A stretch of 64,000 nucleotides of DNA from Candidatus Tectimicrobiota bacterium (GCA_016192455.1 JACPUC010000030.1:1-64000), one strand, 5' to 3'; shown: positions 1 through 64,000, numbered from the stretch's first letter. The notes: generated by a model from the sequence alone, not told the origin. Numbers and translations are program-made.

Positions 1-472
1 CTGCCTGGGCGTTGACGCAGACAGGCGCCTGCGGGCAGGCAGGCGTCGTCCAGCTTCCTGAACCCGACGCACCAGGACGACGACCCCGCACCCTGACCTA
101 TCACCCCTGCCGGTAACCATTACCCCGACAGGCTCCTAGGCGGCAGGCTGCCGCAGTGACGGGCCTTCTCGAAAGCAATGGTGCAGAGGCTGCCGGCCGC
201 AGGCCGAGGGGGCCGGCCCGGCCGCCCCTGCGCGGCTGCCTCCCCCTGCACAGGTTGAGAGGCCGGAACGCGGTGCTGAATTGCCATTTCATCCGGTACT
301 GGTGTAGGCTACCGGCGGTCTCGGCAGGCCGGCGGTTCGGGGTCGTTTGAGAGTGCTCATGGCGGCCGCGGGGCAGCAGCGGTGGAGATGTCGCCGTCCG
401 GCGCCAGGTGAGACGCCGCAATCAGATCCAAGCAGATGACCCGCTGGATGGCGCCGGGTCCTGGAGAACGTT

Positions 473-2842
473 ATGCGGATACGAACCCTGTTCCACGCTG
501 CGCTGGCCGCCGTGCTGGCGCTGATGTTTTGGCTCTCAACGGCTTCTGCGTACGCCCCCGAGATCGTCAGCCTGCCCTTTGTGCAAGGCGGCGTCATTCA
601 ACCGCCACCCCTGAGTGGACCGTTTCATCGACTGCGCTGGAACCTGGGAGACTTTCCGCAGGGGCGCGTGCCCTTTATCGTGAATCCGAAGTCGCCGCCG
701 GGCGGCACCCTCATCCCGCTGCCCGCCCCTGATACCCTCTTCGAAATCGTCCGCACCACGCTCAATGTCTGGGAAGATATCCCCACGGCAACCATCAAGT
801 TTAACTTCAGCGCCCCCAGCGACGCGCCGTGCTGCGGCAAGCTGGACGGCATCAACCTCATCACCTTCGCCGATCCTCTTTCAGACGTCGGCCCGGGCGT
901 CGTTGCCACGACCACGGTGTACGCCGTCTTGGAGGCCGGTCCATTCCATCTCCCCGGAACAACCATCGACACGGTCATCGATTTCCCCGGCCAGCTCATC
1001 GAGACCGATTTCGCCTTCAACCCGCAGGTGGAACTGTCGGTGACGCAGATGTCCAACGCCATCGACATCCCCGGAACCATGTTCCATGAGATTGGCCATG
1101 CCATCGGCTTGGATCATACGGCGATCTTGACCTCCACCATGTTCCCCTTCGGCGACCGCGGTGATCTTGATGTGCGCAGCCCCGAGGTGGACGACGTGGT
1201 CGGCATCTCGGCGACGTATCCCGATGAGTCGGCGTTTTCACGCGCCTATGGCTCCATCCGCGGCTCCGTTACGACGACGGCGGACGCGCCGGTCTTCGGC
1301 GGGCACGTGGTGGCGGAAGAGGCAAGCACCGGGGTGGCGGTGGTGAGCGCCGTCTCCCAGCCCGATGGAACCTATGCCATTGAGGGCCTGCCGCCGGGAG
1401 AGTATCGCCTCTTTGTCGAACCACTCGACGGGCCGGTGCGGCCCACCAGTTTTGACCTCGGCTCGATCTTCACCTTCTCTCCCGACGCCTTCAAGACCAA
1501 GTACCGCGACGGAACCGCCACCGTCACCGCCGGCAACGGCTTGACCGGCATCGATATCAGCGGCGTCATCGCCGAGGACCCCACCTTGAACCTGACGAAG
1601 ATCAGCCGCGTCGGTGTTTTCGACCTTGCCGGCGGGACGGTCTTCTTCATTCCGCGCCCGTCGGGCGGCTTCGAGGTGACGCTTGATGCCCCAGCCGGCC
1701 TCGATTCCTCCTTCGTGACGGAAAAGGGAACCGGACTGGGCCTCGACGACGACGACTCGCAGGAGGTTGCTTTCTCCCGCGGCTTCACCTTCCCCTTCTA
1801 CGGCGCCACGCATAGCTCCATCTTCGTGAACTCGAACGGCGTCCTGACCTTCAGCGAAAACAACACCAGTTTCCCCGAGAGCAAGGAGGAGTTCCTGCGT
1901 TTTCGCCAGCCGTCCATCGCGCCCTTGTTCGTGGACCTCAATCCGGGAGTGAATGGCGTTGATGTCGGCGTGGGGGCCGATGTCTTCGCTAAGCAGGAGG
2001 CTGCGCGCTTCATCGTGACGTATTGGGAGCTGCCGCAGTTCGGCGGCACGGCGACGAGCACCTTCCAGGTGGTCCTGCACGCTCAGGGGGTTATCCAGTT
2101 CACCTACCAGGATGTCAGCGCCACCAATGGCATGTTTGGCGTCAGCCCTGGTGGTGATGAGGTCAGCGCCGCCGAGCTGAACGTCTCCGTCGATGCCCCC
2201 TTCACCAGCGAGCCGGGTCGCGCCGTCCTGCAAACGTTCTTCAATTTAAAGCAGGACGCCGGCGTGGCGTTCGAGCAGGGGGGATCGGTGATCATCAATC
2301 TGGAGGGGAGCGGCCTCGACGCCTCCAGAGCGACGATCCGTATCCCCGGCTCCGGTGTGGAGGTGCGGCAGATCGACGACCTCAGCGGCAGGTTCAACGT
2401 GCACCTCCGCGCCGCGGAAGATGCTCCCTTGGGCGCGCGCAACGTCGTCCTCGAACGAACCCAGGAGCCGCTCGAGCTTGCCGTCCTCACCGGCGCGGTC
2501 GAAGTGCGCCCCAAGACCTCCGCTCCCCAGCCGCCGCCCGTCGCCGCGCCGACGCTGAGCGTGACGCCGCCATCGATCACCACCAGCCAGCCGGTTGACG
2601 TGGTCATCACGGCCACCTTCCTCGGCGGCATCGACAGCGTCACCCGCTTCACCATCACGCTGGATGGCGTTGACATCACGGCTTCGATTCTGGCGGTTGG
2701 TGTCGTCTCCGCCGGCGAACGTTCGGCCTCCCTCACCGTGCCCGGCGTCAGGGTTGCCGCGGGGACGAACTTCACCGCCCAGCTCGACTTGACCACCACC
2801 GGCGGCTCCGCCTCGGCGACGTTCCAGGCCAACGTGCCGTAG
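473..2842 (+). CDS. Secreted matrixin-like (M10/metzincin) zinc metalloprotease with carboxypeptidase-regulatory-like, nidogen-like and C-terminal Ig-like domains
   Basis: N-terminal signal peptide (…LAAVLALMFWLSTASA); HEIGHAIGLDH zinc motif with Met-turn STMFP; GSIRGSV…GTYAIEGLPPGEY beta-sandwich; FTFPFYG…VNSNGVLTF…IAPLFVDLNP nidogen-like motif. Confidence 0.85.
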   Translation: MRIRTLFHAALAAVLALMFWLSTASAYAPEIVSLPFVQGGVIQPPPLSGPFHRLRWNLGDFPQGRVPFIVNPKSPPGGTLIPLPAPDTLFEIVRTTLNVWEDIPTATIKFNFSAPSDAPCCGKLDGINLITFADPLSDVGPGVVATTTVYAVLEAGPFHLPGTTIDTVIDFPGQLIETDFAFNPQVELSVTQMSNAIDIPGTMFHEIGHAIGLDHTAILTSTMFPFGDRGDLDVRSPEVDDVVGISATYPDESAFSRAYGSIRGSVTTTADAPVFGGHVVAEEASTGVAVVSAVSQPDGTYAIEGLPPGEYRLFVEPLDGPVRPTSFDLGSIFTFSPDAFKTKYRDGTATVTAGNGLTGIDISGVIAEDPTLNLTKISRVGVFDLAGGTVFFIPRPSGGFEVTLDAPAGLDSSFVTEKGTGLGLDDDDSQEVAFSRGFTFPFYGATHSSIFVNSNGVLTFSENNTSFPESKEEFLRFRQPSIAPLFVDLNPGVNGVDVGVGADVFAKQEAARFIVTYWELPQFGGTATSTFQVVLHAQGVIQFTYQDVSATNGMFGVSPGGDEVSAAELNVSVDAPFTSEPGRAVLQTFFNLKQDAGVAFEQGGSVIINLEGSGLDASRATIRIPGSGVEVRQIDDLSGRFNVHLRAAEDAPLGARNVVLERTQEPLELAVLTGAVEVRPKTSAPQPPPVAAPTLSVTPPSITTSQPVDVVITATFLGGIDSVTRFTITLDGVDITASILAVGVVSAGERSASLTVPGVRVAAGTNFTAQLDLTTTGGSASATFQANVP

Positions 2843-2848
2843 CCGGGC

Positions 2849-3670
2849 GGCGCGGGGGACGCGGAGAGGCGGAGGGGAACCACGGATACACACAGATGGA
2901 CACTGATGATCCCTCTCTCCCTGGGAGAGGGCCGGGTGAGGGCGCCGAAGGCTATCCGTGTTCATCCGTGTTCATCTGTGGTTTCTTGTATGCCGCTGGT
3001 AGGGGCGGTTCGCGAACCGCCCCTACGATCGATGGTTTTCTCCATTCTCTGCGATCTCAGCGTCTCCGCGGTTGAACTCTACCGCCACGGCGCGGGGGAC
3101 GCGGAGAGGTGGAGGGAACCACGGATACACACAGATGGACACTGATGATCCCTCTCTCCCTGGGAGAGGGCGGGGTGAGGGTGCCGAAGGCTATCCGTGT
3201 TCATCCGTGTTCATCTGTGGTTTCTTACATGCCGCTGGTAGGGGCGGTTCGCGAACCGCCCCTACGATCGACGGTGTTCTCCATTCTCTGCGATCTCTGC
3301 GTCTCCGCGGTGGGGATTCACCGCCGAGGCGCGGAGGACGCGGAGAGGTGCAGGGGAACCACGGATACACACAGATGCACACGGATGAACCCTCTCCCCC
3401 TGGGAGAGGGCCGGGTGAGGGTGCCGAAGGCTATCTGTGTTCATCTGTGTTCATCTGTGGTTTCTTACATGCCGCTGGTAGGGGCGGTTCGCGAACCGCC
3501 CCTACGATCGATGGTGTTCTCCATTCTCTGCGATCTCTGCGTCTCCGCGGTTGAAATTCAGCGTCTCCGCGGTTGAACTGTACCGCCGAGGCGCGGAGGA
3601 CGCGGAGAACCACGGATAGACACAGATAGACACTGATATCCGTGTTGATCCGTGTTGATCCGTGGTTCCC
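2849..3670. repeat. Tandem array of ~240-bp units (3 full + 1 partial), each a mosaic of nested palindromic REP-like elements (BIME-like)
   Basis: Unit starts CGCGG(G/A)GGAC at 2851, 3091, 3330, 3592; perfect 28-bp palindrome GTAGGGGCGGTTCGCGAACCGCCCCTAC at 2999, 3238, 3478; lies between convergent genes. Confidence 0.95.
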
Positions 3671-3689
3671 TAATTCTCCTCTCACCTTT

Positions 3690-6533
3690 CTACCCACTCC
3701 TCTCTGGCCGCGCCGCGGCCCTTCCTTCCGCCACGATCTCCTCGATGATGGCCTCCAACCGCGGCCGCACCTCCGCCTCCAGGCGGGCAAACGCCTCGTC
3801 GCCGAGGTGTTGGCGGAGGAGTGCTATTTCTCTCTCTGGTTTGTCCGCTTCCGGCGACTGAATCTGCCGGAAGATGTCCGCCGAGCGCAGCCGGCAGGCC
3901 AGGGCGCGGTCGAAGCGTTGTTGTCGAACGAATGCCACGCCCAGGTTGCCGAGCTGGCTCCCCTCGCCGCGGCGGTCGCCGATCTCGCGGCTGATGACCA
4001 GCGCCTGCTTGTAGTGCTCGATGGCGCGCCCCACCTCGTCCCGGTGCCGGTAGCAGAGGCCCAGGTTGCCGAGGGCGTTCCCCTCGCCGCGGCGGTCGCC
4101 GATCTCGCGGCTGATCGCCAGCGCCTGCTCGTGGCAGTCGATGGCGCGCGGCGCGTCGCCCAGACCCTGGTAGCAGATCCCCAGGTTGCCGAGGTCGCTC
4201 CCCTCGCCGCGTCGGTCGCCGATCTCCCGGCTGATCGCCAACGCCTGCTTGTGGCAGTCGATGGCGCGCCCCACCTCGCCCAGGTCCTGGTAGCAGTTTC
4301 CCAGGTTGCCAAGGGCGTTCCCCTCGCCGCGTCGGTCGCCGATGTCCCGGTTGATCGCCAGCGCCTGCTCGAGGTGCTCGATGGCGCGCGGCACCTCGCC
4401 CAGGTTCCAGTAACAGATCCCCAGGTTGCCGAGGGCGCTCCCCTCCCCTTGCCGGTTGCCGATCTCGTGATGGATCGCCAACGCCTGCTGGTGGTAGTCG
4501 ATGGCGTGCCCCACCTCGCCCTGAAGCCTGTAACAGATCCCCAGGTTGCCGAGGTCGCTCCCCTCGCCGCGCCGGTCGCGGATCTCCCGGCTGCTCGCCA
4601 ACGCCTGCTTGTGGTAGTCGATGGCGCGCCCCACCTCGCCAAGGTCCTGGTAGCAGTTTCCCAGGTTGCCGAGGGCGTTCCCCTCGACGCGCCGGTCGCC
4701 GATCTCGCGGCTGATCGCCAGCGCCTGCTCGTAGTTGTCGATGGCGCGCCCCACCTCGCCCAGGTCCTGGTAGCACAGGCCCAGGTTGCCGAGCTGGTTC
4801 CCCTCGCCGCGCCGGTCGCCGATCTCGCGGCTGATCGCCAGCGCCTGCTCGTGGCAGTCGATGGCGCGCGGCACCTCGCCCAGGTTCTGGTAGCAGATTC
4901 CCAGGTTGCCGAGGACCGCGCCTTGGTGCTGCTTTTCCGAGAGTCGCGGCGGCTCCTCCGGATGTTGCGGCAGCAAGCGCTCGTACACCTCCACGAGCAG
5001 TCGCGCATGGCCCCACCGGTCGAGCCTCTCATCCAAGTCATGCGCGAAGAAGAAGCTACACGCCCCGTCGTAGTCGCGCGCTTCGCAGAGGTGGTGGAAC
5101 GTCTCCAGGAACTCGGGGTAGGTCTCCTGCGTGACCTCCGCGTGCGGGGAGGCGTAGTAGTTCGCGGCGCGCAGGTGGAGTTGCCGTTGCTGCTCCGGCT
5201 CGATGGTGCTGCTCAAATAGTCGCCGATGAGGTGGTGGACGCGGTAGGCCGGCGTCTCGTCGCGGTCCACGAGGTGAGCGAGGAAGAGTGGCGCCAGGAG
5301 GTTTTCCGTGTTGGCGTCGTCCTGCCCGCTGAGCGCCGTGAGCGCCGCGAAGGGGACGGGACGGCGCATCAGGCTGAGGCCGGCGAGCAGGGCGCGCTGC
5401 TCCTCGGGCAGGGGTGTGACAAGCTCGTCCAAGAGGTAGGTCTGAATCGCCTGCGTCCCCTGCGGCAGCTCGTCCACCACCTGCCGCAGGCCGCGCACCA
5501 CGGCGCGCGCCGCCAGCAGCTCAAGCAGCTTCGGGTAGCCGCCGACGCGCTGCGACGCCTGGCGTCGCAGTTCCACTGGCTCCGCCGCCAGGCCAAGGCG
5601 CCCCAGCACCGCCGCGCCGGCCCTCTCGTCGAGACCGCCGAGGCTGCCGCCGGCGATGCTGACGGCGTCATGGAGAAACGGCAGCCCCCGCCGCGAGGTG
5701 ACGATGAGGTGTCCCGTTTCCAGCAGGCCGTTCAGGCAGGCCAGCAGCTCGTTCAGCGGCTCCGCCGCCTCGCCCCGGTTCAGCACGCGCTCGTAGGCGT
5801 CCAGGAAGAGCGCCCCGCCGCAGGTCTCGATCTCCCGCGCCAGGAGCTGCGCCAGTTCGGCGGGCGTCGCCGTCGCCGCCGCCGCGTTGGACTGCCGCAG
5901 GCGCTCCGCCTGCTCCTGCGGCAGCCAGTCCGCCACGCGGTCAACCAGCACCCCCGGCGCGTCAATCGACTCCGCCTCGATCCAGATCAGCGTGCGCCCC
6001 TGCCAGTCCTTGGCGAACTCCTTCGCCAGCTCCGATTTCCCCGCCCCCGCGATGCCGTCGATGATCACCGTGCAGCGGTGGCCCCAAACCGCATCGCGCA
6101 ATTCCGCCAACTCGTCCTGCCGCCCCTCGAAGTTCGCCGTCGGGCGGGGAAAGACGTTCCTCGGTGGAGGTACAGGTACGGTTGGTGGAGGTGGCGAGGG
6201 GCCGGGGCTAATTGCTATGGCAATTGCGGTTGCTTGAGGCGCGGCAGTAGGGGCTGCTTTTACAGAAATCGTCTGCTTCCTTTTCTTGCGTAATTGCAAG
6301 CGAAGTAAAAGGAGCGCAATGAGGAGACCTGCTCCGGCTGTTTTTTGGAAACCAGAATCATGGAGTAACTGGGTGAGGGTGAGATCACGGTAGTAGAGCC
6401 AAATCCAACCTCCGAGGAACAAGGCTGCTATGTAAGCCCTGATGGGAACGGGCAAGAAATCCAGATAATGCCACGGCATAACTGCCCCACCCACGACTAC
6501 CAGCCAAAGCAAAGTCTCTATGCAGCATAGCAC
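3690..6533 (-). CDS. STAND-type NB-ARC ATPase with N-terminal transmembrane helices and C-terminal TPR array (start may instead be ATG at 6479)
   Basis: Walker A GIAGAGKS, Walker B LFLDAYE, LIVTSR, GGYP, VHHLI motifs; ~9 repeats of 40 aa (GNLGxCYxxLG…AIDxHxQALAISREIGDRRGEG); hydrophobic N-terminus. Confidence 0.85.
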   Translation of the reverse strand: MLCCIETLLWLVVVGGAVMPWHYLDFLPVPIRAYIAALFLGGWIWLYYRDLTLTQLLHDSGFQKTAGAGLLIALLLLRLQLRKKRKQTISVKAAPTAAPQATAIAIAISPGPSPPPPTVPVPPPRNVFPRPTANFEGRQDELAELRDAVWGHRCTVIIDGIAGAGKSELAKEFAKDWQGRTLIWIEAESIDAPGVLVDRVADWLPQEQAERLRQSNAAAATATPAELAQLLAREIETCGGALFLDAYERVLNRGEAAEPLNELLACLNGLLETGHLIVTSRRGLPFLHDAVSIAGGSLGGLDERAGAAVLGRLGLAAEPVELRRQASQRVGGYPKLLELLAARAVVRGLRQVVDELPQGTQAIQTYLLDELVTPLPEEQRALLAGLSLMRRPVPFAALTALSGQDDANTENLLAPLFLAHLVDRDETPAYRVHHLIGDYLSSTIEPEQQRQLHLRAANYYASPHAEVTQETYPEFLETFHHLCEARDYDGACSFFFAHDLDERLDRWGHARLLVEVYERLLPQHPEEPPRLSEKQHQGAVLGNLGICYQNLGEVPRAIDCHEQALAISREIGDRRGEGNQLGNLGLCYQDLGEVGRAIDNYEQALAISREIGDRRVEGNALGNLGNCYQDLGEVGRAIDYHKQALASSREIRDRRGEGSDLGNLGICYRLQGEVGHAIDYHQQALAIHHEIGNRQGEGSALGNLGICYWNLGEVPRAIEHLEQALAINRDIGDRRGEGNALGNLGNCYQDLGEVGRAIDCHKQALAISREIGDRRGEGSDLGNLGICYQGLGDAPRAIDCHEQALAISREIGDRRGEGNALGNLGLCYRHRDEVGRAIEHYKQALVISREIGDRRGEGSQLGNLGVAFVRQQRFDRALACRLRSADIFRQIQSPEADKPEREIALLRQHLGDEAFARLEAEVRPRLEAIIEEIVAEGRAAARPERSG
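3930..4915. repeat. Intragenic 120-bp tandem repeat encoding the TPR units
   Basis: CCAGGTTGCC recurs at exactly 120-bp spacing: 3941, 4061, 4181, 4301, 4421, 4541, 4661, 4781, 4901. Confidence 0.95.
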
Positions 6534-6595
6534 GTTTCGTTCGTCGTTGCGGCAAGGCGGTTGGTGATAAGGAAGGGAGGGTGGTCGTCGGGCTC

Positions 6596-6835
6596 GTGTT
6601 AGGTCTCACAAGTTCCATCACATCTTTGCGGCCTTGCTCGCTGTGTTGGCAAGGGGCCTGTGAGAGACCCATGCGCTCCCACACCCCTATTCCCCGCGAG
6701 CAGCGTAGCAGTTCGCGTAAGCGGGGTGCGCGCGGAACATTGTTCCGGGGACACGGTTCCCTCGCAGACTGAGGTTCCGGGCAGGGCAGGATCATTGATC
6801 CTCGGATCATTGATCCTCGCCCGCCCCTACAAGTC
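6596..6835 (+). repeat. Copy of dispersed MITE-like repeat family
   Basis: Colinear similarity with 57241-57440 (GTGTT..GTCTCA.AAGTTC end, TGCTCGCTG..TTGGCAAGGGG, CCCACACCCC, ACACGGTTCC..CAGACTGAGGTT, CCCGCCCCTAC). Confidence 0.8.
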
Positions 6836-6854
6836 CTGCCCGCCTACGTGAGCA

Positions 6855-7982
6855 TCAGCCTTGTAGGACGACCGCGGCGTGCATGCCCTCGAAGGAGGAG
6901 GCGAGGGCGAGGCAGGCTGGGGGGCGCTGGCTGGAGGATGCCGGCGCTCCTGGGGGCGGCGCCGAGCCGGCCAGCCAGAGGGCGCCGTAGGCGGCGTTCA
7001 GGCTGCCGCCCATGGCGCAGGTCTCGCCGGTCCAGCGCTTCAGGGCGATGCTGGGGGGGAGGCGCCCGGCTCCGAAGAGCTGGCGCAGCGCCTCCTGCTC
7101 CTGCTCATCCAGCAGCGTGCCGTTTTCGTTCAGGCAGATGAGCTGAATGGCGTCCGGGGCCAGCCTGGCGTCGCGCAGCGCCATGCGCATCGCCCGCAGC
7201 AGGCCGCTGGAGCCGGGATCGCCGGAGAGGCCGTAGCCCGCGCAGCGCGCGTAGACGCGGGCCCGGCGCGCAACGGCCTGCTCCTCCCTCTCGAGGAGGA
7301 GGCTGACGCAGCCTTCACCGAGGGGGATGTCCGTCTGCCCGCCGCCGAGCATGCCGAGCGCGGCCGCGTAGTAATCGAAGAGGCTGTCGCTCAAACAGTC
7401 TGCCCCGCACGCCAGCAAGGCATCCGCCCTTCTTCCCCGCAGGCTCTCCAGCGCGTAGGCGACCGCTCCCAGCCCCCCTGCCTCGCCCATGGACAACGTG
7501 CACATCACCCCTTGCAAGCCGAAGTGAATGGCGACGACCCCTGGGTGCATGTTCGAGGTGAGGGCCTCGGGGATGACGATGGGGCTGAGCTTCTGTGGGC
7601 CTTGCTCGAGCAGCTCGCGCCAGCCCCGCTCCCGGCTGATGGGGTCTCCGTGCGCGGAGGCGTAGATGATGCCGAGTCGTGGCGCGTCCATCGCCGGCGG
7701 CGCCAGCTCGGCATCGGCGAGCGCCAGGTGGGCGCCGAGCAGCGACAGCTCGGTCAAGCGCGACACATACCCGACGGAGCGGAAGGCGAGGTGATGGTCG
7801 AGCTGAAAGGGGCAGGCGGCGCGCGCGTCGCGCACCTGCGGCGGGGCTTCCGAAGGGGTCTCCCGGCGCGCCGGGGGCGAGGTGGCGAGGCCTGCCTGAA
7901 CGGCCTGCGCGCCGATCCCGAAACACGAGACAATGCCCATGCCGGTGATGACGACCGCCGGCGCACGCTGCGGGCTCTTCAC
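6855..7982 (-). CDS. Ketosynthase-fold protein lacking catalytic residues (chain-length-factor-like)
   Basis: VVITGMGIVS start and GEG motif; catalytic Cys site reads SMGEAGG, His sites read NENGT and GETCA. Confidence 0.75.
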   Translation of the reverse strand: MKSPQRAPAVVITGMGIVSCFGIGAQAVQAGLATSPPARRETPSEAPPQVRDARAACPFQLDHHLAFRSVGYVSRLTELSLLGAHLALADAELAPPAMDAPRLGIIYASAHGDPISRERGWRELLEQGPQKLSPIVIPEALTSNMHPGVVAIHFGLQGVMCTLSMGEAGGLGAVAYALESLRGRRADALLACGADCLSDSLFDYYAAALGMLGGGQTDIPLGEGCVSLLLEREEQAVARRARVYARCAGYGLSGDPGSSGLLRAMRMALRDARLAPDAIQLICLNENGTLLDEQEQEALRQLFGAGRLPPSIALKRWTGETCAMGGSLNAAYGALWLAGSAPPPGAPASSSQRPPACLALASSFEGMHAAVVLQG

Positions 7983-7985
7983 GGG

Positions 7986-9251
7986 CTAGCCTTCCTCCCG
8001 CGCTCGCCCCTTGCGTCGCCGAGGACGCTCCCGATCGCGCGGCGAGCCGGCCACGATGATCGAGGCGTTGCTGCCGCCGAAGCCGGCAGAGTTCGACATG
8101 GCGATCCTCAGCTCGGCGCGGCGCGGGAGATTGGGGACGTAGTCGAGGTCGCAGTCCTTGTCCGGTTCCGCATAGTTCAACGTTGGCGGCACCATCCCGT
8201 GCTGCAGGCTGAGGATGCAGGCGATGAGCTCGACGGCGCTGGCGCTGGCCGTGGTGTGGCCGATGAACGGCTTGATCGTGCTGATGGGGATGGCGCGGGC
8301 GCGCCGCCCGAAGATGGTCTTCACGGCGCGCGTCTCGGCGCTGTCGTTGTGGCGGGTGCCGGTGCCGTGGGCGTTGATGTAGTCGATCTCGTCCGCCCGC
8401 ACCGCCGCGTCGTCGAGCGCCGCGCGCATGGCGCGGGCAAGGCCGGCGCCGGTGGGATTGGGGCGGGTGATGCTGGAGGCGTCGCAGCTCTGGCCGTAGC
8501 CGAGAATCTCCGCCTGCATGGCGGCGCCCCGCCGCCGGGCTGAGTCGTAGGTTTCCAGGATGAGGACGGCGCCCGCCTCGCCGAGGAGCAGGCCGCTGCG
8601 GCGCCGGTCGAAAGGGCAGTACGTCCCCGCGGTGAGGGCGCGCAGCGCGTCGAAGCGCGCCTGTTCGAGGCGAGATACGTCGCTCACGGCCCCCGCCACG
8701 AAGATGGAGGAGTGCCCGGCGCGGAGCGTATCGAGGCCGAAGCCGATCGCCGTCGTGCCGGCAATGCAGGCATTGGTGAACGCCACGCACGGACCGGGAA
8801 GGCGGAGCAAGCGGGCCACGCGCACCGTGGCAAGGTGGTAGGAGCGTTCCAGCACCGCCGGCGCGGGGCAGGCCTGCCAGGGCTCGCCGGCGAGGTAGTC
8901 CCCCTCGCGCTCCTCGCCCCCCAGCGAGGCGATGCTGCAGCCGGCGTTGGCGGCGCGGAGCTGCTCGACGCTCAGGCCAGCGTGGCGCACTGCCTCCGCG
9001 GCGCACCAGAGGCCGAGCTTCGAGGTCTCATCCATGCCGGCCCAGGCGGCTTCCGCATGCACGCGGGCCCGGTCGCCGGGGGGAATCTCACCGGCAATGG
9101 GGGTGCGGAAGCCGGCGGGCTCGAAGGAAGTGATGGGAGCGATGGCGCTCTTAGCCGAGAGGAGCCCATGCCAAAAGGCCTCGATGCCATCCCCGAAGGG
9201 GGTGATGAGGTGCATGCCGGTGATAACGACGCGGGGTCTCTCGGTTTGCAT
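7986..9251 (-). CDS. Beta-ketoacyl-ACP synthase (FabF/type II PKS KS-like), catalytically intact
   Basis: TNACIAG (Cys), INAHGTGT (His), IGHTTA (His), NSAGFGGSN; ATG at 9251. Confidence 0.88.
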   Translation of the reverse strand: MQTERPRVVITGMHLITPFGDGIEAFWHGLLSAKSAIAPITSFEPAGFRTPIAGEIPPGDRARVHAEAAWAGMDETSKLGLWCAAEAVRHAGLSVEQLRAANAGCSIASLGGEEREGDYLAGEPWQACPAPAVLERSYHLATVRVARLLRLPGPCVAFTNACIAGTTAIGFGLDTLRAGHSSIFVAGAVSDVSRLEQARFDALRALTAGTYCPFDRRRSGLLLGEAGAVLILETYDSARRRGAAMQAEILGYGQSCDASSITRPNPTGAGLARAMRAALDDAAVRADEIDYINAHGTGTRHNDSAETRAVKTIFGRRARAIPISTIKPFIGHTTASASAVELIACILSLQHGMVPPTLNYAEPDKDCDLDYVPNLPRRAELRIAMSNSAGFGGSNASIIVAGSPRDRERPRRRKGRAREEG

Positions 9252-9282
9252 TGGGATGCGCTGGATGCTCGGCAGAGCGAGG

Positions 9283-9780
9283 CTAGGAGGAAGGTTCGCG
9301 GCGCGGCACGACTCCGAAGGCCATCTCCGCATCGGCGGCCACCTCGCCGGCCACCAGGCCCCGTCCCTCCACCATCCCTCCACTGGCGAGCGCTTTGAGG
9401 ACCGTCACTTCCAGGTAGAGCGCATCACCTGGAACAACCGGACGACGAAACCGCGCATGGGCGCTGCCAAACAGGAAGAGCTTGTCGTCGAACGCCGTCT
9501 GGGGGGTGCTTTTCCGGAACAGCAGGATCGTCGCCTGGCCGAGCGCTTCCAGGATCAGCGCGCCGGGCATGATCGGTCTGCCGGGGAAATGCCCCTGCAT
9601 GAACCACTCGTTGGCGGTGACGTTCTTCAGGCAGACGATGCGCCGATGCGGCTCGAAGGAGACAATCCGGTCAATGAAGAGGAACGGCGCGCGTTGCGGC
9701 AGGAGCTGAAAAATCTCGTCCTGGGGGGATGCGGTCGGCGCCGCCTGGGCTCCGCGAGCTTGCCGCGGGCGCTGCTGCAT
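9283..9780 (-). CDS. fabZ: 3-hydroxyacyl-ACP dehydratase
   Basis: LPQRAPFLFIDRI, KNVTANEWFMQGHFPGRPIMPGALILEALGQ, FRRPVVPGD motifs; ATG at 9780 after GGGAG. Confidence 0.9.
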   Translation of the reverse strand: MQQRPRQARGAQAAPTASPQDEIFQLLPQRAPFLFIDRIVSFEPHRRIVCLKNVTANEWFMQGHFPGRPIMPGALILEALGQATILLFRKSTPQTAFDDKLFLFGSAHARFRRPVVPGDALYLEVTVLKALASGGMVEGRGLVAGEVAADAEMAFGVVPRREPSS

Positions 9781-9956
9781 GTGACGAATCTCCCGCCCCG
9801 GGCGGCCGCCGAGCCGGCCCTGACTCGAAAGACAGCGCTTCGTCCCCCGCGACCGGGCGCCGCGGAGCCGGAGATTCCCGCCGCGCGACACCCCTCGGGA
9901 CGCCCCAATACCTCCCTGCAACCTCCCCGCCGCGTCGGGCACCGCCGGCCTCGCGC

Positions 9957-10541
9957 TTACTTCCCGCCCTCGCCAAGGTACTGGCGCACCCGCTGGAGGA
10001 AGCCGTCGAGCGACAACTCGTCGGCGCCGCCTTCGCCGCCCGCCGCCACGATCTTCTTGGTTTTGGGGTCGAGGAGATCGACGCTCGAATTGATCGCCCG
10101 CACCCTCTTGGCGCCGCCGCCGGGATCAGCCACGACTCGGAACACCCCCTGGGATAACCCATAGATGAGATGCTCCCCGGCCTGCGTCTTGTGGAGGAAG
10201 AGGACAGCCTCCTCTTCCGGGGCGAGGGTCGGCGTGCCGGTGACTTTCATCACCAGCTTGCCGACGGTTCCCCCAAGCTGGCGGATGGTGAGGCTCTTCC
10301 GCCCCTCGCCCTTGAGAGTCTCGCTGACATCAACGGTGAGGTAGGTGTAGATTTTGCCCTTCTCCTCATCCCAGACGCTCCGCACGGTCTTGAACTTCCC
10401 CACCACGATTGCGTCTGCGTTGAGCGTCAGCTCCTTCAGGCTGTACCTCACCATGGTCGTCGCGGCTGCCGGCAGCGCCAGAAACGCCAGCATCCCCAGG
10501 ATGCAGCTCAGGGAGACCCCGATCCTCATGCTCCGCCCCAT
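9957..10541 (-). CDS. Secreted hypothetical beta-rich protein
   Basis: Signal peptide (…LAFLALPAAA); SLKELTLNADAIVVG…IYTY…VSETLKG…GGTVG…EEAVLFL pattern; GC3-rich coding-like codon usage. Confidence 0.7.
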   Translation of the reverse strand: MGRSMRIGVSLSCILGMLAFLALPAAATTMVRYSLKELTLNADAIVVGKFKTVRSVWDEEKGKIYTYLTVDVSETLKGEGRKSLTIRQLGGTVGKLVMKVTGTPTLAPEEEAVLFLHKTQAGEHLIYGLSQGVFRVVADPGGGAKRVRAINSSVDLLDPKTKKIVAAGGEGGADELSLDGFLQRVRQYLGEGGK

Positions 10542-10642
10542 AGGTCGTTCCTTTCACCTCATGCAACGAACCGACACCTTGCAGGGCCGGCAGTGCAGCG
10601 TCGTGCCCAACCAGCTCGGCGGCGACACCGAGGAGCCTCCGT

Positions 10643-11380
10643 TCAGGTGTAGATGCCGCCATCGACCTGCACCACGGCGCCGGTCATGTAGCTCGCCATG
10701 GCGGAGGCCAGGAAGACCGCCGCCGAAGCGACCTCCTCGGGCCGCCCGGTGCGTTGCAGGGGGATGGCGCCGAGGTCCACCCCTTTGGCGATGAAGGCGG
10801 CGGTCATGTCGGTCTCGATGAGGCCCGGCGCCAGCGCGTTGACGCGGATTCCCCAGTGCCCCACCTCCTGGGCGAGGGACTTCGTGAAGGCGATGATGCC
10901 GGCCTTCGAGGCGGCGTAGTTCGTCTGACCCTTGCGGCCGCTGAGGCCGGCGATGGAGGAGACGTTGACGATGGCGCCGCTGCGCTGGCGGATCATCTGC
11001 TTCACCACGGCGCGGCTCCACAGGTAGAGTCCCCGCAGATTGGTCGTGATCACCTCGTCCCAGGCTTCCTCGGACATCATGGGGAGGAGGGCGTCGCGCG
11101 TCACCCCGGCATTGTTCACCAGCACGTCAATGGTTCCGAACTCCGCCGTCACCGCCTCCGCCGTGGCGCGGATGGCCTCCGCATCGTTGGCGGGCGCGCA
11201 GCGCGCCGCGGCGCTGCCGCCCTCCCCGCGGATCAGCTCGCACACCTGGCGGGCCGCCTCGGCGTTGCGGTGGTACGTGAGGACAACCTTGGCGCCCTCG
11301 CGGCCATAGGCAACGGCGATGGCTCTGCCGATCCCCCGGGAGCCGCCGGTGACGATGGCCGTTTTCCCCTCCAGCAACAT
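10643..11380 (-). CDS. fabG: 3-oxoacyl-ACP reductase
   Basis: TGGSRGIG, NNAGVTRD, YAASK catalytic motif, PGLIETDM. Confidence 0.92.
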   Translation of the reverse strand: MLLEGKTAIVTGGSRGIGRAIAVAYGREGAKVVLTYHRNAEAARQVCELIRGEGGSAAARCAPANDAEAIRATAEAVTAEFGTIDVLVNNAGVTRDALLPMMSEEAWDEVITTNLRGLYLWSRAVVKQMIRQRSGAIVNVSSIAGLSGRKGQTNYAASKAGIIAFTKSLAQEVGHWGIRVNALAPGLIETDMTAAFIAKGVDLGAIPLQRTGRPEEVASAAVFLASAMASYMTGAVVQVDGGIYT

Positions 11381-11427
11381 GCGGCTCCCTCCCTCCTTGC
11401 CGGTCTCAAGGGCGGCGGCGCCGGCGC

Positions 11428-11706
11428 TCAGACGCCCTGCCCTTCCTTCAGCTTCTTGATCAGGCGCGCCAGGGTATCGACAGAGTAAAACTGCGCAATC
11501 GTCTCCTCGTCTTCCTTGATCCCCACCCCGAACTCCGATTCAATCCCGACAATAATCTCCAGGGCCTCAATGGAATCGAGACCTAGGCCCCCCTCTTCCT
11601 CCCCAAACAAGGGCTGCTTGTCGCCGATCTCCTGCGGCGAGATCTTCATCCGGATGCGTCGCACGATGAGGTCCTTCAGCGCTTTCTTGATGGTTTTCAG
11701 ATGCAT
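11428..11706 (-). CDS. Acyl carrier protein (LFG..GLGLDS type)
   Basis: 92 aa, acidic, GLGLDSIEALE phosphopantetheine site; start overlaps the upstream gene's end. Confidence 0.9.
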   Translation of the reverse strand: MHLKTIKKALKDLIVRRIRMKISPQEIGDKQPLFGEEEGGLGLDSIEALEIIVGIESEFGVGIKEDEETIAQFYSVDTLARLIKKLKEGQGV

Positions 11707-12998
11707 TGCTCGTCTCTCACCGGCGCTGCTGCTGCAATGACGACGCTGCTGCTGGCGCCGCCGAACGCGGCGCTGTGGCAGAGGAGGCTCCGTATCGAAG
11801 CAGCGCGCGGCACATTCGGCACGTAGTCCAGATCGCACCCGGGGTCGGGTTCCTGATAGTTGAGCGTGGCCGGGATTATACCTGTGTCCAGGGCGAAAAG
11901 CCCAGCCGCAAGTTGAAACAGCCCGGCGGCGGCGCCCGTCTCGCCGCAGGCCGACTTCGGGCAGGTGACGGGGATACGCGCCGCCCGCGCTCCGAGCACC
12001 GCTTTCAGGGCCTCGGTTTCCGCGGCGTCGAAGGCAGGCGTCGAGTTGGCGGCCGCGACGATGAGGTCAAGGTCGCCTGGGGAGCAATCCGCCTCGCGCA
12101 GGGCCGCCTGCATCGATCCGATCATGCCGCGCCCGTCCGGATGCAGCGCCCGGGGCTGCCGCGCGGCGTGGGAGGAGCCGCAGCCGGCGACCAGCCCAGC
12201 CACGTTTGCACGACGGGCGGCGGCATGCCGCTGCGTCTCCAGGACAACGGCGGCGGCCCCCTCGCCAAGGAGGAGACCTTTCCGGCGCGCATCGCAGGGG
12301 CAGGAACGCTGCGTTTCCCGGCGGCCGGAGGGGAGGAGCCGAAGCTGCGCGAAGATGCGCAGGAGGATGGCGGAGAGCTCCTCGGCGGCCACCACGAGGG
12401 CGCAGTCGATCCGTCCCAGGCGCAGGGACATGGCCGCCAGCTCCACGGCGGCAAGCCCGGAGGTGGAGCCGCTGACGAGCACGACGCTGGGGCCGGTGAG
12501 CTGCAACCGCAGGTTGATCTCCCCCGCCAGGGCCACGTAGGTGGTGTTCTGAAACTTCAGCGGGCTGACGACCGCGGCGCCCTGCGAGAAGAGATTGAGC
12601 AGGAACGCTTCCGCATCTTCGGTGGCCCCGAACCAGGTCCCCGCGAAGACGCCGATGCGGCTGGGATCGAGCTGGGCCAGCTCCAGGCGCGCGCTGGCGA
12701 TCGCCTCGTCCGCCGCCAGCACGGCGAACTGAACGAGGCGCGGCAGGCGGCAGAAGCGGTCGCTCGCATCGTAGTCCTGCGGCGCGAAGCCGCGCACCTC
12801 ACCCGCCAGGGTGCAGCGGATCGACCCCGGGTCGAAGCGCTCGATGGGCCGGATGCCGTCCTCCGCCGCGCGCAGCGCCTCGCGCCAACGGGCGCGCCCG
12901 ACGCCGAACGGCGACACGATGCCCATTCCCGTGATGGCAACCGCGGCGGCGTGGCGGGGGTCGGAGGCCGGAGAGCTGCGCGAGGCGGCGCGCTTCAT
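11697..12998 (-). CDS. Ketosynthase-fold protein lacking catalytic Cys/His (chain-length-factor-like)
   Basis: Full FabF-like fold but VSGSTSG (no Cys), AANSTP and GETGAA (no His); ATGA overlap with upstream KS at 12995-12998. Confidence 0.8.
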   Translation of the reverse strand: MKRAASRSSPASDPRHAAAVAITGMGIVSPFGVGRARWREALRAAEDGIRPIERFDPGSIRCTLAGEVRGFAPQDYDASDRFCRLPRLVQFAVLAADEAIASARLELAQLDPSRIGVFAGTWFGATEDAEAFLLNLFSQGAAVVSPLKFQNTTYVALAGEINLRLQLTGPSVVLVSGSTSGLAAVELAAMSLRLGRIDCALVVAAEELSAILLRIFAQLRLLPSGRRETQRSCPCDARRKGLLLGEGAAAVVLETQRHAAARRANVAGLVAGCGSSHAARQPRALHPDGRGMIGSMQAALREADCSPGDLDLIVAAANSTPAFDAAETEALKAVLGARAARIPVTCPKSACGETGAAAGLFQLAAGLFALDTGIIPATLNYQEPDPGCDLDYVPNVPRAASIRSLLCHSAAFGGASSSVVIAAAAPVRDEQCI

Positions 12999-14293
12999 AC
13001 CGAGGCCCCTCCGGGAGGCTCCGCCGCGGTCCAGGGATGGCGGGGGAGCTCGGCGCAGGTCATGAAGACGAGGCAGACATTGTTCCCCCCGAAGCCGAAG
13101 GAGTTGGAGAGGGCGATGTGAATTGGTTGCCGACGCGCCACATTCGGCACGTAGTCGAGGTCGCACGCCGGATCGGGGGTCTCGTAGTTGATCGTGGGAG
13201 GCACAAAACCGCAGCGCATCGCCAGGATCGTGGCGATAGCCTCGAGCGCTCCGGCAGCCCCCAGGGTATGCCCCAGCATCGATTTCGTCGAGCTGATGGG
13301 AACTCCGTAGGCGGCGTCTCCGAAGACTGCCTTGATGGCGCGCGTTTCGGCGGCATCGTTCAACTGCGTCGCCGTGCCGTGGGCGTTGATGTACTGCACG
13401 GCGGCGGCATCGACGCCCGCGTCCTGAAGGGCGAGGTGCATGGCCCGCGCCGCGCCGCGGCCTTCCTTGTCGGGGGCGGTCATGTGGTAGGCGTCGCAGC
13501 TCAGGCCGTAGCCGGCCAGCTCGCAGTAGGCCATGGCCCGTCGGCGGCGGGCATGGTCGAAGCTCTCCAGGAGCAGCACCCCCGCGCCCTCTCCAAGGGA
13601 GAAGCCGCTGCGATGCTTATCGAAGGGGCGGATGCGCTCCTTCGTGAGCGCCTTGAGGACGCCAAAGCCGGCGAGCGTCAAGCGCGTCATGGGGTCGACG
13701 CCGACGGCCAAAATCACCGCGGCCTTGCCGCAGCGGATCACATCGACAGCCTGGCCGATGGCCATGGCCCCGGCTGAACAGGCAGTCGACACCGCGAAGC
13801 TCGGGCCGCGGAAGCCGAACTCCGCCGCCAGGTGATCGTTCACCGCATGGGGGGGGAAGGCGCAGAGGCGGGCGGCGTCCCTCGCCCGCCCACCACGGCG
13901 AAGGTAGTCTTCAGCGCCGAGCATGCCGCCAAGCGTGCTGCCTGTGACGAGCCCCCGCCGCTGCGCGGTCTCATCCGCGGCGGACTCGGCGGCGGACAGC
14001 GGCAGGCCGGCATCCCGCACAGCTTGCTCCGCCGCCAACTGCGCCAGCCACGAGGCGCGGTCAAGATCGCCGCCGGGACGTCTCCGCGTGCCGCGCTTGG
14101 CCCGCCGGCCTGGCGATCGGCGGGCAGCGTCCACCTCGCCGCCGTTCGAGGTTCGATAGCCGCTGGTATCGAAGGCCGTGATCGGGCGGATGCCCGATCG
14201 ACCAGCGTACAACCCCTCTGCAAAGGAAACCGTGTCATTTCCCAAGGAGGAGATTACGCCGAGTCCCGTGACCACCACGCGCTGAGCACTCAT
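12995..14293 (-). CDS. Beta-ketoacyl-ACP synthase (FabF/type II PKS KS-like), catalytically intact
   Basis: STACSAG, INAHGTAT, LGHTLG, NSFGFGGNN. Confidence 0.9.
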   Translation of the reverse strand: MSAQRVVVTGLGVISSLGNDTVSFAEGLYAGRSGIRPITAFDTSGYRTSNGGEVDAARRSPGRRAKRGTRRRPGGDLDRASWLAQLAAEQAVRDAGLPLSAAESAADETAQRRGLVTGSTLGGMLGAEDYLRRGGRARDAARLCAFPPHAVNDHLAAEFGFRGPSFAVSTACSAGAMAIGQAVDVIRCGKAAVILAVGVDPMTRLTLAGFGVLKALTKERIRPFDKHRSGFSLGEGAGVLLLESFDHARRRRAMAYCELAGYGLSCDAYHMTAPDKEGRGAARAMHLALQDAGVDAAAVQYINAHGTATQLNDAAETRAIKAVFGDAAYGVPISSTKSMLGHTLGAAGALEAIATILAMRCGFVPPTINYETPDPACDLDYVPNVARRQPIHIALSNSFGFGGNNVCLVFMTCAELPRHPWTAAEPPGGASV

Positions 14294-14840
14294 CGTCGGA
14301 GGCTAGTGACCAGGATGTACCTAACACAGGGCTGCTGCCGCGTCCTTGCGAGCTGATCATTGAGTGACCGCGGCAGCGGGCGAATCCTCTCCACGCCTAA
14401 CCGGGAGAAGGAACCAGGGGATGATGCGGATACCATACACCACGCCGCCCCGCCATGGAAGAGCGGCCGGGCCGGTGGGGAACCGCGCCCCACACCCGGG
14501 GCTGCGCCTTCTGCGAGAGCTGCCCCCGGCGCGCATGGGGAGGAAATCGCCCGCCGGCTGGCGGGCAAGGGAGACGGGCCTTGCCTGTCTGCGCCTGCCC
14601 CGCGGCGGGGGAGGCAGGTGCTCCGCGCAGGCAGGCAGGAGCAAGAGAGGAGGCGGAAAGGAACGCTCGGCTCAGGCGAGCCGAGCGGCAGGGAGCGCCC
14701 GCGATGTCGCTGGACCGTTCGCGCAGGCGACGAAGGGCTGCGAATTCGCAGGGCTCGAATCGTCGGTAAGCGCCGCCAGCGGAACTGAAGACAAGGCAGC
14801 AGGGGAATCTCGGATTCCTTCCCCACCGTCTGCCGGGAGC

Positions 14841-14975
14841 CGCACCCCTTTGCGCGAGCTGCCGCGCAGCTCACAGGGACTGGGGGTGCCTGCCCGCCAC
14901 TGCCTACCTCCGCCGGCACGGCAGACAGGATGTGGCGCGAGGCAGGCGGGGGAGCCAGGGCCCCCCCACAAGAAC
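14841..14975 (-). repeat. Copy of dispersed palindromic repeat family
   Basis: Reverse complement reads GTTCTTGTGGGGGGGCCCTGGCTCCCCCGCC…GGGGTGCG, matching 36478-36560. Confidence 0.6.
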
Positions 14976-15036
14976 TCCCCCTCCCGATGCCGCGAGCAAC
15001 GCATCGAATTCATCAGCGATCGTAGGAGACGCGACG

Positions 15037-16932
15037 CTAGGCGCTGGCCAGGGCCTTGCTGCAGGCGGCGCGAATGCGCTCGAGGTCGTCGGTGTAGAGC
15101 AACCCCAGCTTCGTCAGCAGTTGGCGCAACGCCTGGCTGGTGCTGTTCAGATCGACCTGCACGATGTTCGGCAGAGTGAATCGCTGGGCGTCGAGTTTCC
15201 CCAGGTGGCGGGTGATTTGAGGCAGGAGGTGTTCCTTCACCTTCTCCCAGTCCTCCTTGATGGGGAGGATGAGCAAGTCCACCTGGTTGCGCAGGGCGTG
15301 CAGGGCGTGGGCCACGCTCTCGGCTCGCCGCGCCTCGGCGCTCTCCGGTCGTCTCGCCGCGTGTTCTGGTTCATTCTCGCGCCGCGCCGTGCCGGTCATG
15401 CGTTGGTAAAGTACCTTGATGCCGAGCTCGGAGAAGAACGTCTCCATCGCCCTCCCCAGCGGGGTTGAGCGCGCCAGTTCGGTCACCGCCACCTGCTTGA
15501 GGCTGCCCGTGGCCGCGCCGACCAGTTGCTTCGATTCTTCGTAAAGCTGTTCCTTCAAGCTGGTGACGTATTCTTGTTCTTGATTGGATTTGGCCCAGCT
15601 TCTCAGCAGGCGCTTGGCGGTGAACTTCAAGCCGGCATCATAGAAGTCGCGCCGGGCCAGTCGGTTGAAGATCGATCCCCAGGAGTAGAAGCGGCGCATC
15701 GCCCCGATCGTTTCGGTCTGCAGTTCGTAGGGCGTTATTCCCGCGGGTCGATGCACGGCGTGGTGGCCGTCGAAGTGGCCCCAGTGCTTCGACAAGAACT
15801 CACGGCCCTGCTTCACGAAGGTGGCGTAATCACGCGAGCCGGGAATCGGCGTCAGGATCATGAACTGGATGCTGTCGATATTCCAGCGGCGGGCGAAGTC
15901 CTGCGTCTGCCGGATGGTCTCAACGCTGTCCTCGTCCGAGCCGAGGACGAACATGCCGTGGATTTTGATGTCGTGCTGATGAAGGGCGCGGATCGCGTGC
16001 TCGATGTTTTCCACGGTTTCATGCTTGTTGAAGAGATCGAGGGTCTGCTGGTTGATCGACTCGAAGCCTACGAAGGCGCGCCCGCAATTCGCCCGCTTCA
16101 TCAGCTCGAGCAGCTCGGGGTCGCGCGACAGCTCATGGCGCACCTGAGCGCCCCAGCGCGGGGTCAGCTTGTTGTCGATCATGCCGGTGAGGATTTCCTT
16201 CATGCGTTTGCGGTTCACATTGAAGATATCGTCGGCGAAGAAGAGGTAATCGATCCCCTGCCGCCGCACGTTGAAGGCGATCTCCTCCAGCACGCGGTCG
16301 ACCGAGTGGGCCCGCGAGCCCTTGCCATTGAACGTGGGCACGGAGCAGAAGGAGCAATCGAAGGGGCAACCCCGCGCCGTCATGATCGAGGCCACCTTGA
16401 TGCGTTTGGCCCCCCCACGGAGCAGCGAGTAATCGGCGATGGGGTTGTCGTCCAGGTTTGTCTTCAACGGGCGGTCCTGGTTGTGCACCTTCTCGCCATC
16501 GGCCCAGTAGCTCAGCCCGCGGATGGCGCTGCGGTCGCGATCCCCCTCCAGGGCCTCGAGCAACTCGACGATCGTCTCTTCCCCCTCGCCGCGCACCAGG
16601 TAGTCGGCCTCATCGAGCCCCTCATCCGGCAGGAAGGTGACATGCGTTCCCCCCATCACCACCGGGATGCCCGCGCGCCGCGCCAGCCGGGCAAGCTCAT
16701 AGGCGCGGGGCACGGTGGAGGTCAAGGCCGACAGCCCCACCAGATCGGCCGAGAGGAAGTCCTGCATGTCAACCGCACCCAGCTCTTCAATGTAGACGCT
16801 TACGTCGTAGCCCCGATCGCGCAGGATGGTTCCCAGCAGGACCGAACCGATGCGGGGAAACGGCACGTGGCTGTAAACATGAAGATAGGCGGATTTCGTC
16901 TCGACGAACACGATCTTCTTGATACGCTTCAT
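15037..16932 (-). CDS. B12-binding-domain radical SAM protein with an extra C-terminal domain
   Basis: N-terminal cobalamin-binding-like DLVGLSALT…VVMGGTH; CPFDCSFC radical SAM motif; FFADDIF, GFESIN, TPIPGS; ATG at 16932 after AGAAGGA. Confidence 0.9.
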   Translation of the reverse strand: MKRIKKIVFVETKSAYLHVYSHVPFPRIGSVLLGTILRDRGYDVSVYIEELGAVDMQDFLSADLVGLSALTSTVPRAYELARLARRAGIPVVMGGTHVTFLPDEGLDEADYLVRGEGEETIVELLEALEGDRDRSAIRGLSYWADGEKVHNQDRPLKTNLDDNPIADYSLLRGGAKRIKVASIMTARGCPFDCSFCSVPTFNGKGSRAHSVDRVLEEIAFNVRRQGIDYLFFADDIFNVNRKRMKEILTGMIDNKLTPRWGAQVRHELSRDPELLELMKRANCGRAFVGFESINQQTLDLFNKHETVENIEHAIRALHQHDIKIHGMFVLGSDEDSVETIRQTQDFARRWNIDSIQFMILTPIPGSRDYATFVKQGREFLSKHWGHFDGHHAVHRPAGITPYELQTETIGAMRRFYSWGSIFNRLARRDFYDAGLKFTAKRLLRSWAKSNQEQEYVTSLKEQLYEESKQLVGAATGSLKQVAVTELARSTPLGRAMETFFSELGIKVLYQRMTGTARRENEPEHAARRPESAEARRAESVAHALHALRNQVDLLILPIKEDWEKVKEHLLPQITRHLGKLDAQRFTLPNIVQVDLNSTSQALRQLLTKLGLLYTDDLERIRAACSKALASA

Positions 16933-17771
16933 GAACCGTCCTTCTCGTGTGCTGTACCGCCGAAGGACGCGACCACCGCAAAGCCCCTGCTGCAAGCGCA
17001 TCTCAACGCCTGCCGCTTGGCTTGCTGCGTGGTCATGTCCGGTTCCTTGAGGAATAGAACCCCCGCCGATGCCGATGTTGGGCTGCGAAGAGCACTCCTG
17101 GCACGCCTCGGCGCCCGCCGGGGCCTGAGCGAATCAGGCCACCAAGAGCCACCCGCGGGGATAGGCGGACGAGGTCAAATGAGGTGCGACAGGGCGGCGT
17201 GACCGCCGCGTGCACAGACTGATGAACTATGGCACGAAACGTCGCCTGCCGCAACCCCTAATAGCCGCCCAGGTGCGAGGCCCCGATCGCCGCCGACACC
17301 ATGACGAGGCGGGCCGGCCTCGGCCTGTTCGTGTGCTGCCTTGCCGGCGGTGGCTGGCAGGCCAGGAGACGCGCCCCGTGATTGCATCTCGGCAAGGCGG
17401 TCACCTACGCGTCGAGTTTGTCCGCCGAGGTCCCGAGGTCCTGCTTTTCACCAACCTCATCCGTCGGGCGCCTCGCTGCAGAGTGGCGCGCAGACCTTCT
17501 AGCGGCGAGCGGCCGCTCAGGTCTCAACGCGGTCACGAGTGGGGCGTTCGGGGTGGGGAAGGAATGGGTGTGGTTTGGCGGCATGTTGCTCAGGACCCGC
17601 CGTGGCATGCTGCCCGTCAAGATCACGGGCAACGGCTGCCCTCCAGGGAGGCCGCGCCTCTCCTGGAGGCGAACCGCGCTTGCGTGCCACACCGCTGCCG
17701 CAACGGCGAGGCGCGGCGCCGCGCGGCCGCCTGCGCGCTGTTGATGTGTGTCGGGTAAGGAAGGAGTTAAG

Positions 17772-17848
17772 TGGGGTGGACGAAGGGATTTGAACCCTCG
17801 ACCACTGGAGCCACAATCCAGTGCTCTGCCAGCTGAGCTACGTCCACC
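17772..17848 (-). tRNA. tRNA-His (GTG)
   Basis: GGTGGACGTAGCTCAGCTGGCAGAGCACTGGATTGTGGCTCCAGTGGTCGAGGGTTCAAATCCCTTCGTCCACCCCA; GTG anticodon, G-1, encoded CCA. Confidence 0.97.
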
Positions 17849-18464
17849 ACTGCGCGCTCGACCGATTGACGCCGTTGCTTCCTCGCAGGGAACCTGCATA
17901 TGGAGAGAGGACCTGCCCCTGGAAAGGTGGGCGAACCACTTCTCGCGAAGTGATTCTCATACCTAGGATACATGAGGCGTGTGGCGTTGTCGAGTGCTTT
18001 CGAGGTCGCTGCGTGTCAGCAAGAGAGCCTGGGGGCGGGGGCCGTCCGCTGCCGCTCCGGCGGAAGGAAATGGCGCCACGGTCGCGCCGATCCGTCAGCC
18101 GCCGGCTTCGAAGCCCATAGGTGGAGCTGTACAATCCTGGCCGATGAGCGGTAAAGTACAACGTTCGGCCAGGTGGTCAGGTTGGGCGGAGGCCGCGTCA
18201 CGGGGGTCACCCGGGGGTGGCGGTGGAAGTTTGACTTTCCCCGCGCTAGCGCCGAGAGGGCTTCAGCGCCAGCCCCGGTGACCTGCGGCGTGGAGGTGAC
18301 CGCATCACCCGAGGCGCGCGCCCGGTGGAAGCTCCGCCGCCGTTGAGGCAGGTACTTCGCCCAAGACCACGCTGCTCCGGCTGACGGATTCTCTGGCGGT
18401 CTGATCAAGTAGGAGGTTGTGCCCGGCAATCAGTTCCCTGCGGCTCGTGAAGGAGAAGAAACGA

Positions 18465-19025
18465 ATGGCTCAAGCGAAGATTCTGGCGATCTGTGGCAGC
18501 CTGCGGAAAGCGTCGTTCAATCGGAGAATTCTCGCCTTTGCGGTGCAAGGCGCGAGAGAGGCTGGGGGCGAGGTGGAGGAGTGCGACCTTGATCTGCCGC
18601 TGTACAACGGCGACATTGAGGCGCAGGGCCTGCCGCCCAAGGTCGTGGCGCTGCGCGACAAGATCGCCGCTGCCGATGGCCTGCTCATTGCCGCGCCGGA
18701 GAATAACCACGGGCTGAGCGCGGCGCTGAAGAACGCCATCGACTGGGCCTCGCGGCCCCCGAGCGTCTGGCCAGGGAAAGTTGCGGCATCCTGTGGAGCG
18801 ACGTCGGGGCTGTTCGGCACCGTGCGCGCCTCGATCCAGCTTCGCACCACGCTGGCGGCCGTGCAAGTAACCCTGCTGCCCCAGCACGTCTGGGTCTCCC
18901 AGGTGCACAAGAAGTTTGATGATCAAGAGAAGTTCGGCGATACCGAGGCGATTCAGAAGCTCAAAGAGCTTGGCGCCCTGCTGGTGAAGACGGTGGGGGT
19001 GACGGCCGTGGCGGTGGCATCGTAA
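18465..19025 (+). CDS. NADPH-dependent FMN reductase (flavodoxin-like fold)
   Basis: GSLRKASFN, LPLYNGDIE, PENNHG…LKNAIDWASR motifs; AAGGAG upstream. Confidence 0.9.
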   Translation: MAQAKILAICGSLRKASFNRRILAFAVQGAREAGGEVEECDLDLPLYNGDIEAQGLPPKVVALRDKIAAADGLLIAAPENNHGLSAALKNAIDWASRPPSVWPGKVAASCGATSGLFGTVRASIQLRTTLAAVQVTLLPQHVWVSQVHKKFDDQEKFGDTEAIQKLKELGALLVKTVGVTAVAVAS

Positions 19026-19148
19026 AGGGGGCTGTCGGCGAGATGATCGCCAGGGGTGCTGCGCGGGCGCCCGACCGCGCAAGGGAACATGTGGGCACCC
19101 GGCAACTCCGAGTCAAATGGGCGTCAACTAAGCTCGCCAGGCCAAAGT

Positions 19149-19193
19149 CACAATATGTTGTGGTTGCAGCGCTAAGGACGCCTATATAGGGAG
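19149..19193. promoter_or_regulatory. NrdR-box-like motif pair (orphan)
   Basis: CACAATATGTTGTG palindrome at 19149 and weaker CGCCTATATAGG ~30 bp later; no nrd gene adjacent. Confidence 0.3.
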
Positions 19194-19266
19194 GGTGAGC
19201 GCCAGCCCAATCAAATAGCCATCAAATAGTGAGCAAATAGGCGTTTGGCTCGCCTCGCTCCCGGTT

Positions 19267-20733
19267 TTAAGCCCAGTAGGGGACGTAACTTGCGAATCTC
19301 CTCGAGTCGCTTTCGGGGTTGTAGAGCCGGATCAAGCCAGCCTCGACAGCGTCGCTGATCAGCCGCGAGACCTGCGCCCGGTTCTTCTCCTCAATTCCGA
19401 ACCGGTCCCGAAGCGTGCTGTTTGTCATCTGTTTCCGCTGCACGTACTGAAGGCACGCATGGAGGTAGCAGGCCCGAATGCGGTCAGCCTTGTCCATCTC
19501 GGCGAACGGCTTGTGCGCGAACAGAACGGCTCTGGTATGCCCGCCTTCAACTTCGAACAACGGTGCGGGCAGTTGGTACAATTCTGTCTGGAACACCACC
19601 TTGTCCACGCCACTGCCGCGCTCCTCGCAAATGCCCACTCGTCTGAGGAACGATGCCAGCGCCTCGTTCCGGGACTGCGGCGGCGTGTCCAGGAATCGCC
19701 TGGTGTCCATCAATGGCCTGCCGGGATTCGTAATCTCCAGCCGCCTATCGAACACCTCGACCATCGGCCCGGCCCCGGTTACCCTGAAGTCCTGGTGGAT
19801 GATCACATTGGCCACCAACTCGCGAATGGCCAACTCCGGGTACATCGGCACCGTCTTGCGCAGCGCCCCCCCGATTACCTCGTTTGCGGGCAGCATGCCC
19901 TTGAGGAAGCCAATGAGCCCCTCAAACCCGGCCGCATAGCCCATGTGCCCCTGGTGCTCCCGTTTCGTGCGCACCCGCCCCTCGCCGTCGTACTCGACGA
20001 CGCGCACCGCCTTGCGGGCAAGGTGCCGGAACCTCGACAGATCGGAAGCGAACAGGATCGCCCCAAGGTTCAGAATGTTCCACTGCCCGCCCTGACAGGT
20101 TTCGATCATGTGATCCTCCGCAAGGCGAGCCAGAATCCCGTCTCGCGCCTCTGGCAGCGGCACGTCCAGCAGCCTGAAGTAAGCCGGGTAGTCCAGCAGC
20201 GCCAGCACCTCCGAACCGCTCACCCTTTCAGTCGCCACCTGCTGCTCGAAGGGCGTCACGTCGAAGATTCGCCACAGTTCGCGCTCCTTCTCCGGGTAAT
20301 CTTTAAGCCTCTTCTTGTACGATCCGACCCGGATGTACTCCACGCCTTGAAACTGCACCGGCTGGTGCGCCGCCCGTGGAATCTCAACCATGGAAATCTG
20401 CTTGCCATCGGCAGCGAACTCCATGAAACGGAAGTGAATCCGTGGGCTCAGCAGGCGAAGGAGCCAGTTCTCAATCTCCTCACCCCCCTTCTTCGCCTGC
20501 GTCGGCCGAAACGACGTTCCCATCACGTCGTGCGTCTCGTCGGCCACGCCCCAAACTAAGTACGCGTTGGCCTTGCCCGATAAGGCAGCGGAATTAGCAA
20601 GGGCAGAAATGTACTCCCCGATCTCCTCCAAATTCGCAATGTTGCACTTAAACTCGACCCACTCCGTCTCTTTCGGGAGCTGGCGCAGCTCGCGCAGGAG
20701 GCCGGCGAGGTATTCCGGGCTGTCATTCCTCAT
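19267..20733 (-). CDS. Schlafen/AlbA_2 domain + HATPase_c_4 + C-terminal HTH protein
   Basis: ETEWVEFK, ISALANS…YLVWGVAD; YPELAIRELVANVIIHQDF, EITNPG, RNEALA…EERGSG. Confidence 0.88.
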   Translation of the reverse strand: MRNDSPEYLAGLLRELRQLPKETEWVEFKCNIANLEEIGEYISALANSAALSGKANAYLVWGVADETHDVMGTSFRPTQAKKGGEEIENWLLRLLSPRIHFRFMEFAADGKQISMVEIPRAAHQPVQFQGVEYIRVGSYKKRLKDYPEKERELWRIFDVTPFEQQVATERVSGSEVLALLDYPAYFRLLDVPLPEARDGILARLAEDHMIETCQGGQWNILNLGAILFASDLSRFRHLARKAVRVVEYDGEGRVRTKREHQGHMGYAAGFEGLIGFLKGMLPANEVIGGALRKTVPMYPELAIRELVANVIIHQDFRVTGAGPMVEVFDRRLEITNPGRPLMDTRRFLDTPPQSRNEALASFLRRVGICEERGSGVDKVVFQTELYQLPAPLFEVEGGHTRAVLFAHKPFAEMDKADRIRACYLHACLQYVQRKQMTNSTLRDRFGIEEKNRAQVSRLISDAVEAGLIRLYNPESDSRRFASYVPYWA

Positions 20734-20885
20734 TCTCGGCTGCCTCCTCGACGAGTTCGGGCTCGTTATCTTCCGGCATCTCGTCGTCGATGCCTTCGTC
20801 CAGGTCCTTAGGCTCGGCCTCGGCTGTAATCCACCGAGCCTCCCTTTCGCGCACCTGCCTTATGATTACGCGCGCAGCAGGGAGC
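20723..20885 (-). pseudogene. Possible 3' remnant of an upstream gene with an acidic C-terminus overlapping the Schlafen start
   Basis: …EREARWITAEAEPKDLDEGIDDEMPEDNEPELVEEAAENEE* looks protein-like and translationally coupled, but the upstream part of the ORF does not. Confidence 0.35.
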
Positions 20886-21121
20886 GTCTGTCTGTGCCTG
20901 CCTCTGCCGGCGATGCGGCCAGGGTCAACCCACAGGCTGGCGAGGGGAACCGTTCCTCGCATCTTCCCCGCTGCTACCAAGAGCAAGAAACCACGTTTCC
21001 CAGTGAATTTCCGGGCAATCCCACGATCTCGACCCGGGAAGAGGGAGAACAAACGCTGCCTGGCGGACGCAGCGAGCCCTCCTGCCGCCGGCGTCTCCTT
21101 GGGCCGCGGTGCCCGACTGTC

Positions 21122-21331
21122 TCACCCCTCGTTTTCATCCGGCAGCAGCTCCAGGCGCTCCTGGTACTTCATGAAGCAGGGATCGCAGAGGCCGTGGGAG
21201 GGCCGCCATTGCGGGTTGCGCTCCGTTACCGCGCTCACGAGCTTCTGATCGGGGTTCTCCAGCCAGCGGCGGAACCTGTTTGAGGACCTGTTCAGTGGAC
21301 CAGCGCAGAGGGGACACCGGGTCTTTTCCAT
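21122..21331 (-). CDS. Small CxxC…CxxC putative zinc-binding protein
   Basis: 69 aa, CPLC and GLCDPC; non-shadow composition. Confidence 0.6.
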   Translation of the reverse strand: MEKTRCPLCAGPLNRSSNRFRRWLENPDQKLVSAVTERNPQWRPSHGLCDPCFMKYQERLELLPDENEG

Positions 21332-21567
21332 GAAAGTTCTCCGCCTGCTGAGGCGCCTGTGGCTGGTGGCGCACCAGGGTTTCAGGAACGAGGTCGGCGC
21401 TGCGACGAGGGAAGCTCCCGCCCGCCGGACTCCACCGCCATACTACCTGAGAGTGCGGCGCCGACCAAGGGCAACGCCGCGACGGGTTGAAGGCGACGGA
21501 TCTCCAGCGCGGCTCGCGGCGCCGGTGCGCCCGTGTGATCCGGGAGCAATACGGGAGGACTCGTTCC

Positions 21568-22059
21568 ATGAAGCTCTACCTCGTGCGGCATGGCCACGCG
21601 GAGGAGGCGAGTGTGGACCCGCAGCGCCCCCTCAGCGCCCGCGGCGAGGAGGAGGTGCGGCGGTTGGGCCGGCGTCTGAAGGAGCGCGCCCTGGCAGGAA
21701 GTGGGGCCCCGCCGGCGGTCTTCCACAGCGACAAGCTGCGCGCCAGGCAGACCGCCGCGCTGCTCGTTGAGACTCTCTTTCCGACAAGTGGGGCGACCGA
21801 GCGCTGGGGCCTGGGGCCGAATGATGACGCTGCCGCGTGGCTGCCGGAGCTGGCGGCGGCGGAGGAAGATGTCATGCTCGTCGGCCACCTGCCGTTCCTG
21901 GCCAACCTGGCTGGGTTGCTCCTGCGGCAGGGCGCCGCGGCGTCGGAGGGGATGGCTGCCGCCGAGATCGAGTTTCCCGCCGCGGGCGTCGTCTGCCTGG
22001 AGCGCCGCGGCAGGCGCTGGGAGCTGGCCTGGAACGCGGCGCCTGCTGGAACCGCCTGA
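21568..22059 (+). CDS. sixA: Phosphohistidine phosphatase SixA family
   Basis: MKLYLVRHGHA, RPLSARG, HSDKLRARQTA, LVGHLP; GGAGG RBS. Confidence 0.9.
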   Translation: MKLYLVRHGHAEEASVDPQRPLSARGEEEVRRLGRRLKERALAGSGAPPAVFHSDKLRARQTAALLVETLFPTSGATERWGLGPNDDAAAWLPELAAAEEDVMLVGHLPFLANLAGLLLRQGAAASEGMAAAEIEFPAAGVVCLERRGRRWELAWNAAPAGTA

Positions 22060-22170
22060 CGCGGCAGAGACATCGTAATCGAGTCGCCGGAAAAGCGCCG
22101 CAGCGGCATCCGCCCACCTTCCCCTTGTCGCGGCGACGGCAGGGGCCTCCGGCAGCACGGCGGCCAGAAA

Positions 22171-22198
22171 TTGCTTGTCAGGAATTGCGACCTATACT
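22171..22198 (+). promoter_or_regulatory. Putative sigma70 promoter of the nuo operon
   Basis: TTGCTT-N16-TATACT ~170 bp upstream of nuoA. Confidence 0.4.
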
Positions 22199-22367
22199 AG
22201 TATCGACCGTCGCGCGGGGGGCCGGGAAGCACAGTGCCGCGACTGACCGACGAGCCGGGAAAGGGCGCCGGCGGACCGGCGATCCTGAAGTGCGCAAGGG
22301 TCGGCGCCGGCTGGCCGGCGGAAGCGGCGCGGCGCGCTCATCTTGACCTGTGCCGAGGCAACCGCTC

Positions 22368-22763
22368 ATGACATCACTCGAACGCCTCTTCTTCGGCGAC
22401 TACCAATCCATCAGCCCCTACCTGCCGATTCTCCTCTTTATCATCATCGCCGCCGGTTTCGCCATCGTCACCCTCTTCATCGGTTTCTTCGTGCGGCCGC
22501 GCCGGCCCGACCCGGAGAAACTCTCGCCTTACGAGTGCGGCATCGATCCGGTGATGGGCACGCGCGAGCGCTTCTCCATCCGCTTCTACGTCATCGCCAT
22601 GATCTTCCTCATCTTCGACGTGGAGGTGGTCTTTCTCTTCCCGTGGGCGGTCGTGTACAAGAAGATCGGCATCTTCGGCTTTGTGGAGATGATGCTCTTC
22701 ATTTTCATCCTCCTGGTGGGGTACTACTACGCCTGGAAGAAGGGCGCCCTGGAGTGGGTGTAG
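22368..22763 (+). CDS. nuoA: NADH-quinone oxidoreductase subunit A
   Basis: KLSPYECG, FLIFDVEVVFLFPWA, WKKGALEW. Confidence 0.95.
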   Translation: MTSLERLFFGDYQSISPYLPILLFIIIAAGFAIVTLFIGFFVRPRRPDPEKLSPYECGIDPVMGTRERFSIRFYVIAMIFLIFDVEVVFLFPWAVVYKKIGIFGFVEMMLFIFILLVGYYYAWKKGALEWV

Positions 22764-22789
22764 GCCAGCCCACGCCGGCGAAGCGGCAC

Positions 22790-22889
22790 TTTTGGGGGGG
22801 GACCCTCGATCCCCAACATCCCCTGCCCACGCGAAGGCGCAAGGCGCACTCGCGCCGGTGGGCTGCGCGAGGGGAGAATGTCCCCTCGC
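22790..22889 (+). repeat. Copy of dispersed repeat family at the usual nuoB position
   Basis: TTTGGGGGGGGACCC…ATCCCC…TGCGCGAGGGGAGAATGTCCCCTCGC, similar to 36478-36582. Confidence 0.65.
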
Positions 22890-22978
22890 ATCACCCTAGC
22901 AAGCGAGAAAAAGCCAGCGTGACGCATTGAACCTATCGAGCCGAACCACTTCCGATTCACCACAGGGTGAGTGCTGCA

Positions 22979-23593
22979 ATGGCTGACGAGACGGAACAGA
23001 CCCACGAGGAGGCGGAGCCCTTGGCTGCGGAGGCTGGGGCCGAGGAGGCTGGCGGCGAGACGGCGGCAGCCGCGTCTGCCGCGGCCGGCGCGTCGGGGCA
23101 GGAGGCGCTGCTGCGGGAGAATGTCATCGCGCGCAAGCTGTGGGAGCGCTTCCCGGACGCCATCCAGGTCGTCTACTGCGCCCTCAACCGCCCCGAGGAG
23201 TTGACCGCCCTGGTGGACCGGCAGCGGATCGTGGAGATTTGCCGCTTCTGCCATGATGATCCCGACCTCTACTTCAACCTCCTCTCCGACCTCTGCGGCG
23301 CCGACTACCCCGACGAGGAGGAACGCTTCACGGTCGTCTATCAACTCTACTCCATCCGGCACAACCAGCGGCTGCGGCTGAAGGTGAAGACGAAGGAGGG
23401 CGTGCCGGTGCCGTCGGTGACGAGCGTCTGGCGCACCGCCAACTGGCACGAGCGCGAAGCCTACGACCTGTATGGCATCGTCTTCGAAGGCCACCCCAAC
23501 CTCAAGCGCATCCTCATGCCGGATAACTGGGAAGGTTTCCCCCTGCGCAAGGAGTACCCGCCCGAAGGGCAGGGGATGCGGGAGAGGGTGTAA
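22979..23593 (+). CDS. nuoC: NADH-quinone oxidoreductase subunit C
   Basis: DLCGADY…RFTVVYQLYS; ANWHEREAYDLYGIVFEGHPNLKRILMP…PLRKEYP. Confidence 0.95.
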   Translation: MADETEQTHEEAEPLAAEAGAEEAGGETAAAASAAAGASGQEALLRENVIARKLWERFPDAIQVVYCALNRPEELTALVDRQRIVEICRFCHDDPDLYFNLLSDLCGADYPDEEERFTVVYQLYSIRHNQRLRLKVKTKEGVPVPSVTSVWRTANWHEREAYDLYGIVFEGHPNLKRILMPDNWEGFPLRKEYPPEGQGMRERV

Positions 23594-23595
23594 CC

Positions 23596-24699
23596 ATGGC
23601 TATGCTGGAGACGTCGGAACTCGTCATGAACATGGGGCCGCAGCACCCCAGCACGCACGGCGTGCTGCGCCTGGTGCTCGACCTCGATGGCGAGATGGTC
23701 CGCGATGTCGAGATCCACGTCGGCTACCTGCATCGGGCGATGGAGAAGCTGGCGGAGAACCTCACCTATCCCCAGTTCGTCCCCTACACCGACCGCATGG
23801 ATTACACGGCGGCGCTGTCGTGCAACCTCGCCCTGGTGATGGCGCAGGAGAAGGTCGGCAGGGTGGAGGTGCCGCCGCGGGCGCAGTATCTGCGCGTCAT
23901 CCTCGTCGAGCTGCAGCGCATCGCTGCCCACCTCCTCTGGCTGGGAACGCACGCGCTCGATCTCGGCGCCATGTCGGTCTTCCTCTACTGCTTCCGCGAA
24001 CGGGAGAAGATTCTCGATCTCTTCGAGGACATCACCGGGGCGCGGCTGACCATTCACTGGATTCGCATCGGCGGCCTGCCGGCCGACGCCACCGAGGGCT
24101 TCGTGCCGGCGACGCGGGAGTTCTGCAAGGAGTTCCCCGGACACGTGCTGTCGTACGAGCGGTTGCTGACCGAGAACCGCATCTTCCGCAAGCGCACCGA
24201 AGGCGTGGCGGTGATCTCCGCCGAGGATGCCATCAACCTCGGCCTGACGGGTCCGAGCCTGCGGGGCAGCGGCGTCTACTGGGATATCCGCAAGGCCGAG
24301 CCGTACCTCGTCTACGACGAGGTCGACTTCGAGATTCCCATCGGCAAGAACGGCGATGTGTACGACCGCTACCTGGTGCGCATCGAGGAGATGCGGCAGT
24401 CGCTGCGCATCGTCGAGCAGTGCCTCGATCGCTTGCCCTCCGGGCCGATCATCAATAAAGTGCCGCGCATCTGGAAGGTGCCGACGGGCGAGGCGTACCA
24501 CCGCGTCGAGGCCCCCAAAGGCGAGTTCGGGGTGTACATCGTGTCGGACGGCACCGACAAGCCATGGCGCTGCCGCATCCGCTCGCCCTCCTTCGTGAAC
24601 CTGCAGTCGCTGCCGACGATGATCATCGGCGGGCTGGTCGCCGATGTGGTGGCGGCGATCGGCAGCATCGACGTGGTCATGGGCGAGTGCGACCGCTAG
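23596..24699 (+). CDS. nuoD: NADH-quinone oxidoreductase subunit D
   Basis: NMGPQHPSTHGVLR, GYLHR, DRMDY, EAPKGE, C-terminal GECDR. Confidence 0.96.
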   Translation: MAMLETSELVMNMGPQHPSTHGVLRLVLDLDGEMVRDVEIHVGYLHRAMEKLAENLTYPQFVPYTDRMDYTAALSCNLALVMAQEKVGRVEVPPRAQYLRVILVELQRIAAHLLWLGTHALDLGAMSVFLYCFREREKILDLFEDITGARLTIHWIRIGGLPADATEGFVPATREFCKEFPGHVLSYERLLTENRIFRKRTEGVAVISAEDAINLGLTGPSLRGSGVYWDIRKAEPYLVYDEVDFEIPIGKNGDVYDRYLVRIEEMRQSLRIVEQCLDRLPSGPIINKVPRIWKVPTGEAYHRVEAPKGEFGVYIVSDGTDKPWRCRIRSPSFVNLQSLPTMIIGGLVADVVAAIGSIDVVMGECDR

Positions 24700-24890
24700 C
24701 GAGTGGTCGCGCGGCGGCCGCCTCCAGCGGCGCCAGGCTGCTCGAGGGACCAGGGGCGGAAGGGCGTGGCGATCTCTTCCGCCCCGCCGTTGCTGTGCCG
24801 CCAGGGAGGAGGCACCTGTGGCGCGGGCCGCCCGCCGCTTGCTGGCCGAATCGAAGCCGCATGATGCCGAGCCGCTAACGAGGGAACCGC

Positions 24891-25856
24891 ATGCTCAACG
24901 CCCTCATCGAGACCGTCGTGGTACTGGTGAAGATCGCCGTCATCTTCGGCGCCGTCTCCCTGGTGGTCGCCTACCTGACCTACTTCGAGCGCAAGGCCAT
25001 CGCCCACATGCAGGTGCGCATGGGGCCGATGCGCGTCGGCTGGCATGGGCTGTTGCAGCCGATCGCCGACGGCATCAAGCTGATCGTCAAGGAAGACATC
25101 ATCCCCGCGCGGAGCGACCACCTCATCTTCCGCCTGGCGCCGTTCATGCTCCTGGTGCCGTCGCTCATCATCTACGCCGTCATTCCGTTGGGGGAGCGCG
25201 CCTGGGTCACGAACATCAACATCGCCGTCCTCTACGTCCTGGCCGTCTCCTCGTTGAGCGTCTATGGCATCGTGCTGGCGGGTTGGTCGTCGGGCAGCAA
25301 GTACTCCCTCCTCGGCGGGCTGCGCTCGGCGGCGCAGATGATCAGCTACGAAATCTTCCTCGGCTTCTCGCTCATCGGGCCGCTGATGATCGCGGGCTCC
25401 CTGAACTTGGTGGAGATCGTCAACGCCCAGCAGAGTGTCTGGCTGGTGGTCTATCAACCCCTGGCGTTCGTCCTCTTCATCTCGGCCGGTCTGGCGGAAA
25501 CCAACCGTATTCCCTTCGATCTTCCCGAGGCCGAGACCGAGCTGGTCGCCGGCTTCCACACCGAGTACAGCGGCATGCGCTTCGGCTTCTTCACGATTGC
25601 GGAGTACGCCAACCTCCTGCTGTTGAGCGTCATGGCCACGCTCGTTTTCTTCGGCGGTTGGCACGGGCCGCTGCTGCCGGGCTTCGTCTGGCTCCTCCTG
25701 AAGGTGGCGGTCTTTATCTTCCTCTTCTTCTGGCTGCGCGCCACCCTGCCCCGCTTCCGCTACGATCAGCTCATGCGGCTGGGCTGGAAGATCATGTTCC
25801 CCCTGGCGCTGTTGAACATTGCCGTCACCGGCATCGTTTACTACTTTGTGGTGTGA
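24891..25856 (+). CDS. nuoH: NADH-quinone oxidoreductase subunit H
   Basis: ERK…[43 protein letters not shown]. Confidence 0.96.
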
Positions 25857-26004
25857 TGGGGACGGCGAGCGAGGGCGACGAGGCGGCGCCGCCGCCCCTC
25901 TCGGCTCGGCCTTTCCTTGCTCGGCACGCTGGCGCGGTCGAGGGGATGAGGGTGGACGGGAGCGGCACGGCGGCCGCTGCGGCGAGAAAACAAGGAGACT
26001 GAAA

Positions 26005-26454
26005 GTGACCGGCCTGAAAAAGGCGCTGCGTAAAATCTTCCTTTGGGACTTCCGTGAGGGGATGGGCGTGACGCTCTCGCATCTTCCCAAGAAGACCTTC
26101 ACCCTGCAGTATCCGAAAGAGAAGCCGGTCATCCGGCCGCGTTTCCGCGGCACCTTCAAGCTCCTCATCGACGAGGGGGGCCGCGAAATCTGCAATGGCT
26201 GCAAGATGTGCGAGGTGGCGTGCCCGGTCGAGTGCATCTCGATGGACCGCGTCGGCAAAGGGAAGAACACCTGGGCGGAGCGCTTCGAGATTGACCTGAC
26301 GCACTGCATGTATTGCAACCTCTGCGTCGAGGCGTGTCCCAGCGACTGCATCATCATGACCGAGAGCTTTGAGACCTCCGGCTATGACCGGAACATCATC
26401 ATGACGAAGAAAGAGCTCTACGCAGATATTGACGGGCTGCGATTTAGGAAGTAG
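26005..26454 (+). CDS. nuoI: NADH-quinone oxidoreductase subunit I
   Basis: TLQYPKEK…RFRG; two 4Fe-4S motifs CNGCKMCEVACP and CMYCNLCVEACP; GTG start after AAGGAG. Confidence 0.93.
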   Translation: MTGLKKALRKIFLWDFREGMGVTLSHLPKKTFTLQYPKEKPVIRPRFRGTFKLLIDEGGREICNGCKMCEVACPVECISMDRVGKGKNTWAERFEIDLTHCMYCNLCVEACPSDCIIMTESFETSGYDRNIIMTKKELYADIDGLRFRK

Positions 26455-26936
26455 AGTTGCGTGCAATGCGGTAACGCGGCGCGGAGGAAGGGGCGGGGGT
26501 GGTTGCCTTCGCTCTGTCGATGCAGGAACACTCAGAAGGGTGTGCGGCAGTTGGGCGGGCGAGAGGCAGTCGGGCCGTCGCTCCGTGGCGAGCAGGTTGC
26601 GACGATGAGGTTTCGCGATCCGCGGCTTACCATCTGAGGTCCGTCCCCGCGCAGAAGAGGCGCCTCATGCTGCTGGCGCAGTTGAGGCTGTTGGTGCGTT
26701 TGTTTGCGCATCTCCCCTGCATCTCATCGTTCCTCGTGTTGCCCTGAGCATCCCTCAGCCCGATCTTTCTGAAGCGGCGCCTCCTTTCAGGTTGGCGGCC
26801 TGCCGCATGGGTAAGCCGCAAGGGCAACCTGAAGGGGCGAGCGTGGTGCGGCCCACGCCCGGGTGCGCGCCGGGCGCCGGCAAGGGCGGCGGAACCGCGG
26901 CGGTGAGCCGCCACTTCGACACGACAGGCAGAGAGC

Positions 26937-27488
26937 ATGGACCTTTCCTTCCTGTTCTTCTACCTCTTTGCCGCGGTTGCCGTTGGCGCGGCGCTCGTGG
27001 TCGTGCTCAACCGCAACATCCTGCACTGCGCCATGGCGCTGGTGCTGATGTTCTTCGCCATTGCCGCCCTCTTCCTCATGCTGGGCGCCGAGTTCATCGC
27101 CGCCGTGCAGGTGCTGGTGTACGCCGGGGCCATCATGGTGCTCTTCCTCTTCGTCATCCTCCTCATCCAGATTGATCGCGTGCAGATGCTGCGCTTCGCG
27201 CATCGTCAGAGCCCGCTGGTGGTCATCATTGCGGTGCTGCTGCTGGCGGAGCTCCTCTACATGATCATCCGCGGCACCTTGGGCATCGCCCCGGGCGGGG
27301 CCGACGCGGCCGCCGCCGGCGCCGCGAGCGGCTCCACCGAGGCCTTCGGCGCTCTCCTCTATACGACCTATCTCTTCCCCTTTGAGGTCGCCTCGGTGCT
27401 GCTGCTTGCCGCGATGATCGGCGCCATCCTCCTGGCGCGTCTCGACAAGGAGGAAGTCGGGGGCGTGTCGCGGCAGGACATGAGCTAG
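26937..27488 (+). CDS. nuoJ: NADH-quinone oxidoreductase subunit J
   Basis: [35 protein letters not shown]. Confidence 0.95.
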
Positions 27489-27637
27489 CGCGCTGGGCCC
27501 GGCACGGAGCGGAGGGCGAGGCCGGGCGGGCCGCGCGGCGCGGCGTCGAGGGTTCTCGTCGAGGTGGGGAGCGGGGAGCTCCGCGGCCGCCGCGGGGTGA
27601 GCGGCACGGCGAGATCGGCAGGGGGAGCTTGCGTGCA

Positions 27638-27940
27638 ATGATCAGCCTCCAGCACTACCTAGCCCTTGGGGCCATCCTCTTCGCGATCGGGGTCGTGGGC
27701 GTCCTCACGCGGCGCAACGCCATCCTCATCCTCATGGCGATCGAGCTGATGCTTAATGGCGTGAACATCACGCTCATCGCCTTCGCCCGCCATGCCGGGA
27801 ACCTCACCGGGCAGATTTTCGTCCTCTTCATCATTACGGTTGCCGCGGCGGAGGCCGCGGTTGGTCTGGCCCTGGTCATCGCCCTGTTCCGCGGTCGAGA
27901 CACGCTCAATGTTGACGAAATCCACCTGCTGAAGTGGTAG
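27638..27940 (+). CDS. nuoK: NADH-quinone oxidoreductase subunit K
   Basis: [27 protein letters not shown]. Confidence 0.95.
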
Positions 27941-27959
27941 CACTGAGGGAGCACGGCAC

Positions 27960-29981
27960 GTGATCGAGTGGGTCTGGCTTATCCCCGCCCTGCCGGCCGC
28001 CGGGGTGATCATCAACGGTTTGCTCGGCAACCGCTACATCAAGGAGCGCGCCCACTACGTCGGCGTCGGCTCGACGGCGCTGTCGCTCCTGGTCGCCCTC
28101 TTCGTCATCGGCGCGGCCATCAAGAACCCCGGCCCCCACAACGTGCGGCTCTTCGACTGGGTGGTCGCCGGCAGCCTGCACGTCGATGTGGCCTTCCTCG
28201 TCGATCCCCTCAGCGCCGTCATGCTCTTCGTGGTCTGCGGAGTCGGCTTCCTGGTGCACGTCTACTCCATCGGCTACATGCGCGGCGACCCCGGCTACCC
28301 CCGCTTCTTCACCTGGCTGAACCTCTTCATGTTCTCCATGCTGCTGCTCATCCTGGGGAACAACTACCTGCTGATGTTCGTCGGCTGGGAAGGCGTGGGG
28401 TTGTGCTCCTATCTCCTCATCGGCTACTGGTTCGAGCGCAAGTCCGCCTCGGACGCCGCGAACAAGGCCTTCATCGTCAACCGCATCGGCGACGCCGGCT
28501 TCCTCCTCGGCATCTTCCTCATCTTCAAGACCTTCGGCAGCCTCGCTTACGCGCAGGTCTTCGCGGCAGCGCCGGGGGCGCTCAGCACCGGAGTGGCCAC
28601 CGCCATCGGCATCGCGCTGTTCATCGGGGCGGTGGGGAAATCGGCGCAGCTCCCCCTCTACGTCTGGCTGCCGGACGCCATGGAAGGCCCCACGCCGGTG
28701 AGCGCCCTGATCCACGCCGCCACCATGGTGACGGCCGGGGTGTACATGGTGGCGCGCAGCGCCGTCATCTACAACCTCGCCCCGGACGCCCTCCTGGTCG
28801 TCGCAGTGGTCGGCGCTCTCACCGCCATCTTCGCCGCCTCCATCGGCCTGGTGCAGAACGACATCAAGCGCGTCCTCGCTTACTCCACGGTAAGCCAGCT
28901 CGGCTACATGTTCCTAGCCCTCGGCGTCGGCGCCTACATCTCCGGCATCTTCCACCTCATGACCCACGCCTTCTTCAAAGGCCTCCTCTTCCTCGGCTCC
29001 GGCAGCGTCATCCACGCCATGAGCGGCGAGCAGGACATGCGCCGCATGGGGGCCCTGCGCAAGCACATCCCGATTACGGCCATCACTTTCTACATCGGCG
29101 CCCTGGCGATCTCCGGCATCCCCCCCTTCGCCGGCTTCTGGAGCAAGGACGAGATTCTCGCCGAGGCGTTCAAGAGCGGCCACTACGTGCTCTGGATCAT
29201 CGGCGTGGCGACGGCCCTGATGACGGCATTCTACATGTTCCGCCTCATCTACCTGACCTTCTACGGCGCCTCGCGGGTGGCGGAGCACGCCGCGCACCAC
29301 CTGCACGAGTCGCCGCCGTCGATGACGGCGCCGTTGGTGATCCTGGCCGGACTGTCGATCATCGGTGGGGCGATCCCCGGGTTCCCTCCCGAGAAGGGGA
29401 TGTTCCACGCCTTCCTGTCGCAGGTGCCGGGCATGGCGCCGGCGGGCGGGGGTCACGCCGGCCTGGTGGGGACGGCGCTGGCGGCGCAGGAGGGGGCCCA
29501 GGCGGCCCACGAGCTCTCCAGCGCCATGCACTGGTTCCTCATCCTCCTCTCGGTGGCCGTGGCGGTGGCCGGCTGGGCGCTGGCGAAGCACTTCTACGTG
29601 CGCCGCCCGCACCTCCCCGAGCGCCTGGCGCGGCGCTTCGGCGGTCTCTACCGGCTGCTGCTGAACAAGTACTGGGTGGACGAGATCTACGACGCGGTCA
29701 TCGTCAACCCGTGCAAGCGCTTCGCGACCTTCCTGTGGAACTTCGATGCCTGGGTGATCGACGGCATCGTCAACGCCACGAGCCGGCTCACCGTGCTGAA
29801 CGCCGATTTCTCCGCCTTCTTCGACCGCTACACCGTCGATGGGGCGGTGAATGGCCTGGCCTCGGTGCTGCAGGGCTGGGCGGGCGTTTTCCGCCGCCTG
29901 CAAACGGGCTTCGTGCAGAACTACGCCCTGGCGATGCTCCTGGGTATCTTCGCCATCGTCAGTCTCTACCTCTTTGTGTGA
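27960..29981 (+). CDS. nuoL: NADH-quinone oxidoreductase subunit L
   Basis: WEGVGLCSYLLIG, GKSAQLPLYVWLPDAMEGPTPVSALIHAATMV, HAFFK. Confidence 0.97.
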   Translation: MIEWVWLIPALPAAGVIINGLLGNRYIKERAHYVGVGSTALSLLVALFVIGAAIKNPGPHNVRLFDWVVAGSLHVDVAFLVDPLSAVMLFVVCGVGFLVHVYSIGYMRGDPGYPRFFTWLNLFMFSMLLLILGNNYLLMFVGWEGVGLCSYLLIGYWFERKSASDAANKAFIVNRIGDAGFLLGIFLIFKTFGSLAYAQVFAAAPGALSTGVATAIGIALFIGAVGKSAQLPLYVWLPDAMEGPTPVSALIHAATMVTAGVYMVARSAVIYNLAPDALLVVAVVGALTAIFAASIGLVQNDIKRVLAYSTVSQLGYMFLALGVGAYISGIFHLMTHAFFKGLLFLGSGSVIHAMSGEQDMRRMGALRKHIPITAITFYIGALAISGIPPFAGFWSKDEILAEAFKSGHYVLWIIGVATALMTAFYMFRLIYLTFYGASRVAEHAAHHLHESPPSMTAPLVILAGLSIIGGAIPGFPPEKGMFHAFLSQVPGMAPAGGGHAGLVGTALAAQEGAQAAHELSSAMHWFLILLSVAVAVAGWALAKHFYVRRPHLPERLARRFGGLYRLLLNKYWVDEIYDAVIVNPCKRFATFLWNFDAWVIDGIVNATSRLTVLNADFSAFFDRYTVDGAVNGLASVLQGWAGVFRRLQTGFVQNYALAMLLGIFAIVSLYLFV

Positions 29982-30111
29982 AGGGCGCCGCGGCAGCGCG
30001 CCCGGCTTGCCGCCACGCCTGGACGACCCTGCGTCGCTGCATCGCCGATCCTCTTGCCAATTACTGGATGGGACGCCGGCGCGAGCATGAGCGAAGTCGT
30101 GGAGGGAGTCG

Positions 30112-31917
30112 ATGACACCGACAGAAATCCAGCACGCCTTGGGGGGATTCCCGATTCTTACGCTGGTGACCTTTATCCCCCTGGCGGGCGCCATCGTCCT
30201 GCTCTTCGTGAACAGTCGGAGCACGGGCCTGATCAAAGGCTTCGCGCTCGTGGTGACGCTCATCGACCTGGCGTTCTCCCTGCCGCTCTACACGCGCTTC
30301 GACCGCACCACCCACCTGATGCAGTTCGCCGAGCGCCACGAGTGGATCCCCTCCCTCGGCGCGCAGTACTACCTTGGCATTGATGGCATCAGCGTGCTTC
30401 TCATCCTGTTGACGACCCTGCTGGGCGCCGTCTCGGTCCTCTGCTCCTTCAAGGCCATCGAGGAGCGCCAGAAAGAGTACTACGTCAGCCTGCTGGTGCT
30501 GCAGACCGGCATGCTGGGCGTCTTCATCGCCCTCGACTTCTTCCTCTTCTACATCTTCTGGGAAGTGATGCTGGTGCCGATGTACTTCCTCATCGGCATC
30601 TGGGGCGGGCCGCGCAAGCTCTACGCCGCCATCAAGTTCTTCCTCTACACCCTGGCCGGCAGCGTCTTCCTGCTGCTGGGGATTCTGGCGCTCTACTTCA
30701 TCCATGGCGGCCAGACCGGCGACTACACCTTCGACATCGTGAAGCTCATCTACCAGGTGAAGCTCACGACCGGCCAGCAGTTCTGGATTTTCCTGGCCTT
30801 CTTCGTCGGCTTCGCCATCAAGGTGCCGATGTTCCCCTTCCACACCTGGCTGCCCGACGCGCATGTCGAGGCGCCCACCGCCGGCAGCGTCATCCTGGCG
30901 GGCGTTCTCCTGAAGATGGGCACCTACGGCTTCGTGCGCTTCAACCTGCCGCTCTTCCCGCAGGCCAGCCAAAGCTTCGTGCCGTTCATCGCCTTGCTGT
31001 CGATCATCGGCATCATTTACGGCGCCCTGGTCGCCATGGCGCAAGACGATATCAAGAAGCTGGTGGCCTACTCGAGCGTCAGCCACCTCGGCTTCGTGAT
31101 GCTGGGCGTCTTCGCGCTGAACGTGCAGGGCGTCTCCGGCGGCATGCTGCAGATGATCAACCACGGCCTCAGCACGGGGGCGCTGTTCTTGATCGTCGGC
31201 ATCATCTACGAGCGGCGGCACACGCGCATGATCGCCGACTTCGGCGGCCTGTCGAAGGTGATCCCGGTGTTCACGGTCATCTTCGCCATCACCATGCTCT
31301 CCTCCATCGGCCTGCCGGGACTGAATGGCTTCGTCGGCGAGTTCCTCATTCTCGTCGGCGTTTTTCAGCGCAGCATCATGTACGCCGCCTTTGCCGTCGT
31401 CGGCATCATCCTTGGCGCGGCGTACATGCTCTGGCTCTTCCAGCGCATGATGTTCGGCGCGGTGGAGAAGGCGGAGAACCAGAACCTACGCGACTGCACG
31501 GCGCGCGAAGTCATCTACATGCTGCCGCTGCTCCTCTTCATGTTCGTGATCGGCATCTACCCCAAGCCCTACCTGAGCATTCTTGAGCCGAGCGTGGCGA
31601 ACATTGTGCGCCAGGTGCAAGTGGACAGGACGCCGCAGGCTGCGGCCCAAAAGAGTGCCGAGCGCGACATGTTGCAGCGGGCGGTATCCCCGTCGGCGGC
31701 CCAGGAGCAGGCGCCGTCGCGGCTGGCTGGCGCGCGGCCGGCGGGGGTTGCCGGCGCCGGGGCTTCCAAGGCGGCCGTGCCGGTTGCGGGGGATGGCGCG
31801 ACGGGCGATGCGATCTCACCGTCGAGCGGCGCGCCGGCGGTCGCCGCGGCCGCGCCGTCGCTTCCTGCCGCGGCGGGCGTGCCCCAGCCCGCGCCGCATC
31901 GCCAGCCAGGTCGGTAG
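30112..31917 (+). CDS. nuoM: NADH-quinone oxidoreductase subunit M with Ala/Pro-rich C-terminal extension
   Basis: FWEVMLVPMY, KVPMFPFHTWLPDAHVEAPT, GLPGLNGFVGE. Confidence 0.96.
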   Translation: MTPTEIQHALGGFPILTLVTFIPLAGAIVLLFVNSRSTGLIKGFALVVTLIDLAFSLPLYTRFDRTTHLMQFAERHEWIPSLGAQYYLGIDGISVLLILLTTLLGAVSVLCSFKAIEERQKEYYVSLLVLQTGMLGVFIALDFFLFYIFWEVMLVPMYFLIGIWGGPRKLYAAIKFFLYTLAGSVFLLLGILALYFIHGGQTGDYTFDIVKLIYQVKLTTGQQFWIFLAFFVGFAIKVPMFPFHTWLPDAHVEAPTAGSVILAGVLLKMGTYGFVRFNLPLFPQASQSFVPFIALLSIIGIIYGALVAMAQDDIKKLVAYSSVSHLGFVMLGVFALNVQGVSGGMLQMINHGLSTGALFLIVGIIYERRHTRMIADFGGLSKVIPVFTVIFAITMLSSIGLPGLNGFVGEFLILVGVFQRSIMYAAFAVVGIILGAAYMLWLFQRMMFGAVEKAENQNLRDCTAREVIYMLPLLLFMFVIGIYPKPYLSILEPSVANIVRQVQVDRTPQAAAQKSAERDMLQRAVSPSAAQEQAPSRLAGARPAGVAGAGASKAAVPVAGDGATGDAISPSSGAPAVAAAAPSLPAAAGVPQPAPHRQPGR

Positions 31918-32017
31918 CCACGCAACCACGCGCCCTTCGTGAGGATTGGCGCGCAGCGCGGAGAGCCGCCGGAGGAACCATGACGCGAGAGGCGCCGGCA
32001 CGAAAGGAGTTGGCGGC

Positions 32018-33475
32018 ATGGAGCTGACGCTTCCGATCCCCAATCTGCGGGCGATCATGCCGGAGCTCGTGATGACCTTCTGGGCCTGCCTGGTCCTGGT
32101 GGTCGATGTCCTTATCTCCAAAGAACGCAAGACCTGGGTCGGCTACCTGGCGCTCGTGGGCACGCTGGTGACGATGGCGTTCACCCTGCCGCTGCTGGGG
32201 ACACGAACGAGCACCTTCAGCAACATGTTCCTCGTCGATGGGGTCGCCCTCTTCTTCAAGTTCATCTTCCTGCTCGCCACGGCCCTCGTCATTCTCGTAT
32301 CGCTGCGCTACCTGGATATCGAAGGCGTCAACCTGGGCGAGTACTACGCCATGATCCTCTTCGCCACCCTGGGGATGATGATCATGGCGGCCGGCAACGA
32401 GCTCATCACTATCTACCTCAGCCTCGAACTGATGGTGATCTCCACCTACGTGCTCTGCGGCTTCATCCGGCGCGACCGCCGCAGCACCGAGGCGGCCGTC
32501 AAGTACTTCCTCCTCGGCATCTTCACCTCCGCCATCCTGCTCTACGGCATGGCGCTGCTCTACGGCCTCACCGGCACGACGAACCTGACGGAGATCGGGC
32601 GCGCCCTGCAGGCAAAGAACCTGGGCGCCAACCCAGCGCTGCTCTTGGCGATGATCTTTCTGGCGGCGGGGCTGGGCTTCAAGGTGGCGGCGGTGCCGTT
32701 CCACATGTACGTGCCGGATGTCTACGAGGGCTCGCCGACGCCCATCGCCGCCTTCATCTCCGTGGGTCCGAAGGCGGCGGGCTTCGCCGTGCTGGCCCGC
32801 CTCTTCCTCGTCAGCCTGCCGGCCATCCGCCCCCAATGGGGCACGCTGCTCTGGGTGCTCTGCGTCATGACCATGACCCTGGGCAACCTGGTGGCCATGA
32901 AGCAGAGCAACATCAAGCGCATGCTCGCCTACTCGAGCATCGCCCACGCCGGCTACGTGCTCATCGGTCTGGTGGTGGCCAACGAGATCGGCCTGGCAAG
33001 CGTCGTCCTCTACATGTTCGTCTACGCCTTCATGAACATCGGCGCCTTCAGCATGGTCATCCTCATGTGCAAGCGCGGCGACCGCGGCGAGCGCATCGAA
33101 GACTTCCGCGGCCTGGCGCGCAGCCACCCCTGGGCGGCGATCGCCTTCCTCGTCTTCTTCCTCTCTCTCGCCGGCATTCCCCCCACCGGCGGGTTCATCG
33201 GCAAGTTCTACCTCTTCTCCGCCGCCATCCAGGCGAACTACGTCTGGCTCGCCGTCATCGGCGTGGCGAACAGCGCCCTGTCGGTGTACTACTACTTCCG
33301 CGTCACCATGCTCATGTACATGAGCGATCCGAGCGGGGAGATTCGCCTCACCCTGTCGCCCAGCCTCGTTTTCGCCCTCGCCGTCATGGTCATCGGCACG
33401 CTGGCGATCGGCCTCTATCCCAGCCCGCTCATCGCCGCCGCCCGCGCCTCCATGGCCCCCATCTTCGGACCCTGA
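32018..33475 (+). CDS. nuoN: NADH-quinone oxidoreductase subunit N
   Basis: EAAVKYFLLG, FKVAAVPFHMYVPDVYEGSP, SLAGIPPTGGFIGK; AAGGAG RBS. Confidence 0.96.
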   Translation: MELTLPIPNLRAIMPELVMTFWACLVLVVDVLISKERKTWVGYLALVGTLVTMAFTLPLLGTRTSTFSNMFLVDGVALFFKFIFLLATALVILVSLRYLDIEGVNLGEYYAMILFATLGMMIMAAGNELITIYLSLELMVISTYVLCGFIRRDRRSTEAAVKYFLLGIFTSAILLYGMALLYGLTGTTNLTEIGRALQAKNLGANPALLLAMIFLAAGLGFKVAAVPFHMYVPDVYEGSPTPIAAFISVGPKAAGFAVLARLFLVSLPAIRPQWGTLLWVLCVMTMTLGNLVAMKQSNIKRMLAYSSIAHAGYVLIGLVVANEIGLASVVLYMFVYAFMNIGAFSMVILMCKRGDRGERIEDFRGLARSHPWAAIAFLVFFLSLAGIPPTGGFIGKFYLFSAAIQANYVWLAVIGVANSALSVYYYFRVTMLMYMSDPSGEIRLTLSPSLVFALAVMVIGTLAIGLYPSPLIAAARASMAPIFGP

Positions 33476-33791
33476 CCCCTTCTGCGCAGGTGCGGCGGCG
33501 CGCAGCCGTCCTTTTTTGCCTCGAAGGCGATTGCTGCCGCGCGCCTTGCACCCGTTCCCCTGCCTGCATCGTCTCCGCGCCTCGGATGGGGGGGCGGAGT
33601 TCACCCCTGGCGTGGCGGGAATAGACTCCGCGCCCCTCCCGTTTCGGTAGCTGGGAGGCTCCCGCGCCGCCAGCACCGTGAGGCTCTCTGTCAACTCTTG
33701 TCGAGGATGAGGCGGAACACCATACTTTCCTGTGAAGGTCTACAACGGTCCCAACACGGAGGAGAAGAGGTCTCCGAGGAGGTCAGCAGCC

Positions 33792-34208
33792 ATGCGGGGT
33801 TCTACCCTTCGATCAATGGCGCTCGTGCTCGGTGTCAGTCTGCTCCTGCTCTTGAGCCCCGGCTTTAGCCAGATGGCCCCGGCCCAGATGCAGAGTCACT
33901 CGGGCGACAATCTCGGCAACATCTGGCAGGATATCCTGCACAACGGCCTGCGTGGGCAGTGGGCGGAGTATCTGAGGACGCAGTGGGAGCATAAGGACAA
34001 GGTCGTCGACGCGTACTTCTCGCACTTCGACACGCTGTACATCGTCTTGCGGAAGCAGGTGAAGAGCGAGGAAGCGGCGCTGCGGCAAGCCCTGGAGAAG
34101 AGCTACGAGGAGCGCGTCTGGAACGTTGATGAGGGAGGCGCCGCACTGAGCGAGCACCGCTTGGGGCTGCCGAACTACGTGCGCCTGATGGTCAGGTACA
34201 AGGGATAA
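33792..34208 (+). CDS. Hypothetical exported protein
   Basis: Signal-peptide-like N-terminus, GGAGG RBS, followed by hairpin. Confidence 0.6.
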   Translation: MRGSTLRSMALVLGVSLLLLLSPGFSQMAPAQMQSHSGDNLGNIWQDILHNGLRGQWAEYLRTQWEHKDKVVDAYFSHFDTLYIVLRKQVKSEEAALRQALEKSYEERVWNVDEGGAALSEHRLGLPNYVRLMVRYKG

Positions 34209-34228
34209 GGTTCACCAGTTTGTGCGCC

Positions 34229-34263
34229 ATGACGCCGCCGAAGCACTCGGCGGCGTTATTGTT
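34229..34263 (+). terminator. Putative intrinsic terminator
   Basis: GACGCCGCCGA-AGCAC-TCGGCGGCGTT followed by ATTGTT. Confidence 0.55.
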
Positions 34264-34442
34264 GGCGCGCCCGGCGTGAGGCCGCCCGCGCCTGTTCCTG
34301 GGGCGGCTTGACCGCGTTGCCGTGGGCTGTTAGGATTCAAGGGGTTAAGCGGCCGGAGAGGCTTCTCTCGCGGCTCCCCCGAGGCGCAGTCACACTGCTG
34401 CGATCACCAGCCTTCCCGTGTTCCTGGACATCAAAAGGGGCA

Positions 34443-36041
34443 ATGATGGCGAACCGCACGAAGTACGGGTATGGCTTTCCGGAAACGCTCAACATCAACG
34501 ACTACACGCTGGACCACGTTGTTCGCCAGGGCATGGGAAAGAACGTGGCGCTCTACTTCGGTGACGACCGCGTCACCTACCTGGAGCTGCAGGAGCGTAT
34601 CAATCGCTTCGGCAATGCCCTGCGGAAGCTCAACATCCAGCGTGGGACGCACCTCCTCTTCCGCTCCCATAACTGCCCCGAGTACTGGATTGGCGTCCTG
34701 GGGGCCATGAAGATCGGCGCCGTGCCGGTGATCTCCAACACCCTCTTTCGCAGCCGTGAGCTGGAAGCCATCATCAACAGCAACCAGTGCGTGGCCGTGG
34801 TGACCGAGCGCGACTACCTGGGGCCCCTCAACCAAGTCCAGCCGCGCTGCCCCTCCCTGAAGCATGTCATCCTGGTCGGCGACGACGCCGAGAAGGGGGA
34901 GCTGAATTTCACCGACCTCCTCAACAGCGGCGGCCCGGAGCTGGCGGCGGCGCGGCTCCACTGGCGCGAGCTGGGGTTCATCATCAACACCTCCGGCACC
35001 ACGGGCGAGCCGAAGGGCGTCATGCACGCGCATACCTGGTGCTGGTGCTGGGGCAAACCCTTCACCGAGCAGATGGTGCGGACAGGCCCGGAGAGCATCG
35101 TCTACCAGCCCCAGGAGATCAGCTTCTCGTATCCGTTCGGCACCCTCTTCTTCTACCCCCTCATGTATGGGGCCGCCTCGGTGCTCACCCCCGGCCGCCC
35201 GAGGAACGAAGAGGACAATTTCGCCATCATCCAAAAGTATCGCGTCACCCACTTCTACACCGTGCCGACGCACTACCGCATCCTCCTGGCCCTGGAGAAC
35301 GTCGAATCGAAGTTTGACCTGAGCTCCCTCACTTACTGCCTCAGTGCCGGCGAGCCGATCACGGTGGAGCACTTCAACGCCTGGCGCCGTCGGTTCGAGG
35401 TGGACATCTGCGATGTGATCGGCCAGACCGAGCTGCACGCCTTCGTCGGCAACCTGCGGGGCCTGCCGATTAAGCCCGGCTCGATGGGCAAGACGATCGA
35501 GCCGCACATCGTCACCATCCTCGACGACAACGGCAACGAGGCGCCGCCGAACAAGGCAGGACACCTCGTGGTGAAGGAGGACGATCCCGGCGTCTGCCTG
35601 GGCTACAAGAACATGGAGGAATCCTGGCGGAGCGTGCTGAAAAATGGCTACTACTACACGCGCGACTATGCCTCCCGCGATGAGGACGGCTACTACTGGT
35701 ATGTGTCGCGCTCCGACGACATCATCGTCAGCCGCGGCTACCTGGTGTCGCCGAAGGAGGTGGAGGACGCCCTCGCCGAGCATGAGGCGGTCTTCGAGCC
35801 CGCCGTCGTCGCCAGCCCGGACCCGACCATCGGCCAGAAGGTGAAAGCCTTCATTACCCTGAAGCCGGGGTACGAAGCGAGCGATCAACTGGCGCGGCAG
35901 ATCATCGACTACGTGAAGGGGCGCATCGCTCCCTACAAGGCGCCGCGCGAAATCTCCTTCCGCAGCGAGCTGCCGAAGACGCCCACCGGCAAGATTCAGC
36001 GCAAGGCCCTGCGCGATGAGGAGCTGGCGACCTCTCGATGA
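34443..36041 (+). CDS. AMP-dependent acyl-CoA synthetase (benzoate/medium-chain CoA-ligase-like)
   Basis: NTSGTTGEPKGVMH, SAGEP, GQTE, YYTRD, RSDDII, PKTPTGKIQR. Confidence 0.92.
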   Translation: MMANRTKYGYGFPETLNINDYTLDHVVRQGMGKNVALYFGDDRVTYLELQERINRFGNALRKLNIQRGTHLLFRSHNCPEYWIGVLGAMKIGAVPVISNTLFRSRELEAIINSNQCVAVVTERDYLGPLNQVQPRCPSLKHVILVGDDAEKGELNFTDLLNSGGPELAAARLHWRELGFIINTSGTTGEPKGVMHAHTWCWCWGKPFTEQMVRTGPESIVYQPQEISFSYPFGTLFFYPLMYGAASVLTPGRPRNEEDNFAIIQKYRVTHFYTVPTHYRILLALENVESKFDLSSLTYCLSAGEPITVEHFNAWRRRFEVDICDVIGQTELHAFVGNLRGLPIKPGSMGKTIEPHIVTILDDNGNEAPPNKAGHLVVKEDDPGVCLGYKNMEESWRSVLKNGYYYTRDYASRDEDGYYWYVSRSDDIIVSRGYLVSPKEVEDALAEHEAVFEPAVVASPDPTIGQKVKAFITLKPGYEASDQLARQIIDYVKGRIAPYKAPREISFRSELPKTPTGKIQRKALRDEELATSR

Positions 36042-36086
36042 GCGGCGCCGGCGCCTCGGGCCAGCACGGAGTTGAAAGAAAAGCAG

Positions 36087-36141
36087 CCGCAGATTGCGCA
36101 GATTCCACAGATTCAATCCGCGTCATCTGCGCAATCTGCGG
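36087..36141. repeat. Internally periodic inverted repeat (CAGAT every 9 bp)
   Basis: CCGCAGATTGCGCAGAT … ATCTGCGCAATCTGCGG; same design as the CACAGAT element in 2879-2982. Confidence 0.8.
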
Positions 36142-36231
36142 ATTCGCAAGGAAGAAGGAATTGAGGAGAGTGACGGGGGGATGACCACCTGCCGCGAAGA
36201 CCGCTGCCCAAGGCGGCCGAAGGATGAGGGA

Positions 36232-36450
36232 ATGATGGGCCTGTTCATTGACGTGGAGATCAAGCCGCAAAGCTGCGAGGCCGGCTGCCGGGCCTGCATC
36301 GAGGTCTGTCCCGTCGACATCTTCGCCATGAATGGCGATCAGGTGGTGTCGCTGGAAGAGAACGAGGACGAGTGCACCCTCTGCGACCTCTGCCTGGAGC
36401 GCTGCCCCGTCGATATCATCACCATCAACAAGCTCTACGCCACGGCGTAA
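36232..36450 (+). CDS. 4Fe-4S dicluster ferredoxin
   Basis: CEAGCRACIEVCP and CTLCDLCLERCP; acidic, ~72 aa. Confidence 0.9.
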   Translation: MMGLFIDVEIKPQSCEAGCRACIEVCPVDIFAMNGDQVVSLEENEDECTLCDLCLERCPVDIITINKLYATA

Positions 36451-36477
36451 GGCTGGGTCTGCGAAGGTTTCCAACGA

Positions 36478-36582
36478 GGTTTCTTGTGGGGGACCCTTGC
36501 TCCCCCACACCCCTATCCCGTAGGGGCGGTTCGCGAACCGCCCTTACAAGGCGGGGTGCGCGAGGGGGCATTGCTCCCTCGC
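36478..36582 (+). repeat. Dispersed repeat copy containing a GTAG-REP palindrome
   Basis: CTTGTGGGGGACCCTTGCTCCCCCACACCCC + GTAGGGGCGGTTCGCGAACCGCCCTTAC (36520) + GGGGTGCGCGAGGGGGCATTGCTCCCTCGC. Confidence 0.85.
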
Positions 36583-36610
36583 CTTTCCCTTTCTACAAGG
36601 TGAGACTTCC

Positions 36611-38305
36611 CTACCCTTTTCCCTTCCTCAGTTCCGCCGTGGCAGCCTCGTCAATGCCGCGGCCATCCTCGCTGATCACAACTTTGTAGAGCCTCCGCGC
36701 GTTTTCGCGCGACACGAAGCCGTTGCGCACGTCCTCCAGGACGAACTGCGGGTCGCGCTCCTCCGGCGGGTAGAAGCCGCCGCCGCCGGCAAACTCGATG
36801 GTCACCTCGTGGCCGGGCTTTAGCACGTGCTTCTTCTTGGCGTGCAGGTGCTCTTTGCCGTTGAGGATGACCGCGCCGACCGTTCCCTCCTTGCCCCCCT
36901 CGTATCCCAGCGCCGGGTGCTTCGTGCGCTCGTAGAGGCAGGAGAGCACCGCCGGCTTGTCGCTGCGGATGCTCAGGGTGAAGCGCTGCCCCAGGCCGCC
37001 GCGGTACTTGCCGGCGCCGCCCGAGTCGGGGATGAACTCCTTGCGCGAGATGAACAGCGGCGAAGTGTTTTCCGTCACCTCGACCGGAGAGTTCTGCACG
37101 TTCGTCGGGAAGCTCTTCGCCGACAGGCCGTCGGTGGTGGGACGCGCCCCCATGCCGCCGGTGGCGAAGTAGTTCTTGACGAAAATCTCGCCGTCGCTCG
37201 TGTAGCCGTTGAGCTGCGTGATGCCCAGGGAGCTGCTCTCGGCGTTGACGAGCTGCGGGGCGATCTTCGCCAGGGCGCCGTAGATGGCCGGCGCCGCCAT
37301 GTGGCCGATGAGGTGCCGCCCCGCCACCGGCGCCGGGAACTTGGCGTTCATTACGCACCCCTCCGGCGCCGTCACCTTGATGGGACGGAAGCTGCCGTCG
37401 TTGTTCGGCACCTCCGGGCAGAGAGCCGCTTTCAAGGGATAGGTGGTGTAGGCATGGGTGTAGTTCAGCACCACGTTGATGCCGCGATCCACCTGCGGGC
37501 TGCTGCCGGCGTAGTCGGCGAGAATCTCCCCCTCCTTCACGTGCAGGGTGACGGCGATCGTCAACGGGTCGTCGAAGCCGTCCACCACGATGCTGTGCGA
37601 GTAGGAGCCCTCCGGCAGCGTGCGGATGGCGTCGCGCATCGCCTGCTCGGATTTCTCCAGCAGCACGTTCGCCAGCGGCGTCAGGGAGTCGAGCTGGTTC
37701 TGCTCGAGGAACTCCGCCAGCTTCTGGATGCTCACCTCATTGGCGACGATCTGCGCGTTCAGGTCGCCCCACACCGGCTCCGGCATGCGCACGTTGGCGG
37801 TGATGATCTCGAAGAGGGTCTTATTTGGTTTGCCGGCCTCGTAGAGCTTCATGATCGGGATGGCCAGCCCTTCCTCGAAGACGTCCGAGGCTTCGGCGGA
37901 GAGGACGCGCCCGCCGATGTCCTCGACGTGGCAGGTGCTGGCGGCGAAGGCCTGCAGCACCCCCTTGATGAAGATGGGGGTGACGATGGTGATGTCGTGC
38001 TTGTGCCCCGACATCAGCCACGGGTCGTTCGTCAGCAGCACGTCGCCCGGTAGCAGCGTCTCCGGCGGGTAGCGCTTCAGGAAGTGCTTCACGCCGGTGG
38101 CCATGGAGTTGATGTGCCCCGGCGTGCCGGTCTCCGCCTGGGCGATCATCGTGCCCGCGCGGTCGAAGATGCCGCAGGAGAGGTCCTCCGTCTCCCGCAC
38201 GATGGTCGTGAACGAGGTGCGGATGAGCGCTGCCGCCTGCTCGTTGACGATCGAGATGAGACGGTTCCACAAGACTTCGAGGCGGATGGGGTCGAAGGTG
38301 GTCAT
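36611..38305 (-). CDS. Hydantoinase B / 5-oxoprolinase family subunit
   Basis: DPIRLEVLWNRL, RTSFTTIVRE, PGDVLLTNDPW…GH..D, DSGGAGKYRGG, GGGGF. Confidence 0.92.
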   Translation of the reverse strand: MTTFDPIRLEVLWNRLISIVNEQAAALIRTSFTTIVRETEDLSCGIFDRAGTMIAQAETGTPGHINSMATGVKHFLKRYPPETLLPGDVLLTNDPWLMSGHKHDITIVTPIFIKGVLQAFAASTCHVEDIGGRVLSAEASDVFEEGLAIPIMKLYEAGKPNKTLFEIITANVRMPEPVWGDLNAQIVANEVSIQKLAEFLEQNQLDSLTPLANVLLEKSEQAMRDAIRTLPEGSYSHSIVVDGFDDPLTIAVTLHVKEGEILADYAGSSPQVDRGINVVLNYTHAYTTYPLKAALCPEVPNNDGSFRPIKVTAPEGCVMNAKFPAPVAGRHLIGHMAAPAIYGALAKIAPQLVNAESSSLGITQLNGYTSDGEIFVKNYFATGGMGARPTTDGLSAKSFPTNVQNSPVEVTENTSPLFISRKEFIPDSGGAGKYRGGLGQRFTLSIRSDKPAVLSCLYERTKHPALGYEGGKEGTVGAVILNGKEHLHAKKKHVLKPGHEVTIEFAGGGGFYPPEERDPQFVLEDVRNGFVSRENARRLYKVVISEDGRGIDEAATAELRKGKG

Positions 38306-38374
38306 GACATGGCGTCCTTTCACGTCCTTTCCCGCTGCGTAACTTCGCGGCACGATCTCGAATGGGAGCTCACG

Positions 38375-38512
38375 TCAGTCAAGGGCAGCCAGAATTCTTT
38401 TCGCTTCGCCGACGAAGGCTTCCGACGCCGCGAGCGCCGAGTCTGCATCCTGTTCGGCAATCTCAGCATACACCCTGCACCTCGTTGTCCGGTTCCGCGT
38501 CGTTCCGGTCAT
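38375..38512 (-). pseudogene. Probable internally deleted HEPN-domain gene (only the C-terminal helix is recognisable)
   Basis: Start overlaps the MNT 3' end; …AEIAEQDADSALAASEAFVGEAKRIL resembles the HEPN terminal helix; only 45 aa. Confidence 0.45.
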
Positions 38513-38846
38513 ACAAGGTTCGGCCTTCCTCAATGACGAACCGCATGAACGACGTGGATCGGCGCACCTCAACGGCATACTGTTCGGGCGACATGAAGAC
38601 CAGGCTGACGATCACGTCTGTCTCGATAATGAGATCGGTACGCAGCGTGCGGACTGCCTCGCGAAGCGCCCCATCTCCTTCCAGGACGATGAGCAGATCG
38701 ACGTCGCTCTCATCGCTGGCATCGCCGCGGGCCCAGGAGCCGAAAAGGATGATCTCCTGCAACGCCCTCCCGGCCAGCTCGACCGTCTGCTGGACGAAAC
38801 TCTCGAGGGCCTTGTCCGTCACCTGGCGTGTTGCTTCACTCAACAT
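38463..38846 (-). CDS. Minimal nucleotidyltransferase (MNT/MntA-like antitoxin)
   Basis: IILFGSWARGDASDESDVDLLIV; EEGRTLY. Confidence 0.88.
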   Translation of the reverse strand: MLSEATRQVTDKALESFVQQTVELAGRALQEIILFGSWARGDASDESDVDLLIVLEGDGALREAVRTLRTDLIIETDVIVSLVFMSPEQYAVEVRRSTSFMRFVIEEGRTLYDRNDAEPDNEVQGVC

Positions 38847-38897
38847 GCGCTTGGGTCATCCCTTGTTGGAATCTTTATCATTATCATTCCGAGAGAG

Positions 38898-38992
38898 CCC
38901 TATCCCCTCGCGCGCCCTTCATCGTAGGGGCGGTTCGCGAACCGCCCCCTACAGCTCGCGGTGAAAATTCGGGGGAGCCATGATCCCCCGCG
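38898..38992 (-). repeat. Dispersed repeat copy with GTAG-REP palindrome
   Basis: GTAGGGGCGGTTCGCGAACCGCCCCCTAC at 38924-38952 flanked by CCCCTCGCGCGCCC and GGGGGAGCCATGATCCCCC. Confidence 0.75.
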
Positions 38993-39021
38993 AATCAGAC
39001 GGCTCCGCACGCCGGCGCTGG

Positions 39022-41103
39022 TTACGGCAGGTCGAGGATCAGGTTGAGGTTCTCATCGACGCGCGCGGCGGCGCCGGGGCCGATGACGACGGTCGACTCG
39101 CGCTCCTCCACCACGGCGGGACCCCGGAACGATAGGCCCGGTCCCAGCTTGTAGCGGTCATAGACGCGGCAGGGAGCATGCCCGCCGTTCTCCTCGAAGA
39201 AGACGAGGCGCTCGCCCTTGATGGCCTGCGCCGCGTCCCCGACCGCCTCCTCGGCGACCGGCCGGGCGATGCGCGGGTCGGGGCCGGTGACGAGCACCCG
39301 CCAGGAGACCCCTTCGACGTCGGCATCGGGGTTCAGGCGGTGGTAGAGCTTCTCGTAGGTGGCGTCGAAGTTGCGGCGGATGTCGGCGCGGGAGACCTGC
39401 CGCAGCACGCCGGCGGGGATCGGCACGGGCACCTCGAAGCCCTGGCCGCGGTAGCGCATGTCGCAGGTGCGCAGGCAGCGCACCTCCCGCCGCGGCACGC
39501 CGGCCTGCAACAGCAGCTCCGTCCCCTGGCGCTCCATCTCCTCGTAGAGGGCGTTGATGGCCTCGAGGTCGAGGTCTTCGATGCGGCCCATGTGGGTGCG
39601 CACGAGGTCGAAGGAGATCGGCGCCACCAGGAAGCCGAAGGCCGACAGCACGCCCGCGCCCAGCGGGCAGATGAGCTGCCGCATGCCGAGCTTGCGCGTC
39701 ACGCCGTAGGCATGCACCGGCCCGGCGCCGCCGAAAGCCATCATGGCATACGCCTTGGGGTCCTCGCCCTGCTCGACGGCGTGGATGCGCGAGGCGTTCG
39801 CCATGTTCTCGTTGACGATCTGGTGAATACCCCAGGCGGCGCGCACCAAGTCGAGTCCCAATGGTTGCGCCACGTGCCTCTCGATGGCGGCGCGGGCGCC
39901 CTCGAGGTCGAGCTTCATCTCCCCGCCGAGGAAGAAGTTGGGATCGAGGTAGCCCAGCACCAGGTCGGCGTCGGTCACGGTGGGGAGTGTGCCGCCGAGG
40001 CCGTAGCAGGCCGGCCCGGGATCGGAGCCGGAGCTCTCCGGCCCCACCTTCAGGAGGCCCATTTTGTCGATATGCGCAATGCTGCCGCCGCCCGCCCCGA
40101 TCTCGATCATCTCGATCACCGGCAGCTTGATCGGCAGGCCGCTGCCCTTCTTGAAGCGGTAGACCTTGGCGACCTCGAAGTCGGACGTGGTGTGGGGTTT
40201 GCCCTCCTTCACCAGGCAGGTCTTGGCGGTGGTGCCGCCCATGTCGAAGGAGATGACGTTCGGCAGGGCGAGCTGCCGCGCGTAGTAGGCCGCGGCGATG
40301 GCGCCGGCGGCGGGGCCCGACTCGAGGACGCGCACGGGGTAGCGCGACGCCGTCTCCGGTGTGGTGATGCCGCCGCTGGAGAGCATGACGTAGAGCCGCC
40401 CCGCGAAACCAAGGCCGCGCAGCGTGTCGATGAGCCGGTCAATGTAGCGCTCCATGATCGGCTGCGTGTAGGCGTTGGCGGCGGTCGTGGAGGTGCGGTC
40501 GTACTCGCGGATCTCCGGCATCACCTCCACCGACAGCGACACCGCCACGTTGGGGGCCAGGCGCGTGATGATGCCGCGCATTGCCAGCTCGTGGGCGGGG
40601 TTGCGGAAGGAGTGCAGGAAGACCACGGCGATGGCCTGCACCTCCTCCTCGAGGAGCTCCTTCACGGCCTGTTCGGCGCCGGCCTCGTCGAGCGGCGTCA
40701 GCACCCTGCCGGTGTGATCGAGGCGTTCCGCCACCTCCTTGCGCCGCGAGCGCGGCACCAGAGGCGGCGGCATCTCGAGGAAGATGTCGTACAGGTCGTA
40801 ACGGTTCTCGCGCGCGATCTCCAGCGTGTCGCGGAAGCCGGCGCTGGTGATGAGGCCGGTCCTCACCCCCTTGCGCTCGATGAGCGCATTCGCCACCAGG
40901 GTGGTGCCGTGGATGATATTGCCGAGTTCCTTGTAGGAGAGCCGCAGCCGATCCACGCTCTCCTGGAGCGACTGCGCCGCGCCGACGGAGGGATCGTGCG
41001 GGGTGGTCAACACCTTGCCCCGAAACGATTCGCCCGTCTCGCTGTTGAGGAGGATGATGTCCGTGAACGTTCCGCCGATGTCGATGCCGATGTGATACAC
41101 CAC
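39022..41103 (-). CDS. Hydantoinase A / 5-oxoprolinase family ATP-dependent subunit
   Basis: IDIGGTFTD, HGTT, ESGPAAG, DMGGTT, GAGGGS, PGPACY, AFGGAGP. Confidence 0.94.
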   Translation of the reverse strand: MVYHIGIDIGGTFTDIILLNSETGESFRGKVLTTPHDPSVGAAQSLQESVDRLRLSYKELGNIIHGTTLVANALIERKGVRTGLITSAGFRDTLEIARENRYDLYDIFLEMPPPLVPRSRRKEVAERLDHTGRVLTPLDEAGAEQAVKELLEEEVQAIAVVFLHSFRNPAHELAMRGIITRLAPNVAVSLSVEVMPEIREYDRTSTTAANAYTQPIMERYIDRLIDTLRGLGFAGRLYVMLSSGGITTPETASRYPVRVLESGPAAGAIAAAYYARQLALPNVISFDMGGTTAKTCLVKEGKPHTTSDFEVAKVYRFKKGSGLPIKLPVIEMIEIGAGGGSIAHIDKMGLLKVGPESSGSDPGPACYGLGGTLPTVTDADLVLGYLDPNFFLGGEMKLDLEGARAAIERHVAQPLGLDLVRAAWGIHQIVNENMANASRIHAVEQGEDPKAYAMMAFGGAGPVHAYGVTRKLGMRQLICPLGAGVLSAFGFLVAPISFDLVRTHMGRIEDLDLEAINALYEEMERQGTELLLQAGVPRREVRCLRTCDMRYRGQGFEVPVPIPAGVLRQVSRADIRRNFDATYEKLYHRLNPDADVEGVSWRVLVTGPDPRIARPVAEEAVGDAAQAIKGERLVFFEENGGHAPCRVYDRYKLGPGLSFRGPAVVEERESTVVIGPGAAARVDENLNLILDLP

Positions 41104-41112
41104 GCGCGTCCT

Positions 41113-41964
41113 TCAATCTGCTCGGGCGGAAGTGACAGGAGTGAGAGGGAGGTTCAGCACCTTGGCGGCATTCAGCCCGAGAATCTTCGCCTTCGCCGCG
41201 GTGCTGAGGGGAAGCGCCTCGATCCCTTCACGGCCTTTCCTGAAGCCTGGCGCGCCAGGCCAGTCGGTTCCCCAGATCACCTTGTCGGCATTGCGTTCCA
41301 GATCGGGGAAGAGGGTGAGGAGATTGCGGATCGGTAGGCCGGAAATCTCCATGTAGACGTTCCGGTGCAGGCGGGACAGGAAGAAGCACTGCTCGTGCCA
41401 CCAGCCGCGCCCGGCGTGCGCCATGATGAGCTTCAGGCTGCGGAAGTCCGCCGCCACCTCATCCACCGCCAGGGGATCGCAGTACTTCAGCTTCGAGCCG
41501 AGGAAGATGGACGAACCGATGTGCATGAGGATCGGCAAGCCGCGCGCGCTCGCCTCTTCGTAGAGCGGGTAGAGCCGCGGGTCATTGACGTAGAAGTGAT
41601 CCGAGTGGGGGATGAGCTTGATGCCCCGGAACCCTTCGGCGGCCCAGCGCCGGGCGGCCTCGCCGGTGTCGGGCTCGGTTGCGGGGTTGCAGCGCGCGAA
41701 GGGGAGAAGCCGCGGCTGGTCGCGGCAAAAGTTCAGGGTGAACTCATTCGTGGGGTAGCGCCCGGTGATGAGGCAGCAGTAATCGATCCCCTCCCGATCC
41801 ATGAGCGCCACCAGACGCTTGGGGTCCGTGTGATGCTCCTCGTCGATCACCTCATAGAGGCCGCTTGTCTCCTTGAAGCGATTGTTAAGCTCGTAGTGCT
41901 CCTTTTCCCACTGCCAGGGATCGATGACATGGATATGGAAATCGATGACCGGAGAGGAAGCCAT
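41113..41964 (-). CDS. Amidohydrolase_2 family metal-dependent hydrolase
   Basis: IDFHIH, GIKL, MHIG, MAHAG, WGTDWP. Confidence 0.88.
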   Translation of the reverse strand: MASSPVIDFHIHVIDPWQWEKEHYELNNRFKETSGLYEVIDEEHHTDPKRLVALMDREGIDYCCLITGRYPTNEFTLNFCRDQPRLLPFARCNPATEPDTGEAARRWAAEGFRGIKLIPHSDHFYVNDPRLYPLYEEASARGLPILMHIGSSIFLGSKLKYCDPLAVDEVAADFRSLKLIMAHAGRGWWHEQCFFLSRLHRNVYMEISGLPIRNLLTLFPDLERNADKVIWGTDWPGAPGFRKGREGIEALPLSTAAKAKILGLNAAKVLNLPLTPVTSARAD

Positions 41965-42258
41965 ACTCGATGTCTACCCCTGCGCTGCGTTCATGGTGTG
42001 TGCCGCGAGGAGGTGCCGTTGGTCGCTGGCGGGAAAATGGCATGCGCCGGAAGATCGGCGATCCCCTGCGAGGTGTGGTCAGCCGCGCCTGCCTGGGCAT
42101 CGCGCGCAAACAGCCCCACACCGGCGCTCCCTCAGGCGCGAAGGCCTCATCCGGGCAAGCACGGAGCGCGCGCGGGGAGGAGACCTCCCCCCCGGACGCC
42201 TCGGCGCGCACGCCCAAGCATCATGGAGCGAGTGGTCGTGGCGCGACAGACGGGATCG

Positions 42259-42555
42259 TCATGACGCCACCTTCCGCGCGCGTCGGTCGGCGGCCGCGGC
42301 GAGCGCAAAATCCTTCTCGGTGAGCCGACCCGCATCGTGGGTCGTGAGGCTCAGCCGCACCTTGTTCCAGGTGATGAGGATGTCAGGGTGGTGCGCCGCC
42401 GCCTCGGCCTCCTCGGCCACCTGATTCACGAACGCCATGGCCTGGACGAAATGCTTGAAAACAAACGTCTTCCTGATTTCGTCACCGTGGCGTTCCCAAC
42501 CCGGCGTTGCGGCCAGGCGCTGGCCCACCTCCGCCTCGCTCAGGGGATTTGCCAT
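42259..42555 (-). CDS. phhB: Pterin-4a-carbinolamine dehydratase
   Basis: AEAAAHHPDI, LTTHDAGRLTEKDFALA. Confidence 0.9.
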   Translation of the reverse strand: MANPLSEAEVGQRLAATPGWERHGDEIRKTFVFKHFVQAMAFVNQVAEEAEAAAHHPDILITWNKVRLSLTTHDAGRLTEKDFALAAAADRRARKVAS

Positions 42556-43094
42556 GACGCACTTCGGTCCTCCGCTTGGCGAGGGATGACGTGCACAAAC
42601 AAGAAATATAGCAGAGACGTTCAGCTTCGGCTACCTCATTGCGAGACATCGGTCTCGCCCGCTGCGCAGGTTTATCCGTCCTGCGAAGATTTCCGCTGTG
42701 CCCTCCCGCACCCGCAACGCACCCCTGGCAGGGTGCCAGGCGCCGAGCCGAAGAGCAGCAGCGACCGCCGATCGCCTCGCCGGCGCCGCGCTCGTCATCC
42801 CGCCCGCGATGCCCGTTGGGCAAATTCTTCCTGCCCGCCAGAAACTTGGCACTCCAACTCCGCCGCCTCGCGGCTCGGCGAACTGGCGCGGGGCGGGGAG
42901 CGAAGGCGCGGGAAGGTCGCGGCTCCCCCGCATGCCGCGGCATCACCAGCCGCGCCGAGCGAGGCCCGTGGCGTCCAGCGGACGGGCGGTTGCCGGCCCC
43001 GGCTTCAGAGCGGCGGCCTCTTGCCGCTAAAGGTATGATAATTGCTGTCTTAACGCGCAGGGGTTTCCTTCTCCACGGGTAGGCAGACTTTTCC

Positions 43095-44252
43095 ATGAAC
43101 CGCTGGTTGCCGGAAGTCCAACAGGTTCAGAAGCTCGTGCAGTTCGCGGTGCGGGATCTCAACGCCGCCATTCAGGAGAACGATGCCGAGGCCAAGGCGG
43201 AGGGGAGACAGCCGCCTCATCTGCAAGGCGTCTCGCGGCGGCGCCTGCGCGACGTGGAGCGATTGGTCGAGGAGCTGTCGAGGGAGTATGAGCGCCAGTT
43301 GCGGGGGAGCGAGGAGCGCATCGCCAGCCTTCAGCGCGAGCTCGAGGCCGCGCGGGGAGAGAAGCCGGCCGCGGGCGAGGCCGCCCCGCCGGCGAGTCGG
43401 CAGGCGGGACCCCCAAACGCCGCTCCGCCGCAGGACGGGGTGGAAGATCTGCGGGCCGGCCTGCTCCGACTTGAGATCGAGGTCGCCGCGGAGCGCGAGC
43501 GCTCCGCGGAGTTCGAGGCGCAAATTGAGGTTGAGCGCCGCACGCATGCGGAGGAACTGCGTCTGGCGCAAGAGCAGGGCAACCCCGCCGGGGCGGGGAG
43601 CGAGGAGATCAGCGCGCTGCACCGGGAGTACGAGGCCCTCGGCAGCCGGTTCCGCGACTTGCAGCGGGAACACCACCGCCTGCTGGAGGCCGAGCGGCGG
43701 CGTGAGCAACGTCAGGCAGAGGCTGCCGGCGATCCCGCCAGCGGCCCAGTCAATGGCGCGCAGCTCGATGCCCCCGCGCCCAGGCAGGTCCTTACCACCG
43801 CGCAGGAGGAGCGCAGGCTCATCCTGGAGCAGTTTGAGGACTCGACGTTCCCCGCAGAGGCCGGCACTGTTGCGGCCGCGCCGCACGCTCCCACCGTCGC
43901 CGTCGGCAGTATCGCGCGGGCCCTTGGGCACCAGGAGCCGAGCCGCAACTCCCACGCTGATCAGGCACGGCGGCTTTCGTCGCACACCGCGCCGGGAGAG
44001 GCGGAGGAGGCGGAGCTCAGCCAGCGCCTCTCATACTGGCGCGACCGCTTTGCGAGCCTGCGCCGCAATGCGCAAGAGAAAGAGCACCACCTGCTTGCCG
44101 AACTCCAACAGCAGGAAAACGTGAACGGGCACCTCCGCCGGCAGCTCGAGGCGAAAAGCGCCGCCCAGGCGCGGCTCGGCGAGCTGGAGATGGCGCGCCA
44201 CGCCTCCGTGCTGGCGGCCCTGGAGGCTTGGGTCGCGCCCGCGAACACCTGA
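43095..44252 (+). CDS. Hypothetical coiled-coil protein
   Basis: Long ORF rich in E/L/R/A heptads separated by Pro/Ala linkers. Confidence 0.6.
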   Translation: MNRWLPEVQQVQKLVQFAVRDLNAAIQENDAEAKAEGRQPPHLQGVSRRRLRDVERLVEELSREYERQLRGSEERIASLQRELEAARGEKPAAGEAAPPASRQAGPPNAAPPQDGVEDLRAGLLRLEIEVAAERERSAEFEAQIEVERRTHAEELRLAQEQGNPAGAGSEEISALHREYEALGSRFRDLQREHHRLLEAERRREQRQAEAAGDPASGPVNGAQLDAPAPRQVLTTAQEERRLILEQFEDSTFPAEAGTVAAAPHAPTVAVGSIARALGHQEPSRNSHADQARRLSSHTAPGEAEEAELSQRLSYWRDRFASLRRNAQEKEHHLLAELQQQENVNGHLRRQLEAKSAAQARLGELEMARHASVLAALEAWVAPANT

Positions 44253-44419
44253 TGTCTTGAGGGATACGGGGATGCACGCCGGGAGGAAGGACAGGGGCAT
44301 CGCGGCGCGCGGCAGCGGGCCGGGGCCGCGACGCGCAGGGATACCGGTCGCGCTGGGGTCTCCGGGGCGGCGGTTTCCAGCCACCGCCTCCCCCCCACGG
44401 TTGCGGAAGGCTCACCGTC

Positions 44420-45058
44420 ATGCGTAAAGACCGCTGCGACGGGAACGGCTCTCCCCTGCCTGCGCCGCACGCCGAGGCGTCGGTCTCAGCGGAGTTCCCG
44501 GCGGCCGCGGCCAAGGCGCCACTGCGGCAGCTCGTGGGACTCCTGAGGGGGAGTTTCGCGACGGCGGAGCAGCTCCGTCTCTTGCAGGATCAACTGGCGC
44601 AGGCTTTCCTCCTCATCGAGGCGGAACAGCAGGAACGCAACACGGCGGCAGCGCAACTCAAGGCGGTGGAGCAGCGGCTGGCGCGCCTTGAGACGTCGAT
44701 CTCCGACCTGGGGCAGGCGCTGAAGCAGCTCCGAGACAGCGCGCCCGCCGGCAGCGAAGACCTGCCGAAGCTGCGGGCGAGCGTCGCGACCCTGCGGGAC
44801 AAGCTGGCGACGTTAGACGCGCAGCTCTCCAGCGAGCAGGAGGCCAGAGAGAAGCTCGACTTCAAGGTGCACCTGCTCGATGAGGCTGCTCCCTCCCTGC
44901 CGTTCGATTACGAGCATACGGCCGGTCTCGCGGCACGCATCTCCCTCCTCGAAGCCAAGCTCAACGAGCTCGTCGAGATCGAGCGCTCCCACCTGGCTGA
45001 ACTGCGCGGTCTCACCGGCGGCTCCTCCGCAGCCGGCAAGCCAGGGCGCGACGTTTGA
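44420..45058 (+). CDS. Hypothetical coiled-coil protein
   Basis: Heptad-rich (LKAVEQRLARLETSISDLGQAL; LEAKLNEL). Confidence 0.6.
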   Translation: MRKDRCDGNGSPLPAPHAEASVSAEFPAAAAKAPLRQLVGLLRGSFATAEQLRLLQDQLAQAFLLIEAEQQERNTAAAQLKAVEQRLARLETSISDLGQALKQLRDSAPAGSEDLPKLRASVATLRDKLATLDAQLSSEQEAREKLDFKVHLLDEAAPSLPFDYEHTAGLAARISLLEAKLNELVEIERSHLAELRGLTGGSSAAGKPGRDV

Positions 45059-45159
45059 GCTCCCAAGCCGCCATGAGACGGACGCCGCGGCGCTCCCAGG
45101 CGGCGCCCGCCGCGCTTGCCGCGCGCCTCGACCGAGGAGCTCTGCCGCGGCACGGCGGT

Positions 45160-46062
45160 TCAACCTGCCGGCGCGCTCCGTTCAGCGGCCCGACCCGGAG
45201 CAGCGTCGGCCGGCAAGGCTTTGCCTCTCTCGTCCGAGACCTCGTCACTCACCTCCTCCAGGAATTCCTGCACGGCAGCGCGGAAGAGTTTCGGCCGCTG
45301 CATGACGAGGCCGTGGTCGGCGCCGGGAACCCAGGCGCAGCGGCTCCGCGGCAGCCACGCCGCCAACTCGCGCAGCATTTTCTGGTAGAGCGGCTGACTC
45401 TCCCCGCCGCCGATCAGCAGCACCGGCGCCCGCAGCTCGCGCAAGCGGGCCTCCGGAACAGAGAACTCCAGCGCCGCCTCCATGATGTTCAGCAGCAACG
45501 GCGGCGGCAGCGCATAGAGATCCTTGCCGGCTGGGCCCCTGAGGAGCTGCTCATAGGTCTTTGGGTAGACCGAGGAGAGCCAAGTGCGGAGCGCCGTCTC
45601 CGGGCGTCCCGCCTGCACCTCGGCAACGGCTTGGCGGACAAGCGTGATCGACCGCTCCTCCTCGGCGGCAAGCGGCATCGGGAACCTAAAGCCGATCACA
45701 TTCGGCTCGACGAGGATGAGCGCCTTGATGCGCCGGCGCTGGCGCAGCGCGAACTCGAGGGAGGCCAAGGCGCCGCCGGAGTAGCCGAGGAGCGTCAGCC
45801 GCTCGATGCCCAGGTGCCGGCAGAGCTGGTCGAGGTCGTCGGCAAGATCGCCGACGCGGTAGGGCAGGGCGTGCTGCGGTGGGGCGCTTCGCCCCTGGCC
45901 GCGGCGATCATAGAGAATCACCCGGTGGGCTGCGGCGAAGGTGGGAACGAAAGGCGCCCATACCCGGCTGCTCGAGGCATCATGGTGCACCAGCACGAAG
46001 GGTTCGCCCGAGCCGTGCTCCTCGTAGTAGGTGGGCAGTCCTCCCAGGGTGACGACGGGCAT
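45160..46062 (-). CDS. Alpha/beta-fold hydrolase
   Basis: YYEEHGSGEPFVLVH, YDRRGQGRS, GYSGG nucleophile elbow, GADH. Confidence 0.85.
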   Translation of the reverse strand: MPVVTLGGLPTYYEEHGSGEPFVLVHHDASSSRVWAPFVPTFAAAHRVILYDRRGQGRSAPPQHALPYRVGDLADDLDQLCRHLGIERLTLLGYSGGALASLEFALRQRRRIKALILVEPNVIGFRFPMPLAAEEERSITLVRQAVAEVQAGRPETALRTWLSSVYPKTYEQLLRGPAGKDLYALPPPLLLNIMEAALEFSVPEARLRELRAPVLLIGGGESQPLYQKMLRELAAWLPRSRCAWVPGADHGLVMQRPKLFRAAVQEFLEEVSDEVSDERGKALPADAAPGRAAERSAPAG

Positions 46063-46299
46063 GCTCGCTCCGAGGACATCTTTCGCGGTGGCGCCGCGCC
46101 GGCGTGCTTCGGCGGCGAAACCGCGCCCCCGCCAGACCCGAGGAACAGGGCACTCCATCCTTGCGGCGCGGATCACCGGCGGGGCGTGGAACCGCGCGGC
46201 AGCAATGAACCCCCGCGCCGGGAGCAAGCTTGGGACGCCGCCTGACTAGGACCTCCCGAGGCGGCCTGGTCTCACCCGCCGAACCGTCTCGCCTGAGTG

Positions 46300-47034
46300 T
46301 TACAAGTGTTTCCTGAAGAAGGCCAGGGTGCGCGGCCAGGCGTCGGCCGCGGCCTCGGCGTGGTAGGCTGGGCGGTCCTCGCAGAAGAAGCCGTGGCCGG
46401 CGCCCTGGTAGACCTTGAACTCGGTCGGCACGCCCGCGGCTTTCAACGCCTCCTCGAGACGATGGACATTCGCCACCGGGATGGACTGATCCTCCGAGCC
46501 CCACAGGCCCTGCACCGGGCACCTCACCTGGGAGACCAATTTCAACGGCTCGATCGGCACCCGTTCATTGATCTCGCCGCCCACAATGCCGCCCCCGTAG
46601 TAGACCGAGGCTGCCGCGAAATCATCCAGGCGCGCCGCGGCCAAGTAACTGAAGCGGCCCCCCATGCAGTAGCCGATGATCCCCAGCCCTTTGGGTTTGA
46701 CGGAGGCGTCCTGTTTCAAGTAGGCAACGGCCCGGCTGATGTCCGCGATCATCTTGTCATCGTAGAGGGTGCCGCGCAGGGCGAAGGCCCCTTGCAGGTC
46801 GGAGTACGGCTTCGTGCGCTCTTCCAGCCGGTAGAAAAAGTCGGGGCAGACCCCCACGTAGCCGGACTCGGCAAATCGCCGCGTCACCGACTGCATGTGG
46901 GAGTTGACGCCGAAGATTTCCATGATGATCACCAGGGCGGGATGCGGTCCCCGGCCTTGCGGCCGGGCCACGTAGAGCGGCATCGGCCGGCCGCCCTCCC
47001 CAGGCGCCTCGTGAAACCCTGCTTCGATTGGCAT
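46300..47034 (-). CDS. Dienelactone hydrolase family protein
   Basis: EIFG, GYCMGG, YYGG, GAGHGF. Confidence 0.92.
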   Translation of the reverse strand: MPIEAGFHEAPGEGGRPMPLYVARPQGRGPHPALVIIMEIFGVNSHMQSVTRRFAESGYVGVCPDFFYRLEERTKPYSDLQGAFALRGTLYDDKMIADISRAVAYLKQDASVKPKGLGIIGYCMGGRFSYLAAARLDDFAAASVYYGGGIVGGEINERVPIEPLKLVSQVRCPVQGLWGSEDQSIPVANVHRLEEALKAAGVPTEFKVYQGAGHGFFCEDRPAYHAEAAADAWPRTLAFFRKHL

Positions 47035-47162
47035 GACACGCCCCCTCCTCTCAACTCATGTCAGGTGATTTTTCTATTTTCTCCTGTACCACGCTGCACC
47101 CACGGATGCAAGCCGGGCCCCGTCAATCGTCGGCCGCCGGGCAGGCGGGCTGCGGCGCGCTC

Positions 47163-47879
47163 TCAGCCGTAGAGCGGTTTCGGCGGCTCAACGACGATCT
47201 CCAGCGTCATGGCGCGGGGCGACTGGTTGGCCAGGAAGACCACGGCGGCGGCGATGTCCTCCGGGTTGATCCAGGTCTCCGGTCGGCCGCCGAAGCCGCG
47301 CGTGCGCTCGTGTTCGATGGTGCCGCGCGGCAGCACCACGGCCGCCTTGACGCCGGTGCCTCGCAGCTCCTCGGCGAGCGCCTTCATCATGCCGAGGACG
47401 GCATGCTCGGAGGCGCAGAAGGCGCTGAAGTTTGCGGTGCCGTCGTGGCCGCCGCCGGAGGTGATGCTGACGATGGCGCCGCTCCCCCTGGCCAGCATGC
47501 CGGGCAGCACCCGCCGCGTGCAGAGGAAAGCGGCGCGCGACTTCACGCTCATCACCGTGTCCCACTCCTGGGGTGAGGTCTCGTGCAGGGGTTTGGAGAA
47601 GTAGTACCCGACGTTGTTCACCAGCAGGTCGATCTGGCCCCAATGTTTGAAGGTGGCCGCGACAAGCCGATCGACATCCTCAACAAGGGTCACGTCGCCC
47701 TGCAACGGCAGCACCTCGGCGCCGGCGGCCTCGACCTCGCGGGCCGCGCTCGCCAAGGTCTCCGGCGTGCGGCCGATCATGGCGAGGCGGGCGCCGCGGC
47801 GCGCGAAGTCGAGGGCCAGCACCCGGCCCAGGCCGCGGCTGGCGCCGGTGATCACGGCAACCTTGCCGGAAAGTTCCAT
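47163..47879 (-). CDS. SDR-fold protein with degenerate catalytic motif
   Basis: TGASRGLG, LVNNVG; YxxxK position reads FCASE. Confidence 0.85.
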   Translation of the reverse strand: MELSGKVAVITGASRGLGRVLALDFARRGARLAMIGRTPETLASAAREVEAAGAEVLPLQGDVTLVEDVDRLVAATFKHWGQIDLLVNNVGYYFSKPLHETSPQEWDTVMSVKSRAAFLCTRRVLPGMLARGSGAIVSITSGGGHDGTANFSAFCASEHAVLGMMKALAEELRGTGVKAAVVLPRGTIEHERTRGFGGRPETWINPEDIAAAVVFLANQSPRAMTLEIVVEPPKPLYG

Positions 47880-48096
47880 GCCTGCTCCTTTCGCTGTGTT
47901 CCCTGGCGTTTGGTTCCCCGCCGTGCGTTGCGTGGTACGCCAATCTTGACGATACTCGAATGCAAGACGTCGGCAGGAGGGTACCTCCGTCGGCAGAGCG
48001 TGGGCAAGCCTCGCGGCGGGCGCTGCTGAAGAGAGGCTGAAGGGTGAGCGCCGCCCGCGCGCGGTTCGGCATTCCAGCGGCGGGGAGCAAGGAGCC

Positions 48097-49338
48097 ATGT
48101 GGCGAGCGAAGCGGCTCTATGATGTGGGGGGCGTGCTCCTGCCGCGACCGTTCAAGCTGCGGCGGTTGGGGCATTTTGGACTCAACGTCGCCAGCATCGC
48201 CGACAGCCTGCGCCTCTATCGGAACCTCCTCGGCTTCAAGGTTTCCGATGTCCTCGACTTTGGCGGCGTGCCGCACCTGGCGGAGATCGTCGCCGGCCTC
48301 GCCGAGACGAGCGGCGTCTTCATGCGCTACGGCACCGATCACCACGCCTTCGTGCTCTTCCCGAAGGATCTCATGGCGCGGCGGGGAGAGCGGGCGCCGG
48401 CGCGCCAGGACAACACCATCAACCAGATCACCTGGCAGTGCGGCAGCCTGCGGGAGGTGGTCGAGGCGGCGGCCTACTTTGAGGAGCGCGGCGTGCCGGT
48501 GCTGCGCGCCGGACGCGACATGCCGGGGAGCAACTGGCACGTCTACCTCGAGGACCCGGACGGCCACGTCAACGAGCTCTACTACGGCATGGAGCAGATC
48601 GGCTGGAACGGCCTCTGCAAGCCGCTGCCGATGTATGACCGCAAGTTCGACGCCGCGCCGCCGTTGCCGCAGCCCTCCGAGGAGGCGGAGGTCGTCGCCG
48701 CGCGGGCAAAGGGGGTGGACCTCGCCGCCGGGCGCCCGCCGGAGTTCAACGAGGACGGCAGCTACGACGTTGAAGGGGTGCTGCTGCCGCGGCCCTTCAA
48801 GATCACCAAGATCGGGCCGGTGAACCTGTTCGTCGAGGATGTGGCAGCCTCCCTGCGGTTCTACCGCGATATCCTGGGGTTCGTCTTCACCGAGGAGGCG
48901 ACCTGCCATGGGCGCCGCTGCCTCTTCCTGCGCAACGGCACGGAGCACCACGCCCTGGCGCTCTTGCCGCGCGAGTTGCGCGCTGACCTCGGCCTCGGCC
49001 CTCAGACCTCCTGCATGGCCTTCGGCCTCGAGGTGGGCAGCTACCGGCAGCTCCGCGAGGCGGTGCGCTTCCTGCGCCAGCGCGGGCTGCGGCTCATGGA
49101 GGGCATGCCGGCGGAGCTCCACCCCGGCATCGACTACGCCGCCTACGTCCAGGACCCCGACGGCCACTGCCTCATGCTGTACTTCTGCATGGAGCAGCTC
49201 GGCTGGGACGGCACGCCGCGCCCACCCGAGCTGCGCCGGCGGCTGACGGCCCGGGCCGCCTTCGACGACTGGCCGGAAACCCTGCCCGCCCAGCCCGATA
49301 CCTATGTCGATCAAGTATTCCAGGGGCCGCTGGGGTAG
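48097..49338 (+). CDS. VOC-family (glyoxalase/extradiol dioxygenase-like) protein, internally duplicated
   Basis: Two halves each starting YDVxGVLLPRPFK; TDHH/TEHH and DPDGH motifs. Confidence 0.85.
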   Translation: MWRAKRLYDVGGVLLPRPFKLRRLGHFGLNVASIADSLRLYRNLLGFKVSDVLDFGGVPHLAEIVAGLAETSGVFMRYGTDHHAFVLFPKDLMARRGERAPARQDNTINQITWQCGSLREVVEAAAYFEERGVPVLRAGRDMPGSNWHVYLEDPDGHVNELYYGMEQIGWNGLCKPLPMYDRKFDAAPPLPQPSEEAEVVAARAKGVDLAAGRPPEFNEDGSYDVEGVLLPRPFKITKIGPVNLFVEDVAASLRFYRDILGFVFTEEATCHGRRCLFLRNGTEHHALALLPRELRADLGLGPQTSCMAFGLEVGSYRQLREAVRFLRQRGLRLMEGMPAELHPGIDYAAYVQDPDGHCLMLYFCMEQLGWDGTPRPPELRRRLTARAAFDDWPETLPAQPDTYVDQVFQGPLG

Positions 49339-49554
49339 GCGGGCGGCGCTGCGCTCGGCTCCGTGATGCTGCTGATTCCCTCCGTAGACTTGCGGCGAGG
49401 GGAGACCTCTCCCCTCGCACCCAGCCCTCTCACCGCATGCCTGGCTTCCCTCCCCGCGCGTCGCCCCGGCGCGCTCTCCTCCTCTCCCCCTGGGTGGATG
49501 ACCAGGAGGCGGCCCCTCTTCGTGTCGTTGCCATGGAATCATGGGTCTCAGGAA

Positions 49555-49608
49555 ATCTAAAACAATTTTTATCTAAAACTTGACATCCCCAGACTCAATT
49601 CTTAGGTT
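49555..49608 (+). promoter_or_regulatory. hsp20 promoter with an overlapping HAIR-like inverted repeat
   Basis: TTGACA(49580)-N17-TAGGTT; CTTGACA-N7-ACTCAAT (49579-49599) vs HAIR CTTGAGT-N7-ACTCAAG; ATCTAAAAC direct repeat at 49555 and 49571. Confidence 0.55.
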
Positions 49609-49728
49609 TCGAGTGAGCCGGGACAAGAATGAAAACGTCTTAGGCACTTGGGCATTCCAGAGCGTTCCACCGTGATGAGCAAGCTGAAACCGTGCTGTGG
49701 CTCATCCGAACCAAGGGAGGTAGGATCA

Positions 49729-50193
49729 ATGTCACTGCTTGTGAAGAGGACCCCATTCCATGGCTTGAGTTCGCTGCCGAGCCTGTTCGACCGCTTCTTC
49801 GAGGAGCCGTTCCCCTTCTTCGGGCTTAGTCGGCCCTTTGCCTGGGAGCCGGAAGAGCCGGAACGCGCGTTCCAGCCGGCGGTGGACGTCCGCGAGACCA
49901 ACACCAGCTATGAAGTCCGCGCCGAGGTGCCAGGCCTGAAGAAAGAGGACCTCACCATCGAGGTGCTGGACGGCGTGCTCAGCATCAGCGGCGAGAAGAA
50001 GACCGAGCGCGAGGAGGAGAAGAACGGCGCCACCCTGCGGGAGCGTCAGTATGGCTCCTTCCGGCGCGGCTTCTACGTGGGTGAGGAGATCACCACCGAG
50101 GAGATCCAGGCCCACTACAAGGATGGCGTGCTGACGGTGACGGTGCCCAAGAGGGAGAAGGTCCGCAAGCTCGTCAGCATCACCGAAGGCTGA
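49729..50193 (+). CDS. Small heat-shock protein (Hsp20/alpha-crystallin)
   Basis: PAVDVRE, AEVPGLKKEDL, ERQYGSFRR, AHYKDGVLTVTVPK; GGAGG RBS. Confidence 0.95.
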   Translation: MSLLVKRTPFHGLSSLPSLFDRFFEEPFPFFGLSRPFAWEPEEPERAFQPAVDVRETNTSYEVRAEVPGLKKEDLTIEVLDGVLSISGEKKTEREEEKNGATLRERQYGSFRRGFYVGEEITTEEIQAHYKDGVLTVTVPKREKVRKLVSITEG

Positions 50194-50490
50194 CGATGAA
50201 CCCGTTGAGACCATCCCGGTGCGTGCCGGCACCCCGCGGCGCCGGGCGCGGTCTCAACCCCGGCACGCGGCCGGGTCCAGGAGAACCGCAAGGCAAGACG
50301 CGCACCCGCCCGGCCGGGAGGGCGCCGCAGGTACGAGGCAGGCAGCCGTTCATGCTCCTGCCTCGCGTCGTCTGCGCGCCTGTCACGCACATCTTACTGG
50401 GGGAGTCCAGGGAGTCGGCGTACGGCGCCCCGCCGGTATGGCGCGGCGCACCCCGCTCCCACGACGCCCCCCGGTGAGGGGAGGTCCACC

Positions 50491-50796
50491 ATGGCGATGC
50501 CGCGCTTCACGGAAAAATCACAGGAGGCTCTGCTCGAGGCGGAACGCCTGGCGGAGGCTCGCGGCCATGCCTCGGTGGAGGCGCTGCACCTGCTCGCCGC
50601 GCTCGTCGCGCAGCAGGACGGCGTCGTCCCCCTGGTGCTGCGCGCCGCGGGGGTCGAGGCGGCGGGCCTGGCGCGGCAGATCGAGGCCGCGCTGCACCGC
50701 CTGCCGGTGGTGCAGGGCGCCGTGCAGCGCGCGCCGGGCGAATCCCTGCGCGCGGCTTTGCGGCGCGCGGAGGAGGCGGAGCCGGTGGCTGTCTGA
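50491..50796 (+). pseudogene. ClpB/ClpA-type N-terminal (Clp_N) domain only; truncated clpB or stand-alone Clp_N
   Basis: RFTEKSQEAL…HLLAALVAQQDGVV…LPVVQG resembles the ClpB N-terminus; stop at 101 aa with no AAA+ domain; GGAGG RBS. Confidence 0.7.
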
Positions 50797-50847
50797 GACG
50801 GCCAGGCTTCGCCCAAACGGGAGATTCCCGCTCGCTGAGCAGAGAGG

Positions 50848-50925
50848 GCGAGGGAGCACTGCCCCCTCGCGCACCCCTTCTGCGCAAGCTGCTGCGCAGC
50901 TTGCGGGGAGCGGCAGGGGAGGAGG
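50848..50925 (-). repeat. Dispersed repeat copy
   Basis: GCGAGGGAGCACTGCCCCCTCGCGCACCCC is the near-exact reverse complement of 36553-36582. Confidence 0.75.
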
Positions 50926-50927
50926 GA

Positions 50928-51956
50928 TTAGCCAGCCTCGGCGTTCTGCGTGGTTTGTTGAGACGGCACTCGCAGGTCGTGGAGGAGACGTTCAAAGCTC
51001 TCGTTGTATTCGCTCGGCACCTGCCACTTCCGGAAGTCGCCGACGTGGCGGCTGTTTTTCCTGTCTTCCCAGATGTCGTGTACCCATTGCGGTGGAGATT
51101 TCTCCAACGCAGTATCCAGACGGATTGGGAACACCACTTTCTTATCGCGCCGTTTCTCCTCCTTCCGGGCCAGTTCCACCTCCTCTTTCACGCGAACGCT
51201 CTTAATTGAGTTACGCGAAAGGATGAGGAGGAGTTTATCATGCTCCTTGATCGCCTTATCGATCATTTCAGGGGGCAGCTCGCCAATCTTCACGTCCTCC
51301 GAGTATTTCCAGCAAGGAACCCCTTTGTCCCACAAATCATCGTAAAGTTTCTTCGCAAACTTCTCATCTTTGTTGGAGTGGCTGATGAAGCAGGAAGAAT
51401 ACTTCTTCTCTAATAGTTTTGATAGGTTCTCGATGAGATCTTTCGGCAGGCGGCAGCCGCGCAGGAAGGCAGGCGGAAGAAGGCCGGAAATTTGCAGGGT
51501 GTGGAAGTCGATGCTACTGCGGCCAAGGTGTACACAGGTTTCCAACCCTCTGGCATGAGATAGATTAGTGTCCCCAAAAATAGTCAGGTAAAGCTTGGCT
51601 CCCTCCAGGTCAGCGTCCGTAAGGTTGGCCCATGCTAGATTTGCCCCTTGCAGGTCCACGCCGCAGAGGTTTGCGCTAGTTAAGTTCGCCACCCTCAGAT
51701 CTGCTGAGCCTAGGTTTGCCTTGCATAGCTTTGCGCCCGGGAGGTCCGCTCCTTCGAGGCGGGCTACTTGGAGGTTTACTCCGCAAAGTTTCGCATCGTG
51801 AAGCTTTGCGTGCGAAAAATTCACCCAGCGGAGATCTCTACTACTTCTTAGGTCTGCCCCGCTGAGGTCTGGTCGAATTCCAGGTTCCTGTTCCCTCCAC
51901 TTATTCCAAACCTTCACGCCTTGATTGAGGATAGCGAGGTGTTCCGGGTTCGCCAT
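50928..51956 (-). CDS. Pentapeptide-repeat + TIR domain protein
   Basis: MANPEHLAIL…WNKWR, A(N/D)Lxx pentapeptides, CFISHSNKD…LLLILSRNSIKS..VKEEV…FPIRLD; visibly AT-richer than neighbours. Confidence 0.9.
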   Translation of the reverse strand: MANPEHLAILNQGVKVWNKWREQEPGIRPDLSGADLRSSRDLRWVNFSHAKLHDAKLCGVNLQVARLEGADLPGAKLCKANLGSADLRVANLTSANLCGVDLQGANLAWANLTDADLEGAKLYLTIFGDTNLSHARGLETCVHLGRSSIDFHTLQISGLLPPAFLRGCRLPKDLIENLSKLLEKKYSSCFISHSNKDEKFAKKLYDDLWDKGVPCWKYSEDVKIGELPPEMIDKAIKEHDKLLLILSRNSIKSVRVKEEVELARKEEKRRDKKVVFPIRLDTALEKSPPQWVHDIWEDRKNSRHVGDFRKWQVPSEYNESFERLLHDLRVPSQQTTQNAEAG

Positions 51957-51980
51957 ATCCGGCTCCGTGGCTGGAATCAC

Positions 51981-52050
51981 GCCCCCCGCGAGTGCGCCTG
52001 CGCACTCGCGTAAGCAGGGGGTGTGGGGGATCAATGATCCCCCACGACGT
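51981..52050 (-). repeat. Dispersed repeat copy
   Basis: CGCGAGTGCGC-C-TGCGCACTCGCG hairpin + GGGGTGTGGGGGATCAATGATCCCCCAC. Confidence 0.6.
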
Positions 52051-52106
52051 CTCCCCCCAATAAAGACCTTCCCCCTCGCGCACGGAAGCCTGGCGTGCCG
52101 CCGTGG

Positions 52107-53171
52107 TCACAGCTTCTCCGGCGCCACCCAAGTGCCGCGGTCGAACAGGCCCTGGATGGTTTGGCGCAGCAGTTCCTTTCTTGCCTCCTTGCCCTTCGGG
52201 GGTTCGGTCATGAAGGTGTTCTTCGGGTAGATGGGGTTGCGGTAGATGGGGGCGTACTGCTCGGTGCGCAGGTCCTTCAGCCAGTTGCCGAACATCGACT
52301 TGGCGCGAAACTCCCGCAGGCCGTCGATATCGATGGTGGCGCTGACGTAGGAGTCCCCCTGCGGCGTGTAGCGGGAGATGACGTTGCCGCGGTAGTCGAC
52401 GATCATCGAGTTGCCGCCGGCGAAGTCGATGGGGAAACGCTGCCCGTCGCCCACCATGCCGGCGCAGCTTCCGGTGTTGGGAGAGATGACGTAGCAGTTG
52501 TTATCGAGGGCGCGGGAGCGGTTCTGCAGCTCAAACCAGCCGTTGCCCACCCAGGGCTCGACGTAGCTGGGCCGGTAGATGACCTCGGCGCCGTTCATGG
52601 CGAGGCCGCGCGCCGGCTCGGGGTAGCTCCCCTCCATGCAGACCATGGTGCCAAGGCGGCCGATCTCCGTATCGGCGACGGGGTAGAAGGCGTCCAGGTC
52701 ATCGCCGTAAAGCTCCACCCAGCGGTCCCAGAGGTCGTGCGGCGTCGCCGAGGGCTCGTTGGGGTAGACCTGCAGCTTGTGGTACTTGTGGATGATCTCG
52801 CCTTTCGGGTTGAGGATGAAGACGACGTTGAAGTAGCGGTCCTTGAACTCCTTCTCCTTGGCGCGCACCTGGCCGATGAGGTAGGTTTTCAGCTCCTTAG
52901 CCTTGGCGGCGAGGATCTCCGTCTCCATCCCCGGCACCTCGGTCATCAGCTCGCGGGCGGCCTTCACGTGCTCCATGTTCAGCATCGAGTCGGTGAACCC
53001 CTGGATGGCGCCTTCGCCGAGCGCCACGAGCTTCACCGGTGCCTCGAGGGAGGCGAGCCAGAAGGCGGAGTCCAGCACGCGGCAGATGTGCTCGAGGTTG
53101 ATCTTCGTGTCATCGCGGTGCTTGACGGTGTAGAACGTCGTTTGCAGGCCCAGGGCGCTGTACTTGTCCAC
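52107..53171 (-). CDS. Nitrilase-superfamily carbon-nitrogen hydrolase
   Basis: Catalytic triad E (LGEG), K (KYHK), C (VCMEG); DTEIGRLG; NRSRALDNNCYV. Confidence 0.88.
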   Translation of the reverse strand: MDKYSALGLQTTFYTVKHRDDTKINLEHICRVLDSAFWLASLEAPVKLVALGEGAIQGFTDSMLNMEHVKAARELMTEVPGMETEILAAKAKELKTYLIGQVRAKEKEFKDRYFNVVFILNPKGEIIHKYHKLQVYPNEPSATPHDLWDRWVELYGDDLDAFYPVADTEIGRLGTMVCMEGSYPEPARGLAMNGAEVIYRPSYVEPWVGNGWFELQNRSRALDNNCYVISPNTGSCAGMVGDGQRFPIDFAGGNSMIVDYRGNVISRYTPQGDSYVSATIDIDGLREFRAKSMFGNWLKDLRTEQYAPIYRNPIYPKNTFMTEPPKGKEARKELLRQTIQGLFDRGTWVAPEKL

Positions 53172-53324
53172 GATGGTCTCTGCCTCTCAAGGAGGGGAGC
53201 GCCGGGCTCCCCTTGGGGTAGGCGCGGGGACAGGTGGGATGGCGCGGGACACCTGCCCCCCATCTCTCTGCGGTGCGGCTGGGCAGCGGCTGCCATGGCC
53301 GGCGAGAGCGCGGGCCGCCTTGGC

Positions 53325-54506
53325 TCAGCGCACCACCACCCACTTGCCGTCCTTCACCTGCACCACGTAGATCTCCTTGTCGGAGTCGCCGTCGGCACGG
53401 ACGCTGATCTTGCCGGAGACGCCCGGGTAGTCCTTCATTTTGGCGAAGGCGTCGCGGATCTTCGCCCGGTCAGCGTCGAGGTCCTCCGGCTTATTGGTAA
53501 CGCCTGAGGACTCAATGACCTGCTTCAGCATGTAGATGACGTCGTAGACGTACCAGGCGGAGTTGTCCAAGCGCTTGCCCTTCGACTTCACGAGAAACTT
53601 CTTAATGAAGTTCTGGACCCTGGGGTCGGGGTTATCTTCCCAAGCGCCGGCGACCGCGATCGTGCCCTCCCCGGACGCCCCGGCGATGCGGATGTAATCC
53701 GGCGCCATGTTTGCGGTGCTCCCCACGATCGGCTTGGTGAATCCCTGTTGGCGCGCCTGCCGGGTAATGTTCGCGCCGGCGTTGTAGCTCGTGGCGAGCA
53801 CCAGCCCGTCGGGATTGGCGGCCTTGATGCGCGTGACCTGGGCGCTGTAATCGATGTCCGCCTTCACGAAGGTGACGGAATCCACGACCTGGATGCCGTT
53901 GTCCTTCAAGAGCTTCGGGAAGATGATGGTGCCTTCGGCCTTAAAGAGCGCTTCGCTGGCGTCGTAGATGACGGCGGCGGTCTTGATGCCGTACATCTCC
54001 TTCCACTTCCTCACCGTTGGCTCCAGGGACTTGTCGCTCGGCAGCGACACCCGGAAGGCCCAGGGGCGATTCTTCGCGGCGATGCCCGGCGCTGCGGAGG
54101 AGGCCGAGATGGCGACAATCTTGAAGCGATTGGCGACGGGAAAGGCCATCTCGCACTCGGTGCTGGTGAACGGCCCGATGATGGCCAGCGCCTTATCGCT
54201 GGTGGCCACCTTGCGCACCAAGTTGATGGCTTCCTCGGGCTTTGTTTGGGTATCGTACATCGGCAGCTCGACCGGCACGCCGCCAATGCCGCCCGCGGCG
54301 TTGATCTCCTCTTGGGCCACTTCCAGGGCGTACTTCTGCAGCCAGCCCTGATCGGCGAGGAAGCCGGTGAAGGGAACAAGGATGCCGATCTTCACCGACG
54401 TGCCGGCGAGCTTGGCGGCGTGGGCGGGAGAGGCAAGGACCATCAGCGTCACGACCAAGACCGCCAGGAGCGAGACCGCAAGCTTAATTCTCGACACAGA
54501 TTTCAT
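53325..54506 (-). CDS. ABC transporter substrate-binding protein, branched-chain amino acid (LivJ/K-like) family
   Basis: Signal peptide; VKIGILVPFTG, EINAAGGIGG, IIGPFTS, DYSAQVTRIKAANPD. Confidence 0.92.
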   Translation of the reverse strand: MKSVSRIKLAVSLLAVLVVTLMVLASPAHAAKLAGTSVKIGILVPFTGFLADQGWLQKYALEVAQEEINAAGGIGGVPVELPMYDTQTKPEEAINLVRKVATSDKALAIIGPFTSTECEMAFPVANRFKIVAISASSAAPGIAAKNRPWAFRVSLPSDKSLEPTVRKWKEMYGIKTAAVIYDASEALFKAEGTIIFPKLLKDNGIQVVDSVTFVKADIDYSAQVTRIKAANPDGLVLATSYNAGANITRQARQQGFTKPIVGSTANMAPDYIRIAGASGEGTIAVAGAWEDNPDPRVQNFIKKFLVKSKGKRLDNSAWYVYDVIYMLKQVIESSGVTNKPEDLDADRAKIRDAFAKMKDYPGVSGKISVRADGDSDKEIYVVQVKDGKWVVVR

Positions 54507-54811
54507 GGAACTCCTCCTTTCAACCAGGGGAAGGATGCGCCGCGCCGGCGTGGCGCCCTATGGGTGGCTGCTTGCTCCCTTTTCTTGCACCTTCGGCGAC
54601 TTGTCAAGGACCTTCCTGTGCCGACCTGGCTCGCCGCGGCCTGCCTGCGTGGGCCCGGCTGTCGGCGCTGCGACGGCGGTCAGGACGTTCCCTTGACAGT
54701 CTCTGGGAGGGTGCAGCACTATACCCGTTTTAGACGCTGCCGGGGTTGCCGCGCGCCTGAAGGAGGGCGCGGCGCCGGGCGGCGCATGTCGGACCTGCGT
54801 GAGGGGGAACG

Positions 54812-56905
54812 ATGTATCGCTCCATCTATGTACCCGTGGATGCCTCGGAGCATGCGCGTCGCGCCGCTGACCTTGCCGTGGAGCTGGCGCGCCGCTGCGG
54901 GGCGGCTCTGACCGGCAGCCACGTCGTCGAGGACCCACTCGCCGCGACGCGCCTGGCGCTCCTGCGCAGGACGCCGGCGGGCGCCCCGTTCTCCGCGGGA
55001 CCCCACGTGGTGGAGGGCGAAACCTCCCATGGGGAGTCGGCATTGCGGCCATCGCGGGCCGCGGCGCCGCCAGGGGACGGCGCGTCGCCCGCCGTGGCGG
55101 AAGCCTTCGCCTCGCTGGCGCAGCGCAGCGCCGCCGCCGGCCTGACGTTCGAGCGCAAGACCCTGCGCGGCAGCCATCACCGGCTCCTCGCGCGCGACAT
55201 CGAAGCCGGCGCGTACGATCTGGTGATCCTCGGCGCCCACGGCGGCGGGGCCGTCAAGGAGAGCCTCATCGGCAGCGTCTGCGAGCGCGTCGTGCGGCGA
55301 GTCAGCACGGATACGCTGATCGTCCGCGCGACGGCGCCGCTGCGGGATCAACTGCGGGGCGGCATCGTGGTGGGGATTGACGGCAGCCCCCAGAGCATGG
55401 CCGGGCTGCTCACCGCGGTCGAGTTGGGGCGGCTCTTCGAGACGCCGGTGGAAGCCGTCGCGGTCTACGACCCCTATCTCCACTACACGATGTTCAACGG
55501 CATCGTGGGGGTGCTCAACGAGCAGGCCTCGCGGGTCTTCCGCTTCAAGGAGCAGGAGCAGCTCCACGAAGAGATCATCGACACGGGTCTGGCGAAAATC
55601 TACCAGTCGCACCTGGAGATCGCCCAACAGATCGCCCGCGAGCAGGGCGCCTCCCTCAAGATCACCCTCCTGGACGGCAAGGCATTCGAAAAGATGCTCC
55701 TCTACCTGCGGCGCCAGCAGCCCTGGCTGGTTGTCCTGGGACGCTACGGCGTGCATCGCGACGGGGAGAGCGCCGAGCTGGGAAGCAACACCGAGAACCT
55801 GCTGCGCTCGGCCCCCTGCAACGTGCTGCTGACGGCCCGCACGTTCTACCCTCGCATCGACCTGAAGGCCGAGGAGAGCATCGCCTGGACCGAGGAGGCC
55901 CAGGAGCGCATGAAGCGGGTGCCGCCGTTGGTGACGGGGATCGCGCGCACGGCCATTCTGCGCTATGCCATCGAGCGGGGACACTCGGTGGTGACGTCGA
56001 AGGTCATCGATGAAGCGATGCACATCTTCATGCCGGAGGGCACGGCGCGCGCCATGGGGGATGCCGCCAAGAAGCTGGCCGCGGCCACGGTCGAGGGCGA
56101 TGCGCGGATGCGCAGCATCTGCACCATCTGCGGCTATGCCGCCAAGGAGGAGCAGCCGCGCAAGTGCCCGGTGTGCGGCGCCGGCGCTGAGTCGTTCCAG
56201 CACATCGACCGCCAGGTCGTGCAGGCGATCATCGACAGCGAGGGAGGGGTGCAGGTCGAGGAGACCTTCGACGGCGTGGCGCTGAAGTGGACCGTCGAAG
56301 CGCGGGCGCTGCTGCGCGGCATCGAGGATACCTACCAACGCCGGCGCGCCAAGGCGCGCATTGAAAAGCGCGCCCGCAGTAGGAAGCTGAGCGCCATTAC
56401 GGCGGACTTCGCCCGCCCCATCATCGAGGAAGCCAGCGGCGTCGAGCTGGGCGGGGCGCCTCCCATGCAGGCGCCGGTAACGGCCGCCCCAGGCTCTGCG
56501 GACGCCGCCGCGGAGGGGGCCGAGGCTGATGCGGCGCGCAGCCCCTTCGTGTGGCTCGATGAGGCGGTGCAGAGGCTGCGGCGCGTGCCGGCGGGCTTCA
56601 TGCGGGAGATGACGCGCTCGCGGATTGAGGCCCTCGCCGCCGAGCGCGGGGCAACGACCATCACCCTGCGCCTTGCCGAGGACGCCATCGGCCAGGCGCG
56701 CCAGGTGATGGACTCGATGGTGGGGGCCTACATGAGCGAGGAGGGCCGCAGCACGCTCCGCCGCGCCGCCGCGTCGCCGCAGGTCGGGGTCGGCGATGAT
56801 GCGCAGCCGGGGACGATCAAGAGCGCCACCCGCAGCCGCGACGTGCCACGGCTCAATGAGGTGACGTTGGCCCCCTACCCGAAGCCGAACGAGGCAACGA
56901 ACTGA
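54812..56905 (+). CDS. Multidomain universal stress protein: USP-USP-PCP_red-rubredoxin-like-PCP_red-PCP_red
   Basis: IYVPVDAS, GAHG…LIGSVCERV; VGIDGS, LGSNTENL; WTEEAQERMKRVP, WTVEARALL, WLDEAVQRLRRVP; CTICGY…CPVCG. Confidence 0.8.
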   Translation: MYRSIYVPVDASEHARRAADLAVELARRCGAALTGSHVVEDPLAATRLALLRRTPAGAPFSAGPHVVEGETSHGESALRPSRAAAPPGDGASPAVAEAFASLAQRSAAAGLTFERKTLRGSHHRLLARDIEAGAYDLVILGAHGGGAVKESLIGSVCERVVRRVSTDTLIVRATAPLRDQLRGGIVVGIDGSPQSMAGLLTAVELGRLFETPVEAVAVYDPYLHYTMFNGIVGVLNEQASRVFRFKEQEQLHEEIIDTGLAKIYQSHLEIAQQIAREQGASLKITLLDGKAFEKMLLYLRRQQPWLVVLGRYGVHRDGESAELGSNTENLLRSAPCNVLLTARTFYPRIDLKAEESIAWTEEAQERMKRVPPLVTGIARTAILRYAIERGHSVVTSKVIDEAMHIFMPEGTARAMGDAAKKLAAATVEGDARMRSICTICGYAAKEEQPRKCPVCGAGAESFQHIDRQVVQAIIDSEGGVQVEETFDGVALKWTVEARALLRGIEDTYQRRRAKARIEKRARSRKLSAITADFARPIIEEASGVELGGAPPMQAPVTAAPGSADAAAEGAEADAARSPFVWLDEAVQRLRRVPAGFMREMTRSRIEALAAERGATTITLRLAEDAIGQARQVMDSMVGAYMSEEGRSTLRRAAASPQVGVGDDAQPGTIKSATRSRDVPRLNEVTLAPYPKPNEATN

Positions 56906-57240
56906 CCTCACCCCGAAGCGTGCCGAGCGCGAAAGCTCGGAACGGCTCGCCATCCTCGGCGGCGCAGTTGGGTGCGGCAGGCTCCCATCGAGTTGGCCCT
57001 TGGCATCTTTGCAGGGAACTCCACGCGCGGGAGCCTCTCTTACTGAATCGAGGCGAACCCGTGGGTGAGTGTCGGCTCAGGCTGGCTTTACCTTTGCGGC
57101 TGGGAAAGGCAGCGCCGGGCCGCCCGTGCCTCCGGGGGCGCTCCGCAGCCTTTCCAACGCAAGACATGCCGCGGTCTTAACGAGCGATGAGCGCGGCAAC
57201 ACGGACCCGAGGCGGATGCCGAGGGGCAACGTCGAACCTA

Positions 57241-57744
57241 GTGTTGCGTCTCAGAAGTTCGCTCACACCGTTGCGGCGCTGCTCGCTGCATTGGCAAGGG
57301 GCTTGTGAGGAACCCATGCTCCCCCACACTCCCATCCCATAGGGGTGATTCGCGAACCGCCCCTCCAAGCCGGGGCGCGCGAGGAGACACGGTTCCTTCC
57401 CAGACTGAGGTTGCGGGCGGGGCAAGCCCCGCCCCTACGATCAGCCCCCGCGGGCGCAGTTGGGGAGAAGGTCCCCTCTCAGGAGTAGGTGATGGAACGT
57501 AGGGGACACGATACTGGCGTTGCGTCTCCTAAGTTCGTTAACTACCTTAGCAACATTGTTGCCAAGGCGAGGCGGTTTTTGTGCGAGGAAGCCGCGCCTC
57601 ATCCCTCAGCGATGGGCGCGCCCCGATTGCGCTAGCCGCTGCGCAACGCACGGGGAATGGGGCTGTGGCGAAGCAAGGGTCCCCCACAAAAAAATGAAGC
57701 CTGCAACGCATCAACTTTGCCAGGGAACTTTTGAGACGTAACAC
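57241..57744. mobile_element. MITE-like non-autonomous element(s) with ~20-bp terminal inverted repeats
   Basis: GTGTTGCGTCTCAGAAGTTC (57241, preceded by CTA), GCGTTGCGTCTCCTAAGTTC (57517) and inverted GAACTTTTGAGACGTAACAC (57725-57744, 18/20 to the first); no transposase ORF. Confidence 0.6.
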
Positions 57745-57790
57745 GAGGTGTGATGAACCTGATCTTGCACCAAGAGGGAGGAACGACTCA

Positions 57791-58534
57791 ATGAGCATCT
57801 GTGGAAGAAACCTGAAGGGGTGGGTCTGGGGGCTCTTCCTTGCCCTGCTCGTGCTCGGCCTGACGATGAGCGCCTCAGCGTACCAGGCTGAGGAGGTGAA
57901 GAATGGCGGCACGATCACCGGCAAGATCCTCTTCAAAGGGACGCCGCCCCCGCGCGAAACGTTGAAGGCCTCGAAGGATACCGAAGTGTGCGGCACGGAG
58001 GTGCCTTCCGAGGCGCTCGTTGTGGGCGAGAACAAGGGCATCCAATGGGCCATTGTCAGCCTTGTCGATATCAAGAAGGGCAAGGGCGTCGACAAGAAAG
58101 CAACGGTTGAGCTCGATCAGAAAGGCTGCCACTATGTTCCCCACGTCGTGAAGGTGCCGGCGGGCGGAACTTTGACCGTGCTGAACTCCGACGGCATCCT
58201 GCATAACATCCACACGTACAGCAAAGTGAACAAGTCGGTGAACAAGGCTCAACCGAAGTTCCGCAAGAAGCTTCTCATCGACAACACCTTCAAGGATCCT
58301 GAGCTGGTCAGTGTGAAGTGCGACGCGCACGCCTGGATGAGCGGTTACATCCTCGTCGAGGAGCATCCGTACCATGCCGTCACGAAGGCGGATGGGAGCT
58401 TCTCGCTTTCTGACGTCCCTCCCGGCACGTATAAGGTGGAGGTGTGGCAGGAGAAGCTCGGCAAAGTCACCAAAGAGGTGAAAGTGGAGGCTGGAAAAGC
58501 AACGACCCTGGATGTCGAGCTTGCCGCCATGTAG
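57791..58534 (+). CDS. Secreted cupredoxin-like protein with carboxypeptidase-regulatory-like domain
   Basis: Signal peptide; DQKGCHYVPHV, NSDGILHNIH, KCDAHAWM (H…C-x2-H-x2-M), VPPGTYKVEVW. Confidence 0.8.
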   Translation: MSICGRNLKGWVWGLFLALLVLGLTMSASAYQAEEVKNGGTITGKILFKGTPPPRETLKASKDTEVCGTEVPSEALVVGENKGIQWAIVSLVDIKKGKGVDKKATVELDQKGCHYVPHVVKVPAGGTLTVLNSDGILHNIHTYSKVNKSVNKAQPKFRKKLLIDNTFKDPELVSVKCDAHAWMSGYILVEEHPYHAVTKADGSFSLSDVPPGTYKVEVWQEKLGKVTKEVKVEAGKATTLDVELAAM

Positions 58535-58909
58535 TCTCTTGGTTGACCGGCGGGAACGGCGGGGCCGGCTGGAACGGTGGGGGTGGACCCCCAGGCAGTC
58601 GGCCCCTCCTGCCGCGCCACACGATGGGGAGAGGTTTGCCGGCCATCTTTCCGCCGCCGTCGCGGGAAGTGCCGCGGCGAAAGCTGCGCGCCCTTGCTGA
58701 AGGGTTTGAATCGGGCCGCCGTCACGCTCCAAGCGGCCCAGGCGTTGGCTCACAGCGTCAGGCGCGGGGAGTGTGAAACGCAGTCCACTGCGGGCGAGAC
58801 TCCCCCCCTCGCGCCCCGGCGCGACTCAGCCCGGCCTTGCCAGCGGCAGGTGCGGGTGCTGCCTCTTCCCGAAAGGGGCGGGAGCGGAGCTGCTACGCTT
58901 GTGGGCGCC

Positions 58910-59323
58910 ATGAAGTTCCATACGGAATATCGCACCTTCCATACCCAAAAGCATCGCGAGTACCTTAACATCACCCGCGAAGTTGAAGAGGTGGTGGCAA
59001 AGAGCGGCATTGCGGAGGGGATGGTGCTCGTTTCCGCCCTGCATATCACGGCGGGGGTCTACATCAACGATGCGGAGTCCGGCCTTCTGCAGGATATCGA
59101 GGACTGGCTGGAGCGCCTGGCGCCGAGCGGGCCAGACTATCACCACCATCGCAGCGGCGAGACCAACGGCGACGCGCACCTGAAGAACCTCCTCATCGGC
59201 CATCAGGTGCTGGTGCCAGTGACCGAAGGGCGTCTTGATCTGGGGCCATGGCAGCAGGTGTACTACGCGGAGTTCGATGGTCAACGCCCCAAACGCCTCA
59301 TTATCAAGGTCATGGGTGGTTGA
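58910..59323 (+). CDS. yjbQ: YjbQ/UPF0047 family protein
   Basis: [32 protein letters not shown]. Confidence 0.92.
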
Positions 59324-59453
59324 GCCTGGGACCGCTGGGGATGCGGCGCAGAAAAAACTGCTTGACGGAAACTTCCAGCCATTTTACTAGGGATAACGAC
59401 TATCAGGCGTACCCCAACCCGCAAGCCTCACGAGAACTGCCTGAGACCCGTTG

Positions 59454-60296
59454 ATGTCGCTGAAACTCGCCGCATTCGAAATTCTGCGCGCCTGCCGCGC
59501 CTCACTCCCCGCTAGAGAACTTGCCCAGCGCCTCTTCAAGAGTCCGTGCATTCCTCCGTCGTTGAGCGAGACGCTCATCGCCACGTTATTCTCGCAAGAT
59601 GAGCGGTTCGTCCGCGACAACGGGGAGAGATGGCGTCTTTCCTCTGTCTGCCTGCAGAGCAGCCTCTTTCACGACTTCATCGAGCTGGCGTCGTTTTGTG
59701 TCGTCGATGTCGAAACCACGGGAGGCAAACCGCCGGCCGACAAGATCACCGAGCTTGCCGCGGTGCGGGTGCAAGGCGGGAAGCAGGTGGGGGAGTTCTG
59801 CGCCCTGGTGAACCCTGGGCGGCCGATCCCGCCCTTCGTGGCTCGATTGACGGGGATCAACGATGGCATGGTGGAGAAGATGCCGTCGATCGAGGAGGTG
59901 CTGGAATCGTTCCTGTCGTTTTTGGGAGAGAGCATCTTCGTCGCTCACCACGCCTCGTTCGACCGGCGCTTCCTCAACGCGGCCCTCGAAGAGGTGGGGC
60001 GACTCCCCATGGCGAATCCCGAGCTCTGCAGCGCGCGTCTGGGGCGTCGTTTCCTGCCGCACGTGCGTAGCTCATCCCTCGACAGCCTGGCGGCCTACTT
60101 CGGGATTGAGATCCCGTACCGTCACCGCGCCTTCGGCGATGCCCGCGCCACGGGTGAGCTCCTCCTCCGCTACCTGGAGATGGCGGCCGACTTCGGCATC
60201 CACAGCCTCAGCGCCCTGCTCGCCTTCCAGAAGCAGGCCCGCAAGCAGCCACGGGCCCGGCGCCACCGCAAAAAAAAGCAGGCAGCCTCGTCCTGA
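59454..60296 (+). CDS. DEDDh 3'-5' exonuclease (DnaQ/PolC-exo-like) with N-terminal extension
   Basis: VVDVETTG, LTGI, AHHASFD, HRAFGDA. Confidence 0.9.
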   Translation: MSLKLAAFEILRACRASLPARELAQRLFKSPCIPPSLSETLIATLFSQDERFVRDNGERWRLSSVCLQSSLFHDFIELASFCVVDVETTGGKPPADKITELAAVRVQGGKQVGEFCALVNPGRPIPPFVARLTGINDGMVEKMPSIEEVLESFLSFLGESIFVAHHASFDRRFLNAALEEVGRLPMANPELCSARLGRRFLPHVRSSSLDSLAAYFGIEIPYRHRAFGDARATGELLLRYLEMAADFGIHSLSALLAFQKQARKQPRARRHRKKKQAASS

Positions 60297-60426
60297 GCTG
60301 CCTGCTTTTTTTGCTGCCGTATCCTGGCCTGGGGGAGTGTGCCGCTTCAAGAGCCTAAGGGGCGGTCCGCGTTCTTCCGCGCTGCCGCCGAAGCCGTGGA
60401 GTGCAGCCGCCGGTGCTGCGCCGTCA

Positions 60427-61071
60427 TCACGAGCCTACCGGCAGCATCATCACGCGGGCAAGGCGTTCCAGTGCCTTGTTCTGAATCTGTCGGATGCGCT
60501 CACGGGTAAGGTCAAATTCCTGACCGATCTCTTCCAGGGTTCGCTGTGGCCGGTTCTGGATGCCGAGCCGCTGCATGAGGATCTCCCGCTCGCGGTAGGG
60601 GAGCTTCTGCAGCCACTGGAACGCCATGGGGTCGTCTCCGCAGAGGGCCTCCACCACTTCAGGATGCCTCTCCGGCAGGCTCGGTCCTTCATGTCCAAAC
60701 TTCGGCCGGCGGGGAATCTTATACTCCCGCATGCGGGCCAGGATGGAAGACTTGCTGTACCCCATGTTGTCGGCGATCTGGGCGGCCGTCAGGCGCTTCT
60801 CGAGGTACTCGCGCCGCAGCGTCTCGGCATCAATAGCGGCCCGATGCGGGCGGCCCTTGCCGTTGATGTCCACTTCCTTGAAAAAGCGCTCTGGGTCGAT
60901 GTGAAAGGCCGCGAGGATCTTGTGGATGCTCTCGTTGCTTGGCACACGACGACCGCGCTCGAAGTAGTAGATCGCCGTCGGACTTAAGCCGGCAAGCTCG
61001 GCGAACTTCTTCCGCGACAGACCGAGAACACTTCGTATCTCGAAAATCTTTTCGTGTATCGTCATCTTCAT
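60427..61071 (-). CDS. XRE-type HTH + second HTH + sigma70 region 4 fusion protein
   Basis: IRSVLGLSRKKFAELAGLSPTAIYYFERGRRVP; LTAAQIADNMGYSKSSI; REREILMQRLG…TLEEIGQEFDLTRERIRQIQNKALERL. Confidence 0.8.
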   Translation of the reverse strand: MKMTIHEKIFEIRSVLGLSRKKFAELAGLSPTAIYYFERGRRVPSNESIHKILAAFHIDPERFFKEVDINGKGRPHRAAIDAETLRREYLEKRLTAAQIADNMGYSKSSILARMREYKIPRRPKFGHEGPSLPERHPEVVEALCGDDPMAFQWLQKLPYREREILMQRLGIQNRPQRTLEEIGQEFDLTRERIRQIQNKALERLARVMMLPVGS

Positions 61072-61239
61072 GGTCAGCTCGACATCCTCATGTTAACGGG
61101 GTGGGAGGTACAGGCAGCGGTCTCGCCCCCCGGCAGGGACCGCCTCTCAGGAGCAGCAACGAACGGACGACCGGCAACACCAAACCCCCTTGACGCGAAA
61201 GCAGCACACGCCCTTCCACTTCTCTGTCACGATGGTTGA

Positions 61240-61268
61240 AATATATACACGAACACAACTGATGTCAA
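61240..61268 (-). promoter_or_regulatory. Putative sigma70 promoter for the XRE-sigma4 gene
   Basis: Minus strand TTGACA-N17-TATATT, ~170 bp upstream of the start. Confidence 0.55.
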
Positions 61269-61967
61269 GAAGCAGCCTGCACATTTTTCATGGTAGATGC
61301 TGGAAATTCCTAAGCTTGCGGACGAGCCCCTGAAACTTCTCAACACTACCCCCCCGGTCAAACGCTAACACTTCACGATGAAAAGATTTGAAGTCGGTTC
61401 AGAGACAAGAGCCCGACCTCCGCAGGAGCTGGCGCGAGGCGAGATGGCGGCCCGCCGCAGCCGGGACCGAGTCACCGACGCGCCCTGCCACAACCGAGGG
61501 AGCCGCTGCTTCTTCCCCCTCTCTGCATCACAGATGGGAGAATATGTCAAGTAGATTACCGCTTCCTCCTTGGGCCCTGGAGCTTGGCACTCCTACCCCG
61601 CCGGCGGATGCTTGCCAGGGCACACCTTGCACTGCCGCTGCATTGTGGCCCCCTCGGCGCTTCGCGGTGCAGGGCGTTCACCATGGGAAACGCTCCCCGC
61701 AACCTGCTACCCCAAACTTCCAGAAGCGCTCCATTGCTCCTTAACATTTAGGAGACAAGACAAGTGTCAAGGAAGTTCCCATGTCCTGCGCCGTTTGTTG
61801 ATGAGGGGCAGCCGCCGGCGCCTGCCCGCCAGCCTGGTCGCCCAAGTTCGGCGGTCGCGCCGCGGCGGCCGACAGGGGAAGGGCGATGGCGCCCGGGCTC
61901 GATGGCGCCAGGCAGGGCGGCCGCCCCGGAGCTGGGGCGCGCAAGCGACTCGGGCGCCGCGTGGCGC

Positions 61968-62843
61968 TCATGAGGGGTAGAGCGCCAGCACGAGCACTCC
62001 GAACATCGTGCACAGCCCGCCGAGGATAGCGGCAGGAGTGAACTGCTCATAGCGGCGCATGAAGAGGGCTCCGAAGATGAGGGTGCCGAGAGGATTGCTG
62101 TTCACAATCGGCGAGATGGTGATCAGGTCGCCGTGGCGCAGGGCGGTAAAGTAGAGGGCATAGGCAATGGTGATGGAGAGACCGGCCAGGGTCAGGTAGG
62201 GGAGATCACGGCGGGCGGCGCGCCAGGGTCCCAGCGCGGGGCTGAGCACCCGAACGATTCCGAGCAGAGCAAGGGCCGCCGTGGTGGCCAGGGCGCTCCC
62301 CAGCATCGGCGCGCCACCTTGCAACAGCGCCTCCTTGCGCAGAACCATGGCCCCGGAGAAGCAGATGGCTGAGGCCAGGGGGTAGATGAGGTCGCTCCGT
62401 TTGAACGCCTTGACCTGGCGCTCGAAGGAGATCAACGCCACCCCCAGAACCACCGTCACCGCCCCGATGGCGGTCGGCAGCGTCAGGCGTTCGCCGAAGA
62501 AGATGATGCCCGCCAGGGCGGCGAAGAAGGGGGCGACCGCCGTCAGTGGCGCGGCGCGCGCCATGCCGACGCGGATGATGCCCTCGAAGAAGAGGTACCA
62601 GGAGAGCGCCGGAGAGAGGAACCCCGAGAGCACGAAGTAGAGGCCGGCGCCCAGGCCCGCAAGCTCGAGCTGGCCGAAGAAGGCGGCTACGAGCCAGAGG
62701 CCAAGGCAGGCGACGGCCACCGAGAAGAGGACGCCAGCGAAGGTGGAGGTGCCCCGCAAGCCGAGCCGGACCAGGATCGTTTGGGCGGAGAAACTCAGGG
62801 AGGTGAGGAGAGCCAGGATCTCTGGAGTCATGCCGGTCTTCAT
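61968..62843 (-). CDS. EamA/DMT family transporter
   Basis: ~10 hydrophobic segments in two repeats; ARAAPL…PFFAAL…FGERLT; ATG at 62843 or 62831. Confidence 0.88.
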   Translation of the reverse strand: MKTGMTPEILALLTSLSFSAQTILVRLGLRGTSTFAGVLFSVAVACLGLWLVAAFFGQLELAGLGAGLYFVLSGFLSPALSWYLFFEGIIRVGMARAAPLTAVAPFFAALAGIIFFGERLTLPTAIGAVTVVLGVALISFERQVKAFKRSDLIYPLASAICFSGAMVLRKEALLQGGAPMLGSALATTAALALLGIVRVLSPALGPWRAARRDLPYLTLAGLSITIAYALYFTALRHGDLITISPIVNSNPLGTLIFGALFMRRYEQFTPAAILGGLCTMFGVLVLALYPS

Positions 62844-63236
62844 CCCTTCCTGGCGGCGAGCGACGCGCAGCCGCGGCGCACGGCGTTCGCGCCGCCCAGG
62901 CGAGCAAGCCGGGCACGGAACCCCGCGGGACGTGCCAGCCGTCGCACCGACCTTGTACCTTGACTGCCAAGGAAGTTCAAATGGCGGGGAGCGGGGGGCC
63001 CCAGTTCTCCTCCAACGAATGCCTCCCGCTGGCGTGGCCATTAGGGGGCTTTCACCTTGACAAAACCTGAGGAGACTGTTAGGCAGCAAGGCAGGGAGCG
63101 TCATCGCGATCATCGTGGCGGAAGTTCCACAGGGTGGCTCGCGCTCCTCGGTGGCGCGCGCGTCGGGTTTCGCGGCCCAGGTTTTGCGGTCTCGCGCGCC
63201 GGACCAGCCTTCGTGCTACAGCTCAAGGAGTGCCCC

Positions 63237-64000
63237 ATGGCAAAAGACCTGCGTAGCTTCCTCGAAGATCAACAGCGCTGCTTCCCGGAGGAGTTCCTCA
63301 CCATCAAGAAGCCGGTGGACCCGCGAAACTGGGACATCTCGGCGATTCTTGAGCACTTGCGCCGCCAGGGACGCTTCGAGATCACGATGTTCGAACAGCC
63401 GCTGGGGATGAACGGCAAGCCCTCCCCCTTCCGCACCCTCTACAACGCCTTCGCCACGCGCCAGCGCTGCGCTGATGCCATCGAGTTTGATCGCGAGCAG
63501 TGGAAGATGCCTCTCAGCGAGGAGTTCGGACGCCTCGAAGAGCAGGTGGTGGAGCCGGTCACCGTGGCGCCCGGCCAGGCGCCCGTCAAGGAGGTGGTGC
63601 AGCGAGGGGAGGAGTGCGATGTCGGGGTCTTTCCCGGCGCCCGTTACCACCATGCCGACATCGGCCCCTACTTCGTCATGACCATGGTGCTGAAGGATGA
63701 AGAGGGAGGGTTCTACGACATCTCCTTCGCCAAGAACCTCTACAAGGGGCCGCGCAAAGTCTCGGCTTCTCTCACCTTGCCGCACCTGAAGCGCATCTTC
63801 GAGCAGAATGAGAAAAAGGGGAAAGAAACCCCGTGCATCATCGTGCTGGGGCATCACCCGGCCTTCTACTGGGGCTCGCTGGCGCTGACGCCGTTTGGGA
63901 ATGACGACTACCGCACCGTGGGGGCGTTCCTGCGCGAACCCCTCCGCTTGACCCCCTCGGAGACCTGGGGAAGCGACTTCATGGTGCCGGCGGACGCGGA
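63237..64000 (+). CDS. UbiD-family (prFMN-dependent) decarboxylase, 3'-truncated by the window edge
   Basis: Not in the ORF track (no stop in window); my translation gives MAKDLRSFLE…KKPVDP…APVKEVV…D.GPY…IIVLGHHP…VPADA; AAGGAG RBS. Confidence 0.85.
   Translation, partial: MAKDLRSFLEDQQRCFPEEFLTIKKPVDPRNWDISAILEHLRRQGRFEITMFEQPLGMNGKPSPFRTLYNAFATRQRCADAIEFDREQWKMPLSEEFGRLEEQVVEPVTVAPGQAPVKEVVQRGEECDVGVFPGARYHHADIGPYFVMTMVLKDEEGGFYDISFAKNLYKGPRKVSASLTLPHLKRIFEQNEKKGKETPCIIVLGHHPAFYWGSLALTPFGNDDYRTVGAFLREPLRLTPSETWGSDFMVPADA

What the first reader, a model, noticed from the sequence alone, without database searches (positions are those of the whole stretch)
6855..16932. Orphan type II FAS/PKS-like cluster: two KS + dead-KS (CLF-like) pairs, ACP, KR, DH and a B12 radical SAM
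Gene order on the minus strand is rSAM > KS1 > CLF1 > ACP > FabG > secreted protein > FabZ > KS2 > CLF2. Each Cys-His-His-intact KS is immediately followed by a paralog lacking all three residues (ATGA overlap for pair 1, 3-bp gap for pair 2). KS-CLF heterodimers with KR and DH but no enoyl reductase are known from highly reducing type II PKS and aryl-polyene systems, which make polyenes. Fab-like genes combined with radical SAM genes recall the anammox ladderane candidate clusters. The ACP resembles the aryl-polyene type, but no adenylation enzyme, glycosyltransferase, acyltransferase or exporter of ape clusters is adjacent. Inference: a two-stage elongation pathway for an unusual methylated or cyclised polyene-derived lipid. 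This is my top candidate for an undescribed system. Caveat: the rSAM is 743 bp upstream of KS1, so its membership is uncertain.
Basis: partly seen in the sequence, partly recalled or inferred. Interest (0 to 1): 0.8.

Follow-up and report, generated by a model that had tools for sequence, protein, structure and literature searches.

The report
Orphan reductase-less fatty-acid-like polyketide cluster
A rare bacterial gene cluster pairs two working chain-building enzymes with two inactive partner copies and probably makes an unusual unsaturated lipid, while the neighbouring radical enzyme is probably a separate gene.

Summary
Eight same-strand genes (6855-14293) encode KS1, CLF1, ACP, a FabG-type KR, a secreted protein, a FabZ-type DH, KS2 and CLF2. 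A B12 radical SAM gene lies 743 bp upstream.

Both CLFs are intact, codon-biased ORFs that lack the Cys-His-His triad (Ser/Asn/Glu and Glu/Asn/Glu). In a 54-row tree they fall with nine other "X/Asn/Glu" dead ketosynthases, apart from 43 active ones.

No enoyl reductase, loader or release enzyme is nearby. The best reading is an ER-less type II FAS/PKS-like line in which two KS-CLF heterodimers build an unsaturated, probably polyene, acyl-ACP.

The closest solved relatives are the anammox "Cluster I" proteins: amxFabZ for the DH, and probably the amxFabF heterodimer for KS1. For KS2 it is the ishigamide ketosynthase. The aryl-polyene enzymes are not close.

The rSAM is probably not part of the operon. 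The spacer is non-coding and carries a hairpin. The rSAM family is large and conserved across phyla, whereas CLF1 has no relative above 40% identity and CLF2 has none. It is not the ladderane-type rSAM family.

The secreted protein has a TIMP/NTR-like fold and is likely a passenger.

Verdict: new variant of a known kind, moderately interesting. Synteny in relatives could not be tested.

The parts
12995..14293 (-). KS1, active ketosynthase (432 aa; Cys172/His305/Lys337/His342)
   Evidence: Pfam ketoacyl-synt N and C. The FabF model TIGR03150 gives 434 bits, below its cut-off of 493.75. Best solved relative is 9s5h_B at 350.6 bits, against 325.3 for B. subtilis FabF. Identity to 9s5h_B is about 45% by hand count. 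Model pLDDT 90.
11697..12998 (-). CLF1, catalytically dead KS paralogue (433 aa; Ser/Asn/Lys/Glu), start overlaps the KS1 stop (ATGA)
   Evidence: Nearest relatives P0002-P0004 are 37-40% identical and also dead. Falls in the clade of 11 X/Asn/Glu CLFs, SH-aLRT 99. GC3 0.86.
11428..11706 (-). Dedicated ACP (92 aa, LGLDS motif), start overlaps the CLF1 end by 10 nt
   Evidence: PP-binding 2.3e-05. The AcpP model TIGR00517 gives 24.2 bits against a cut-off of 70.45. Best solved relative is 9ls6_A at 6.5e-07.
10643..11380 (-). FabG-type ketoreductase (245 aa)
   Evidence: adh_short 3.7e-60 and KR 6.8e-19. TIGR01830 gives 289.6 bits against a cut-off of 297.75. FlxB gives 245 against 340.
9957..10541 (-). 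Secreted protein with a TIMP/NTR-like OB fold (194 aa); probably a passenger gene
   Evidence: No Pfam or NCBIfam hit. Large family: 8723 representatives at E<=1e-3. Model pLDDT 91.2. Best Foldseek PDB hits are agrin NtA, PCOLCE NTR and TIMP-1/2, E 3.7e-04 to 1e-3. The Atlas search gives a TIMP lead at 0.90.
9283..9780 (-). FabZ-type dehydratase (165 aa; His64/Glu78), amxFabZ-like
   Evidence: FabA-like domain 1.9e-27. NF000582 gives 138.6 bits, above its cut-off of 113. The five best PDB hits are all amxFabZ, at 132.6-139.9 bits against 118.5 for the next FabZ. The alignment is gap-free at about 48% identity.
7986..9251 (-). KS2, active ketosynthase (421 aa; Cys162/His295/Lys327/His332)
   Evidence: Best solved relative is 6kxd_A, the ishigamide KS, at 270.2 bits. 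9s5h_B gives 263.6 and B. subtilis FabF 250. 42% identical to KS1.
6855..7982 (-). CLF2, strongly diverged dead KS paralogue (375 aa; Glu/Asn/Lys/Glu; lacks the 'DLDYVPN' segment), 3 nt after KS2
   Evidence: No relative above 34% identity; best non-self E 6.9e-22. GC3 0.89. Predicted dimer with KS2 scores 0.92, with the best of 3 controls at 0.00.
14294..15036 (-). 743-bp non-coding spacer with a 10-bp GC-rich hairpin (14687..14664) followed by a T/C-rich tail
   Evidence: No codon periodicity. Hairpin found, though the count of terminator-like sites in the region equals the shuffle expectation (8 against 7.2). No Rfam match at E<=1.
15037..16932 (-). B12-binding radical SAM protein (631 aa); adjacent, membership doubtful
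   Evidence: Pfam hits. All NCBIfam models are below cut-off: BchE 172 against 481, PhpK 159 against 600, HpnJ 150 against 578, TIGR04072 128 against 360. Family of at least 1768 proteins at E<=1e-20. Best solved relative is 9ccb_A at 3.7e-18.

Best explanation
An orphan, enoyl-reductase-less type II FAS/PKS-like assembly line of the 'highly reducing type II PKS' kind.

Shown by the sequence: two active ketosynthases, each followed by an inactive paralogue; one dedicated ACP; one FabG-type KR; one FabZ-type DH; no ER, loader or release enzyme.

Inferred mechanism:
1. The ACP is malonylated by the housekeeping FabD.
2. Each KS forms a heterodimer with the dead paralogue encoded next to it, which acts as a chain length factor shaping the acyl tunnel.
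3. One pair primes by decarboxylating malonyl-ACP and makes the short chain. The other pair takes over at a longer chain length.
4. After each condensation the KR and DH give a trans-2-enoyl-ACP. It is not reduced, so a conjugated or multiply unsaturated acyl-ACP grows.
5. The product is handed to a lipid or other acceptor by enzymes encoded elsewhere.

The B12 radical SAM gene upstream is most likely a separate transcription unit with an unrelated role. The secreted TIMP/NTR-like protein is most likely a passenger.
For: Domain content and intact catalytic residues of KS1, KS2, KR and DH.

Both CLFs lack the Cys/His/His triad yet are full ORFs with GC3 0.86-0.89, like the neighbouring genes.

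Tight coupling: ATGA overlap, 10-nt overlap and 3-nt gap.

KS2+CLF2 co-fold score 0.92, best of 3 controls 0.00. This mark was reached by 116 of 157 solved complexes and 2 of 215 mismatched pairs. The three runs share at least 94% of contacts and partner pLDDT is at least 84. My own alignments were used, so the counts hold only roughly. Solved KS dimers exist, so the pass may only reflect likeness.

Tree of 54 KS-like rows: both CLFs lie with nine other X/Asn/Glu dead KSs on one side of an SH-aLRT 99 split from 43 active KSs. KS1 and KS2 group at SH-aLRT 92 with KSs of other non-housekeeping clusters rather than with 20 housekeeping FabFs.

Three of the 80 fetched loci (L001, L002, L049) carry the same module, a dead X/Asn/Glu KS with KR, ACP and FabZ-like DH, and no ER on the DNA held.

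Precedents seen in papers. The amxFabF2/amxFabFmut heterodimer decarboxylates malonyl-ACP and prefers C6-C8 (bioRxiv 10.64898/2026.05.19.726425; abstract and sections 3, 12, 19 read). The ishigamide KS-CLF is KS2's best solved relative.

Not housekeeping FAS: the ACP scores 24 bits against a 70 cut-off for AcpP, and KS1 is below the FabF cut-off.
Against: No product, starter or release step can be read from the sequence. The housekeeping FabI could act in trans, so the product need not be a polyene.

KS1 is about as similar to ordinary FabFs (43-48% identity) as to any specialised KS. The KS1/KS2 grouping has only moderate support (92, not starred).

CLF2 sits on a very long branch (3.19), so its placement may be an artefact.

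The cognate pairing KS1-CLF1 and KS2-CLF2 was not distinguished from cross-pairing or from KS homodimers.

Conservation of the cluster in relatives could not be tested. The one genome scan returned mostly housekeeping fabF loci and not the window's own genome.

Adjacency of a B12 rSAM to a KS/CLF/ACP/FabZ set recalls anammox Cluster I, so excluding it may be wrong.
Confidence: 0.6

Rival explanations
1. The rSAM belongs to the pathway. The locus would be a non-anammox counterpart of anammox Cluster I, in which a B12 radical SAM enzyme methylates or cyclises short enoyl-ACP intermediates made by KS-CLF, KR and DH. This is essentially the first reader's inference.
For: The rSAM is on the same strand and adjacent.

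Anammox Cluster I holds ACP, FabZ, an active and a dead FabF, and a cobalamin rSAM (papers read).

The DH's five best solved relatives are amxFabZ. It shares Ile at amxFabZ position 69 and a hydrophobic residue at position 115.

The CLFs share the X/Asn/Glu pattern of Kuste3606.

KS1's best solved relative, 9s5h_B, is probably amxFabF2.
Against: The 743-bp spacer is non-coding and carries a hairpin.

The rSAM family is huge and conserved at 45-57% identity across many phyla, whereas the CLFs have no relatives that close. None of the contig lengths listed for the three closest rSAM relatives recurs among the CLF hits.

The rSAM is not a TIGR04072 member: 127.9 bits against 360, ranked behind BchE, PhpK and HpnJ.

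No phytoene-desaturase homologue was found among the window ORFs scanned.

DH position 96 is Arg, as in canonical FabZ.

Ile at position 69 also occurs in 2 of 5 FabZ genes from ordinary fabF neighbourhoods, so it is not diagnostic.

None of the 3 related CLF loci has an rSAM, though those contigs are short.
Confidence: 0.15
2. A specialised fatty-acid synthase branch whose enoyl intermediates are reduced in trans by the housekeeping FabI. The product would be a saturated, hydroxy or mono-unsaturated acyl chain of defined length for a particular membrane lipid, not a polyene.
For: KS1, KR and DH score close to the FabF, FabG and FabZ models. The DH is above the NF000582 FabZ cut-off, and the KR has 289.6 bits against 297.75.

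KS1 is 43-48% identical to ordinary FabFs.

The anammox preprint calls its heterodimer a chain length factor in a fatty acid pathway.
Against: A dedicated, atypical ACP and two KS-CLF pairs are unnecessary for ordinary chains.

The DH lacks one of the two basic ACP-docking residues that are canonical. Position 131 is Leu, whereas it is Arg in 4 of 5 ordinary FabZ genes. This suggests a private ACP.

No ER lies within about 30 kb.
Confidence: 0.2
3. A decaying or silent remnant. The CLF-like genes are pseudogenes and the cluster makes nothing.
For: CLF2 is an orphan on a very long branch and lacks an 18-column segment present in all other KS-like sequences aligned. A foreign-looking secreted-protein gene splits the cluster.
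Against: There are no frameshifts or internal stops. GC3 is 0.86-0.89, matching real genes. Start/stop junctions are coupled, with an SD-like GGGAGGAAGG before CLF2. The CLF2 fold and the interface with KS2 are modelled confidently.
Confidence: 0.04

Closest known systems
Anammox 'Cluster I' (KustE3603-3608: amxACP, amxFabZ, amxFabF2, amxFabFmut, phytoene-dehydrogenase homologue, cobalamin rSAM), the candidate ladderane cluster
   Same: Both have an active FabF-like KS plus a dead paralogue with X/Asn/Glu in place of Cys/His/His. Both have their own ACP and a FabZ variant. The window's DH is about 48% identical, without gaps, to S. brodae amxFabZ and shares 2 of its 3 published signature positions. 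A B12 rSAM is nearby (papers read).
   Different: The window has two KS-CLF pairs and its own KR, and no phytoene-dehydrogenase homologue. Its rSAM is from another family and is separated by 743 bp. The gene order differs: the dead copy is downstream here and upstream in anammox. The ACP shows no specific likeness. KS1 is only about 45% identical to 9s5h_B, hardly more than to ordinary FabF. That 9s5h is the amxFabF heterodimer is inferred, because the preprint text gives no PDB code and its supplements are closed.
Ishigamide-type highly reducing type II PKS (Iga10-Iga16; KS-CLF structure 6KXD)
   Same: Both have a KS-CLF heterodimer with a discrete ACP, KR and DH and no ER. In the ishigamide system this gives a polyene acyl chain (function recalled). 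KS2's best solved relative is 6kxd_A at 270 bits, named 'ishigamide ketosynthase/chain length factor'.
   Different: Identity is only about 41% for KS1. The window's CLFs are nearer to FabFs than to any solved CLF; for example CLF1 scores 214 bits to Thermus FabF and 124 to act CLF. They fall in a clade separate from the two Streptomyces KS-CLF pairs in the tree. There is no amide-forming or tailoring gene here.
Aryl polyene (ape) clusters (ApeO-ApeC, ApeR, two ACPs, ApeQ, ApeI/P, ApeH, export genes)
   Same: Both are FAS-like, use a KS-CLF pair plus a further KS, and have KR and DH without an ER.
   Different: ApeR (7F27, 4EWG) scores below FabF for all four proteins. No ApeO or ApeC chain appears in the lists (PDB codes from PMC8358021). 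All 21 DH hits are FabZ-type. There is only one ACP. No adenylation enzyme, thioesterase, acyltransferase, glycosyltransferase or LolA-like exporter was found.
Uncharacterised KR / dead-KS / ACP / FabZ / KS clusters in uncultured bacteria (L001 Bacterium BMS3Abin15, L002 Nitrospirae MAG, L049 MAG)
   Same: They have the same X/Asn/Glu CLF clade, a FabZ-like DH with Ile at the tunnel position, and their own ACP and KR.
   Different: On the DNA held there is one dead and one active KS each (L001, L002), and on L049 (2.4 kb) only the dead one. Gene order differs. Identities are only 35-42%. L001 continues with a methyltransferase and a nitroreductase, and L002 with a thioester-reductase-type gene.

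Membership tests
Highly reducing (polyene-type) type II PKS | An active KS encoded next to a KS paralogue that lacks the catalytic Cys (CLF), forming a heterodimer | tested here: met
   The triads were read in alignment A1. Adjacency was read directly. The KS2+CLF2 co-fold scores 0.92 with the best control at 0.00, a likeness-type pass. The heterodimer itself is not shown experimentally.
Highly reducing (polyene-type) type II PKS | Discrete ACP, KR and DH present, and no enoyl reductase in the cluster | tested here: met
   No ER-type domain other than the KR itself lies between 1 and 47000. A further SDR is at 47163-48098.
Highly reducing (polyene-type) type II PKS | The KS and CLF fall in the clade of characterised polyene KS-CLFs (Iga11/12 and relatives) | tested here: inconclusive
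   KS2's best solved hit is Iga11, but only 20 bits above FabF. KS1 and KS2 group with Streptomyces KSs at SH-aLRT 92. The CLFs do not group with the two Streptomyces CLFs. No labelled Iga or Ape sequences could be put in the tree.
Highly reducing (polyene-type) type II PKS | The product is a conjugated polyene acyl chain | not testable with these tools
   This needs expression and UV/LC-MS.
Aryl polyene (ape) cluster | ApeO/ApeC-type KS-CLF and ApeR-type KS | tested here: not met
   ApeR (7f27_A) gives 218.7, 196.6, 114 and 55 bits for KS1, KS2, CLF1 and CLF2, in each case below FabFs. No 7F28 or 6QSP chain is listed. For KS2 all 51 hits at E<=1e-40 were shown; for the other three proteins only the best 60.
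Aryl polyene (ape) cluster | Accessory genes: aryl-acid adenylating enzyme, thioesterase, acyl/glycosyltransferases, LolA-like/MMPL export genes, and a second ACP | tested here: not met
   The Pfam scans of flanking ORFs found none within 17 kb. There is a single ACP.
Anammox Cluster I (ladderane candidate) | An active FabF homologue plus a dead homologue with Cys->X, His->Asn, His->Glu | tested here: met
   CLF1 has Ser/Asn/Glu and CLF2 has Glu/Asn/Glu. Kuste3606 has Val/Asn/Glu in Table 2 of PMC2649909.
Anammox Cluster I (ladderane candidate) | amxFabZ signature: Ile69 in the tunnel, Val/Ile115 and Ser/Thr96 in the ACP patch | tested here: inconclusive
   The window DH has Ile85 (= position 69), Leu131 (= 115) and Arg112 (= 96), so 2 of 3 are met. 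In the control, Ile also occurs in 2 of 5 ordinary FabZ genes, and a basic residue at position 115 in 4 of 5.
Anammox Cluster I (ladderane candidate) | Cobalamin rSAM of the lipid-biosynthesis family (NCBIfam TIGR04072) | tested here: not met
   127.9 bits against a cut-off of 360, and only the core matched (residues 79-343).
Anammox Cluster I (ladderane candidate) | Phytoene-dehydrogenase homologue in the cluster | tested here: not met
   No amine-oxidase or phytoene-desaturase Pfam hit in any window ORF scanned. Only selected ORFs were scanned, not every ORF.
Anammox Cluster I (ladderane candidate) | amxACP-type carrier protein | tested here: inconclusive
   The best solved ACP hit is 9ls6_A at 6.5e-07. 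No 7QV0 ACP chain is among the 60 of 73 hits shown.
Housekeeping FAS II (fabH-fabD-fabG-acpP-fabF) | AcpP and FabF above family cut-offs, with fabD/fabH/fabI nearby | tested here: not met
   The ACP scores 24.2 against 70.45. KS1 scores 434 against 493.75 and KS2 341.5 against 493.75. No fabD, fabH or fabI domain was found in the flanks.
Cispentacin-type type II PKS-like (AmcB-AmcH) | NCBIfam equivalogs AmcF, AmcE and AmcB above cut-off | tested here: not met
   AmcF scores 251 (KS1) against 325. AmcE scores 86 against 140. AmcB scores 41.7 against 80.

The most novel reading that the evidence does not exclude
The KS-CLF/ACP/KR/amxFabZ-like DH genes and the adjacent B12 radical SAM enzyme work together. 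The locus would then be the first non-anammox relative of the candidate ladderane cluster. The short-chain-restricted DH and a KS-CLF pair would hand short enoyl-ACPs to a cobalamin rSAM that forms C-C bonds or methylates. The second KS-CLF pair would then extend the modified chain.
Probability: 0.1. Interest if true: 0.85.

Novelty: new variant of a known kind. Interest (0 to 1): 0.5.

Why it matters
KS-CLF heterodimers were long thought to be a polyketide feature. A 2026 preprint reports the first one in a fatty-acid-like pathway, in anammox bacteria, which cannot be manipulated genetically.

The window shows that the same kind of dead partner (X/Asn/Glu), together with an amxFabZ-like dehydratase, also occurs outside that setting. 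It occurs here in duplicate with its own KR, and as single modules in three other uncultured bacteria.

If the cluster can be expressed, it offers a tractable system for asking how such chain length factors divide the work between two ketosynthases. It would also show what lipid an ER-less FAS-like line makes. If the rSAM turns out to be linked, which is unlikely, it would be a comparator for ladderane chemistry.

Otherwise it is one more orphan biosynthetic cluster.

Tried and rejected
1. Synteny. It returned 80 loci, almost all fabG-acpP-fabF housekeeping operons, and not the window's own genome. None of the 80 has a homologue of the rSAM or the secreted protein at E<=1e-5.

The organism, and the records behind P0002 and P0121-P0124, stayed unidentified.

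3. tblastn of the rSAM and of CLF1 against plasmids found no orthologue. For the rSAM, 0 of 52 records cover at least 80% of the query and identity is at most 32%. The CLF1 hits are fabF genes.

4. Rfam found nothing in the spacer at E<=1, so there is no riboswitch there.

5. Genomic-island idea: the 3' end of tRNA-His has no second copy in the window, and no integrase was seen.

6. The Foldseek PDB library ends in April 2026 and lacks 9s5h, so that entry's identity could not be confirmed this way. A text search for '9S5H' found no paper.

7. I first took Ile at the amxFabZ tunnel position as diagnostic. I dropped this after the control.

8. The Atlas search of the rSAM gave only generic names.

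9. Literature searches found no paper describing a cluster of this composition outside anammox bacteria.

Full report
**What is there**

The window is about 65% G+C. Nine ORFs lie head to tail on the minus strand between 6855 and 16932. I refined the starts by comparison with homologues:

| Gene | Coordinates | Length |
|---|---|---|
| rSAM | 15037-16932 | 631 aa |
| KS1 | 12995-14293 | 432 aa |
| CLF1 | 11697-12998 | 433 aa |
| ACP | 11428-11706 | 92 aa |
| KR | 10643-11380 | 245 aa |
| secreted protein | 9957-10541 | 194 aa |
| DH | 9283-9780 | 165 aa |
| KS2 | 7986-9251 | 421 aa |
| CLF2 | 6855-7982 | 375 aa |

Pfam assigns ketoacyl-synt N and C domains to all four KS-like proteins. It assigns a FabA-like hot-dog domain, adh_short/KR, PP-binding, and B12-binding plus Radical_SAM to the others, and nothing to the secreted protein.

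The junctions are:
- KS1/CLF1: ATGA overlap
- CLF1/ACP: 10-nt overlap
- ACP-KR: 47 nt
- KR-secreted protein: 101 nt
- secreted protein-DH: 176 nt
- DH-KS2: 31 nt
- KS2-CLF2: TAG-ccc-GTG, with an SD-like GGGAGGAAGG upstream

**Are the CLFs real?**

In a 20-sequence alignment, KS1 and KS2 keep Cys/His/His plus the Lys. CLF1 has Ser/Asn/Glu and CLF2 has Glu/Asn/Glu. CLF2 also lacks an 18-column segment around the 'DLDYVPN' motif.

Both are uninterrupted ORFs. Their third-position G+C is 0.86 and 0.89, within the range of 0.77-0.94 for the other genes. The 743-bp spacer is flat at 0.69/0.70/0.70.

A co-fold of KS2 with CLF2 scored 0.92 against 0.00 for the best of three controls.
- The mark was reached by 116 of 157 solved complexes and 2 of 215 mismatched pairs.
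- The three runs agree in at least 94% of contacts, and partner pLDDT is at least 84.
- My own alignments were used, so the counts hold only roughly.
- Solved KS dimers exist, so the pass shows likeness rather than binding.

The genes are therefore not decayed pseudogenes.

**How rare are they?**

CLF1's best non-self relative among 5.8 billion proteins is 40% identical. That search found 223 hits at E<=1e-20 among the 8000 word-sharing candidates that were scored.

CLF2's best non-self hit has E 6.9e-22, and the listed hits are 27-34% identical, which is generic KS similarity. Both searches depend on a word index and can miss distant kin.

I classified 163 KS-like sequences: 4 from the window, 4 from loci and 155 hits. 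Of these, 143 have Cys-His-Lys-His and 10 have an X-x-Lys-Glu pattern, the two window CLFs included.

In the 80 loci fetched, three further dead KSs of this type occur (L001, L002, L049). Two Streptomyces loci have CLFs of a different Glu-Asp-Lys-Arg type.

I built a maximum-likelihood tree of 54 rows, chosen by me:
- 4 window proteins
- 9 other X/Asn/Glu proteins
- 2 partner KSs
- 2 Streptomyces KS-CLF pairs
- 20 housekeeping FabFs out of roughly 75 available
- 15 other hits

The tree puts all 11 X/Asn/Glu proteins on one side of an SH-aLRT 99 split. KS1 and KS2 group together with Streptomyces and cluster-associated KSs at SH-aLRT 92, away from the housekeeping FabFs.

CLF2 has a very long branch (3.19), so its exact place is unsure. 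The CLFs are therefore old members of a distinct dead-KS lineage, not recent in-cluster copies of KS1 or KS2.

**Nearest characterised relatives**

Against all PDB sequences:

| Protein | Best hit | Other hits (bits) |
|---|---|---|
| KS1 | 9s5h_B, 350.6 bits | B. subtilis FabF 325.3; Iga11 (6kxd_A) 269.6; act KS 232.9; ApeR (7f27_A) 218.7 |
| KS2 | 6kxd_A, 270.2 bits | 9s5h_B 263.6; FabF 250 |
| CLF1 | Thermus FabF, 213.6 bits | 9s5h_C 182.4; act CLF 124 |
| CLF2 | any KS, at most 95 bits | - |

One search confirms that 6KXD is the ishigamide KS/CLF. PMC8358021 confirms that 7F27 and 4EWG are ApeR.

Entry 9s5h has two different KS-like chains and a sister entry. In chain B the Cys is at index 170 and the first His at 303. 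An offset of 5 fits Cys165/His298 of B. fulgida amxFabF2 in the 2026 preprint on the anammox heterodimer. The preprint text gives no PDB code and its supplements are closed, so this identification is an inference. KS1 is about 45% identical to it by hand count, hardly more than the 43-44% to ordinary FabFs.

The DH result is clearer. Its five best solved relatives are all amxFabZ (7QV0, 8AYD, 8AYI, 8AYB, 8AYC) at 132.6-139.9 bits, against 118.5 for the next FabZ. The codes are confirmed in PMC10139942.

The DH alignment has no gaps and is about 48% identical by hand count. The paper reports 35% between amxFabZ and the canonical FabZ of the same organism.

Of the three published amxFabZ signatures, the window DH has Ile at position 69 and Leu at position 115, but Arg at position 96.

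A control weakens the first signature. Among five FabZ genes from ordinary fabF neighbourhoods, two also have Ile. Four of the five have the canonical basic residue at position 115.

All NCBIfam matches except the DH's generic FabZ model are below their cut-offs. This includes FabF, FabG, AcpP, the cispentacin Amc models and the flexirubin FlxB model.

**The rSAM**

It has B12-binding and radical SAM domains plus a C-terminal extension of about 200 residues without a Pfam match.

Its best NCBIfam scores are BchE 172, PhpK 159, HpnJ 150 and the 'lipid biosynthesis B12-binding/radical SAM' model TIGR04072 128. All are far below their cut-offs. Its best solved relative is 9ccb_A at 3.7e-18.

The family is large. 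At least 1768 proteins have E<=1e-20. The 120 listed are nearly all full-length at 45-57% identity (one at 97%), and those that carry names come from Rokubacteria, NC10, Nitrospirae, Leptospirillia and others.

A family this widely conserved, beside CLFs that have no relative above 40% identity, argues against co-inheritance. The contig lengths of the three closest rSAM relatives (26812, 60145, 174993) do not recur among the CLF1 or CLF2 hits. That is weak, indirect evidence.

The 743-bp spacer is non-coding. On the coding strand it holds a 10-bp, 8-GC hairpin with a T/C-rich tail at 14687-14664. However, the number of terminator-like sites in the region does not exceed the shuffle expectation (8 against 7.2). 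It has no Rfam match.

I put the chance that the rSAM works with the cluster at about 15%.

**The secreted protein**

It has a signal peptide ending A-x-A before a conserved Thr-Thr (consensus). It belongs to a large family of proteins of about 190 aa with no Pfam model. The family has 8723 representatives at E<=1e-3, of which 1653 are at 1e-10 or better.

It folds confidently (pLDDT 91.2) into an OB/NTR fold. Its best PDB matches are agrin NtA, PCOLCE NTR and TIMP-1/2, with E 3.7e-04 and upward and TM 0.35-0.59. The Atlas search gives the same lead at 0.90.

Nothing links it to acyl chemistry, so I treat it as a passenger. It does, however, split the cluster into KS1-CLF1-ACP-KR and DH-KS2-CLF2.

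**Surroundings**

- Downstream: a membrane-anchored STAND/TPR NTPase (3690-6533) and a matrixin-domain protein (473-2842).
- Upstream of the rSAM: tRNA-His (17772-17847), an FMN reductase (18417-19025, plus strand), a Schlafen/AlbA_2 protein and the nuo operon.
- No loader, thioesterase, acyltransferase, ER, phytoene-desaturase homologue or PPTase was found among the ORFs scanned.
- No repeat of the tRNA 3' end marks an island.

**Mechanism**

Shown: the parts list and the intact or missing catalytic residues.

Inferred:
- Heterodimers KS1-CLF1 and KS2-CLF2.
- Priming by malonyl-ACP decarboxylation, as reported for amxFabFhet (abstract).
- Iterative KR/DH cycles without enoyl reduction, giving an unsaturated chain.
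- Division of labour by chain length between the two pairs.
- Release by enzymes encoded elsewhere.

The DH's constricted-tunnel residue and missing basic patch residue suggest a private ACP and perhaps a short-chain preference. This is by analogy only.

**What stayed open**

- Synteny in relatives. The only genome scan was swamped by housekeeping fabF loci.
- The organism.
- The identity of 9s5h.
- The product.

Four literature searches found no description of such a cluster outside anammox bacteria. Rattray et al. 2009 did note rSAM- and PDH-containing FAS clusters in some Deltaproteobacteria (passages seen).

**Verdict**

This is a real, intact, rare cluster. It is a new variant of the ER-less type II FAS/PKS kind, with an evolutionary link to the dead-KS and FabZ variants of the anammox cluster. 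The link to the radical SAM enzyme, and hence the 'cyclised or methylated' product, is not supported.

Noticed in passing
window 9957-10541 (-) and 473-2842 (+): The secreted protein has a TIMP/NTR-like fold. Its family is very large and has no Pfam model. The predicted mature N-terminus is conserved as Thr-Thr after an A-x-A cleavage site. A matrixin (M10 metalloprotease) domain protein lies 7 kb away. A bacterial protease-inhibitor role is conceivable but was not tested.
   Followed up: partly
window 3690-6533 (-): A 947-aa STAND NTPase (AAA_16/NACHT-like) with about seven TPR_12 repeats and apparent N-terminal transmembrane helices, directly downstream of CLF2 on the same strand (321-nt gap). 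It has no DNA-binding domain.
   Followed up: no
window 14664-14687 (-): A perfect 10-bp GC-rich hairpin with a T/C-rich tail in the middle of the 743-bp, 70% G+C non-coding spacer. It may be the rSAM terminator. There is no Rfam match.
   Followed up: partly
window 17772-17847 (-), 17405-17700 (-): tRNA-His lies upstream of the rSAM. Between them is a stretch with minus-strand codon periodicity but no Pfam match. No second copy of the tRNA 3' end occurs in the window.
   Followed up: partly
window 19267-20733 (-), 50928-52034 (-): Defence-like genes: a Schlafen AlbA_2 + HATPase_c_4 protein, and a pentapeptide-repeat + TIR protein.
   Followed up: no
window 54812-56905 (+): An ORF that combines two universal stress protein domains, two PCP_red (protochlorophyllide-reductase 57 kD-like) stretches and a rubredoxin-like domain. 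This is an unusual fusion.
   Followed up: no
L002 1167-1640 and 2892-3317: In the related Nitrospirae cluster, two PD-(D/E)XK (PDDEXK_3) genes are interleaved between the dead KS, ACP, DH and KS genes.
   Followed up: no
window 12995-14293 (-), KS1 residues 56-78: An Arg-rich insertion of about 20 residues (pLDDT below 50 at residues 60-74) that is absent from the other KSs aligned.
   Followed up: no
L071 4476-6937, L075 9995-12549: Two Streptomyces loci carry KS-CLF pairs whose CLF has Glu-Asp-Lys-Arg at the catalytic columns. In the tree these group with their own KS, separately from the X/Asn/Glu clade.
   Followed up: partly
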